A stretch of 64,000 bases of DNA, from positions 2,356,001 to 2,420,000 of the forward strand of contig NW_026781965.1 of assembly GCF_031769215.1 (NCBI RefSeq), in the 5' to 3' direction. The DNA is from Ylistrum balloti (Eukaryota). The notes beneath the pieces are model-generated. The model was given only the letters and a program-made list of their open reading frames with translations, made no database searches and had not been told where the DNA came from. A program made the position numbers and the translations under genes. Of this stretch, positions 1-64,000 are shown piece after piece; position 1 is the first letter of the stretch, and every line of letters starts with the position of its first letter.

Positions 1-1306
1 ACAAAATATCCACCAACGTCTCATCACAAACAGACAAAATATCCACCAACGTCTCATCACAAAAAGACAAAATATCCAACAACGTCTCATCACAAAAAGA
101 CAAAATATCCAACAAAGTCTCATCACAAACAGACAAAATATCCAACAACGTCTCATCACAAACAGACAAAATATCCACCAACGTCTCATCACAAACAGAC
201 AAAATATCCAACAACGTTTTATCACAAACAGACAAAATATCCAACAACGTCTCATCACAAAAACACAAAATATCCAACAACGTTTTATCACAAACAGACA
301 AAATATCCAACAACGTTTTATCACAAACAGACAAAATATCCAACAACGTCTCATCACAAAAACACAAAATATCCAACAACGTTTTATCACAAACAGACAA
401 AATATCCAACAACGTCTCATCACAAACAGACAAAATATCCAACAACGTCTCATCACAAAAACACAAAATATCCAACAACGTTTTATCACAAACAGACAAA
501 ATATCCAACAACGTTTTATCACAAACAGACAAAATATCCAACAACGTCTCATCACAAACAGACAAAATATCCAACAACGTCTCATCATAACAGACAAAAT
601 ATCCAACAACGTTTTATCACAAACAGACAAAATATCCAACAACGTTTTATCACAAACAGACAAAATATCCAACAACGTCTCATCACAAACAGACAAAATA
701 TCCAACAACGTCTCATCACAAACAGAAAAAATATCCAACAACGTCTCATCACAAAAACACAAAATATCAGACAACGTCTCATCACAAACCGACAAAATAT
801 CCAACAACGTCTCATCACAAACAGACAAAATATCCAACAACGTCTCATCACAAACAGACAAAATATCCAACAACGTCTCATCACAAACAGACAAAATATC
901 CAACAACGTTTTATCACAAACAGACAAAATATCCAACAACGTCTCATCACAAACAGACAAAATATCCAACAACGTCTCATCATAACAGACAAAATATCCA
1001 ACAACGTTTTATCACAAACAGACAAAATATCCAACAACGTTTTATCACAAACAGACAAAATATCCAACAACGTCTCATCACAAACAGACAAAATATCCAA
1101 CAACGTCTCATCATAACAGACAAAATATCCAACAACGTTTTATCACAAACAGACAAAATATCCAACAACGTCTCATCATAACAGACAAAATATCCAACAA
1201 CGTCTCATCACTAACAGACAAAATATCCAACAACGTTTTATCACAAACAGACAAAATATCCAACAACGTCTCATCACAAACAGTCAAAATATCCAACAAT
1301 GTCTCA
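1..1306. repeat. 33-bp minisatellite array (runs off window start)
   Basis: Unit acaaaatatccaacaacgtctcatcacaaacag; explains the 11-aa periodic ORFs (MRRCWIFCLFV). Confidence 0.97.
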
Positions 1307-3705
1307 ACACATAAGTAGATTACATACTATAGCGCCTAGCACATGACAATCAATACCACGGCGTCTTCACACAATAAGACGACGCATTTCTCAACGTCTA
1401 CACATTGGGAAACACACATTATACCGCATCATCAATAACTAATCAGGATAGATCCCAATGTCTGTTCTCAACAAACCATAGCGTCTGCACACTGAGAAAG
1501 AATGTACGACAAATGAAATACGAAGACGAATTATACCTTTGTGTCTACAGACAAGGAAATATTCGAAATAGCGTTAAATATAAATTAATTTGTAAATATT
1601 ATCTAGCACAACTTTCTAGTTTCTCCTAAAGGAGGATTAGTGTTTGATGGTCTAGATCTTCACTGATGTGTGATTATATGCCCACAGGTTTCATAGAAAA
1701 GCATTCCCGTATTTTTTCACAAGTTAACTATCAAAACAAAAAGGTTCTCATCCCTGTATTTTATCCAAGAAGGATGTGCTCTTTATACACGTACAAATAG
1801 TATGTAAATTGTTTGGTCCTGGTGTTGAATAAACAAAAATAAGACTCCAGACAATAAGAAAATCAAATTTAATACAGAGCATATTACATCAATAGTTACC
1901 GAGGTCAAATCAGGCATTACAACCCGTTTTCAACGTTTCGAAATATACAATATGAAAACAATTAACGTGCCTAATTATGAAGGTTACAGAAAATCTAATG
2001 TAATTGCATGCTGTCTCCATATGACCAGTTTTTGTTGAAACGTAATAAACAGCCTGCTTTATTGGAAGACTACATTATTTCACTCAACGGCCAGATCTCT
2101 TCATTCAAATGCAATCTTATTTCACTGACGTCGAGATCATTGAACGAAAGGCAATGGTGCTACACATGACAGCCAGATCTTTCATCTAAGGGGCCAATTC
2201 TTTCAAATGAAAGTCTGAAGTGTTGCAAAGAGCATCTAGTCCGTAGAACCACGTGACAATCAAAATGTTGAAAAACGGAAGAAAAACAAAAACAAAAAAC
2301 ACAACGTTCCGCTAAAGGAGTCTTGTGTTTTGTTTGAAAGGGATATTGACGACATTCAGGTTAATCGATTTCACTGCCTGTCAAAAATTTTAAAGTAAGT
2401 AGCTTTTTTCGTTTGAAAGAAGTTCATGCTAAATATTTTAATGGTTCTGACTTACAACATAATAGCTGGTTCAAATACAAGAATCACACGCGGAATTTTA
2501 TGGACCAATTAAAAAATGATAAAATAATGTATGTATGAACTTAAAACAGGTCAATTAGAAAACTCGATGAGTGCCGAGCTACTGTATCAGATCAACAATT
2601 AACTTTTGAAATCTATTCTAGTAACTCCTATTGTTCCAACAGTCGCCATGTAGATCTTAGATGTATTTTGCTTACATGGTAACTCGAGCTCACAGCGACT
2701 AAGTGCGAACTGGTACCAAAACATTACTAGTTATCTCTCATCATTCCTTCAATCAATTTCTGTATAAAAAGATATTTTTGTGATGAGTTTTTGAAATCGT
2801 CCGTTTTTATACTTACTGAAATTACTTCAGATAATATTATGATAATAGATAGCTATTTTTTGTTATGATTCACTCTCATGATATATACAATAAAAATTTG
2901 ATAGAAATTATATAAAGATATAAAGTATGAAAGAAACATATTACGATCTTTGGTTTTTTTATATATATATATATATTGACACCGATAACATTACGACAAT
3001 CTTCAAACGTTAAGAGTAATAGGGAAGTCTTTACCCGTTGAACTTGAATGTCCCATATAAGATTTATATTACAACGAATACCAATTACTTCAAAGAAGTA
3101 TCAACCTGAGTCTTACATACGGAAAGGAAAGTTATCGTCATTTACGCAAAAGAGAAACTGAAAGTAGCGAAGACTTATCAAAGCCAGGAGCTGCAAAATG
3201 TGGGGACCGTATGAAGGAAATAATGTCTATAAAAAAATCATTAAAAACACATAGAATTCATTCATAGTGTTTTTTCATATCAATTATAACAAAAATTACG
3301 GAAAACGTAATAGTTATTATTGACAAAGATCTTTTTCAATGATTGCAACCGCAAAATACTACTTATGAAAATATCATCATTGATGTTTTTGTTATATACT
3401 GCTGACGTTATCGATGAAAATTTCTTTTAGAAAAAATGCTGATTTTAAGCGGCATGGGAACAAAGGCAAGAAACCACAAGGGTACGGCAGGTACTAGAGT
3501 CACATAATTTAACATTCTGAAGAACAAATATAATATTGGTGCCAACTGATTAATAATGAATGTTAGGTATATAACTGAATGTTTACAAAATATTACATTA
3601 CATATATCAAAAATGAAGGCATACAAATGTAAAAACATTGTCTAAAATATATATAAAGAGTAGAAACATTTACTATAAACTAAACGACTTGATCTTTGGT
3701 ACATA

Positions 3706-3709
<4 letters not shown>

Positions 3710-3761
<52 letters not shown>
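3710..3761. repeat. (TG)n microsatellite
   Basis: Direct reading. Confidence 0.98.
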
Positions 3762-3762
<1 letters not shown>

Positions 3763-5085
3763 CTTACAAAAACAAACCCAATCATTTCTTTATAGATCAC
3801 TAATTTAATGCTGCCTTGCAATCTGCCATTATTGTGTTGCATATTTTGTTATCAGCCATGGAATTGTGAACAAGCAGCGTGCATGATAGATTTACATTAT
3901 CGATAAGAAGCTTTATGGTTTGATTTTGGTCACAACCTATTTTGAAAATCACAATAAAAGGGACATTACTCTATTTTACAGTGAGAAATTGTTTCTTTGG
4001 TTTCTGAATTCTGAACACATTGTGTAAAAGTAAGATAACGAATTAATAATTGAAGAATAATAAACTTAATCATGATATAATTTTATGAGAATTTCGGAGC
4101 ACATTTCATATCGCGTTAAGAGCAAGTTACTCTGCTTTATCAGCTATAAGATGAAATACCGAACCCATTTAATGACTAAATGAAGGACTGATAGAAATAG
4201 ACACACCTGATTAACAGCCAGCTGTTCGATATACGTTTCAACACTTTCTGAAAAGTCATCGTTGCGTCAAGAATTTATCATCAATTTACAAAGGGTCTTT
4301 ACCAATTATTGACAAATGTATATCGAAATATATAGCTTATTCAATTTTTTTGCCATTTATGGTATTGCATATATTTAAATAGGTCAAAGTTTAAAGTTAC
4401 ATCTCAGCATGTTTTATACGTATTTTAGAATAAAGATTTGATTTATAATGTTTCTCATACAATAAGATACATACTAATACCAGCAATAGAACATGGTTTC
4501 AACATACAAATACAAATGTATTACATTGTTTAAAAAATAAGTATAAAATGTCAATAAATGACAGTATATAATGATGGAAATAGTATTAAGTATAACCGCT
4601 AAGTATCTATCCATAATAAATTAACTTCTGACAAACATATCTATATAACCTATTACAGTGTCTTTTCTGTTAAACGAGACCTTACTATGGTTCATTTCCG
4701 AGCAATGTTCAAGTTTACAGTGATTTATCTTAATTTTATTGTATAATAATCTGTTTTGTCAACCAATACCTGAAGACATGGATACCGTGTCAAGACAAGA
4801 AATTCATGTAAAGTTCAGCAATGTCATAATCTGCATCGGGTTAGGATTTCCTTGTTTTGCCCAATTAGGTGAACGATACTTTTCACCCAAACCCTATTAA
4901 CTTTTATCATGTTTACATAATTTTCCACATTGCATTACTGTATCATAATATAATGTTAACTAAACGCTTATGATGTACGGTTAAGTGAAGGATCATCTGT
5001 CACAGAAGGAGAACCTGCTTAGAACTTTTGATTCAAATATAATAAAGATAAATACAAAATGTACAGCTGTATATAGTACGTCTCC

Positions 5086-8000
5086 TCAATGTTTTTGGTC
5101 GTACGTGCCCTTGTCCTTGAATGCCTGGACGTATCCATCTTTTGGGGTAGTATCCACACGTCCATCCTTTCCCTTCCCTTTACCGCTGTCATCAAACCGT
5201 TCCTTGTGTGTCCCGGTGTATGCCGCACTGTCTGTGAAATGGCTGACGTTTCCAGTCTTTGATTCTTTCTAAATACAAAGTAAGACAGATTAATTACATA
5301 AAATATATGTTTATCAGAAACATGAGTCCGGTAAAAAAAAAAAAGAGTCTGTTATTGCGATTTTTTAGGAATCTCTTTCTTAATTCATTCGGAATATTTG
5401 GTGATTGTTCCAGATAAATATAAAGTTGAGCAGTGATTTTTTGCTTGAGATCTTGGCGCCCACCATTTTGTGATCTTTATTTGTTATTTAAAAGTTCTTA
5501 TCTGTTCTTGCCTATGTTTTTGTTCTAAATCATGTGAAATGTGAAAAAAAAATCAACCGAAAAGGTTGTTGAAAACCTGTAGCGAAAAGGCTGATATCAT
5601 TTCTACCATTTCTAGTTTTTTTTCACAATTTATTGGGCCTTAAAATGTACAACACACCTGCAGTGTAATAACATGTGCAGTTAAATTTGAGAATCCGTCA
5701 ATGAGGGTTTATCTCCCTTGCAATAACCACAGTCAAGACTAGTATCAGGATCACAGGGGTGAATGATAAAGAGATCTTAACAAATAACATAGAGTGGGTA
5801 GGAAGAAATTATTAGATATCTGTATACTTAAGTACTGATTACTCGATATATCGGTCAGGTGATTCCGAGCGTTTAGGCTTATCGGTCTCTAGTCTCCTTT
5901 TCGACCCCTTGGATTTGATCCTTGAATTCGTCTATAACAGTGTATACTGAACAAAAAAAGAAAGGTAACACTACTTTATTCTGTGATTAATTTATTAACC
6001 CCTTCATAAATCCTTACCAATCATGTACAAATAAAGTAATTGATCAATTCTGATAAAACTGCAGTCATGGTTCATTATAAAACTTTGCGTTCAGTTGATT
6101 TTATTTGACTGTAGAGGACGTTGGGGTCAATTTCAAAGGTAACACTATTAGTAACGGGTATGGCCACCGTTTGCGAAGTAAACAGCATTGCAGCGTCGTC
6201 GCATGGAACTCGTAAACCGGCGGATAATTCGAGGAGAGATGTTGTTCCATTCAGCGATCAAGGCTTGGGCCAGCTCCTGCAAGTTTGACGGCTGATTTTG
6301 ACGTTCTCTAACGCGTCGCCCAAGAACGTCCCAGACATGCTCAATCGGTGACAAATCAGGTGATTTAGATGGCCAATCTAACATCTGTGCGTTATTCTGC
6401 TGCAAGAAAGTTCTGTTGACGCAACTGGTGTGCGCTGGTGCGTTATCCTGTTGAAAAATGGCGCCAACGCCATGGCGTCTTAAGAATGGCAGAACCACTG
6501 GTCTTAAAATTTCGTCCCGATATCGAATGCCGGTTAAATTGTCATTTAACACAACAAGCCTGGTACGAGTCCCCCCACAAATACCACCCCAAACCATTAC
6601 ACTTCCGCCGCCAAAGCGGTCCCGTTCTGCGAAGCAGCAGTTCGCATAACGCTCCCCTCGTCGCCTCCACACTCTGCGCCTTCCGTCACCGTGTTGCAGA
6701 CAAAACCTGGACTCATCTGAAAACAGAATTTTGTTCCATTGTCGTAAGGCCCAACGATGGTGAACACGGGTCCAGTTACGCCGATTATTACGGTGACGTC
6801 GCAACAAATTGGGTCCAGTGTAGGGACGCCGCGCTTTCAATTGGTAGGCCCTCAACCTGTTGCGGACTGTTTGGGGAGACACACGACGCCCAAACAATGT
6901 CCTTGTAGTCTCTACTGCGGTTACGAATCGATTGCGCAAGTGTATCAATTCTCAACAAATGTATATTACTTACATAGTGGGAATCTCAACTGTTTCTATG
7001 CGACCACGAAGTCAATCATTAAGTCACGAGTGTGTGTTTGTCTCTTGTCTCCCAACAATGTTCATGTGGTTGAAGAGTGGGGATTTCCATTGTTTCCACG
7101 AGTTGACCTCCAGGCTTAGACCCCGAGAACTAAGGATGGTCCCTTGTTTCAGACTGTAGGAGCCATGGAGGAACCTTGGATCAATTCTGGACGCATGTCT
7201 TCTATTTATATTAGAATAGTTTTACGATTGAACGTTCCATCATATTTCTACCGGGCTGTACAGACATTAGCAACGGGTGATGAAAAATAGGTTTCATTTA
7301 GGTTCCATTCCGGGTCCATTTTCAATGCGGGTCTATTTTCAACTTGACACCGGACCACGGATAAAAGACGACTTAAACACTATTACATCTTAAAGTAGTA
7401 AGCCAAAAATCATCACTGAACAAAATTGATTTATCCGTTTTGTTATTGTATGATGGAAAGCAAAACGACCTTGAACTATGTATGTAATTACCGTAACTCC
7501 TTCCATTGTCGGTGGAGCCAGGAGGGTTATTAGTTCCATTTCCCACGATGATTCCTTCGGTTCTTTTCCCAGAGATCTCATCTTTGTGGCACAACGTCTT
7601 ATGAAATCTTTAATTTTCTCGTCGTTTATCAGCATGAATCTAAGCAAAAATATAACGAGAAGATCCAACACTACGAAATAAATCATGACAAAATATGTCT
7701 CTCATAATATTAGATTAGATAATAGAAGATTAATTTCTGGAAAACCAGGATCAGGTTGTATCTTTCTATTATCATTGTATTAATTTGGGAACGGGATCAT
7801 TTCCTCGGTATTTTATCGTCATCACTGTATAGAGCGTAACCATGCAGCACTTGGATAAAGTCAGCAACTTCGACACATATTTAGATGAATAGATTGAGAT
7901 AATTGATCAATTACCTCTGTGCAATGTGGACAGATTCTCTTAACTCTCGGGTTTATATTTCTAAATTTTATCACTCGATAATGTCTTGTGATAAGTGCAA

Positions 8001-8825
8001 AAAAGCACCCGAGATATCATTGATCATAACATACACGGGAAGGAAATTCCATAAGCCATTAATGTATTATTCTAGTCAGTGTTGTCGATAGCTGACACAA
8101 CTATTGTCACGTTATATAGCTACTAGCAACATCTTAAATGTTAAAATCACGTTAGTTTTTTACATTACCAAAGCCAGATGTGTATTACTAGCTAATGATC
8201 TGAAATCAGCGCTGAAGTTGTCTTCAATTTAAGAGGAATTGAGAATGATAAAGATAAGCATTGAACGCCAATGATAGGATGCCTACTGAAACGAGGTAAT
8301 TTCAACATGGTCAACGTGCATGATTGTATTTACCCTTATCTTTTTGGCATCCATATACCCATGAATGCCAAATGAAAGCAGTTCAATGCTTGAATTATGT
8401 TTCCTGGTTTTATGTTTAAGATTACAATGGAACTTCAACATCACTTTGTAACATCCCTATGTTAAAACTGTGACTTTTCAAAACGTTATACATCTACCAA
8501 AATTAGCCCATGTAATTCGTCTATCTATTTCCACGTAATCCCTTGAACAAGCAAACATTCAATATCAACACCATGACAAAAGTACTGAAGTATGAATGAA
8601 ATGTAAAACATACGGTTTTCCTTGTTCTTTGCATGCTGGGAAAGCAACTGTGTCGGTATATAGACAAAGCTCCTTCGGCCAGCATTTCTTGGTCAGCTTC
8701 CCGAGGGCTTTGGAGTTGATTTGGTCTGGACTGGCTGACTTACTGGATATTTTCATGTAACTTCTGAAAATTTCTCTGACTTTTTTAATCTCAGCTTTAC
8801 TCAGTTCAACATCGCTGGAAGACAT
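5086..8825 (-). CDS. TPPP: TPPP/p25-alpha family protein, paralog B (about 180 aa; coding exons 8825-8614, 7639-7492, 5268-5086)
   Basis: Last exon (missed by the ORF track) reads [60 protein letters not shown], the p25-alpha C-terminal signature. GT-AG sites, phases 2 and 0, 543 nt in frame. Probable non-coding exon donor near 12331. Confidence 0.88.
5945..7200 (-). mobile_element. Tc1/mariner (DD34E) DNA transposon in the last intron of TPPP-B; one end missing
   Basis: Terminal tactgaacaaaaaaagaaaggtaacacta at about 5945; no matching inverted end seen above 7200; N-terminal coding region 6950-7200 frameshifted. Confidence 0.85.
6148..6948 (-). pseudogene. Tc1 transposase, open catalytic domain (266-aa ORF) with disrupted DNA-binding N-terminus
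   Basis: Motifs [40 protein letters not shown]; exactly 34 residues between the second D and E. Confidence 0.93.
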
Positions 8826-9563
8826 TGTCGTATTGATGTTGTTAAGTCCCGTACCAGAGTTCGACTGTAAGACAACATGGACAGCATTACGTTTTATATA
8901 GACTTGGGCTATAAATCTTTAATAAGCAAATGGACACAAGTTATTTTAGTTAACATATGTTAGTTAATTCATTGAAAGAGTTGATGACAATATTCATATC
9001 CTGAATCACTGAAAAGTAATGATAGCATTCAACATCTGCTTACTAAATCTGTTATTGATAAGAACTAGCAGCAGAAGTACAGCTATCTAGTTGTGAACCA
9101 TACTGGGGCGTATTTCGTCAAAAAAACGTCAAAGACAAGAAGAAATAGTATAACTTGCTTATTTTGCAAACTGGCATCAATTCAAAATAAATTTAACCGA
9201 CATATATTTTCGTTATTCATATCCGTAAATGCAATATGTGCTATGCAATCTTATGGCAAAAACGTTGTATTGTATACTGAAAATGCATGTTTTGAAAAAG
9301 TATTTGGTTGGGTGGTAAGATCTTCCGACAGACGATACACATGGTAACAATCTGTGTCCTCTTTAATAAACTATTTTGGGTTGTTTTTGTTTTTATACGA
9401 GGGAGTTTTTTTTCTCTGTTAATGCCTAGTATACAGCATGGCCACGTGTTGCTTTTATAGCAGCCCTCAGAACACCGTATATCATCGATTTGTATTTCAA
9501 GGCGATCCGCATTGTTTACCTTTTTTGTTTCAATATCCACAAAAAGTCTTTCTCAATTGATAA

Positions 9564-11578
9564 TTAACTACTGAATATTACCCTGTAACTACTGAATGTT
9601 ACCCTGTAACCACTGAATGTTACCCTGTAACCACTGAATGTTACCCTGTAACCACTGAATGTTACCCTGTAACCACTGAATATTACCCTGTAACCATGGA
9701 ATATTAACCACTGAATATTACCCTGTAACCATGGAATATTACCCTGTAACCACTGAATGTTACCCTCTAACCCCTGAATATTAACCACTGAATATTACCC
9801 TGTAACCATGGAATGTTACCCTGTCACCACTGAATGTTACCCTGTAACCACTGAATGTTACCCTGTAACTACTGAATGTTACCCTGTAACCACTGAATGT
9901 TACCCTGTAACTACTGAATATTACCCTGTAACCACTGAATGTTACCCTGAGTGTTACCCTGTAACTACTGAATGTTACTTTGTAACTACTGAATGTTACC
10001 CTGTAACCACTGAATGTTACCCTGTAACTACTGAATGTTACCCTGTAACCACTGAATGTTACCCTGTAACTACTGAATGTTACCCTGTAACCACTGAATG
10101 TTACCCTGTAACTACTGAATATTACCCTGTAACCACTGAATGTTACCCTGAATGTTACCCTGTAACTACTGAATGTTACTTTGTAACCACTGAATGTTAC
10201 CCTGTAACCACTGAATGTTACCCTGTAACCACTGAATATTACCCTGTAACCATGGAATATTAACCACTGAATATTACCCTGTAACCATGGAATATTACCC
10301 TGTAACCACTGAATGTTACCCTCTAACCCCTGAATATTAACCACTGAATATTACCCTACAACCATGGAATGTTACCCTGTCACCACTGAATGTTACCCTG
10401 TAACCATGGAATATTACCCTGTAACCATGGCATATTAACCACTGAATATTACCCTGTAACCATGGAATATTACCCTGTAACCACTGAATGTTACCCTCTA
10501 ACCGATGAATATTAACCACTGAATATTACCCTGTAAATATTACCCTGTAACCATGGAATATTACCCTGTAACCATGGAATGTTACCCTGTAACAACAGAA
10601 TGTTTCCCTGTAACCACTGAATGTTACCCTGTAACCACTGAATGTTACCATGTAACTACTGAAGTTACCCTGTCACTACTGAATGTTACCCTGTTACCAC
10701 TGAATGTTACCCTGTAACTACTGATGTTACCCTGTTACCACTGAATGTTACCCTGTCACTACTGAATGTTACCCTGTTACCACTGAATTTAACCTGTAAC
10801 TACTGAATGTTACTCTGTAACTACTGATTGTTACCCTGTAACCACTGAATGTTACCCTGTAACCGCTTAATGTTACCCTGTAACCACTAAATGATACCTT
10901 GTTAACACTAAATGTTTACCCTGTAATCACTAAATGTTACCCTGTAACCACTGATTGTTACCCTGTCACTACTGAATATTACCCTGTAACCACTGAATGT
11001 TACCATGTCACTACTGAATGTTACCCTGTAACCACTAAATGTTACCCTATAACCTCTGACTGATACTCTGTAACCACTGAATGTTACCCTGTTAATATGG
11101 AATGTTACCGTGTAACCACTAAATGTTACCCTGTAACCACTGAATGTTACCCTGTAACCGCTTAATGTTACCCTTTTAACACTAAATGTTTCCCTGTGAC
11201 CACTAAATGTTACCCTGTAACTACTGAATGTTACCCTGTAACCACTGATTGTTACCCTGTCACTACTGAATGTTTTCCTGTAACCACTGAATGTTACTCT
11301 GTAACTATTGAATTTTACCCTTAACTATTGAATGTTACCCTGTAACTACTAAATGTTACCCTGTCACTACTGAATGTTACCCTGTAACCACTGAATGTTA
11401 CCCTGTTATCACGGAATGTTACCCTGTAACCACTGAAAATACCCTGTCACTACTTACTGTTACCCTATAACCACTGAATGTTACCCTGTAACTACTGAAT
11501 GTTACCCTGTGACCACTGAATGTTACCCTGTAACTACTGAATGTTACCCTGTGACCACGGAATGTTATACAGTAACTG
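9564..11578. repeat. 21-bp minisatellite array
   Basis: Unit ttaccctgtaaccactgaatg; produces the ECYPVTT / RVTFSGY ORFs. Confidence 0.97.
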
Positions 11579-13910
11579 GTTGATAATAAATAATGTGATG
11601 ATTCATAGAGTATTGTGTTTACTGTAGTGCATTATGTGTATACGAAGGGAAATTATAAAACGTTTTTTATACAAAATTCTGAATGCCGTATATCGGTATG
11701 TGCTTCCTCATGTTACACATCACATAGCTTGTTTATACACATATTCTGAGCTATGGCCAATTCAAATTAGCACTGCTCAGGTCACATCACTGTGTGAGGG
11801 TATACTCGGAGTATGTAAACGTCCGTCCTTTGATTAGTGTGGTAAATATAAACATGTGTATCTGTTGGATGAGAAAAGCAACAGGAGTGCTTGACTAAAA
11901 CCTGTAAATATAATTTTAGAATTCCGAGTGAGCCGCTGTGATAAGGAAGATGGGAGGTGAAGGTCTACATCGCTATGGTATCGATCCGGTGCGAGTTCTA
12001 AATAGGGCTCTGACTGTTTTCTGAGGCTGAATGGCAACAGTGTCGAGGCTCATGTATTTATACTAGCAGTGTTGGCAAATATTATTTACACTATATAGGT
12101 TCAAATACTATTTTCAAGGATTTTGCAATGAGGTAATTTGAAATACCGGATATATTTTGTCAAATGTTTACATCTAGCTTGTATGAAGTAGGCACCACAG
12201 CTTCCCTGTCACCATTTCGTCTCTTACTAACGTATGCTAAATATCAGTACAATACAGCAGTTACCGTTTCGACATATAATTGATAATTGAAAAGTTTGAG
12301 TTTAAACATGAAAACTTGATTAATTACCTACCTTGCAACCTGAACAATAACAACAACTTGACGATCTGCTTATGATCCGTTCCTCTGCGTTTGTAAGAAA
12401 AGCTATATTTAGCTACAGCAGGCGGTCATGTGACATCCAGCATCCGTTCAGATTCATTATGCTTCAAAATGATATGTGATGTGGTGTACTATATATAAAG
12501 CACACAATACAGAACTTTATATTGAATGTGTCTGACTTCTCGTCTTGTGGTTTATCACCGTGCAGGTTAATATTATAAGCATTTAATTATTATTATTTTT
12601 TTTTATTGTAATTGTAATATAATATAATTGGAATATTGGTATACCAATTCGTCTCTGAAGTTCAACTTGCTAAACAGAGGAGTCACCTGACAATTAACTT
12701 GCCTTTGTATATATAGTTTCGTGGAAAGCGTTCTTAGGAGTAAGGATAATACACAAAAATATTATTCGGAAAACATCATGATATGTTCCGTATAAAAACA
12801 ACACAGATATATTCTGGATTAGCATAGCGCAAACATGAAAATATTCGTTCAAAGAACGAAATCTGTCCCCAGGATTTTAAATTTTGATTATAGTTAAAGT
12901 TTACCACATCCAGAGAACATTTTTATTTCTTTGATAAAAAAATAACGTTTGTGGAATAAAAGGATCTCTTTCACTCTTGTCTTTCAAAACCGACCAAACA
13001 AAGAAAGCCGTTCTCAAAGTAGAGACAAAATCAGCGAAGGTCTTTGCGCTTCTAAGGCCTGCACATTTACAATGCACGTAGCAATTTGCTGTCAGCCTGT
13101 CGTTGCTGAGGGATACGGTCGTTTGTCGCTGTTGACCTATTGGAAGGTCGCGTCTATCATTGCTAATTGAACTATGGCTACTGTTATTGTTGAATGCTCT
13201 CCCTTGGGTAAATAGTTTTGCTTTCAGAAATGAAGCCGGTTTAACCCAAAAGCTGGATCATTTCTTACATCAGATGAAACAATGAGACTAAAAAATATCA
13301 AAGGAAATATATTGGTGTTGACTACTGCTTCACATCATCATTAATTTCTGATTGTTTATCATGATAAAATTTAGATGGCAATTCTCAATGAAAGAATGAG
13401 AGCTTATCACCGATACAGTAGCCTGAATGTATGTTTTAATCGGAATTATCTATAATCTAAGCAAGGAGACGACAGATGATGAGAGACATATCGGTTTAGG
13501 AGGCTCTGTTCCCTAGTTGGTAGCTAGAACGAGGCTTCGCTGTGTCCCAACACCTAATCTGGAAACCATGAATATTTCTGTCGGTCATGACAAAAACTTG
13601 AACACATTTTCTCTTACAAATGACATCATTTCAAGATAATAATCCGAAAACTGTGTACTTAGTGAATGTCGACAAGAATCCTTTCGTAGTTTTCTTTCTA
13701 AGGCTAAGAGGTTTATTTCTCAGAAAGGTAGCATAAAATGTTTAACTTCAAAATTTGAAAATGAGACACTTTTAAATTGGATCCGCTGCATATCTATTGT
13801 TGTGAATATGTAGTAAACCCTAATGTATACGTTTCATATTTTCTGTGTCCTAATCTGTTTAAATTTTCTCGTTAGGAATAAGATTGAGAAATCGATCCAG
13901 TATTCAAATT

Positions 13911-15835
13911 AGTGAGGAGACTGTAGGTGTACTATCTCATCAGTAAATAGACTGTAGGTGTACTACCTTATAAGTAAGTAGACTGTACGTGTACTACCTT
14001 ATAAGTAAGTAGACTGTACTTGTACTACCTTATAAGTAAGTAGACTGTACGTGTACTACCTTATAAGTAAGTAGACTGTACGTGTACTACCTAATAGGTA
14101 AGTAGACTGTACGTGTACTACCTTATCAGTAAGTAGACTGTACGTGTACTACCTTGTAAGTAAGTAGACTGTACGTGTACTACCTTATCAGTAAGTAGAC
14201 TATACGTGTACTACCTTATAAGTAAGTAGACTGTACGTGTGCTACCTTATCAGTAAGTAGACTGTACGTGTGCTACCTTATAAGTAAGTAGACTGTACGT
14301 GTGCTACCTTATAAGTAAGTAGACTGTACGTGTACTACCTTATCAGTAAGTAGACTGTACGTGTACTACCTTATCAGTAAGTAGACTGTACGTGTACTAC
14401 CTTATAAGTAAGTAGACTGTACGTGTACTACCTAATAGGTAAGTAGACTGTACGTGTACTACCTTATCAGTAAGTAGACTGTACGTGTACTACCTTGTAA
14501 GTAAGTAGACTGTACGTGTACTACCTTATCAGTAAGTAGACTATACGTGTACTACCTTATAAGTAAGTAGACACTGTACGTGTGCTACCTTATCAGTAAG
14601 TAGACTGTACGTGTGCTACCTTATAAGTAAGTAGACTGTACGTGTGCTACCTTATAAGTAAGTAGACTGTACGTGTACTACCTTATCAGTAAGTAGACTG
14701 TACGTGTACTACCTTATCAGTAAGTAGAAGCTTATAAGTAAGTAGACTGTACGTGTACTACCTTATCAGTAAGTAGACTGTACGTGTACTACCTAATAGG
14801 TAAGTAGACTGTACGTGTACTACCTTATCAGTAAGTAGACTGTACGTGTACTACCTTATCAGTAAGTAGACTGTACGTGTGCTACCTTATAAGTAAGTAG
14901 ACTGTACGTGTACTACCTTATAAGTAAGTAGACTGTACGTGTACCACCTTATAAGTACGTAGACTGTACGTGTACTACCTTATCAGAAAGCAAACGGTAC
15001 GTGTACTACCTTATCAGTAAGTAGACTGTACGTGTACTACCTTATTAGTAAGCAGACTGTACGTGTACTACCTTATAAGTAAGTAGACTGTACGTGTACT
15101 ACCTTATCAGTAAGTAGACTGTACGTGTACTACCTAATAGGTAAGTAGACTGTACGTGTACTACCTTATCAGTAAGTAGACTGTACGTGTACTACCTTAT
15201 AAGTAAGTAGACTGTACGTGTACTACCTTATCAGTAAGTAGACTGTACGTGTGCTACCTTATAAGTAAGTAGACTGTACGTGTACTACCTAATAGGTAAG
15301 TAGACTGTACGTGTACTACCTTATCAGTAAGTAGACTGTACGTGTACTACCTTATACGTAAGTAGACTGTACGTGTACTACCTTATCAGTAAGTAGACTG
15401 TACGTGTACTACCTTATAAGTAAGTAGACTGTACGTGTACTACCTTATCAGTAAGTAGACTGTACGTGTACTACCTAATAGGTAAGTAGACTGTACGTGT
15501 ACTACCTTATAAGTAAGTAGACTGTACGTGTACTACCTTATAAGTAAGTAGACTGTACGTGTACTACCTTATCAGTAAGTAGACGTGTGCTACCGTGTAC
15601 TACCTTATAAGTAAGCAGACTGTAGAGTAAGTAGACTGTACGTGTACTACCTTATCAGTAAGTAGACTTATAAGTAAGTAGACTGTACGTGTACTACCTT
15701 ATAAGTAAGTAGACTGTACGTGTACTATCTTATAAGTAAGCAGACTGTACGTGTACTACCTTATTAGTAAGTAGACTGTACGTGTACTACCTTATTAGTA
15801 AGTAGACTGTACGTGTGCTACCTTACTAGTTGCTA
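13911..15835. repeat. 31-bp minisatellite array
   Basis: Unit agtaagtagactgtacgtgtactaccttata. Confidence 0.97.
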
Positions 15836-16719
15836 GACGATATATCTTCATTTGTGAGTAGAATATTCGGTCGTAGATATGTCAACAGAACAATAATCAT
15901 TTAAGCTGGCGGGCGGAAATAAAAGCAATGAAAATGAGATAGAGATAATTTGATAATTTTCACATATCCGTAGACGTATTATAAAGAAGATATTATCACT
16001 AAGATATCCATTTGTTGTGATAGCTGATAGATGATATATTTAGATAAAGATTAGTTAACTTACATAATGATTTCTTCCATTGTTGACTTTTGTAAATTAA
16101 ATTAATTTTAAGGATCTACAAGAACGAGAAAACTTTGGATAAATGATCTTTATTCGACACACATAAGAAATAATAGGTACACCATCGATAGAATTAATAT
16201 TGAGACATACATCCTCAGACTTACAGGCTAACCTGGTAACAAAGTATCACAATTTGGACGGAAACACAACATAATAGATATATGATCAATGACGGGTTGG
16301 AAATATAAGTTTAAACGAATCATCTAAACGGAGTCAAATATGTGTACAAGCTTGATCAGATGAAAGTTTACATCAGCAGGTTATGTGCTTAAAAAGGCAC
16401 ATTTTCTTTGCCGATATGATGTTGATAATTTGTAATGATAAATTCTCCTATTAATTTAGTCAATGCTTATTTGACAAAACCCAGCACATATTTTCGCTGC
16501 AAAATAAATAAAAAATAAAAATGCTGACTACAGCCTTATGTTGCTGCTTGTCAAACTTGGTGATAGGCAGTGGGTACAGACAAAAATATGTATACGTACA
16601 CCTTTCTTAATGAAAACTTCTTTTCGGCATTTGCAAGTATCTCCTACAGTCCTGTCTCGGTTGCTTAATACTCTGTCACACACTAAGGTGTACAGCAGAG
16701 GTAAGATCAAACTTATATT

Positions 16720-16990
16720 TTATTTTTTCATTTTACTGTCATAGGTTCCTGCCTCTTTGTAAGCTCCGACGTATCCTGAGTTATCTACAACATCCACGCG
16801 GCCGGCTGCACCTTTGCCCTTTCCTTCCGCGTCGAACCTTTCCTTATGTGATCCAGTATATTTGCTGGCGTCTGTCATGCCTTTTACATTTCCAGTTGCG
16901 GACTGTTTCTGTGGGTGAAAATCAAAACAATTTCTTTTTACTTGAAAAATTTTGAAAATAGTTCTTCTGCCAGCTGACATAACTCCTCCC

Positions 16991-17070
<80 letters not shown>

Positions 17071-20000
17071 AAGTAAATAGCAATTAGGAAAATGTGAAAT
17101 CTAATGTGGGAACAAAAGTTACCCGAATACGATAAAACGAGTGCTAAATATTATAACAATTATTACAAAAATTGTGTATTTGTGTTGTATATGTATTTCT
17201 GTTTCTTTTGAAATACATCATGGTTTTTCAATAAACCATCAGAGAGATAAGTGACGAAATAATGTTACTCGCTATGTGAGTTTGGAGGATATAGAAATTT
17301 ACCGTCTCAGTTCCCTTCAAATTTCTACATTCTCGCTTAAAAATTATCTATACCTCTATATGTACAGCGTTACAAATGACGGGTCGTATTTAGGACTTAC
17401 CGTGGTCCCAGTCATTTTCACATCTTTTAGATTTTTCAGCAATTCTTGTTTCCATGTGCTTCCCTCTGGTGGTTTCTTCCCTTTTTTCTTGGCTTCTAAC
17501 TTTTCACAGGCTACATCAAGAAATCGCTCCGAATGTGTATTGTCTATAGTCATAAATCTGAATGTATGATAAAGATCAAAATGTCTTAAAGTTCAAGGTC
17601 ACAATATTCCAAAATAGTAAAAATAATAAGCACATGAAATCTGTTGAATTATGGGTAACGTGAATTACTTCATCCAGATTATGACATCAATCTTTTTTTA
17701 TTTGCCACAGTCGTACCTTATGTTTCAAAACTAAGCCCTAAGCATTAATAATGAGTCCTACATGGACGAAACAGCTGTATGTTGCAGTTTAATTCAATAG
17801 GTGGCAATAATGTATATAATTCTTAATACGCATTGAAAAGTATTATTCACTTGTAGGTCTTTCTTGAATTAGAATTTCCGTTCACCTGAACAGACGCCTA
17901 AATAAATGATTAACGTCACTTTAAGATACGTATCCTGGAGGAGTGATCTGCCCTTTAAACAAGGTACAGCGTCCAATCTTCAGCATGTATAATATTACAT
18001 TCGTGCGACTTGTGTGTTAATCACCAATAACGCTCTCACAAATATAACAACTGACAAGTAGTGAAATTATTTCAACAATTATAATAAATCTTCAATCACC
18101 TCTAAGTGTTGTAAAAAAGTAAGTATATATATCTACATACTAAGAGAATAGAGGGACACGTTCACTGGCACGTGCAGATATGGTATATATCTCTTTCACC
18201 ACTTTGGTTAGCTAGTTATGCCGATATCGCCTTGGGCTAAATACAGAAAATGTGTATCCACTTTGTATTGCTTCTGATTTGACATATAGAATGATGTGCA
18301 TGTTGTGAATGTTAAGATTTCTTTTAAATAGATAACATAAATTTTGTATACAAAACGCTTGGTAATAAAATTGATAGGAAAAAATAATGTAACGTCAACT
18401 GATGGCGTGTGCCACCCGAGATTACCAAAGGAATTAAAACTAATCATTACGACGGAAAATCTACCTTTCCCAAAATAAGATGAGTATTATATTTCGCTCT
18501 CACCCTTTTGGGGTGAAATATGATCAAAGCTAAAGGAATGTATTCATAGGCTATTACTATTCAAATGGCAATCAACCCTTAATTCCCTTTTCCCAGTTTA
18601 ACTGACCATGTGAGTTGAGACAACTTTATTTCTATTTCAGTGATGATTCATAATATAGAAGTAGAAATGTTTGTTACGGACTACTTCATTAACCCGTATC
18701 CGCCAAACGTTCCCACCACATGGACATGATAAAATATTTTTAAAACTTACGGTTTTCCCTTGTCTTTACACACAGGAAAAATGGAACTATCCATTTCCGT
18801 TTTCAATTCGCACCATAGTGGGTTATCTTTTGTTATTTTCCCACAAGCTTGAGAAGTCATGTTGTCCTTGTGACCCAGTTTAGCATATTTCGTCAACTTG
18901 TCACACAATTCAGCGAGCTCGTCTTTGTTAAGTTTGGAACTAGTCGCTGAAACAAAAGTATGCATATACACCATCACTGAAGTATTAAGTCAAACATGTA
19001 CAACGCATAGATTTTATAACATGGAAATATTAATGAATTAACAAAATTACAACACTAAGGTTGAAAATAAATATCTAATATTTTTGATTAATGAAAAAAA
19101 TTATATATTTATTTATAGATAGAAAATTGTTAAATAACTAGGCCTAGTGCACTGCTTTCCGGAACTTTATACACGTCATACTATTCTACTTCTTACTATC
19201 ATTTCAACGTTTCCGATTATAATGTTGTTAAAGTGCAAATTTTCAAAATGAAGAAGAAGGTTTCTGGATTACACACGTCGATCGACAAGTTTTTCAAACA
19301 AAATAAAGTCTTTTATTTAGTCAGGGGTTGAAGTTTATTGTTAAATAATTATAAAAAGACTGTCTGAGAAAACGATTCAAAACATCTTTGAAATCATGAA
19401 ATTCTTTTTCCGTCCGGGGGCTTTGCCCCCTTCATCTCCCCACCAGGGCCCTGCACTCGACCCGCTGGGGGCCTAGGCGGCCAAAGACCCCTCGTCTGGG
19501 ATCACACACTTTTGCTGGGCTAGCTACGCCCCTGGCAGTATCACACAGGTAAATTGACTTAATATCCAAATGTAATACTAAAATAATAAGTAAGTCTGTG
19601 ATACACCTGGACGTGTATAGGTAAGTCTGTGATACACCTGGACGTGTATAGGTAAGTCTGTGATACACCTGGACGTGTATAGGTAAGTCTGTGATACACC
19701 TGGACGTGTATAGGTAAGTCTGTGATACACCTGGACGTGTATAGGTAAGTCTGTGATACACCTGGGCTTACATAAATCAGTCCGTGATACACCTGGACGT
19801 GTGTAAGTAAGTATATAAGTACACCTGGACTTATGTAAGTAAGCATGTGTTACACCTGGACGCCTATAAGTAAATCTGTGATACACCTAGATGTATGTCG
19901 GTAAAAAACATAATGACATCAAATCAAGAACAATACCTACAGTATTTAATGGTAAAAAACACTAACCAGCTAGAGTGTGGCAGCGCCTTTACATACGATA

Positions 20001-21163
20001 CCATATATCACATTTGATGTGAACGGGGATGTATGGACGGACCATTGGCAAAAAGAGAAAGTTAACGCTGCAAGCATTATAATTAGAATAATAAGTCAAA
20101 GAAAGACTTAAACACACCGTTAAATTATCTACCAGCCAGGTCGGACATGGCCAATGTTTATTCACTAAGACTCTTAAGTACTCGCGTACGGCCTAGCTTG
20201 GTGTATGATTACAGGTAATCCCTCTGTTGAATGGGTTTGAATACACGTAAACATTGCTTAAAAGCAAATCTTAAAAGCGTAGTGGAATGCGACAGGAAAA
20301 CCAGCTTCAATACCATACCGAACACTGAATTTTAACTAAGGTCGTTACTACTCTCTTCTGGCTTCGTTAGCATATGAAAAGTAGGTTCGGCGAGTTTTAA
20401 TTAAATGAACGGTAGACTGGTCAACGATGGCGAGTTCCCCTGGTGAAAAAGTAGTTCTATCAATACAAATAACTCATTGTTGTGTTATCGTAAACAAGGT
20501 ATACGGTTAGCAAAACCACACGATGTATTATATAGGTGCATGTATCATTGAATACGTATCTGTACCTACATAGAATTGTATCAGTCAGAGAGTAACATCA
20601 AGTTAAGTAAGTACTAGATGTGTAATCGGATGTAGATTTGTAATACATTCGTAATTCGGATCTTATAACATTAACGTTAGGTGCAGAGGCTCGCCACTAA
20701 TGTCTTTCTATACCCTCGCCAAAATACAAGTTATCTTTTAAGATACTGACCAAGTATTCTCTATATAAGGGTTGTTGGCACTGGTAACTGATTAATATCG
20801 ACCAGTTAGGCACACAGAAGGCATTATAGCTAGATATCATGTCAGTCAAATACATACTCACCCATTTCTTATTCCAGCGTACCCTAGCGTGTTTCAGCGT
20901 ATGTCAGCGTATGTCCAAAAAGTCCATACGTTCCTCATACGCTGGCTCTATACGCTAGAGTGTGACAGAGCCTTTAATAAAAGCTGTGATGGTGCACACT
21001 ACCGTAAACTCAATTACCAGATGTCGTGTGAGAGTGTAAAATGCAGTTAGTGAAATATTTACTCACCCATTTTTAGCTGTGGTGGTGCACACTGCCGTTA
21101 ACTCAATTACCAGATGTCGTGTGAGAGTGTAAAATGCAGTTAGTGAAATATTTACTCACCCAT
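16720..21163 (-). CDS. TPPP: TPPP/p25-alpha family protein, paralog A (about 181 aa; exons ATG-G at 21163-21160 [inferred], 18946-18751, 17557-17401, 16908-16720)
   Basis: C-terminus [51 protein letters not shown] is canonical p25-alpha. GT-AG junctions, 546 nt in frame. The start exon is inferred from ATGG|gtgagt complementing the phase-1 acceptor (M-A-T-S-S-K-L). Confidence 0.9.
16994..17066. repeat. (CT)n microsatellite
   Basis: Direct reading. Confidence 0.98.
19395..19534 (-). mobile_element. GC-rich non-autonomous DNA element fragment with a CAGGGGCGTAGC end
   Basis: GC island in AT-rich DNA ending gctacgcccctg; resembles common bivalve interspersed repeats (recognition only); partner end not found. 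Confidence 0.5.
19585..19890. repeat. 31-bp minisatellite array (different unit from the 13.9-kb array)
   Basis: Unit taagtctgtgatacacctggacgtgtatagg. Confidence 0.95.
20870..20973. mobile_element. PIF/Harbinger-like MITE end fragment
   Basis: Ends gtgtgacagagcct followed by TTA; subterminal agcgta/tacgct repeats; other end not seen. Confidence 0.45.
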
Positions 21164-21230
21164 TTTTAGCTGTGGTGGTGCACACTGCCGTTAACTCAGT
21201 TGACAGAAATGTGTCGTGTGACAGTGTAAA
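20978..21230. repeat. 93-bp tandem duplication containing the putative TPPP-A start codon and splice donor
   Basis: actcacccatttttagctgt at 21061 and 21154. Confidence 0.9.
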
Positions 21231-21583
21231 ATGCCGTTTCCAACGTAAACAGGTCCGGGTTGTATCCGTTGCCGACTGAAATCTGTGTATGACAGGAGCT
21301 GTATATTCAGCTGATATTAAAACCCGGCCAGTTTATTGATTGCAAGCACACTCAAACTGGATCGTCTAGTAAGTATTGCCAGGACCTTTAACTTAAGGTG
21401 GACATCACCATTAGCCAGGCGCTCAGGACAATCCCGAATTACGGCACCCAGGGTTAAAACACCCTAGTATAGCTTATATACATGTATAACAAACCGTTCG
21501 ATTTGATAGGAATATCCGTAATTAACTGTTATCACAAACATAATTTCAGCAGTACAGTTAGAATTACGGCAAAGCTGAATGAT

Positions 21584-21647
21584 GGTCTGTTACAATATAT
21601 CTAAACCCTAATTTGTTACATAGGGTTTAGATATATTGTAACAGACC
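21584..21647. repeat. Perfect 27-bp inverted repeat with 10-nt loop
   Basis: ggtctgttacaatatatctaaacccta / tagggtttagatatattgtaacagacc. Confidence 0.95.
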
Positions 21648-22076
21648 GAACAATGGCAAAAACAAATATAACAGCTTCTCAATACATAATCTGCTTTCTT
21701 TTACAGTAACCTTGGCTACCAATAAAAGTTCTTAGAATACGGCATCCGTAACAAGAGCATTGACAAGCTACACTTACATGTTATTGGTTTAGAATATCAA
21801 TAATTATTAACAACACAACACAACGACGTCTGAAACTTTTCCCTTTTTCGATGTCACCTACTTTTCATTTCAAACATGTATTGGCATGCACCGTGCAGAT
21901 AGAGGGGTACAATCTAATTAAATTCGTGTATTTTCTTCCGAAATTTCCGGAGCGCCATACGTCAAAGGCAACATTAGGTTATCAAAGTGTTCTAAAGTCG
22001 AGGATATAATGCGAGTAATATCAGGTCATGTACACGGTATTGATGCTCGCGAGCTGATTACCTGATTTTTTTTTTT

Positions 22077-22107
<31 letters not shown>

Positions 22108-22850
22108 GGGAGGAGGGGGGAGTGGATGTTCGCAAGCCGAGGCCGTAATGCGACCTGCGAGTCATGAGTGACACTACAAAGACTTTATTTGTTGGTGGAA
22201 TATCATTGGATCATGACTAGAAAGCTGTTCGAATGCTACTCCTATGTCTTAGAGTCATATTCACAACAAAGGGCAAAGGTAATTTCTTAAATCTATATGA
22301 ATAGATGCCTGAACTGCGTCCGTCGTGACAGAACATGTGCTGCCTTCCACTTCCATATTCCTTTCGGGTCGTAAACTCAAATGTTCATATCAAATACACC
22401 TTAACACTACTACCCATTCCCACATGCAGCGGTATGTGGTATAAAGTCATTTAATTTGTATATAAAAGTATGACTTATCAATGTCGTATGAAGTCGCAGT
22501 ATAATGCCATTAAACCATGGGTGTGTCATACCCGAATGTAACGGTGTGTCATCCGGAACAGGTAAGCTGTCCGTATCTATATGTACTACGATCAATTTTA
22601 TTTCAACTCAATTTAATTTTATTCCGTATACAACAAATAACACGGCCACAATTCAAAAAACGCTATCACTTACATCGTTGGTGCCGAACACCAAAGAGGT
22701 GTTCTTCGCAGAATACGGATCCTTTATTTGTTACCATGTAGAATACCACACAACGCATTCATTCTGATATTTCGCATAGTTTACGTAGGATTCAAGTCCA
22801 CGTCAACACAAAAAAAACTTCATTACTTTAACCCTTGTATAGAAATATAT

Positions 22851-23020
22851 GGTCGGGTGGCGCAGTGGTAACGTAGTGGTAACGTAGTGGTAACGCACTC
22901 GCCTTTCACCTAGCCGACCGGGGTTCGATTCCGGGAACGGACGTGAAAAGGTAAGGGGTCACCTGCCCGACCACGTGGGTTTTCCCCGGGTACTCCGGTT
23001 TCCTCCCACAACAAGACCCT
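22851..23020 (+). mobile_element. tRNA-derived SINE with V-type central domain
   Basis: A box tggcgcagtgg, B box ggttcgattcc, then gtgggttttccccgggtactccggtttcctcccaca, the conserved V-SINE-like core. Confidence 0.85.
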
Positions 23021-23739
23021 CCTTAGAATTATTTTGTTTTGTTCACATCCTAAAGTCCCAGACCTCAAAGTCATAGTTCAAAATGCATGATGTGTAAAAT
23101 ATTTTACCTTTTGCCTTGTGTAATTGTGTGGCATGGATAAATTCACCCCTATAAAATAAACTAAACTTGAGTAACAAAATGATTTACCAACTTGATAAAC
23201 TCTCCACAAAATTTCCACTGCTCGTTTGATAAGTATCGCTTACGTTTTTCTAACAACCAATATTTTCGTCTTACCCACATCCCATAGTCAAACCTCAGTG
23301 CTCTGTATTCCTCTTTCAAAAGCCTAGCATGATTTGAAGGTCAACAATGACGTCAGCTCAAATAAAACACAATAGCGCTTATATTACATGATTAAAAATG
23401 TAGACTTTGATAATAAAATCCAGTTAATTTTAATCGTTGGTAAAATTCCCCTTGTAATTATCCAAGCTGTAAGCCATACATTGGAAACATTTCACCGTGG
23501 ATGGAACGTTACAAAAGATCAAACGCTTTCATATATGTAGCTGACGTTAACCAACAAACGTCCTCTTAGAAGACATTTCCTGGTAAAACAATAAAATTAT
23601 AGTCAACATGTACAAAGAGATGCCTTTTGCTGTTTAATAATGATGTAGTAATGTTATGATGGAAACTGTGTTTCTGGAACAACTACATCCTCTTTCTTAC
23701 TCTTATAAATGTAAACTTTCACTTAGAAGGTAAACAAAT

Positions 23740-23825
23740 TACAGTGAAACCTCGCTATTAAGACCACTTTGGGGACTGGACAAAAGTGGTCTTAATAGCG
23801 AGGTGGTCTGAATAGTGAGGTGGAT
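23740..23825 (+). mobile_element. pogo/Tigger-like MITE terminal fragment with internal hairpin
   Basis: TA-CAGTGAAACCTCG start; 22-bp inverted repeat 23749-23770 / 23783-23804. Confidence 0.6.
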
Positions 23826-26384
23826 CAGACTGACCGCAAAGAACCATAACTCTGCTTGAAATATATATACAATGTATGTGTGTTACTTATTAATTGTACC
23901 TATGTAACTGTTAACATTATTTTATCACCTATATTATACAAAGTATCACAACTTTTTCCTACCAATCTTTAGGAAACCAAAAAACATATGATACAGCGTT
24001 AAACAATTTCAGTAGAACAGCCATTCTTCCGATGAAATATTCATTAACGACCCGGTCTAAATGATTTATGTTCCTCATCTGTAACGTGGGGTTCCGTATT
24101 TTCAGAAGAAGGTTTTTTTTAATATCTTTACCATATACGTTAAAAGGATCTGGAGATAAAGATTCCACCTTCCAGAGTCAAAGTTTAACCTATCACTTTC
24201 ACTCTGAACAAAACTACGTTTATACCTGGTTTCTCATTTGTCGAAACAAAAATCTCTCTATTCTTCTAAAATAACTCACACGTTAAGGACCACACCAGGG
24301 TTTGTAAGGTTTCTTTACGTTTAAACCGCTGAAGACAATGAGTGGTGGTTCTAAATGTATTTATGTTGATACGGTCCTTGAACCTATCAAATGAATAATA
24401 TGTTATACTCAGTAAATCAGTCACTATGTATATTTCCTCTCCCCTGAAGTTGCCTTATCCCTAAAGGTGCTTTGTACATGGGCAATACATCATTGCGATT
24501 GTAAATTCAGGCTTGACAATCACGAGGCTTGATATACAGAAACAAAAAAAGGTGTAAAAAACATTCCTCGACAACTTTCTTATTCGTAAATTTTGTAATA
24601 TCTTAAAATCTGAAATTCATTTTTCTTAACTTTCGATGTAAGATAAATTAGTTAAGTAGACCAAACTTTGAGTAACTTTGGGTAATCTATCAACTATTTT
24701 GTCGTCTAATGACCCAAAACACATGCAGGGCATGTGCCATTTTATTAAAACGTCAACTTAATCTAGGAAGATGGGCTTGCACAATATATAAGCAGTCTAT
24801 AATATATTCATTTATGTTTGTTAAAGTTGTATGTAAATGTTAACATAAGTTTTGCTATCGGTCGTATTGTTTATATAAAACAATGTTAATTGATTATGAA
24901 ATCAGGATTTCGATATATTTTATAAAAGATATATTTCCGAAGTATTGATCTGAAGAATGAAGACTGTATATAGTAAACAATGGTAGGAGTTCAGTTAAGC
25001 ATGGCTACCCTTACACTTACTTCTGGTCGTACGTTTAATACTACTAACAATGAATTCTTTGTTTACATAGACTGTTAATCCTGTGCTTCTGGAATTTATC
25101 CAAGCTGTATTGTTCTGTTTCACAAAATTATTTTCACATGAATAAATCTCTTAACGTAGCGGTCACATTGAAAGTAAGCAAGGGCAAAGGTCAACCAGTG
25201 ACCAGGTACAAAGTTAGGAAACAACAACGGTATACATGTCGGTGTATGATATATGAATATCCTATCTCATCTGGCTTTGTCTGGTACAGTATTTAATCAT
25301 ACCAAAGAACATGACCGTTTTGAAGTATTCTAATAGAGTATAACAAATCCGTGCTAACGTGACGTAAAAGGTGTGAGAATCTTTGTAACACAAGGACGAG
25401 TAGACAAAATGTCAATGTCAGTTTACTCATGTAGTATCACTTTATATTGGTTATAAAATGTATATACCTGGTAATTCATTATGCATTTATTACGAAATTC
25501 TGCGTTGTTTGTTAAGGATTTGATTCCACAAGACTGAAGCAGTGATACAATAAGCACCATGTTACATGTTAAAAGCGTTCGTTACAAAATGCAAAAAATT
25601 AAAAACTTTATCATCTTTTTCATAGTTATGGTCATTTAGTGCCAGCATTTCTAGTTACTCGCTGGATGTTATGTGTATTTATTCTACGACCCAGTCGTTA
25701 ACATGAACACATGTGGACACATTGAATTTAAACACTTTTCTTTTCTATCTTTCTTGAGAGTACCAAATATGACATGGTTTTTTGGCGAATAAATACATTT
25801 GTGTTTCATTTTACTCTAAAGCATGCTAATTCTTCAATAAAAACCTTGTTATCTTCCCAAAGTATTAAAGTTTAAACAGTCATCCGCTGATATTCATAAA
25901 GTGTTACTGTTGTGAATACGACTTTTGTGTGACCAATACGACAAGAGTCAATTTGGATTTTGTATTTCAACATCAGACTTGCAGACACTTGTACGAATTA
26001 TTTACAGCAAAGTTTCACAGAGAACCGTCTTAACATAACAAACTTTTCTATACTTGTGTTGAATCCATAATGAATATGAATGATGGTGTATTCTGTGGTA
26101 ATGGGTAAGACTTATACATGTCCAAACATGGTTATGGTCCTTAAGGCTTTGTATTTCATGTACGTGCACAGTTAGAGAGCCTCCTAATGGCTTTATAATA
26201 TCAATTTCATATGGAATAGTGGAGAAGGTTAATGAGAATGTAATGAAAGTGGACAAAGCGACCATGAATAATAGAGATGCTATATTCACCATATCGGTTC
26301 AGCACATTGGTAGGACTATGGCAGCGCGCCAGGTCATCGATCATAATAACGTATGTACATTTATTTATACATGTGATACTGACC

Positions 26385-27240
26385 ATAATGTCAGCACGAC
26401 TGATTGTCACTGTACCACAAGGTCTGTACATTGATATACTGACCATCACAATGTCAGTCCCTATACCATACAGTCTGTACATTGATATACTGACCATCAC
26501 AATGTCAGTCCCTGTACCACAATGTCTGTACATTGATAAACTGACCATCACAATGTCAGTCCCTATACCACAATGTCTGTACATTGATAAACTGACCATC
26601 ACAATGTCAGTCCCTATACCATACAGTCTGTACATTGATATACTGACCATCACAATGTCAGTCCCTGTACCACAATGTCTGTACATTGATAAACTGACCA
26701 TCACAATGTCAGTCCCTATACCAAAATGTCTGTACATTGATAAACTGACCATCACAATGTCTGTCCCTATACCACAATGTCTGTACACTGATGTACTGAC
26801 CATCACAATGTCAGTCCCTGTACCACAAGGTCTGTACGTTGATGTACTGACCATCACAATGTCAGTACCTATACCACAATGCCTGTACATTGATGTACTG
26901 ACCATCACAATGTCAGTCCCTATACCACAATGTCTGTACATTGATGTACTGACCATCACAATGTCAGTCCCTATACCACAATGTCTGTGCATTGATATAC
27001 TGACCATCACCATGTCAGTCCCTATACCACAAGGTCTGTACATTGATATACTGACCATCACAATGTCAGTCCCTATACCACAATGTGTGTACATTGATGT
27101 ACTGACCATTACAATGTCAGTCCCTATACCACAATGTCTGTACATTGATGGACTGACCATCACAATGTCAGTCCCTATACCACAAGGTCTGTACATTGAT
27201 AAACTGACCATCACAATGTCAGTCCCTATACAACAAGGTG
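26385..27240. repeat. 51-bp minisatellite array
   Basis: Unit tgtacattgatatactgaccatcacaatgtcagtccctataccacaatgtc; explains the 335/343-aa ORFs. Confidence 0.96.
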
Positions 27241-27398
27241 TGATATTGACATTCCGTGGTTGTCACTCTGCCATATTCCCTCCTTACAAAACGAATATTC
27301 TTGTTTGATAACGAATGACACCCCTCCCTCCCTCCCTCATAATATCAAATGAACCACATTGCTGTTTCCCTAAATCATTCAACCAGACCTCTATCTTA

Positions 27399-28455
27399 AA
27401 CCCCATTCATACGACGCGATTTGCGTACCTCAGTATATTTTACACATATGTAACTTTACTTTCATGTGCAATTTTTGTTGTATGAACTGATTTGCTCACA
27501 TGTAAATTCTGCACAGTTGAATAAATTTGCACCTGGTCAGGACTAGGTCCAAATTAACTTTTGCATGCATGTTGTCGCAAATTATTTGCTCCCATTTGTA
27601 AATTTTGTCGTATGAACACGCAGCAAATTTACTTATGTAAGTATTTTGTCATGTATATTGCATCAGTCTCTATTTTAAGCGTTGTTATGGTTGTGTGTGC
27701 TTTGGCGGGGAAAATATGTCTATAAACATGACGCCTTTCAAACGACCTAACGAATTTTCAATGGTCATTCGTGCTCTACTTAAACGATAGTTGAAAGTAG
27801 ACCGAGTTTCTGTAAGGGTAGATCTGTTGATGTATGGCTTCAAAATCCAAGTCTTCAAAGGATACGCTAGGTCACCAAGAACTACTGGCATAGTACTTTC
27901 CCCAAATGGCTTTCGCCACTCTGGAAACAAGGAGCCATTATCTCCTTTGAGATAAATTTCCGAATTTGCATCATGGACCCTTCCTGGCCAAGTTATATTT
28001 ATGTCTTTAAAGATAAAGCTGTGGTCGCAAACATCCTGCAAAATCAAGGAGTAAAACCCTTTCCAGTTAAAGTAGCCTCCATGGGAATGCTTAGGAGCTA
28101 TGATGGAAATATGCATGCCAAATTTTTCAGAAAATTTTAAGAACGTTTCCTTTTTCATTCGAAAATTCTCATACCAATCTTCGTCCTTAAAGTCATTAAG
28201 TACGGTATTGTCGTACCATTCAGTGGATCGGACTTTCCTTCTAGTTTCCTTGATTCGGGAACATCCAATAGCTAATCCTATGCCCAAATAGCAAGGGAAT
28301 ACCCCTTTTTCTGTGAAAATTCAGCAGTCTGAATCGGTCCATCTCCATATTTCAAATGACAATGTGGGGATTTACTGACGGTACATAAATCGCTTGTGAA
28401 CGCATAGCAAATCAACTTTTATATATAAGCAAATTTTCGTCGTATGAATGGGGTT
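27399..28455 (-). mobile_element. Internally deleted PIF/Harbinger DNA transposon (1057 bp) with both TIRs and TTA TSD
   Basis: 18-bp TIRs aaccccattcatacgacg (27399) and cgtcgtatgaatggggtt (ends 28455); TTA at 27396-27398 and 28456-28458. Confidence 0.92.
27685..28287 (-). pseudogene. HARBI1-like (DDE_Tnp_4) transposase remnant
   Basis: NWKGFYS, WPGRVHDA, GDLAYPL, FNYRLSRARMTIEN; the segment holding the first catalytic Asp (GAIDG) is deleted. Confidence 0.9.
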
Positions 28456-28899
28456 TTAGATTCTTCTACCAGTTTAAGCATATCAATTCAGGGTTACAGT
28501 CTTATTGTCATTCCAGGAGTGAATTGAATGAATGAATGCCGATTGTGCAGATCAATCTATCTTGAATATCCGCCTTACTCTAACTCAAACCAACACCTCA
28601 GTTTTCTTGTTACAAGATGATGAGTGTAGATGAATAATCTGGTTGACAGTATCAGTACCATCCACCAAACTGTTGACATACCTATTAACGTTGCAACTGT
28701 GGCATAGTGTTTTATAAACACGTCCTGTTTTTTAAGTAAAGTTTTTTTTTTGCAATTGGAATCTAATACCTGAGATTTTATGTCAATTTGTTATGTATCA
28801 ACACATGCATTAACCGTTATGGTCAATAACTTGTATTGCTAATGACGATGAAAAATTGATATTATTTCCAATAACTGGAATTGTATCGAGAGTTGAGCA

Positions 28900-29712
28900 T
28901 CACAGGTGTGTAGTATACCACTGACAAGTAAATGTATGAAAGAATATTGTACCACTGACCACAACAGGTGTGTAGTATACCACTGACCACCACAGGTGTG
29001 TAGTATACCACTGACCACAACAGGTGTGTAGTATACCACTGACCACCACAGGTGTGTAGTATACCACTGACCACAACAGGTGTGTAGTATACCACTGACC
29101 ATCACAGGTGTGTAGTATACCACTGACCACCACAGGTGTGTAGTATACCACTGACCACCACAGGTGTGTAGTATACCACTGACCACCACAGGTGTGTAGT
29201 ATACCACTGACAAGTAAATGTATGAAAGAATATTATACCACTGACCATCACAGGTATGTAGTATACCACTGACCATCACAGGTGTGTAGTATACCACTGA
29301 CCACCACAGGTGTGTAGTATACCACTGACCACAACAGGTGTGTAGTATACCACTGACCACCACAGGTGTGTAGTATACCACTGACCACAACAGGTGTGTA
29401 GTATACCACTGACCACCACAGGTGTGTAGTATACCACTGACCACAACAGGTGTGTAGTATACCACTGACCACCACAGGTGTGTAGTATACCACTGACCAC
29501 AACAGGTGTGTAGTATACCACTGACCACCACAGGTATGTAGTAAACCACTGACCACAACAGGTGTGTAGTATACCACTGACAAGTAAATGTATGAAAGAG
29601 TATTAAACTACTGACCATCACAGGTGTGTAGTATACCACTGACCACCACTGGTGTGTAGTATACCACTGACCACTACAGGTGTGTAGTATACCACTGACC
29701 ACCACAGGTTTG
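28900..29712. repeat. 28-bp minisatellite array with periodic spacer
   Basis: Unit cactgaccaccacaggtgtgtagtatac; spacer acaagtaaatgtatgaaag recurs three times. Confidence 0.96.
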
Positions 29713-31158
29713 TGGTATACTGTTCAGTATTTAACGTTTATAATGGTATCAAACTATTGGCCATTACAGATTTGTGTTGTATAGTTTTGACCGCTACAGT
29801 TGTGCATTATTAAACTATACCATTACCTTATAATATGCAAGGCTTAAGGTATACACAGAGATTGGCCGTCACGGGTGGATTTTAACCTTGACACGTGTTT
29901 ACTGTTATTGAGCTACCGGTCAATGTAGGTTCAATAAAAGTCCATAGTGTACAACCAATGAAATAAACAGCGTACAGTCGTGGTATAACACTAGGATAAC
30001 TTCAGTAAAATTGACCTCCACTAATGTGAGAATCTGTTACTGGTCAATTACTGACAGAAAATGTAATGCACATGTACTTCACTTGGTATAACGTCATTTA
30101 TTTATGGCTTCGTAATGACATATTCTGTCAACATTTCAACACAGCCTTCTTTAAAGATAGGTAATTTACAACGATTTTCTATCTAGTTACGTATATTAAG
30201 GACACTTTCCTTTGGAGTATCAAATATATTTCAGTTGGTTGTTAAAGGGTTGTAAATTCACATATCGGGTTTTGGAGCAAAGGTGTTACATTTTATGTAT
30301 GATAATCATCACACACTGTTTCCCGGGCGGTCCGCTATTTATATCTATTGATTACATACACAGAGTACAGACAGTTCAGGTGTTGTGAAACAGGAAAATA
30401 TCATGTACATGTCTGTACTGAAAAATATACTCCATCAACAAGAATGCTTATAGCTTAAAGGATTTTTTATAAGGAACACATAATATGAGTAAATCATTAA
30501 AAATTCATTTAAAACGAATCGTTTCAGGTGGAAAGATTGTTTACAACTTACCATCGACCAAATGAAGGAAATGTTAAACACACTAGTTCGTCATATCTTT
30601 TTAGTCATGTATATGTGCAACTTGACATTTATGTAGCATAACAATCTGCATGAAAATTGTGTTTTAGTTTGATAAGTTGAAGCAGTATTATAGTTCGTTT
30701 CGCAGATGTTTCTTGAACACCACTAAGGAATACTCTTACACTGCTAATACTGTCCGGTGTTGAAGCACTTCTCTGTTTAAACTTATCCAGGTAAATACAA
30801 AATCAAGTGGTGTTTGGATAAACTCTAGTCTGCTCTAACCCATAGACATTACCACGGTTGACTGCAGCTGACTACAAAACCAGGAAAACGTAAATTATTT
30901 AAAAAAAAAAGAAAAAAAGAAAAATAAGACATTTAAAACAGATTGCTTTCCTGTTACTAAATCTGATTAAAGCGACAACATGGCCTATGATTACGAAATG
31001 CTCATTAAATATTCGTTTTCATTCAAATTCGCAACCTTATTACATAAGCTAACTAATGGACAGTTTGTGTGATTTTCTAGTGATTCGAAGCTTTCAATAC
31101 ATGTGTACTGTTGCGTCTCCCCGACAACAAGAAAACACAACCGGATATGCATTCCTAC

Positions 31159-31379
31159 CTTAAATATTTATCATCCGACAATACAAACAAGTTGTGGCCA
31201 AGCATATTGAGCTCGACGACTCCCTGGGATAACAACTTACTCATCAGTTTTTCTGCGAGACTACCCACAATATTTGGGTTCCCATTTTGTCTTGGAAATA
31301 TGTCGTTACCAAATCGAAAGTCCGATGTAAGCTTTGAATTGATTGATTCCAAAAAATAGTTATCAATGGCTTTATCGTT
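31159..31379 (-). CDS. Candidate orphan coding exon, product unknown
   Basis: ttctttcag acceptor, gtagga donor, 73 open codons (NDKAIDNYFLES...SDDKYL); no family recognised. Confidence 0.4.
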
Positions 31380-31561
31380 CTGAAAGAAGAACTACAGTTA
31401 AATCAAAGTAGGCCAGTTTTACAGTTAAAATAGATCTACTGAAGGTTTACTTCCATCTTGCATCGCTCATACATCAGCATTGCATGATTCTAGCAGTATT
31501 CATTACAAACAAAATGTATCCAAATGAAATGATGATGGTTATATACTGTTTTCTAACGAGA

Positions 31562-32475
31562 AGCACCGTCCATGTACCGATTTTTCAGCGAGCTGATCAT
31601 ATTCCGCGTATCGATTCCTAGCGACTAACACCGTCCATGTACCGATTTTTCAGCGAGCTGATCATATTCCGCGTATCGATTCCTAGCGACTAACACCGTC
31701 CATGTACCGATTTTTCCGATTCATATTCGTATCGATTCCTAGAGAGTAGCACCGTCCGTATACCGATTTTTCAGCGAGCTGATCATATTCCGCGTATCGA
31801 TTCCTAGCGACTAACACCGTCCATGTACCGATTTTTCAGCGAGCTGATCATATTCCGCGTATCGATTCCTAGCGACTAACACCGTCCATGTACCGATTTT
31901 TCAGCGAGCTGCTCATATTCCGCGTATCGATTCCTAGCGACTAACACCGTCCATGTACCGATTTTTCAGCGAGCTGATCATATTCCGCGTATCGATTCCT
32001 AGCGACTAACACCGTCCATGTACCGATTTTTCAGCGAGCTGATCATATTCCGCGTATCGATTCCTAGAGAGTAGCACCGTCCGTATACCGATTTTTCAGC
32101 GAGCTGATCATATTCCGCGTACCGATTCCTAACGACTAACACCGTCCATGTACCGATTTTTCAGCGAGCCGACCATATTCCGCGTACCGATTCCTAGCGA
32201 CTAACACCGTCCATGTACTGATTTTTTTAGCCAGCCGACCATATTCCGCGTATCGATTCCTAGCGAATAACACCGTCCATGTACCGATTTTTCAGCGAGC
32301 TGATCATATTCCGCGTACCGATTCCTAGCGACTAACACCGTCCATGTACCGATTTTTCAGGGAGCTGACCATATTCCGAGTACCGATTCCTGGCGAGTAG
32401 AACCGTCCGTGTACGTTTCTTCAGTGAGCTGATCATATTCTGCGTACCGATTCTTAACGAGTAGAACCGTCCGTG
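31562..32475. repeat. 65-bp GC/CpG-rich tandem array
   Basis: Unit caccgtccatgtaccgatttttcagcgagctgatcatattccgcgtatcgattcctagcgactaa. Confidence 0.96.
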
Positions 32476-33552
32476 GATTTGTTTTCTACAAATCGTAACT
32501 AATTATGAACGACTGGACAGGTTTTGATAAAGTTTAGTCAGAAACATCCTTTTCAGTTTTGTATAAACAATAAGCCTCACCTCCCAGAGGCCTGAGAGGC
32601 GGGGCCAAATAAAAACCAAGCTGCATGGATTCGATCCCAGTTTGATCTGATGAAGAGAATTCAGTTGTGTATAACAATGAGTCCGGGTTCCCTGGGCCGA
32701 GAGGAGTGGAGACCTAAATGAGAAATTATTCAAAATCCTTCTTCTCTCGGAAAATTGTTCAAACATTTTAAATGTTTTCTGTTGATATCTTGGTATTTTC
32801 TTTGTTGTTTTTGTTTCAATTCGTTTAGATGAAGCAATTTCAGCGAACCAAACTTTGTGAGCGATTCAGCACATAAGGGCTTCTAGTAAATACATATAAC
32901 GTACTGGCATATATTCTATGTCAATCTCTCCATTGTAATTACTTAACTTCACAAGATTTTCTACATACATCAATCAAGTGTTTTAGTCTTGACATCACCA
33001 GTTTTCAGTTTTAATGTTATATGGTTACTATGAACAAAGTAGTCGAAATCGCTGATTTCAGCGTCTCTGGAATATCTCCAAAACCCTGCAAAGTAACTCC
33101 ACAAAACGTCCTATCCACATCAGTCATGTGGTCTAGTAGTGCTTTTTGCTATGTACCCGTTTTTAGTTTTAATATTTTCATCGTTACCATGACAACAAAT
33201 ACTTCATATCACTGACTTCATTGCGACTGGTCCTTTATCACTATCTTGTTGTCCTTCGACCAATCAACACTCACGGTTGAATAATGGTATGTAAATATTC
33301 AGATTTGTTTAAATGAGGCAAACCGACGCGATTTTTTTTTCGCGTTTGAAAACCATTGAAGTACAGTTGTAAGTCCACATACGAACAACCCTTAATATGA
33401 CAGGGTATTTCTTTGTTTTAAAATTTATTTTATACAGGGCATAGAATGTAGACAGTCTTTTAATGAAAAAAATGTCTGGTAAGTAAGTGGCGGTGCCAAG
33501 GACAGTAAAACATCAACAAACAGGTTAATTTACTGAATGGAAATGTCAACTG

Positions 33553-33554
<2 letters not shown>

Positions 33555-33597
<43 letters not shown>
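33555..33597. repeat. (CT)n microsatellite
   Basis: Direct reading. Confidence 0.97.
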
Positions 33598-33600
<3 letters not shown>

Positions 33601-34097
33601 TTAAATATTCTTGGTTTTAATACCATTTTACCCGTAATATAAATGTATATGTCAATGAAATGCAGTCTTATAGAGAGTCGCATTAATTTTTGATGTCAAA
33701 GATACCATTAATTGTAAACACTGTACTTATTAATGTATAACACATTTAGTGGTCATATAATTCCATATAATCGTTGTTGATTGTATCTCGACAACTTTCA
33801 CTTTAAACGCAAAATCTGTTTCAAATTTCGAAAATTATATATGAATGTAGATTTAAACCTTAAACTGTTACCAAATGGTATAATACAGTCAGTATAAGTA
33901 CAATTTTGGTGACAGATGAATAGATGTCTTCAGTAACAGCTGTATACTACCATCTCGCTTAAATATACTGGGTCATATTTATAACTCTATATATACTACT
34001 GTATTACTGAAATATGTTATATCAATTTTTTTCTTATATGAAAACTAAACCCAATTTGCACCTAGACAACATACATAAGTGACGCGCAAAGTCACAG

Positions 34098-34533
34098 GTG
34101 ATGACGAGACACTTTCTACATCGACCAAATACAGTCCATTCACATTCATCACCCGATACGGTTACATGTTCACGCCCTCTCCACACCAAAGCTTCATCAT
34201 CTTCCTCATAAAAGCTTGTCGGGGTGCAAGCATTGGCCTGTTGGAGTCGGAAGATGGTCTAGTTAACAATTACTATGTAGGCATAGATAGGCAGGGGATC
34301 CGAATTCATCTCCTTAAAAGGCCATATTACCAACAATATACTGCACTGCGATGAGTACAGGACATTCCGGATATCCTGGAAGAATAATGGAGAGGTAGCC
34401 CTTGGTCATGGAAATGCTGTTTTTCATGACGTCCTTCTAATACTCAAACAGCAACGATATCAGTATCAGGTACGCTTTACTGGAATCACGACTGAATGGG
34501 GTTCATCAGGAATTTGGAAATTTCCAAGACTGA
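34098..34533 (+). pseudogene. Farnesoic acid O-methyltransferase (Methyltransf_FA)-like domain exon with one frameshift
   Basis: Frame 1 SFIIFLIKACRGASIGLL; frame 2 ILHCDEYRTFRISWKNN...GITTEWGSSGIWKF then a gtaagt donor. These match the F-VKAC-DAHI, C-EFR-FWISW and TGWG-GEW motifs of the domain. Confidence 0.72.
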
Positions 34534-35319
34534 GTAAGTATTTAATATTCCAAGCAAAAGAAATAGCCTAGACGAGAAATATAGTATTTTATTTGCCTAT
34601 CACCAAGTTTCTACTTACCCATAAGTAATACGGGAGAGATGACAAAACCGGAAGCGCACTGTTATCATTTTAAAAAGACGTGCTCACAAAAACATTCTTT
34701 TATAAAGTATCGTTTGCATAAGGTTCACTTTCCTTCATCAGTCCATGAAAGCAACAAAATATACAATCAATTCCTAAAATCACATTAACCATTTAGTGAA
34801 TCTCGCCTCTCGAACGCCCTTTCTGTTGAATCTACATTACAATGTATTGTCATTTTGTTGCATTGATGCAGTTATTGTACATGTTTGCACATATACGCAG
34901 CAGCTGCTAGCTAGCGTCATTCGTCACTGGGCATGAATGAAATATTGTTCTAAGACTCAAATGAAGTAAGTATTTTAAGATTTTACTTTTGTTTTCAAGG
35001 AATAGGAACACAGATTTTATAATAAACAACTTCCTAAAGTGTTATGATACGGGCTTGTATCGCACAACAGTAACAACACTACGAGTTTGTGATTCGGTCA
35101 TGCCTCAAGCGAGTCCAATGAATATCTCGGATGTACCGTTTTGGAATAGATTAAATTGATAAAAGTGAAATCTTACGTAGCCATACGCCTAAACAAAATT
35201 ATGAGAATGCAGACATGTAAGCTCACGGTGTTTTTGTTTAAGAAGGTTTTAATTTGTTGACAGGAGGTCGAAGCAATTTCGCCTAGGGTTTTAGGGACAC
35301 ATTACGTAATATAATATAC

Positions 35320-36320
35320 GGTAGGGTCATGTAGCCGTGTCCAGGCAACACTTGATGATACCTCACTACTAACCAGCATTTGAAATTCTATGACGACCGT
35401 GGAAACTTCCAAAGGTGATCTGGAGGAAGGGCTAATATTCCAGAATGCTTGCAGACAGCAGTAGGAATATTTGTACCGAAGAAGCACTCTGCAACTTTTA
35501 AACAAATTCAGGACCATAAACTCTTAAGTGTAGAAGGAAAGATCTTCTTTTGCTATACTCGCAAGAAGGATGACGACGTATATGACATCAAATTAGAAAA
35601 TCGATAATTCTGTGCAGAAAGGAAGAAACCCAGGATTTAAAGGATGTTTGGACACACCAGCGCAATCACACATCTGATCAGTAAAGCCAAGATCAACCAC
35701 GGAGACCTCACAATGGTCTGGTTAGACCATGCTAGCACATACGGTTCTGTCCCCCACCAATAGATCTTTATAGCACTAGAACATTATCACATTTCTGAAC
35801 ACAAAATTGTGAAGACTTATTGCAACAACATCAGGGTCAGGTTCACAGTAGCAGACATGCACTTGGAAAGGATTTCGTGACAGGATTCACAATATTTGTC
35901 ATATCTTGATCATCAAGGCAGCACACAGGGAAACTAGAGGACCTAAAACTCCATAAAGGACAAAAAAACGAGGATGTACGAAACCACGACCTTACACCAA
36001 CATCGTAAGGTCTGGAGCGGCGAACATCAATGTGACAACAGCGCATCAGCGAACTGATTTTGAGAAAGACTGGTATTCTCAGAGATAACTCAAACAAATT
36101 TATCCTACACAGGTCACAGCAAGAGGAGGGAATGATCATTATAGAACTTACTGCCTCCTAGGAGGAGCGATGCTTAAAGCCTTCTTGGACAGGGCCGTAC
36201 CAGAAAGATCGAGCTACTCTCACAAGAGATGGCAAACTGCTGCAAAGAGGTTTCGCGTTGAACCATCTTGAACCATATTTAAATTAGCAGCAAAGCAGCC
36301 GCCGACAAAGAGTTAAATAT
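35320..36320 (+). mobile_element. Degenerate RLE-type non-LTR retrotransposon (HERO/R2-like) fragment
   Basis: Broken RT motifs LLSVEGKIFF, QKG..PGFKGC, DLTMVWLD..TYGSVPH; C-terminal IIIELTA*EERC resembling IELTVPWEE; large deletions and stops. Confidence 0.8.
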
Positions 36321-36829
36321 GGACCAAGAGGTCAAATAAGATCATATCCACTTCCCAAGCCCTACTGACCCTGAAAACGATGTTCATACAACGACGTTTA
36401 CACGTGGTATTTCTCCGAAAGTTGTAGAAGATGCGCTAGTCGTGATCATATCCAATGACCATTCATTGATGGATGTATGCTCAAGAGAAAATTTTCCAAA
36501 AGTATTGATCAAGGCGAAACTCTTTCCACCGAGGCATCCGCATTTCCACATACTGTCAACCTAATTTACGACCTTGGGTCTAGCAATGGACAGAGTCCAA
36601 AACCCTTTTTCCGAACTTCATTGCGACATTTTGGGACTACAAGGCTGTATCCTTTTTTAAACAGCAGGTACAGGACTATTTGATAGCTACAGTCACCCTT
36701 TATTCAGATCGTGAATGTTAACAACATTCATTAGGTCACTGTCGGCAGCTCGGAGGACGGCGATTCTGTCTTAGTGTATAGCATTATGGGAATAAACATC
36801 TTCCGCAACTTTAGAAAAAAACTGTGTTG

Positions 36830-37190
36830 AACGTGTCAGGACGGAAGCTGCAGAGATGCAAATCGGTCACAATTCGTGACATCAGCAGACAGATGGCATG
36901 GGTTGTGGTTTATTTACTATCGCAAATGCACGGCCGTCGTCTTGGGACAAGAACCGTCGGTGTACATTTAAGATCAGTCGTGAATGACTTCAACAATGTT
37001 TCAGGACTAAATAAAAAAGTAACATACAAAAAGAGATGAGGTAATACCAAACACGGTGATAACCTCCTACAGCGTCACCTCTGTTGGGCTTGGTACCATT
37101 ACAGATGTCCGTCGGATGACCCACATGTATGGGAAAGAAAACAAAAAAGCCCGGTTCGCGTGCAGAGCTTGCAACAATAGCAGTACGGTG
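36830..37190 (+). pseudogene. Decayed Ulp1/C48-type protease plus PHD finger fragment, probably transposon cargo
   Basis: QQTDGMGCGLFTIAN (cf. QQ-NG-DCGLFAIA), then CWAWYHYRC and FACRAC across frameshifts. Confidence 0.5.
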
Positions 37191-37674
37191 AAACATTACC
37201 CACTAGGCCCTTCAACTTGTGAGCTTATGCAATGGCGCGGCGTTCGTCGTCTGTCCGTGTACGATCATATTTCAAGTGCCGATTCCTAGTAAGGAGCACC
37301 GTTCGTGTACCCTAGCGAGCCGAACACATCCAAAATATGCGTATCCATTCCAAATAAATCTTAACATCGAAAATCCGGGTACCCATTTCAAATAAATCTT
37401 AATACGCATATCTATTACATAGCGAGTCGAACATATAAGATACGCGTGCCGATTCCCTGGTGTGAGTCAAATGGTTACAGTATTGGAAACGCCCTTATCC
37501 ACATGGTTATGCAGTCATAAAACATTCAAAACAGCTTGACTGATATCTAAAAACTAAGGTCTCATTTCATAACTGAAGTAATCTAAATGTGATCGCGACA
37601 CTCGATACTGAATACATGAAAGTTAATTCGAAATTATATTTTATTTAAATCTATCGAATAACAATTCTTATAGA

Positions 37675-38356
37675 GTAATGTTTATGCATAAACAATAGTT
37701 TGGTAGCCTGTTAGGACAAATACACTTTTGTTATCTATTATTAGCTCTCATGTTTACCCGTTCCCAGGTGGGTCTTACAAATCCCTCTCCATGTCTGACC
37801 CTATCTAATGCCTGTAAGTAGGAGGGGTAATTATTCTACAAGGAGTGTGCACAGTTCATTTAAAATTTTAAGTATCAATGGGTTTTTTTCATGTTTATTT
37901 TTCTTTTGGATGATTCTTCTGTTTTATGTGCTAAATGTACACTATTCACTTTAATAATTTTGCGCCACATTATTTTATTTAACCAAAGACTCAACGGCGA
38001 CAAATACGTAGCCAAGTAATGTTTATGTATAAACAATCGTCTGGTGGTCTGTTAGGACATATACACTTCTGTTATCTAACACTAGCACTCAAGTTTACCT
38101 GTTCCCAGGTGGGCCATATATATCCTCCATGTCTGACCCTATCTAATGCCTGTAAGTAGGAGATAATTATTCTACAAGGTGTGTACGCAGTTCATTTTAA
38201 ATTTCAAGTATAAATTTTTTTCCTGTCTATTTGCTTTTAGGCGAGTCTCTTGTTTTATGTGCTAAATTTACACTATTCACTTTAATCATTTAGTGCCACA
38301 TTATTTCATTATTTTATTCAACGCAAGACTCAACGGCAACAAATACGTAGCCAAGT
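37675..38356. repeat. 341-bp tandem duplication, two diverged copies
   Basis: gtaatgtttatg at 37675 and 38016; both copies end caaatacgtagccaa. Confidence 0.92.
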
Positions 38357-39583
38357 ATTTGTTTTTATAGCAGCAACATTCCTAGATACAACGACAGTGT
38401 AGTGATAGGGATCGCTTCAATGGAAATGTGTGCTTCCTAAAATATCTAAAAGCAATCGTTTCTGGTGACATCTCGAATAAAAATTCAGATTTAAATACTA
38501 TTACTGAAGTATTCGGTCCTTGCCATGATTACTGTAAATACCGAGATATTCCGTTCTTAGTTAAAGCACAGTCAATAGAACTCCACAGATGGACAGTACA
38601 TGAGGATATAGATACAATGTCTTGGCGGCTACCTTTGGATTCATTTTTATTGAAATATTAAATTTGAACATGAACAATCATGCATCTTCAGTTTCAATAG
38701 GTTCCTATATATCCAAACAACAACAGCAACATGCATTCAACTTCATTTTAAAAGCCGTGACAGTTTCCGAGAGTCTATTGCTCTTACATTCTTGAATTGC
38801 ATTGCATGTATACAAAACAAAGCAAACCTTTCATTCTAAACATAAAATCCAAAACGGGTTTGCGATTTTGTTTCCAAATCTTGCAGAATTTCGTTACGGA
38901 CAACTGGACACTAATGAGATCATATTAGAATAGATGATTAGAATTTGATGATACGTGTTCTACATTGACTCTTTCAGTAACCGGGAGAAATTGATATGGT
39001 AAAGTGCACGTTCAAAAGTGGATACTTAATAGTCCCTTTTATTTCCTAGTCCGTCTCCATGGCGACATGCATATATGTTCACAAACGGACGGACGTCCGA
39101 GAAGAGATTTGTTGATAGCTCAGTTTCACGTTCTACCGTGATCATAACGAGCCATAGAAATGTGGTACAGCTGTAAGTAATCATTGTTACACATGTAAAA
39201 CGTATCCAGAATACCTCTACATCTGATGGAGAAGGTTATCGTAAACAACAAATTTCATGGCCGATTAGAGAGCCAAAGTCATGAGAAGCGCTGTGCACGT
39301 GCTGTCCTACATTTAATGGTGCACGTCTCTGTGGCATTTAGCTTGTCCAATCATCTATTCTACAATAATGATTCGTCTCTAAAAGAATTATAAATCGGTC
39401 ACTTTCTTTTAAATCTGTCTTATTGTCAAGGTTATAGGAAACAAAATCGATCTAAATACCACAATGAACTGAACCCAACGGCTTGGCATTGTAATATTTT
39501 TTGTATTTTCGTTGGTATTATTTGTCGTTTTTCATCTCCATGAAAAATAAATTATGAAACAAGACATATATAACCAACGTAAT

Positions 39584-39800
39584 CATACATGTAAAAACCA
39601 GACAACCATACATGTACAAACCAGAGGACTATACATGTAAAAACCAGACAACCATACATGTACAAACCAGAGGACTATACATGTAAAAACCAGACAACCA
39701 TATACCTATATCCCAGGAATATATGTAAAAACCAGACAACCATACATGTATAAACCAGGACACCATATGTATAACTCGAGGAACCATACATTGATAAAAC
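39584..39800. repeat. 23-bp/46-bp dimeric minisatellite
   Basis: atacatgtaaaaaccagacaacc + atacatgtacaaaccagaggact. Confidence 0.85.
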
Positions 39801-41975
39801 AAGGAAACATTTATTTATAATCCCATGAGCCTTACATAAAGTAGGGAAACATACAAGTAAGTATTTACCTCAATACATAGTCATACAGTTTATATTGTAT
39901 CTACATTCATTATTGTTGGCGATTGACATTAATTAGTGACAAAATTACATGGACTGTCTGTTCATTGTCATTGCTAAGGACAACACAAACGGTGGTATTT
40001 TTTATTAGATCACTCCGCCATAATTTCCACTGTGTTTAACGGTATTCAATATTTAATATTCCTGTAGAATTCACTCTATTTATCATCCAATAAGCAAAAA
40101 ATGGGAAGTTTAATAGATGTTGTTATATCACAACCAATTCTATTTTTCTGAGTGACAAAAGTTTAAAATGGAAATGTTGATTTTTATATAACCACACACA
40201 ACCCTTGGTATAGGAAGAAATATATTACTGTCCAATCTAATCCTACAAATTTCTTTTGTAAAAAAAAAAGAATCCAGACAAATGTATTGCTTCATGCTAA
40301 TGGAAAGAGAAGCATGGAAATATCATGGAACATCTAGTTGTGCTATGTATAAACTTTTCTGCCATACATGTATGTCTCATGCCAGACACAACAATGTAAC
40401 TGTTTGACAATCCTCCATACTCCAGGGGTTACAATCACTTTTGCTCTCTACACCCTTGGAATATTAACTGGCTAAATTGAAAAGCAAGGTAATTTGGTTG
40501 GTCCAGAGCTGGTTTCAGGTGGGAAAAACCCCTGACAATCACAATAAAGTTTTCTTGTCTTAACCACAAAGTATCCTATATGGAACCTCTGATTTTGCCT
40601 TGAAATTTTTCAGGGCTGCAAGACCTACAGTGAGTGAGTGTAACCCCAGGGTATGAAGATGTTTGACTTGCAGCATCACCATAATAGCCATTTTTTTTCT
40701 TTTCAAAATGCTTTTATCTGCTCTTGAAAGCAGTTATTGATTGTTGCAGCATTAGTTTGCATGAGAAAACTATGTCTTATCACAAATTCATGACATACCT
40801 CTTAAATTATGTAATATCAACAACCATTCCCATGAGCAGATAACTCTGCATCACCAAAAGTTGGAATTAGAAAGAATGTGTCTCATTTTAGAATGAGAAG
40901 CAACATGTAATCACAAGGTTTACTTAATGCATTTGGATAAGGTTTGTATAAGGTGATGATGAAGAATGCACTGTACTCTGCAGGAAAAATAAATGTTCTG
41001 ACAAATGTTGTCAAAATGAAATAATGTCAAATTACCTCTTACTATCAGAATTAGGATGCCAACAAAATAATCCCCCTCCTCAAAAAATGCTTCAATCTCA
41101 GACTTACAAAGTATTCTTTGTAAATTTTCAATGGCAGGTAAGGCAGAATTAAAACCTCAAATGACACCAAGAAAAATCCAACATCAGTCTTGCAGTCATG
41201 TACAAAAGCAATATACACTCTGACGTACAACACTTGGTAGTATTCAAGTTCAATATCCTAGCTCTAGGTGGAAGGTGGTAGTCATGTCACACATACACGG
41301 AGTAAACATCTAGTATACCATTACACTGGATGGACTTGTAGTAGTGGATACCATAATCACCTGCCACCTATGAAACTCGGGGACTGATTTCCAGATCATA
41401 TTTGAAATAGTGTGGGGTCACTCTTCCCTACAATATAGAATTTTCTCTATGTACACCAGTTTCTTTTGAAGCAAGACCCCCTTCAATATGGGACAACTGA
41501 TAGCGATAAATGTCTATAGTTGATAAGATCTGTTGCACAATTCTTCTAAAATAAGTATTAATTTACAAAAACACAAGACTTCCAGAGTTATGTCCCCTTT
41601 CAAATTCATTTTTTACTATATATTACATTTGCACCGACCTGATCATAGAAAATCTTTATACAAATACATTCTTGTCTTTACTAGGTAATGTTCTAGGTCT
41701 TCACAATATCATCAGATAATGCACTGGCTGTAAATCTGTCCATTTGAATGATAATTACAAGTATCTTTTATTTATTAATGTAGAATCAGGAACAAGGTTT
41801 TAAGAAAATCTATTTTCACTAAAAAAAAAAAAAAAAGAGAAAGAAGAATAAACCTTTTCACTCATACACGACTGAATGTTCAGTAAATTTGACAGTATAA
41901 TTGTTTGGGTTTTTATATCCAAGCAAATGAAGTGAACACATTTAACGTTTCACAACTTCCAACTTCTGATGAAGT

Positions 41976-44900
41976 TCATTTTTTGCCACCACCCCAGAGC
42001 CAGCCTTTCACCATGCCAGTGATGCCACTGCCGGCCTTCTTCTGTTCCACCTTGTCCTCCAAAGAAGGGAATTCCATATTGTTCAGCGCCAGATCAAAAA
42101 ACAGTGGCCGACAAGGAATTGGTTCAAAGTCTGGTGGGAAGGAAGTTACGTTGGGTTTTTTACTCGTCAGTGACTTATCATTAACATACTGGTCAAGACG
42201 GTCCGCAAGAGGCTGAAATATGTAAGTTTTCAATTTGAAACCATGCTGAAAGAATCTACAGAACATATACATTTTCGACAAGAGTTTCAATTATGAAAAA
42301 TGTTTTGTCATTGCAATAAGGTCTGCTTCAATGCCAAATAAAGTTAGAAAATGTGTAAAATTGTAATAACAAAGACATCTTCATATACAAGTTACAATAT
42401 CTCAAGGCAATCCATGATGGACTGACTCTTAGTGTGTCTAGATTACCTATTTTCGGCCAAGCATTTCAGACCTCTGTGTAAATGGTAGGCCAATTCACAG
42501 ACACAGTTTAATAACATCATCATTTCCTTTTAAATATGGTTGATACTTATGACATCATAACCAATTTCTGGTCTTCTCTCTTCGTGGTCAGAATTTTTAA
42601 TACCCAACATTTATGAATGTTACCAATCTACTGCATAACAAGATATTTTTGAGGAGATGATATTTTGGATATGGAAGATTAACATGATCACAGAAATCTG
42701 ATCCATGAAAAAATAAAGACACCTCCTAATTCTATCCTTGCTATAAAGGTGCTACTGAATGCTGTTGTCATATATATATACCATCACAAGTCTTCTTATA
42801 CATTTGAAAAAAATATAGAACTTAATGAGTGAAAATCAAATTAATTTGAAACAGATTAAATGTAGGTAATACAAAATTCTTAAAAAATTTTGTAGAATAC
42901 TTATATTTATAAGCATAAAATCATTATCAAATCACATTCAATCAAGTTGGTGTTTGATAAATACATTATCGTGAAACTAAAACTTCAATCTGAAGCAAGC
43001 TGTGTGAAATTTGTATATTTCAATTTGTTGAAATTCCAATTTTTGCTTTAAAATAAAACTCACGAAAACTTTCACCAGCAAAAATAGACAACTTCAAAAT
43101 AATTCTGTTCTGATAGCAGTCTACAAAAAATAAATCTTTCTATTTATTTACACACAAATTGTACCTTCAGCTTAAATAATATGATGATCACATTTTTCAA
43201 CTGCAAATTTACTGCAAAAGGTGTCACCTTTATCTCAATAACTATACAGTATACTTAGACACTTAACAAGTCTTACCGTTTTTGAATTAAAAGACATTGT
43301 GCTAAACTGGTCTGTAACATCATTGACATCCAATATACTTCTGGCGTGGCAGGAATACTTCTCTCCTTCTACTAATTTTTCTAGGTCTTCTAAACTATCC
43401 ATCTCTCCCTGTGTTAATTAAAGTATGTCACTTAAAATCAGATAAGCCAAAACCTTCATATAGTGCAAACTAAGATTTGATGTAAAACTGTTATCAAAGA
43501 ATTGATTTTCATAAATTTCATATTTTGTCAATGGAAGTAAAAGAATAATTCATCGACCAAATTTCTTCAATTCCTGAAAAATCAAAAGGCAATATATTTG
43601 CAGATTATTCAAAGTCTACCTTGTACATCAACATCATTGCCTTTGGTAATTTCTTGAAACCGTCCTTTGACGAAGTTAAGTATGTAATACACCTCTCCAT
43701 CAATGCGATTGCTTCTGTCCACTTCTTGGCTCCAACATATGATTGAGCTATATAATATGACCTAAAATTTAAAAATGTATATCATTGTAATATTACAGAG
43801 AGACAGCAAATGTTTTTAGGCACAGTTTCACCTCCTATGATACAGGTACACTTATCACAAATCATATCAGTAAAACATTTCATGTTGAGTTGATCTTCCT
43901 ATTGTCATTTTAAATTAATTGTCAATGTGGTTGAAAAGTGGGTCAACTTCAGAGCTTTTTGGAATAGAGGTACTAAAGAAATCTCAATACGAAAGACCAA
44001 AAACCAGGAATAATGAGGTGAACATTTTTTTCAGGTTTATGCTTTACCTAAATGCTTTAAAACCTAATATCCTGGCTTCCATTTCTTCCTCTAATGAAGA
44101 ATCTTCTTGTAAACCAGGTAAAGCTGGAATTTCTGAAAGATTCTGCAAAATAGAACACAAGAAATTTATAATCTTAACAAGTATAGCTATAATTTTGACT
44201 GGGGTTGTTTCATTTAAAACATGAATCATACAACTTTTTTTTTTAATTTCAAGAATTTGATAAAATGTGGATGATTAGGTGTAAGTTATACTTCAAATTA
44301 ATATCCACCATCTAGTTTGATGTCTGAATATTAGCAACAACTTGCTTGTTAAGAAAATGATATCCATAAATAACAGAAGCTTTCTGCTCTCTTATAGTCT
44401 ATAGAAGACCAGATGAGGACACTTGTTAACTGCCTTATACAGTAAACAAATTAATAACGAGTAGGATCCGTCATCATTAAACAAAGATTAAACAAGGGAA
44501 ACAACTAATGATAAAGATCAAACGTCTCTTTCTGACCTACCTGTATCATTATGTCGTACAACCGGACTAAATCCTGAGGTTTGGTAATCTTTCTACCTTC
44601 CTGAACCTGCTTTCCTGGCAGAAAGTTTTTGAGTGACTCTATAAGCAGCAGATTACGTTCCACAGTCTTGGTGAGTCGTGTATAGGTTAGATAAGTGTGA
44701 AGGTAATGCTGGTTTGATATCTTCCCTTCAACTGTTTGTCCTCGGATGGCTAATTTGAAGTTCTGTTAAGTAACAATACAGAAATTTATCAATGCATAAA
44801 AGGGTTAAAAAACAGAATTTTCAGTAAATTTGTTTTCATTTATATGCTGGTTCACAAATTATTTAGATCCAATAAATATGCATCATCATATGTCTTGTCC

Positions 44901-47900
44901 ACACTACTGAGATATGTTTCATTTTGAGCTTAATGAAAAATGTTTTTTTGAATACACTTAGATGGACCTTGCCCTCCCCCTTACCCCCAAATAAAAGAGA
45001 GAGAAAGAAAAAAAATACAAAAAAATCAATATTGATTACTACATAGCATGGTACTGACTGCCAGGTATAAAATCGTCATCAATGACTTACAAGTTTAAAC
45101 CATCAAAGAATATGTCATCATGAATATGTCATCAATCAATGGGAGATAATTTACCTATCATTATAAATCAGACCTCCTTCCAGACTGATTATTTTACTTA
45201 CAGCATCTTCTTGTAAGGCATCACGAAGGACTTGCTGAGCATCAATGCACTGTTTCAGCAAACTCTCATAAATTGACACTTTACTGTCAGTGCTCTCAGC
45301 ACTCTCGATCTCCTTAATACTCTCCTGTAGATTAAGCAGGAACAGGCGGACAGGCTCACTTTTTACAGGCACTGTACGTCCACGCCAAGGAAACTCTGAG
45401 AGAGTTGCTGCTTGCTTCTCTCTGGTCTGGGATAACAAATCCTGAAAAACAACACAAATATATACAAAACCAATGGGCCAACTAGTGTTCTTTATTGAAA
45501 ATGTACACTTCTATTACATACACAATAATTAAAAATTTGTAGAAATATTAGTTAACACAACCAATGTGTTTCCCATCCCTTCTTATTCAAGTTCAAAATT
45601 AACAGTACGTAACTATTTAAATAATGTTGGCTTGAAAATATCTGTGACTTTTTCTCAAATGTTTCCTTTGAAGACTGATAAGTTTCACCTAAGGAAGTTG
45701 ACAAGTGTTGGTAGGAACACTTAAATATATGGTAAGTACTTTTATTAAGGTGATCATTGACAAATGCAAAAGTCTTTCAAGTTTAATGCAGATGGCAATG
45801 TATGGTGGAAAGAACATCTAAAAATTCATTGGAAATTATGACAAAACTTTCAACATATCTATCATGTTTCGTTTCTTTGCACCTTTAGCAGAAGTAAAGA
45901 CTCCACAAAGACACTTTTAGATTCTAATAAGTATTCAGGTATGGTCTTACTTACATCTAGATGTGAGGTGAACTGATTTTCTCCTCCTCTACGCCTCATC
46001 TGCTTGAGTTCTGAGATGGCAGACTCATCTCCTATGTTGTAAGCGCAGTAACGTATGTTTGGTGTCACTTCCTCCACTTGTTGTAGGTACACAGACTGAA
46101 GTTCTTCTGTAAATGCACTGGCCAACTTCTCATATATTGTCCTGCAGACACAACAGTTACATATTGTTAGTGAACCTTAAACATCACACAGGGTTTTTAG
46201 GGAGTCAAATTCAAGAATATTGTAGGGTCTTTTAAGGGTAATAATCAAAAGAATATGGGTTCATTTTATTTTTCCATCAATATTTCAATTTCAAATGTCC
46301 TGATGGTGAGGCAGTAGTTTGTGTTGAACAATTGTTTCTCAGATATTTATATTTTTGTTCATTTTTTAAAAGCCCTCTCAAAATAAGAATTACAAAAAGG
46401 GAAACAATTCAGAAAACAAATTCTAAATGTATAGATTTAGGGTCTTTTTAGGGTTAAACCTCAAATTTAGGGTCTTTTTAGGGTTAAACCTAAAATTAAG
46501 GGTCTTTTTAGGATTAAACCTCAAACGTGTGTCTGTTTAATTTTAAACCTCAAATTAAGGGTCTTTCGTCACTTTAAATCAAATTTAGGGTGTTATTATG
46601 ACAATACTAAAAATTCTGCATCTTTTCAAGACTCTGCAATCTGTCAACCCAGACACAGGAGGTTATCCCATTTCTAGGAAAAATTAAGATGTAATCCAAA
46701 TGGTTTGGTATGTTATGCAGTTATCTATTTATATCTATATCTCAAAGACTATTGAATATAAACTTACTTGGTTTCTGTGTAGTATTCTATGGCACTTGCC
46801 CAGTTTTCACTTTCAAATTGCAGTCCAGCTTTCATCCACATCACATATCCCTGAAGAGATAAATCAGCCAATGAAATTCTGTTTTTCATGATATGATTTT
46901 GATAATTTTCAAGATAAGGCATCCTTTTACCATTTAGATATTACTATCATCATAATAAGATTCTCCCAGTAGACTTGTGTACTTCAGTGCTTGATTAAAA
47001 TCAATCATACTGGGATCTGTGTATATGTAAGACTAATGTTTTCACTAAAATGGTAATAGTAATGACGATTTTGTCGAGTTTTCGTTTCAGCTTGAATCTA
47101 AGCTGTTCTCTTTTAATTTCATATTAACTTTTTTTGTTCCCAAAGACATCTGTGGACGATGAAACTGCAGTTATGTGACAAGTAGAAAGACATAATCACG
47201 AGAATATATAGATATCAAAATATATAAATAAAAACTGTTTTTGCAATGTATCTGACCTGGCATTCTAATTTAGTCCTGGCATCACATTTAGGACTTTTAC
47301 ATAGCTCTTGAAACTCCTCTGCATATGTCACTGCCTTCCTGATACGTGACATCATATGGAATTTCTTCCGAGGCTCTGAATTGGCTTCTGCCTTTAATTG
47401 CATTGCATAAAACCATGCTCTCTCTGCACAAAACAGTGGCAAATGTAGAAATCTGAAAAAAAAAAAGAAAGTCAATCGCAATGTAAAATATTAAGATATC
47501 AATCAAATGGGATTCACGAATATAAATTTACTAGTAGGTATCTATTGAAAAACTGTCAACATGCAAGAGAATGAGTTTCCTTTGCTTGTCTTTTAGACTA
47601 TGTCACTGTGATTGGGAGTCTGAAGCATACATTTTACTTTCGAGTTACAAGGTCTCAACATGATAAAATAAAAGATATGGAAACTCTTTCATACACTGCA
47701 AAAACTTACAAAGAAATATCACTTTTGATATGTTAGTTTACCTGACATCTGTCAAATTTTCCATTTGAATCTTTTTTGGCTGCACTCTATGTTTAGTGCC
47801 TTGAGGAAAATGCAATGATTTTCTAATACGACGAATCCTTCTCGAACAGTAGCCCCTAGAAGAGAGATAATTAAAAGAAAATGATAAAAAGGCAATCGAC

Positions 47901-49824
47901 CATGAAACAAAACCACACAATACTGGAGTGATATTTTGATATTGCTCTTTGATTCCTTCTTTGTCCAGGGATGCTTTATTTAAAATCAGTAATTTATGAT
48001 TATATGTTATGTATGGTTTCTCTCTCTCTCTCTCATTTTTTTCTTCATTTTTTCTATTTCTTTGAGAGTTTGGTGAAATGGATGTAACAGGGGTCATTTT
48101 TTACTTCAAGACTTTTGTTATGGCTTAAATCTTGGACCTATGACATACTAGTCTTGCACATATCCAATTGAAGAGAAATCATCACTGTTACTGCTAGTAA
48201 TTGCCAGGGTTACATTGATTTGATTACATTGTTACTATTATGTTAAGATATCGAAGGTAATTCTTTTGTAAATTTAGAATGCAAACCATTTTATCCAAGA
48301 AAAGGATGTTGTATAATCAAGATAACTTGAAGGAGTGATATAAAAAGTCTACTTTCACAAGATGGTAAACTAGAAGAATTATGATTAAATATTATGGATA
48401 CAGACAGGTCCCTTAATTTGAAATCAGTAACTTACATATACTACAACTCCCCAACCCTCCTCCCCACCAAACAAAGTTTCTCTTTGCTGCAACAGACACT
48501 TTCCTTACAGAGAGGTTTTATATACACACTGCCATACCTGTATCTCTGAAAATCTCCATGTCTAAGGCCATGCTGCTGTCGTGCTTCTTTCACTAACTGC
48601 AAAACTGTTAACAACATTCTCAGTTAAGTATGTATATAATCACATGTGCAGCAAGACTGATTAAGATTTCCCACATTGCAAACTTTTTACAAAATATTGA
48701 TTTTATAAGTATTAGTATGACAATTGCAAATGAAGCAGAATTGGACTATATTGATCGTCGTCAATGACAGATAACTCCATTGGTAGAGCATCTATTTGGA
48801 GGGTCCCATGTTTGAACCCCATAGTGACCAACCCTTGTTTCAAGCAGAGTTCTTGAGATGGGGATACTCCCAGGACTGTAAATGGTTATGTCTTAAGGAG
48901 TGAAGACAATATCATTAAATTCTGACTATAAAAACAAAATCAAACATATAGACATTCCTGTCAGATTATGCACCCTCATTATGGTAGGATTTGTGATTGT
49001 GTGTACTTACTAAAAGGTAAATAAAGGGCATATTTTTATCAAAATTTATTTTTCCTATATGTTCATGAACCAAACACTGAAAATCAATCACAATTCATGG
49101 AATTCAACTTCCCATGTTTGCAGAGATATTTTAATATCGTATTAAATTTTTAATTTGCAAAGGGAACATATTCTTTTTCTTTATATAGAAATATGTTTTT
49201 TATCAATTAAATTTCCTTGTTTGCATCACTACAATTTTTGGGCAAGCAAGACCGCAATGTTTGAGCCCAGCTGGGAATCTATGACGTACAAATACAGAAC
49301 CAAACATCAAAATTTAAAACGGGTACAATTCACAAGGACCGAAACCCGGCTAAAATAAATATATTTCAAATTATCATTACACCCAGATCTTTTTTCAAAT
49401 TTTGGTAACCTGCTGGAGATTTGAAATGGAAAGAAAACATGATACCACCACCTATCAAACAAATATCTTTGTTAATTTCAACCATCATACTTCAAATCAC
49501 GCGACAAAGAAATAAAATAATCCTTGCATTTAAATATCAAGGCAATCGTGTGTATTAATAGACAGTACAGACCTAAACAGTCAAGTTACAATATAGATGA
49601 CATATGGTAAGGCTTATTTGCTTTCTGACGTAAAGTGGCCAGACCTACATCCTGCCGGCGGTGTCAGAAAAAATATACCTAATATGTTATTTAGTTTTTA
49701 ATTAAGTATTCTATGTAAATTTACCCTCGACAGTGAAGCTTTCGATTTCTGTGGTCTCTGCTGAAGATGCAGTTTCGTTACAAGTTTCAGTTTCACCGGT
49801 CATGCTTTCTCCACTCGCCGCCAT
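41976..49824 (-). CDS. SRP68: Signal recognition particle subunit SRP68, complete, 12 exons, about 604 aa
   Basis: Exons 49824-49725, 48604-48538, 47855-47742, 47452-47257, 46850-46768, 46141-45955, 45441-45202, 44762-44541, 44142-44048, 43761-43620, 43408-43277, 42212-41976 sum to 1815 nt in frame. Motifs QQHGLRHGDFQRYRGYCSRR, AERAWFYAMQLK, EPRKKFH, PIPCRPLFFDLA. Confidence 0.97.
46435..46590. repeat. 30-bp intronic minisatellite containing TTAGGG
   Basis: Unit atttagggtctttttagggttaaacctcaa. Confidence 0.85.
48771..48822 (+). mobile_element. Degenerate tRNA-like SINE head in SRP68 intron 1
   Basis: A-box-like ctccattggtagagc and B-box-like gtttgaaccc. Confidence 0.4.
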
Positions 49825-50810
49825 GTTGACACGACATCTGACTTAGCGCCACCTATAACATTAGAGTTATTCCCCTTGATTTGTTGTACGTATAGCACTG
49901 GAATATTTACAAGAAAACGAAAGGTTTTCATTTCGCTTTATATGATATAAGATAGTTGAAAGTTAAACGTGAAAAGAACAGAAACAACAACGAATTCATT
50001 TTTATGAAGTAATCTGACAGTAACGTGCCCTAGCCTCAATAGTCTTTATCACAAAACTTCCATTTTATTGAACTGTATTGAGTAAGTGGTCCCTCCGACA
50101 TTTAGCAAATTAATAAAATTTTCAGTGCACCCATATATGTACAATGTGCACATGTAGTACCTCCACCCTATCGCCTACCGTAAACGAAAAAGAAATACTT
50201 CCCGTTAAGTAAAATGACAACGATATCTATTTTTTTAATCGGAAAACGAAAAAAGCAAAAAATGGACTAAGTATGAAATTGTTCTGATGAGGACGATATG
50301 TACATGACACATGAAAAATGCAGCAAATTTGCACATCATATGGTTCAGTTTTAAATTTCTAGGCACTTTTGAGTGTCATATTTTTGTTCTCTGGCAACGA
50401 TCGCCTATTGGTAATGATCGTTTTACTTCGAACACTTTTGAAATGACTACCAAGTTGTGGTCTTGCATCTCCGAACGGATGTATTTTATTTAGCACGTGG
50501 CTCTTCGGAACTTAACACCCACATAAAACATACTCGACAGAAAAGAAACACACAAAATTATCCCCTGCAGTTCACCTTAGCTATAAGGAAATAATGGAAT
50601 ATTTGGTCAGGTTTTACACTAAAAATTATCTCCCTTCTTGACAATCTACTCTAAAAATGAGCCAAGCTAAACGGTACGATTGTGTGGCTTTGTGAGCTTC
50701 TTTAGTCCAAATACGCGGCGTGATCAAGCCAAGCCGGATTTTTTTTCAAACGAATAACTTCAACCACATTAATTTTCCACCTTGGCATTTTGCTTTCACC
50801 ATTGACCGAG

Positions 50811-51530
50811 ATGCCACGCTTAACGCAATTTCAGAGGGATAGAGCAAAATACTGTCGCATGGCAGTTTGGTGTTGCGCTGTGTACAATTACGGTCTTTAT
50901 CCATGCTACTTTGTTCGCGGTCGTCCACGTGTAACAACCCACAAGACAGGGCGATTTGATTGTCGCACTTGTGCGACAGATTCAAGACTGCTATAGAGAT
51001 TGCGTACCTTAGGTACTCATGACAGACCCATTAGTGCTCAAACTGCCAGGAACCGCATGCGTGCCGAGAGAATCATTGCGCGCCGACCTTACCTCGGGCC
51101 ACCTCTGACACCACGGAAGCAGCACGTGCGCCTTTACTGAATGCGCAGACATGGTCAGACGGGAGAAAAAGGGTATATCGCAGACGCGGTGAGCGATTCG
51201 CCTTCACATGCGTGGTTGAATACGATAGGTCCGATGGGGCTTCTGTAATGGTTTGGGGAGGCATCTCACATGGAGTAAAAATCCCTTAGTGGTCCTGGAT
51301 CAAAAACCTCAATGCCGTTCAATACAGAAACCATATCCTTCAACTACACGTTCTGCTACTTCTCACACGTCATAACCTAATTTTCAAGCAAGACAATGCT
51401 CGACCGCATGTTGCCAATCTGTCGTGATTTTGTCACGTTCTGCCTCTGGAATGGCCCACATATAGCCCTGACATGTCTTCTATTGAACATCTGTGGGATG
51501 AGCTGGGCAGGCGTATGAGGAAACGTCATG
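50811..51530 (+). pseudogene. Second Tc1 transposase, heavily degenerate
   Basis: [56 protein letters not shown] across frameshifts and deletions. Confidence 0.9.
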
Positions 51531-54500
51531 ATAGTCTAAATTACCGTAATTTATTAATAATGAAAGCAATATTAAGTTCTTTAGGAAATTGTTCATGACA
51601 TAAGTAAATCGTAATATATTGAAATTTAATTGAGTTGTTACTGGCCGCAAGTAAAATGTGACTTCATAAAATCGCTTTTTGTTCAAAGAAAAGACAGGAT
51701 ACAAAAACATTTGGATATCGCATGGCATCATATTCAAAAAGTACAAGTGCAATCAATGATTGTCAACCCCATCGGCAGTTGCCATCGCAAAATGGGTTTT
51801 TTATGTTTAATTTTTACAAAGTTATATAGCAAAAGTATTGCGATCACTTATATAACTTTTGAGACAGTCAATGCTTAACAGGAGGGATGTGGAGGGGGGG
51901 GGAGGTTATATTGATGACGGACTTCAAGTACAAAATACGGTAAAATTCGAAACGAAACATCAATCCTAGAAATCTAGTACGTACAGCGTAGGAGGGATGA
52001 AGAATGGGGATGGGAACTTTTTGACCTAGAAGCCATTCAAATGCTTAAATACTTGGTGGATTTCAGTTTTTCGGCAAGTCCAAATCATGGTGAATTTTGC
52101 AAAGGAAGCAAAAATGAATCGCCATACAACGGCTGTAACGTAAATCTTATCAGGAGGGATGTGAGAAGTATACTTATGGACTTGGAACCTTTACAAAAAG
52201 ATAAAGAGAATTGATGCAAAATAATGTCCAAAACATGATAACTTTCACAGAAAAATACCCTAAAATTCAATCAACCATAAGCCTTTACTGAATATTAAAT
52301 AGGTGGGCTGAGGGATGTATACTGATGGACTTTAAACTTAACATTCATTTCATCTGAAGGCTACTCGGACATTTTGCATAACAGAAGTATGTAAGTTGCT
52401 AGATGGTCCACTATGATAATGTATACATTTGAAAATTTAAGTGTTTTTTTTCTATATAATTTCGTTTTGTTATAAAGATATAAAACACTGACATAGAAAT
52501 ACTACACCGTGTTTACCTACTCATTGCATGTACAGAGGCGACAGAGGTGTGAAACCCTAGCAGTTTCAAGTCTACAGCAGATACTGCAACGTTTGGGACA
52601 TTTTTTTACCCCACGTTTCGTCTTTCTAACGTTCATATATAGGAGTTGGAAGGAGGGATTGCTTAGTCAGTAGCAATATAACTAGTTGGGCATCATGCAT
52701 TCAACGGTGCGTAAGTAAGCTCTTGATTGATCAAATGGTCTAAGACCTAGCCGTAGCGGGTCTGACTTAACAGAGACGAGAGGGCCCATAGACTCTGGTA
52801 CATCTCAGACCAAGTTCTGAACTAAGTGTAGTGAATTGGCATCCATTATATAGTATTTTGTTCCCACCTACTTTACGAACGAAAAATCATTAATCTGCTT
52901 TCATTGTAATCTTATCTCCATTATCCACATCAGTATAAACATAATAAAAACGGCAAGTCCTGTCGATTCATCGGTGCCAATAAACTACACATTGGTCTTC
53001 TTTTGTTTGACAAGGGCGATACTGTTGTCAGTGAAATGTCATACGTTTTGTACTGCTTGTGATAAAATAGTTCTATTCTACAATAAATGAGTATTTCTGA
53101 AATGCCATACTGGACATGCAGGTTTCCTTTTGTCCATAGGCCGAAAAAAGATTGACAGCAAATCTTGGATTTAACAATTGCTCGAGATGTACTAAAAGGA
53201 CATTATTCATGCTTGAACACAAGCGGTTGGCAAACAGCCAAAGTTTTATCCCTTTTTGTCTAGGAGTACTGGAGTGGTCTTTCCCAAACTTCTATGTAGG
53301 TTTCTCTTACTGGATGATAACATTAACCTGTCTATAGAGAAGCAAACAGTTAAGATCAAAGGACAGAAATGATGGAACTTACCTTGAACCAACCGGGATC
53401 TGGTTCTTCAGAAGAGAAAACATTGAACGTTAGATGCCACATCTAGGTTTAAGATAAGGTTGGTTAAATTCTGTTCTATAAGGATTTTTTTGGCTCCAAC
53501 ATGATAAGGAACAGTAAGAATCATCCATTCATCACTCTCATCAAGTTTTGGCGAAGTCATATATTGAAATCGAGTTTAAACGGAAAGGAAACAAGGAATT
53601 TCGAAAGAGTAAAGTTCACATGCTTTTACCAAATGAAACAGCAGAAGGGACATAACTCCATGAAAACTACATGAAAAAGTTGGATGCATCTCTTCAAGTC
53701 ATACTAATTCTGTGGACCAACTCGGAAGTGAATCCAGTCTACACTGGGGAACAAGATGATTCACGGGCGGAATTCTGCATAACTATATTTCCATATAAGG
53801 CTGGATGACAAGCCAAGAAGTGGTGGGTAAAAATATCAAACATTCAATTTAGACACAAAACAACAGTATATTTAAAGAAATAAACCTTTATTGGGTCTTT
53901 TTAATAAATTCGGAATATCGATCAGGATTCAGGTATTTTTTTGTGTATTACCATCAATTTATAATGTTAATCATCTACATGAAACAAAGTTTATGTATAC
54001 ACAAGCCTTTTAATTTAAAATACTTCGAGATATGATGAATTTCACATCAGCAGTCCTTATAAAGAGATTGTATCTATATCAATTATTAGAAGGAAAACAA
54101 ATGATTGAGTCTTTATTTTGAGAAAATGTTTCTATTTAACGCTACTATTTTACAACTGGCAAGACCAAGTTAACTAATAATAAGTAATTATTATTCCATT
54201 CTTATCTTCTATTAAAAACTTGCTACATGATGCATAATATACAGTTTATTTCAAGTACAACCAATTATATTTTAAAATGGCCTAAAATTTATGACGGAGT
54301 TCATTACATCGTTGAATCTTGGTCAATCTTCCAGCAATTCGGTGAAAACTACCAAACAAGTCCATCACAGTCAATAAACCAGTAAATAATCATGCTAACT
54401 CTATAAAATCTATTATAATATTGAATTAGGGTATAACATGGGACTTCATTATACACCATAACTAAGTAATACAAACAGCAATACTGCATTTGCTGTAGAC

Positions 54501-56384
54501 ATTCGTAGGATTTTAAGAACAAGGTTATCACTATAAACATTGTAACACTATTACATATTCCACAGACAAATTGCAGGAAACCTTATTTAAAACATAAACA
54601 ATATGACATTTTTCATATTAACAGGTTTTATCAAGCAAATAGAAACAAAGCACTATTAAATGATTTAATGCATTCCTGTCCTGTAAGACTTGTATGCTTT
54701 AAAGGCAAAATTTGATTATGTTGAAAGTCGTGTACCTAATGAATAGAAACTATAATTCAACAACATGATCAACAATTTGTGATAAAAGGGTTTCTGAAAC
54801 CTGCACCATGTTTAATATTCTGACAACTGTCAATGTTGTACATTGATTGTAGGTATCACCATTAAACTATACTGTTACGTCTAGTAACAGCACTGAGTGT
54901 GCCAGAGACAAAAGTAATCCTTCATCTGCTGGAATCATCATCATGAAGACAAAAAACAAATGAAAACACAGCAAAAAATATATCAAATCAATACTTATGG
55001 TAATCATATAAAACTGTTTTCTGAAATACCCATGTTACAAGACCGGTAGTATTCATAGTTTAAAATAATACATAGTATTAACAAACCTTTGTATATTTCA
55101 GAAACAATTCACCTTTCACTGGAATTCACAATTTAATCAATTACTAGTGAACACTTGCTAATGTAGTGTTCAACCCTCTGGTTTGTATCTCAACATATTA
55201 AAGAAATATACCATGAGTTCAAACTTATCAAAATCAATCTATTTCACTAAATAAGCACGACATAATAATTACATTTTAACTGTGTACATTTTGCTCAAAT
55301 AACTTAAAACAGAACAAACAAAACTAGCTTTGAATGAAAATAAACAATGAATCAATAAAAATGTCTCAATTTGGTTTTCCAGAATCTTCATATCATTCGA
55401 ATTCAGGAAATACTAAAATATTTTACAGAGTTTTGTCCGGAATCAATATGACATATAAGAATAATCAATTTACCAACTGAACGGTATGATATAAAAATCT
55501 TTCAAATTTTGAGAATTAAATGTATTTACAAGTATTTAATTTGATTATTTGATCATTTTCAATTTAGATTGATCCATAATTAAGGATGTTTAATATTATG
55601 AACTTTCATGTGTCCAAGTTAATCCTAATACTGAAAATGGAATTGTTGAAACCAAAAAAAAAGCCACACAAAATTTAAACATGAAAATAATTCACACAGT
55701 TTGTAGTTGTCATCTTACAACAACTCCTGTAGATGCGTTGTTGTGGTAATGCATGAAATCATTGCATAGCTTTTCATCTGTGAAAATAATTCAATACTTT
55801 GCTCTTCAAATATAGCACTGCTTTAGCACTTGCGTATGATAATATTGAATTTCTTAAACAAGATGTGTCATGAATGCCAATTTCCTCTCAATCTGTTTGT
55901 AAGTGCAGTAGATAAGGCACAAATATTGGTTAATAAAAAGCTAATCTCTGAAAAATACAGCACATGCACAAAATTTACAACAGTCTCAGCTCCTTCCTCT
56001 CTATTGTCAATAAAAAATATATCTGTGCATGATAGGGTTACATATATATCATAAACACAATATCAGGGGATCATCATTACAATTTTGATCACAAAATTAA
56101 ATGTAATCAGTTTAACTGTGATGTTATTTACAATGTCACATGAAAATTCTCCAGGAAAACTTATCGCCTTGTGTCTACAAGCTATGTCATATCTAGGTAT
56201 CGATATATAATGGAAATAATGTGCAAAACTCGATAAAATCTTGAATGTTTATATCAACACTGCTTCATTACCTAATTAACTTATAGCTTCAGTAAGAGAA
56301 AAATCTACTGCTTTAATAGTGCAATTTTCACGTGTTGATCAGCTGTCCATTTGTACAACACCTACAACCACATTACAGGGGTGT

Positions 56385-59300
56385 CTAACCAAGGAGCTTG
56401 AACATGGCCTGACTGTCCACAACTGCCCCACAGCCCTCGTACTTTTTCAGCAGACTAGCCCAAATGTAGCTACTTCTTAGCAGAAACTTGTTGCCTGTTC
56501 AAAGAAAATTAAAATCAATAAACTCTCAATCGGTGAAATATCTTTAATGATAATATCCATAATTGACAAGTATTTATACATGCTGTGTTTGGAAGCACTT
56601 TGTCAAAAAATTAAGACATTATTCTGTACCTTAATCTCTATCGAAAATTATCAAGAGTTGTCCTGTTAGTATACAAATGACAGATACCTGCTCTATCATT
56701 ATTACTATTCAGTATTCTAAAATAAAGTTCTGAAACCAGGTGATTGTGGTTTGTAGATAGATTACCTAGGCAATTACTAGTCATTATCATGACTGGCAGC
56801 AAGGTAAGATTATCATAGGAATGATATATTTATAACATTACTTTGTATATGTTAGTAAGAAGTTGTAGAGATTGGTATAGGTAATTTGTGTTAAAAGTGA
56901 ATATGTATTTATTAACTGCCACTAGAGACAAAATGCCTTTGGTATTTTCAGGCAGAAATAACATGTAGCTTACCAATAAGAATTATACCCTTGTTGGCCC
57001 GAGTGAGAGCCACATTAACTTGACAGTGATCATCACTGACTCCTAAGTGATCCTCACACCATTTCCTACCGCTGTATCTGTCTATCTTAAACTGAGGCAA
57101 TGACCTGACAGTGCTGTAGATCACATAATCCCAATCACCACCTGAAATTTAAGTAGATTATCAATAGCCATTTTTACCACAAAAATTTAAAAGTCAATTC
57201 AGTCCTCAATAGCCCATGCTATGTAGGAATGATGTAATTCAGAATTTTGGTTTTAGGTAGTGTTTTTGGTTTTACTAAAAAAAAGCATAAACAGTTTACA
57301 CTCTTATAATGACAGAGAAAAAGGTGATCATAAGATTTAGTCTCGGGTGACCTAATACCGACGATGAACCAATGCTGAACTAGTGTGATATTTACCATGT
57401 GCAGAAAGGACATCAGAGACTTGGATATTCTTATGACCAGCATTCAACAGCATCTTCCTGATTGTCTCACACTGTACTTGATACTGGGTGAAAACAATGA
57501 CTTTGGACTCGGGTACACCATGACGACTCACTAACTTACAGGCTGTGGTTACCTAGAGTTAAAGCAGAGTCACTCAAATTAAATCAAATGCAGTCAACAA
57601 TTCAATTTCAATTAACGATTCAAAGAAAATCTTCTTTTTCGATCAATTTGTTAGTTAATTTTACATTAAAGGTACTTTGAATGTTGTTCTTTTAATGTTA
57701 AAATTTTTGAGGTTTTATCAAGGGGATGTATTTTCGCAGCACCTATAAAATCTAATATTTCACCTTCATTAATATTTATTTCAAGATATCTGTTTTTAAG
57801 AGCACTTACAAAATCTACTATTTTATCTTTATTCGTATTTATTTTCAAGATATCTTTTTTTTCATAGTTTCAATCCATCCTTAAAATTAGTGATAAATAG
57901 AACTACTCAGGACATCTACAGTAATTAACAAATTCTACAGAATTCCAACATATGAATTTAAACATTATGACTTTCTAAACATAAATATTTAATAATTGAT
58001 GATGACCCTGAGATAATTTTAGTTGTCACCAATTTCTAGCTCTTGTTTAATTCCCTGTATGAGTTTGATCACTTTTTGAGACAGGATGTCACAGGGTCAT
58101 GGGTACACTATATGACACAGCATAACAAAATCTTAACTGATATAATAGGTTATGAAAAAGGTTTTATGTTAACAGCACAGCTAATTATTTCAATAAACAT
58201 TCTGAACTGTATTACTTCTGATTATCTTCGTTGTGGTTTTTTGCTTCATTACCATTATTAAATGTGTACACAACAAATATAAACATACAGATTGGGTCAT
58301 AGTTTTGTCCTTTCCATTATTTTTATACAATACTGCTATTGGGTAAAAAGCAGAAAAGACATTTCTCAAATTTGATAGAATTTTGGATACTTCTTTCCTT
58401 ACATTATCCACAAGGAAGAGAAACTTAGGCAACTTTGAGTTAAATGAATTATTGAATAAACTTAAGATTTACTGTTTCATACGTACTGCAATATTAACTT
58501 CCATGATGTTAACATGTGAGAGCTCCAATCCCCTGTCGGTCCTGATTGTAACAGCCTCCTCCTTGCCTACCACATGACAGAAAACAAAGGGTAGGTTTGT
58601 CCCTGCTGGCCAGATATTCACTTTTCCTGGGACTCTCTGTTCAATGCTCCCGCGCTGAGGAGTATTTTCGTAGAAATGTTCAAACGGAAAAGATGCTATT
58701 CCTTCATGCTGTAAGATACAAATGCACATCGTCGTTTCATTACAAAACTAACAAATGCAAATGTGATTAAAGAAATCTCCAATACAGACACTTATATATA
58801 TATATATTTTATAAAAATACACAAATTCCCAAGAAGTATATGGAAAAACATTATTTCAAAGCTGAAGATTGTAAAAAAAGAAATGGCCTAGAAATGGTGT
58901 GATTATCTATTCAGTATAAATTTTGACATGAATTATCCAGAACTTCATCATGGCAAGACAAAATTTTTTTTACATAAATCTACTTCACCTAGCTCTTTTA
59001 TGGATAAACTTCAACTCATGCTCTTCAACAACTTATCTTTGCTGCACTCACCATACGGAAGTATTTTTTGAGCACCAGGGCCTTTTCAATGTATCGCTGC
59101 AGTAGAGAGGTTGTGAGACCTAGGACCTTGGCTGTTGGGCTATTGACTTTATGGGGTAGTTGAATAGCATCACCAAGAATTGTAACCTGTTTAGCATTTG
59201 TATGGTGGATCACAGGGGTCATAGCTTCGGCTTCAGAACACATACCACAGTCATCAATTATTATCTGTAAATTTCAATGAAATCATTATTCACTATTACA

Positions 59301-62300
59301 TGCCAAATAAACATATCTTTTTACAAATCAGTACACTTACAGATAGTCCCATTGACTCTGCCACATACAATATCATGAGCTAGTTGGGATTCTTCTGTTT
59401 ACAATTGTTAGCAAACAAATACACAAATATACATCCATTAAATCACAATGCATTAATAAAATCCACATTATTGGAAATATTTCTAATTCAAACACCTTCA
59501 AACACTTAACAATACTGACCCCATGAGGTCAATTTGATTAAACCAAACTGATATAGTTGATTCTGTATAAAACGTTTACAATTATTATTCTACTAAACAG
59601 TAAATACAAATACCTGTTCCACGGCGATGTTTGATAGCTTGGAACTGGCTGCTGTATCACAGGTACACAGGATGATTTCTGCCATGCCTATTTCTGCTGC
59701 TTCAGCATCAGCCTTCATTTGACAGTACTCCTCTACCTGATCAGGGGAGATATCATCAGGATACATCTTAAAAAGCATGTCATACTCATTGATAGTCTGA
59801 CTGTAAGAGTTGGAGCCTCGTCGGATGACATGATGTAGAGAAGTGTCATTTGGAGAAGGGGAATGAAACTCTTCTCCTAATGGTTTCTGTTCATTACTTG
59901 GAACTGTTGACCCTGGTATGGGAAATTCCTTTTGCTCTATTTCTTCACTATACACTCTCAGTATTTTTGGACACATCTTTCCAAGATTTTGCAAGTTTGC
60001 TGAATCAAAAAGTTTAGATATTACACAGATGAAGCATTTAAATCAATGTTATTAAACAATTGTCTATGATGTGAACCAAACTTGATACTTCCTCTTCTGT
60101 TTATTAAAATTAATCACTATATGGTAAATACTAATCAATGTAAACTGTAAACACGAAGCAAAAATACCTTGTACATTATTTAAAACATCTAGACATAACT
60201 AACATACAACGACCACAGATTTTGACATTTCACTGAATCAAGATAAAAAAGAAAACACTTTGAAAAAGAATAATGAAAAATTCCTATTTTGCTGCTTTTG
60301 AGTGTAAGAGTCTTCATCTTTACAATTTCTGTCTTTGATTAAAATCTCAAGAAGTCTCAAGAAGGATGTAATTATGGACACCACACTGAGGGCAGTCTGA
60401 CCTTATAATACATACCTGTTAATATGTCTATTGACTGATCTGTGGGACCACACACTAACACCTGATTTTTACGGCCTCCTGAGGCATTACGTCGGGAGAA
60501 TAAGTAAGCAATGTAGCTGGCAATGAGCGATTTGCCCGAGGCTACTGGACCCTGTATGGCAGTAAAGCGTTGTTGGAGACTCATTCTTACTGCGTCGGCT
60601 TGGTCATCAGAAAGTCTTGGCATTCCTGTCACTAGCAGTTGTAACAAAGCATCTACATCACTTTTACCTAAAAATTAAATAGGGAAGATTATCAAAACAG
60701 TGAATATCATCAAAAAATATTCATACTATATATCTTATTTGATGAAAGAATTTTTGACTAAATGTATTTTCATAGTATTTATCAATTCTTATTTTCATTA
60801 TTATACTTTTCTAAGGGTCTTTTTCAAAATCTTTATTTCATTAAGTTTGCTCTCCATTTCATGATCAGTTACAACACAGATTTATGGTTTCATAGACATG
60901 TTTTGTTCTTTTCCTGTTTTTTTTTAAAGATAAACTACCTTTCTTTTAACATATCCTGAGTTTAAAAACTAGAACATGCTAAATAAATATGTTTTTAACA
61001 AATTAGTAAACTTACTGATAGCCCCATTGACTCTGCCACATACAATATCATGAGCTAGTTGGGATGCTTCTGTTAGCAATTGTACAGAATATTCCATTAA
61101 CCTGAAATAAAAAACAAAGTAAACAACTGTATATCCATGAAATAACAATGACAATAAAAAACAAAGTAAACAAATGTATATCCATGAAATATTTCTCCAC
61201 TGAATTTAAGAATGAAATGCTGTAACAATTGTACCTAACAAAATATATACACTATGCATAGAACAAAGTAAGGAATGGAACACTAAGGGCTATAATAACT
61301 TGATAAAACAGATCCAATTATTTTAAGGTGATTCATTACATTCAGTATGTCAAACATTTGTTTATTCAAATCTAAAAACTCCCGTTGCCATTTACTATAT
61401 CAATAACATGTATATTATAGTTAGTCTTTTTATGACAAAATATGAAGTGGATCATACTTGTCCTATGGAGTTTCATCAATCTTATACAATGGAAAAAATG
61501 CAAGATTCTACTTATCACATAACTAAAGACACTTTTAAAAACATACATGAAAACAGCGTTCACCAGACTGACATCAAAATAAAATTTGCAATAATTTTAT
61601 TCCATATCACTATCTTTTGGTGATGTCACAATGAAGACAACACCATGACATCAATATGTAATGACACATGTATCAGGCAATCCTAGACCATCACATTATG
61701 AAGTATGTATCAAACATGTTCTTCAAGACAGACACAGGTATTAGACATGCCCAGACCAACACAAGTAACAGCATATGTATTACACAGGTCCCAGACTGAC
61801 ACAAGTAACAGCATATGGATTACACATGTCCCAGACCGACACAAGTAACAGCATATGTATTACACATGTCCCAGACTAACACAAGTAACAGCATATGTAT
61901 TACACATGTCCCAGACTAACACAAGTAACAGCATATGTATTACACATGTCCCAGACTAACACAAGTAACAGCATATGTATTACACATGTCCCAGACTGAC
62001 ACAAGTAACAGTATATGGATTACACATCTAACAGCACATGCATCACACATGTCCTAGATTCAGTTAAAAGCACATGCATTACAAATATCTCAAGACTGAA
62101 AATGTAATAGCACATGTATTACACATGTCCCAGACTAACACCTGTTACATCACATGAATTACGCATGTCCCAAACTGTCGCATGTAACAGCACATGCATC
62201 ACACGTCCCAGACTAAAACATGTAACATTACATCATTAGACTTAGTGTGCACTTTGTATGTCAAATGAATCACCTGGATATCTGATTAATACTATCAGAA

Positions 62301-64000
62301 ATTTTGTATATATATATATATATATAATTACCTGTCATGAGAGGTCTTAGGGATCCATTCCAAAGTACAATGAAGACTGCTGCCCTGGGCACCAAGTAAC
62401 TGTGAGGGAATGGTGGAACTGTTGTGCACAAGAACAATATTAACCACGACATTATCCTGGACTCTCTTGACTGACACAATCTGACAATGTCCTACCCAAC
62501 ATATGGGCATCCCATTGTTTACTGACAATGCAACACTCTCATTCAAGCTGGGATCATCTGCAACCTCCAAGTTGTTGTATCGCACACAAAGAAAGTTCCG
62601 AAAATAGCTTGATGCAAACTTAGCATTATCAGGTATGAAAATATCAATGACGTTGACATCATTCCTAATTATAAACTGGCGTTCCATACAGAAGATTAAT
62701 GGGACTGAAAAACTTGCAACAATCTTTGAGGATCCTGCCAACTTTTCCTCTTTCCATTCCATACACAGATTTTTAACCACAACAGATTGACTTGACGTTA
62801 CAGCATTATGAGCAGATTCTAATCCTAGAACAGGTAGCCATAATTGTTGGTAGGAAGCTACATCTGGATAGGCTGTGTTATCTGCTGGAGGAATGCAGTG
62901 TGCAGAAAAACATGTGAGTGGATCGTCTCGGTGCTCTAGACAGACTTCCAGTGAAGGAGTCAAACACAGTAACTGTAGAGAAGGTGTGATGAGGCCATTA
63001 CGTAATTGAGCTGTCATCTGTACCTGTACAACATCACAGGTAGACAGGGTCAATTTAAAGTCTGCATAGTGTTTAATCTTGCCATTTAACTTATTGCCTA
63101 CAGACACATCTACTACATATCCTTCACTCAGAGCTGCCTGTTTAACATGAGGCCGCACTGACATAACAGCACTTTGAAGCTTCAGCATGTTCTCCTCTCG
63201 GATAGCACTCAGTAACCTTTGCCATTGAAATGCTGGAATTCTGGATATAAACCTGCTAGGATTTAGGACTTCAGTTGACAAGTTAGATATATCCCTGGTA
63301 GCTTTGGGCAATAAATCATATAGGCGATCTTGCCATGTCAGTTGAACACTACCATTATCATCTAATATAGGTTTCTCAGAAGTATGCAATGAAGGTAGCT
63401 GGATTCTGTTCTCAGAGATATCACCAATGGTTTGAAAGCACAATTGAATGTTATTTTCATCAAGATTCTGTATGATTGGATGTAGTACAAGTGGACGGGC
63501 TTTAAGAGCAGAGCTCAGATAGAGACTATGTACTGCTTTATCATACGAATCAGAATGTCGACAAACTGTAGTCAGGTGTATACATAGAGACTGGATTTCT
63601 TGACGACTGTATACAGAAGGTTGGTCTTCAATAACTGCTGTAACCAGGCGTGCCACTGCCAGATCAGCATACCTAGTGATAGGCTTGGTGAAAGAGACAT
63701 ACGGAGAGAGATTAAGTGAACTATGTCCCTGGTTTAACACAGTAGTATCTCCAGAACAAACAAAGACAGGCGGGTTCTGGATTTCATGTAGTTTAGATAA
63801 AGCAAGCATCAGCTGTGGATGGTATTCTGGTTCTATAACATAACTTTGAGAGTAAGCAATTTCACCTGCATCTGCTGCTTGGCACAGGGATTCCCATAAA
63901 ACAGTTAACATCTCAAAGGGATCTTGTGGTTTCTTTCCCAACTGTCGGATGTAATTCATAATACAGGTGCAGGCTAACTTACAATTACAGGTAGCGGAAC
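56385..64000 (-). CDS. HELZ2: HELZ2-like protein (RNB domain + C-terminal UPF1-like SF1 helicase), 5'-partial
   Basis: Exons >64000-62332, 61101-61016, 60667-60416, 59999-59614, 59264-59052, 58708-58487, 57552-57396, 57141-56974, 56494-56385 are phase-consistent through to TAG. Motifs PITRYADL, QGPVASGKS, IIIDDCGMC, LGDAIQL, QVNVALTRA, GNKFLL. Confidence 0.9.
59336..59412 (-). other. Intronic copy of an upstream HELZ2-like exon with its splice donor
   Basis: Near-identical to 61011-61086 (attgactctgccacatacaatatcatgagctagttgggat). Confidence 0.9.
61735..62225. repeat. 40-bp intronic minisatellite
   Basis: Unit acaagtaacagcatatgtattacacatgtcccagactaac. Confidence 0.93.

What the first reader, a model, noticed from the sequence alone, without database searches (positions are those of the whole stretch)
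56385..64000. Intact HELZ2-like gene with RNB nuclease and SF1 ATPase motifs both substituted: candidate double pseudo-enzyme RNA sensor
Seen: nine exons splice in phase with no stop or frameshift, so this is not a decayed pseudogene. Motif residues nevertheless differ from the family consensus I recall. RNB FTSPIRRYAD reads FTKPITRYAD, where the changed Arg matches the catalytically important Arg of RNase II enzymes. Walker A GPPGTGKT reads GPVASGKS. Walker B IIDEA/C reads IIIDDC, losing the catalytic Glu. QYRM reads YFRM, motif V SQGSE reads AHGGD and LGF reads LGV. The Walker A Lys, motif III Gln and motif VI NVALTRA are kept. Known: HELZ2 is an RNB + UPF1-like helicase linked to antiviral responses, and the Walker B Glu is needed for ATP hydrolysis in SF1 helicases. 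Inference: a paralog that binds ATP/RNA but does not turn over, acting as a clamp, decoy or scaffold in mollusc innate immunity.
Basis: partly seen in the sequence, partly recalled or inferred. Interest (0 to 1): 0.72.

Follow-up and report, generated by a model that had tools for sequence, protein, structure and literature searches.

The report
Mollusc HELZ2 paralogue with dead nuclease
This is the intact 3' two-thirds of a mollusc HELZ2-like gene from an old, conserved side-branch of the family that has lost the RNA-cutting centre and the key ATP-splitting residue of its second helicase, while relatives keep a normal first helicase, so it probably holds or remodels RNA rather than degrading it.

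Summary
On the minus strand, nine exons (63998..56388, stop 56387..56385) join with GT-AG sites and consistent phases into 1082 open codons. They encode the end of an RNB domain, an S1-like barrel and a UPF1-like helicase.

Relatives are mollusc, amphioxus and hemichordate HELZ2-like proteins.

The substitutions are not a one-off. The gene belongs to a well-supported clade (bootstrap 99) of 16 sequences from bivalves (Dreissena, Mya) and gastropods (Bulinus, Batillaria, Babylonia). In this clade:
- the RNB Asp cluster is lost;
- the motif-IV Arg is mostly lost;
- helicase-2 Walker B reads DD or DS instead of DE;
- helicase 1 stays fully canonical.

Selection evidence:
- one clade member pair gives dN/dS 0.16-0.24;
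- in the window gene, exons carry a quarter of the SNP density of introns.

The RNB part is almost certainly a pseudonuclease. Helicase 2 keeps the Walker A Lys, the motif III Gln and the Arg residues of motifs IV and VI, so it looks nucleotide-binding but hydrolysis-impaired.

"Double pseudo-enzyme" fits the RNB-helicase 2 module, probably not the whole protein. Expression and any immune role are untested. I found no paper describing this clade.

The parts
62332..63998 (-). Exon 1 (5' end cut by the window): last ~165 residues of the RNB domain, an S1-like beta-barrel, then the N-terminal barrel/stalk of helicase 2. 555 full codons plus 2 bases.
   Evidence: Open frame. Donor AG|GTAATT. Pfam RNB profile 290-325. 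PDB profile hits to DIS3L1, Ssd1, DIS3L2 and Rrp44. AF2 model pLDDT 87.7. Foldseek matches Ssd1/Dis3L2 for the N-terminal part and Sen1/SETX/UPF1 for the C-terminal part.
63663..63692 (-). RNB motif IV, FTKPITRYAD. Lys (63686..63684) replaces the family Ser; Thr (63677..63675) replaces the catalytic Arg (E. coli RNase II R500 position).
   Evidence: Aligned to FTSPIRRYxD of DIS3L1, Ssd1 and DIS3L2. Among relatives the Ser column is S in 128/146 rows and the Arg column is R in 130/146 rows.
61016..61101 (-). Exon 2 (86 nt), a poorly conserved linker before helicase 2.
   Evidence: Acceptor ...tttcag, donor A|GTAAGT. It shifts the phase from 2 to 1 as required; skipping it gives a stop. The spacing matches the 31-48 residue gap in relatives.
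60416..60667 (-). Exon 3: helicase-2 motif I (Walker A GPVASGKS, 60551..60528) and motif Ia (CGPTDQSID).
   Evidence: Pfam AAA_11 35 bits, above the 27-bit cut-off. Column tables.
59614..59999 (-). Exon 4: the insertion region of AAA_11 (UPF1-type 1B/1C region).
   Evidence: Pfam AAA_11 (weak). 34-43% identical to relatives in colinear order.
59052..59264 (-). Exon 5: motif II / Walker B IIIDDCGMCSE (second Asp 59252..59250 in place of Glu), motif III LGDAIQLP (59177..59154), and YFRM (59063..59052) in place of QYRM.
   Evidence: Aligned to IGHMBP2 VVIDECAQ...GDHKQLP and UPF1 ILIDESTQ...GDHCQLG. Column tables.
58499..58708 (-). Exon 6: start of the second RecA-like half of helicase 2.
   Evidence: 37-45% identical to relatives and contiguous with the E5 match. 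Splice sites.
57396..57552 (-). Exon 7: AAA_12 middle. It ends with the first half of motif V (SAH).
   Evidence: Pfam AAA_12 (weak). Column table.
56974..57141 (-). Exon 8: rest of motif V (GGDWDYVIYSTVRS) and motif VI (QVNVALTRANKG, 57022..56987).
   Evidence: Pfam AAA_12 32.5 bits, above the 27-bit cut-off. Up to 62% identical to relatives. Column table.
56385..56494 (-). Exon 9 and the TAG stop (56387..56385). An ATTAAA lies 70 nt downstream (56317).
   Evidence: It matches the C-terminal 33 residues of P0025.

Best explanation
The window holds the 3' two-thirds of a functional gene from a distinct, old molluscan branch of the HELZ2 family, called 'clade D' here. The family architecture is helicase 1, HELZ2 OB fold, RNB nuclease, S1-like linker, helicase 2.

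In clade D the RNB domain has become a pseudonuclease. The Mg-binding Asp cluster is gone in every member where that region can be seen. Here the motif-IV Ser and Arg that line the RNA 3' end are Lys and Thr.

Helicase 2 has lost the Walker B catalytic Glu. It is Asp here and in bivalve-type members, and Ser in some gastropod members. It keeps the Walker A Lys/Ser, the motif III Gln, the motif IV Arg and the motif VI Arg.

Helicase 1 lies outside this window. It is canonical in the sister gene and in all full-length clade members.

Most likely mechanism (inferred): helicase 1 remains the ATP-driven 5'-3' motor. The RNB-S1 channel and helicase 2 serve as RNA-holding, nucleotide-gated but slowly or non-hydrolysing modules. 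The protein would then bind, clamp or remodel RNA instead of degrading structured RNA as canonical HELZ2 does.

Shown: gene integrity, family membership, clade-wide motif loss, purifying selection.
Inferred: loss of activities, clamp-like action, any antiviral role.
For: Gene integrity.

Family:
- Per-exon Pfam hits RNB, AAA_11, AAA_12.
- 1433 relatives, named HELZ2-like in Dreissena, Mya, Babylonia, Saccostrea, Branchiostoma, Glandiceps and others.
- Architecture Hel1-OB_HELZ2-RNB-Hel2 in relatives.

Clade:
- 16 rows form one side of a branch, UFBoot 99 / SH-aLRT 97, in 100% of 200 bootstrap trees.
- The window is sister to P0007 (100/99).
- Bivalve-type and gastropod-type subclades are resolved (quick tree).

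RNB:
- Canonical rows read FT[VI]DPxxxxD[LI]DDA.
- Clade D rows read DLQHA, DLEMA, CNSRA, ENSIA, HSCRA and the like.
- Motif IV is degenerate in clade D but FTSPIRRY in 130/146 rows overall.
- In human HELZ2, D1601N, S1920L and R1923L each abolish RNase activity (PMC10516660).
- RNase II homologues lacking the DxxxxxDxDD residues are taken as pseudonucleases (PMC8097288).

Helicase 2:
- DE in 51/56 rows.
- Clade D members with a visible Walker B read DD or DS; all DD/DS rows belong to clade D.
- The window keeps 82 of 101 columns that are at least 90% conserved in canonical helicase 2.
- Changes cluster in motifs I, Ia, II, III, IV and V.
- DE2607/2608AA kills helicase-2 ATPase in human HELZ2.

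Helicase 1 is canonical in clade D: GPFGTGKT, FIDEAAQ, GDHxQ, QGKE, LNTALTR. This includes the sister locus L004.

Selection:
- dN/dS between clade members P0003 and P0157 is 0.16 (NG86) or 0.24 (YN00), and below 0.3 in every ~219-codon window, RNB included.
- In the window gene, DNA contigs from another individual show 4 exonic SNPs (3 synonymous, 1 Asp-to-Asn) against 36 non-exonic, Fisher p = 0.005.
- The window's end branch (0.52) is shorter than the median (0.70).
Against: - The Asp cluster and helicase 1 of this particular gene lie beyond base 64000 and were not seen. Their state is inferred from the sister gene and the clade.
- Glu-to-Asp keeps a carboxylate, and DD is itself conserved across bivalves and a gastropod. 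That could mean a working, if altered, active site rather than a dead one.
- Human HELZ2 tolerates one natural Asp-to-Asn change in its RNB centre, so sequence-based calls of inactivity can fail.
- No RNA evidence of expression.
- The nearest relative is only 39% identical over exon 1, so no orthologue-level dN/dS exists for this gene itself.
Confidence: 0.7

Rival explanations
1. Still an enzyme. Helicase 2 hydrolyses ATP using Asp as the general base, perhaps more slowly. The protein works as a two-motor helicase that has merely dropped the nuclease.
For: The Walker A Lys/Ser, the first Walker B Asp, the motif III Gln, the motif IV Arg and the motif VI Arg are all kept. DD is conserved rather than drifting in six clade members plus the sister gene. 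82 of 101 conserved helicase-2 columns are retained.
Against: No canonical family member among 51 rows uses Asp at that position. A sub-branch of the same clade has Ser there, which cannot act as a base. This gene also changes the motif V Gln and Glu, the invariant Walker A Gly, motif Ia Asn/Lys and the motif III His.
Confidence: 0.2
2. A young pseudogene or unexpressed duplicate whose frame has not yet been hit by a stop. The motif changes would then be the first signs of decay.
For: No RNA run was found. Several substitutions are unique to this gene (Walker A Gly to Ala, QYRM to YFRM, motif V QGGE to HGGD). The surroundings are repeat-rich, and a partial copy of exon 2 lies in intron 4.
Against: 1082 codons stay open across nine exons with eight intact GT-AG introns. 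SNP density in exons is about a quarter of that in introns, and 3 of 4 exonic SNPs are synonymous. The branch is shorter than the family median. The same motif losses occur in a clade that predates the bivalve-gastropod split and evolves at dN/dS 0.16-0.24.
Confidence: 0.05
3. A regulator of canonical HELZ2. The paralogue competes for the same RNAs or partners and shields them from degradation, acting as a decoy or dominant-negative rather than doing a job of its own.
For: Molluscs also carry canonical HELZ2-like genes (Saccostrea P0060, Lottia P0022). Clade D keeps the RNA-path scaffold of RNB, S1 and helicase 2 while losing chemistry.
Against: There are no interaction or expression data. A canonical helicase 1 under selection suggests an active role rather than passive competition.
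Confidence: 0.15

Closest known systems
Human HELZ2 (3'-5' exoribonuclease with two UPF1-like helicase domains; PMC10516660)
   Same: Same architecture in full-length relatives: helicase 1, OB_HELZ2, RNB, helicase 2. The window gene nests among proteins that NCBI names HELZ2-like. The helicase-2 and RNB scaffold residues are conserved.
   Different: Human HELZ2 is an active RNase, and both of its helicases are active ATPases. Here the motif-IV Ser and Arg are replaced; in human HELZ2, S1920L and R1923L each abolish RNase activity. Relatives also lack the Asp cluster. Helicase-2 motif II is DD, not DE.
Yeast Ssd1 and other fungal Dis3L2-derived pseudonucleases (PMC8934651, PMC8097288; PDB 7am1)
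   Same: An RNB fold kept under selection after the catalytic residues were lost, and presumed to work as an RNA binder. Ssd1 is also the top structural match for the exon-1 model.
   Different: It is a different RNB lineage (Dis3L2, not HELZ2), is fungal and has no fused helicases. Ssd1 keeps the motif-IV Arg pair (FTAPMRRYAD), which this gene has lost. PMC8097288 found the active-site signature in all metazoan Dis3L2 homologues it examined.
UPF1 / IGHMBP2 helicase cores (PDB 2xzo, 4b3g)
   Same: The SF1B UPF1-like fold and motif order match. Exon 5 aligns motif II and motif III residue by residue. The N-terminal barrel resembles Sen1, SETX and UPF1.
   Different: Those enzymes have DE in motif II, GDHxQL in motif III and QYRM in motif IV. 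Here these read DD, GDAIQL and YFRM.

Membership tests
HELZ2 family | RNB domain followed by a UPF1-like SF1 helicase domain (helicase 2) in one polypeptide | tested here: met
   Per-exon Pfam gives the RNB C-end in E1 and AAA_11/AAA_12 in E3-E8. The exons are in phase.
HELZ2 family | Upstream helicase 1 and the HELZ2-specific OB fold (PF25049) | not testable with these tools
   These lie beyond base 64000. They are present in the sister gene P0007/L004 and in full-length clade members.
HELZ2 family | Phylogenetic placement among HELZ2-like proteins | tested here: met
   Trees of the exon-1 region place the window inside a lophotrochozoan group of HELZ2-like sequences, with deuterostome HELZ2-like proteins outside it. 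Names come from NCBI and UniRef.
HELZ2 family (as an active 3'-5' exoribonuclease) | RNB motif IV Ser and Arg (human S1920, R1923) | tested here: not met
   The window reads FTKPITRYAD against FTSPIRRYxD in relatives. The human mutants S1920L and R1923L are inactive.
Active RNase II/RNB nucleases | DxxxxxDxDD magnesium-binding Asp motif | not testable with these tools
   The motif lies outside the window. It is absent in all 12 clade D members examined, including the sister P0007, which reads ENSIA.
UPF1-like SF1B helicases (catalytically competent) | Walker A GxxxxGK[ST] | tested here: met
   GPVASGKS fits the pattern. The family-invariant middle Gly is Ala.
UPF1-like SF1B helicases (catalytically competent) | Walker B / motif II Asp-Glu | tested here: not met
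   The window reads IIIDDC. Glu occupies this column in 51/56 relative rows and in the UPF1 and IGHMBP2 structures.
UPF1-like SF1B helicases (catalytically competent) | Motif III Gln, motif IV Arg, motif VI Arg | tested here: met
   GDAIQLP, YFRM and NVALTRA keep these residues.
UPF1-like SF1B helicases (catalytically competent) | Motif V Gln-Gly-x-Glu | tested here: not met
   The window reads HGGD across the E7/E8 joint. Relatives have Gln in 8/8 and Glu in 34/34 aligned rows.
Ssd1-type pseudonucleases | Descent from Dis3L2 | tested here: not met
   The gene groups with HELZ2-like proteins, not Dis3L2. It resembles Ssd1 in logic only.

The most novel reading that the evidence does not exclude
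An ancient molluscan HELZ2 paralogue, older than the bivalve-gastropod split, has been converted from an RNA-degrading machine into a non-degradative device. It has one live motor (helicase 1) coupled to a dead nuclease channel and to a nucleotide-binding but non-hydrolysing second helicase. It would act as an ATP-gated RNA clamp, a sensor, or a protector against canonical HELZ2. To my knowledge from the papers searched, this would be the first animal RNB pseudonuclease clade and the first inside the HELZ2 family.
Probability: 0.35. Interest if true: 0.7.

Novelty: new variant of a known kind. Interest (0 to 1): 0.55.

Why it matters
HELZ2 is an interferon-induced enzyme that degrades structured RNA by coupling two helicases to an RNB nuclease. 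How the three modules cooperate is still open.

Here evolution has already done the domain-inactivation experiment: a clade with the nuclease off, helicase 2 impaired and helicase 1 kept, all under purifying selection. This gives a natural separation-of-function variant to study.

It also extends RNB pseudonucleases, so far described mainly in fungi, to animals. It further warns that automatic names such as "3'-5' exoribonuclease HELZ2-like" or "exoribonuclease R", given to clade members in databases, are probably wrong about activity.

For mollusc immunity, it shows that the HELZ2 repertoire contains functionally different paralogues that should not be pooled in expression studies.

Tried and rejected
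- The word-based protein search with exon 1 found only one relative, because of its length filter. The exhaustive search was therefore needed.
- No RNA run holds the locus. The single holder is a DNA run whose contigs cover the introns, so splice junctions and expression could not be checked with reads.
- phmmer of exon 8 against the PDB gave only chance hits, because the query is too short.
- Earlier findings near this place: none. Word look-ups gave no HELZ2 note.
- The paper search for HELZ2 in molluscs found only incidental mentions. A second search was too broad to be useful.
Rejected: the relatives' consensus matches it.
- I considered that the substitutions might be usual for mollusc HELZ2. 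Rejected: the oyster and limpet canonical paralogues keep the standard motifs.
- I considered independent decay in each lineage. Rejected in favour of a single origin, on the tree.
- The joined spliced protein was never built for, or sent to, any search, fold or family tool. Every exon was searched separately by reference, so there is no whole-helicase-2 structure model and no whole-protein profile search.
Full report
**What is in the sequence.**
The feature lies on the minus strand. Six-frame reading of 56300-64000 gives a series of open segments. I fixed their borders by inspecting each junction.

The model has nine exons:
- E1 63998..62332
- E2 61101..61016
- E3 60667..60416
- E4 59999..59614
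- E5 59264..59052
- E6 58708..58499
- E7 57552..57396
- E8 57141..56974
- E9 56494..56388, followed by TAG at 56387..56385

All eight introns begin with GT and end with AG. The phases fit (2, 1, 1, 0, 0, 0, 1, 1). No exon body holds a stop, and the sum is 1082 codons. E1 is open up to the window's last bases, so the gene continues beyond 64000. Leaving out the small E2 would create a stop at the E1/E3 joint, which argues that E2 is real. The window contains no N.

The spliced protein was never joined for any search, family scan or fold. 

**What the exons encode.**
Pfam scans of the separate exons gave:
- the last 36 positions of the RNB profile in E1;
- AAA_11 in E3 (35 bits, above the cut-off), E4 and E5;
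- AAA_12 in E7 and E8 (32.5 bits, above the cut-off).

A profile of E1 plus its one word-search relative aligned motif IV to DIS3L1, Ssd1, DIS3L2, Rrp44 and RNase II structures. E5 aligned residue by residue to motifs II and III of IGHMBP2 and UPF1.

An AlphaFold model of E1, built on a 45-row alignment, was confident (pLDDT 87.7, pTM 0.86). By Foldseek its front part matches the RNB C-terminus plus S1 domain of Ssd1, Dis3L2 and Rrp44. Its rear part matches the N-terminal barrel region of Sen1, SETX, UPF1 and Aquarius.

E1 therefore carries the RNB end, an S1-like barrel and the accessory barrel of helicase 2. E3 to E9 form the helicase-2 core.

**Relatives.**
The exhaustive profile search found 1433 relatives. 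Every window exon matches them in colinear order. Exon ends coincide with adjacent residues in the relatives.

Named relatives:
- 'helicase with zinc finger domain 2-like' of Dreissena polymorpha, Mya arenaria and Saccostrea echinata;
- '3'-5' exoribonuclease HELZ2-like' of Babylonia areolata, Glandiceps, Ptychodera, Branchiostoma, Montipora and Oscarella;
- unnamed proteins of Batillaria, Bulinus and Lottia.

Full-length relatives show helicase 1, OB_HELZ2, RNB and helicase 2. HELZ2-like membership is therefore sound. Earlier notes of this scan call the genome a scallop; I did not test that.

**The motif substitutions, measured against real relatives.**
Projecting relatives onto the window exons gave these column counts.

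| Motif | Window | Relatives |
|---|---|---|
| RNB motif IV | FTKPITRYAD | Ser 128/146, first Arg 130/146 |
| Walker A | GPVASGKS | GPPGTGK[TS]; middle Gly 50/50 |
| Motif Ia | CGPTDQSID | CGPSNKSVD |
| Motif II | IIIDDC | Glu 51/56 |
| Motif III | GDAIQL | GDHKQL; Gln kept |
| Motif IV | YFRM | QYRM; Arg kept |
| Motif V | SAHGGDWDY | SSQGGEWDY; Gln 8/8, Glu 34/34 |
| Motif VI | NVALTRA | kept |

Of 101 helicase-2 columns that are at least 90% conserved in canonical relatives, the window keeps 82. Most of the 19 changes fall in motifs I, Ia, II, III, IV and V.

One caveat: GPVASGKS still fits the general P-loop pattern GxxxxGK[ST].

**The key new result: a whole clade shares the losses.**
The closest relatives also have degenerate motif IV, for example FTQPVSSY, ITQPLSCY and CTDTLNSY. 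Where the upstream RNB region can be seen, the canonical FT[VI]DPxxxxD[LI]DDA is replaced by strings such as DLQHA, DLEMA, CNSRA, ENSIA and HSCRA.

Members whose helicase 2 is visible read DD in Walker B:
- Dreissena
- Mya
- P0023
- Bulinus (two proteins)
- the sister locus L004

Three members read DS instead: Babylonia, P0178 and P0010. No canonical row does either.

A careful maximum-likelihood tree of the exon-1 region puts the window and 15 such sequences on one side of a branch. Support is UFBoot 99, SH-aLRT 97, and the split appears in 100% of 200 bootstrap trees. The window is sister to P0007 (100/99). The clade has a bivalve-type and a gastropod-type subclade (quick tree with 75 rows). 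Deuterostome HELZ2-like proteins lie outside, so the root is on the other side.

The simplest reading is one loss event before bivalves and gastropods split.

**Helicase 1 is not degenerate.**
In Dreissena, Mya, Batillaria, Bulinus, Babylonia and P0178, helicase 1 reads GPFGTGKT, SNSAAD, FIDEAAQ, GDHxQ, NYR, QGKE[FV]RA and LNTALTR. These are the same motifs as in canonical proteins.

The sister gene's contig L004 shows the same three-part pattern with the same exon layout:
- canonical helicase-1 exons;
- a large exon with dead RNB;
- helicase-2 exons with GPAGSGKT and VIIDDCGM.

'Double pseudo-enzyme' thus describes the RNB-helicase 2 module, not the likely state of the whole protein.

**Is it under selection?**
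Two clade members from different runs (P0003 and P0157, loci L002 and L003) differ at 213 of 3939 coding bases. Their dN/dS is 0.16 (NG86) or 0.24 (YN00). It stays below 0.3 in each ~219-codon window, including the dead RNB domain. Their flanks are only 85-90% identical.

For the window gene itself, the only public run holding it is a DNA run of another individual. Its contigs cover the introns. That run shows 4 exonic differences in 1579 bases (three synonymous, one Asp-to-Asn) against 36 in about 3828 non-exonic bases (Fisher p = 0.005). The window's terminal branch is shorter than the family median. A decaying pseudogene is therefore unlikely.

**What the literature says about these residues.**
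In human HELZ2 both helicases are nucleic-acid-stimulated ATPases, with helicase 2 the more active. DE-to-AA changes in motif II inactivate them. The helicases let the RNB domain degrade duplex RNA (PMC10516660).

D1601N (the third Asp), S1920L and R1923L each abolish RNase activity. The three-residue spacing of S1920 and R1923 fits the S-P-I-R of motif IV. The window has Lys and Thr at exactly these two positions. This mapping is my inference; I did not align the human sequence.

The same paper shows that human HELZ2 tolerates one natural Asp-to-Asn change, a warning against over-reading single substitutions.

RNase II homologues lacking the DxxxxxDxDD residues are treated as pseudonucleases. 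Until now the described cases are fungal Ssd1-type proteins, and all metazoan Dis3L2 examined kept the signature (PMC8097288; PMC8934651).

I found no paper linking HELZ2 to pseudonucleases or describing this mollusc clade. The library is incomplete, so this is absence in what I could search.

**Most likely mechanism, and its limits.**
- Shown: gene integrity, HELZ2-family descent, clade-wide loss of RNB catalytic residues and of the helicase-2 Walker B Glu, retention of nucleotide-contact residues and of the fold's scaffold, a canonical helicase 1 in relatives, and purifying selection.
- Inferred: the RNB-S1 part binds RNA without cutting it. Helicase 2 binds nucleotide and RNA but hydrolyses poorly or not at all. 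Helicase 1 supplies the motor. The protein would then hold, clamp or remodel RNA, or compete with canonical HELZ2, instead of degrading structured RNA.
- The conserved DD could alternatively mean a slow but real ATPase.
- An immune role is only an analogy with vertebrate HELZ2.

**Verdict.**
This is a new variant of a known kind: a conserved, apparently undescribed HELZ2 subfamily with a dead nuclease and an impaired second helicase. Interest is moderate to fairly high, limited by the lack of expression and biochemical data and by the missing 5' part of the gene.

Noticed in passing
window 59318-59408 (copy) and 60993-61083 (original): A 91-nt stretch covering most of exon 2 plus 23 nt of its downstream intron is repeated at 91% identity inside intron 4. 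In the exon-2 frame the copy carries TAA in place of CTA. It would break the frame if spliced in, so it looks like a relic of a small internal duplication. Contigs of the DNA run break at both copies.
   Followed up: partly
window 61710-62253 (intron 1 of the gene): A tandem array of about ten or more 40-nt units (up to 95% alike) fills much of intron 1 and produces short repeated ORFs on both strands. Contig depth rises there, so the unit is probably repeated elsewhere in the genome.
   Followed up: no
window 47741-48097, minus strand: The end of a 119-residue ORF matches the N-terminus of Pfam SRP68 (profile 8-49, 28 bits, above the cut-off). This is probably the first coding exon of an SRP68 gene, the next gene downstream on the same strand.
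   Followed up: partly
window 6151-6948 (minus) and 27688-28287 (minus): Two transposase remnants. One is a Tc1/mariner-type ORF (DDE_3 plus the HTH of Tc3). The other is a Harbinger/PIF-type DDE_Tnp_4 fragment.
   Followed up: partly
window 585-1103, 9781-10344, 26207-27308, 28839-29705: Long minisatellite arrays that read as open repetitive ORFs on both strands. The 56 kb downstream of the gene is repeat-rich and otherwise gene-poor.
   Followed up: no
relatives P0009 cluster, P0179, P0025 and others: Databases name clade D members 'exoribonuclease R' (JGI metagenome calls) or '3'-5' exoribonuclease HELZ2-like' (Babylonia), although they lack the catalytic Asp cluster. The P0009 cluster has 85 members, many from metagenomes, so animal DNA of this gene is common in environmental or host-associated data sets.
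   Followed up: no
relatives P0155 (residues 132-163) and P0179: Full-length clade D proteins of Dreissena and Babylonia carry N-terminal TPR repeats (Pfam TPR_1 and others) ahead of the zinc-finger and helicase-1 region. Whether this is specific to the clade was not examined.
   Followed up: no
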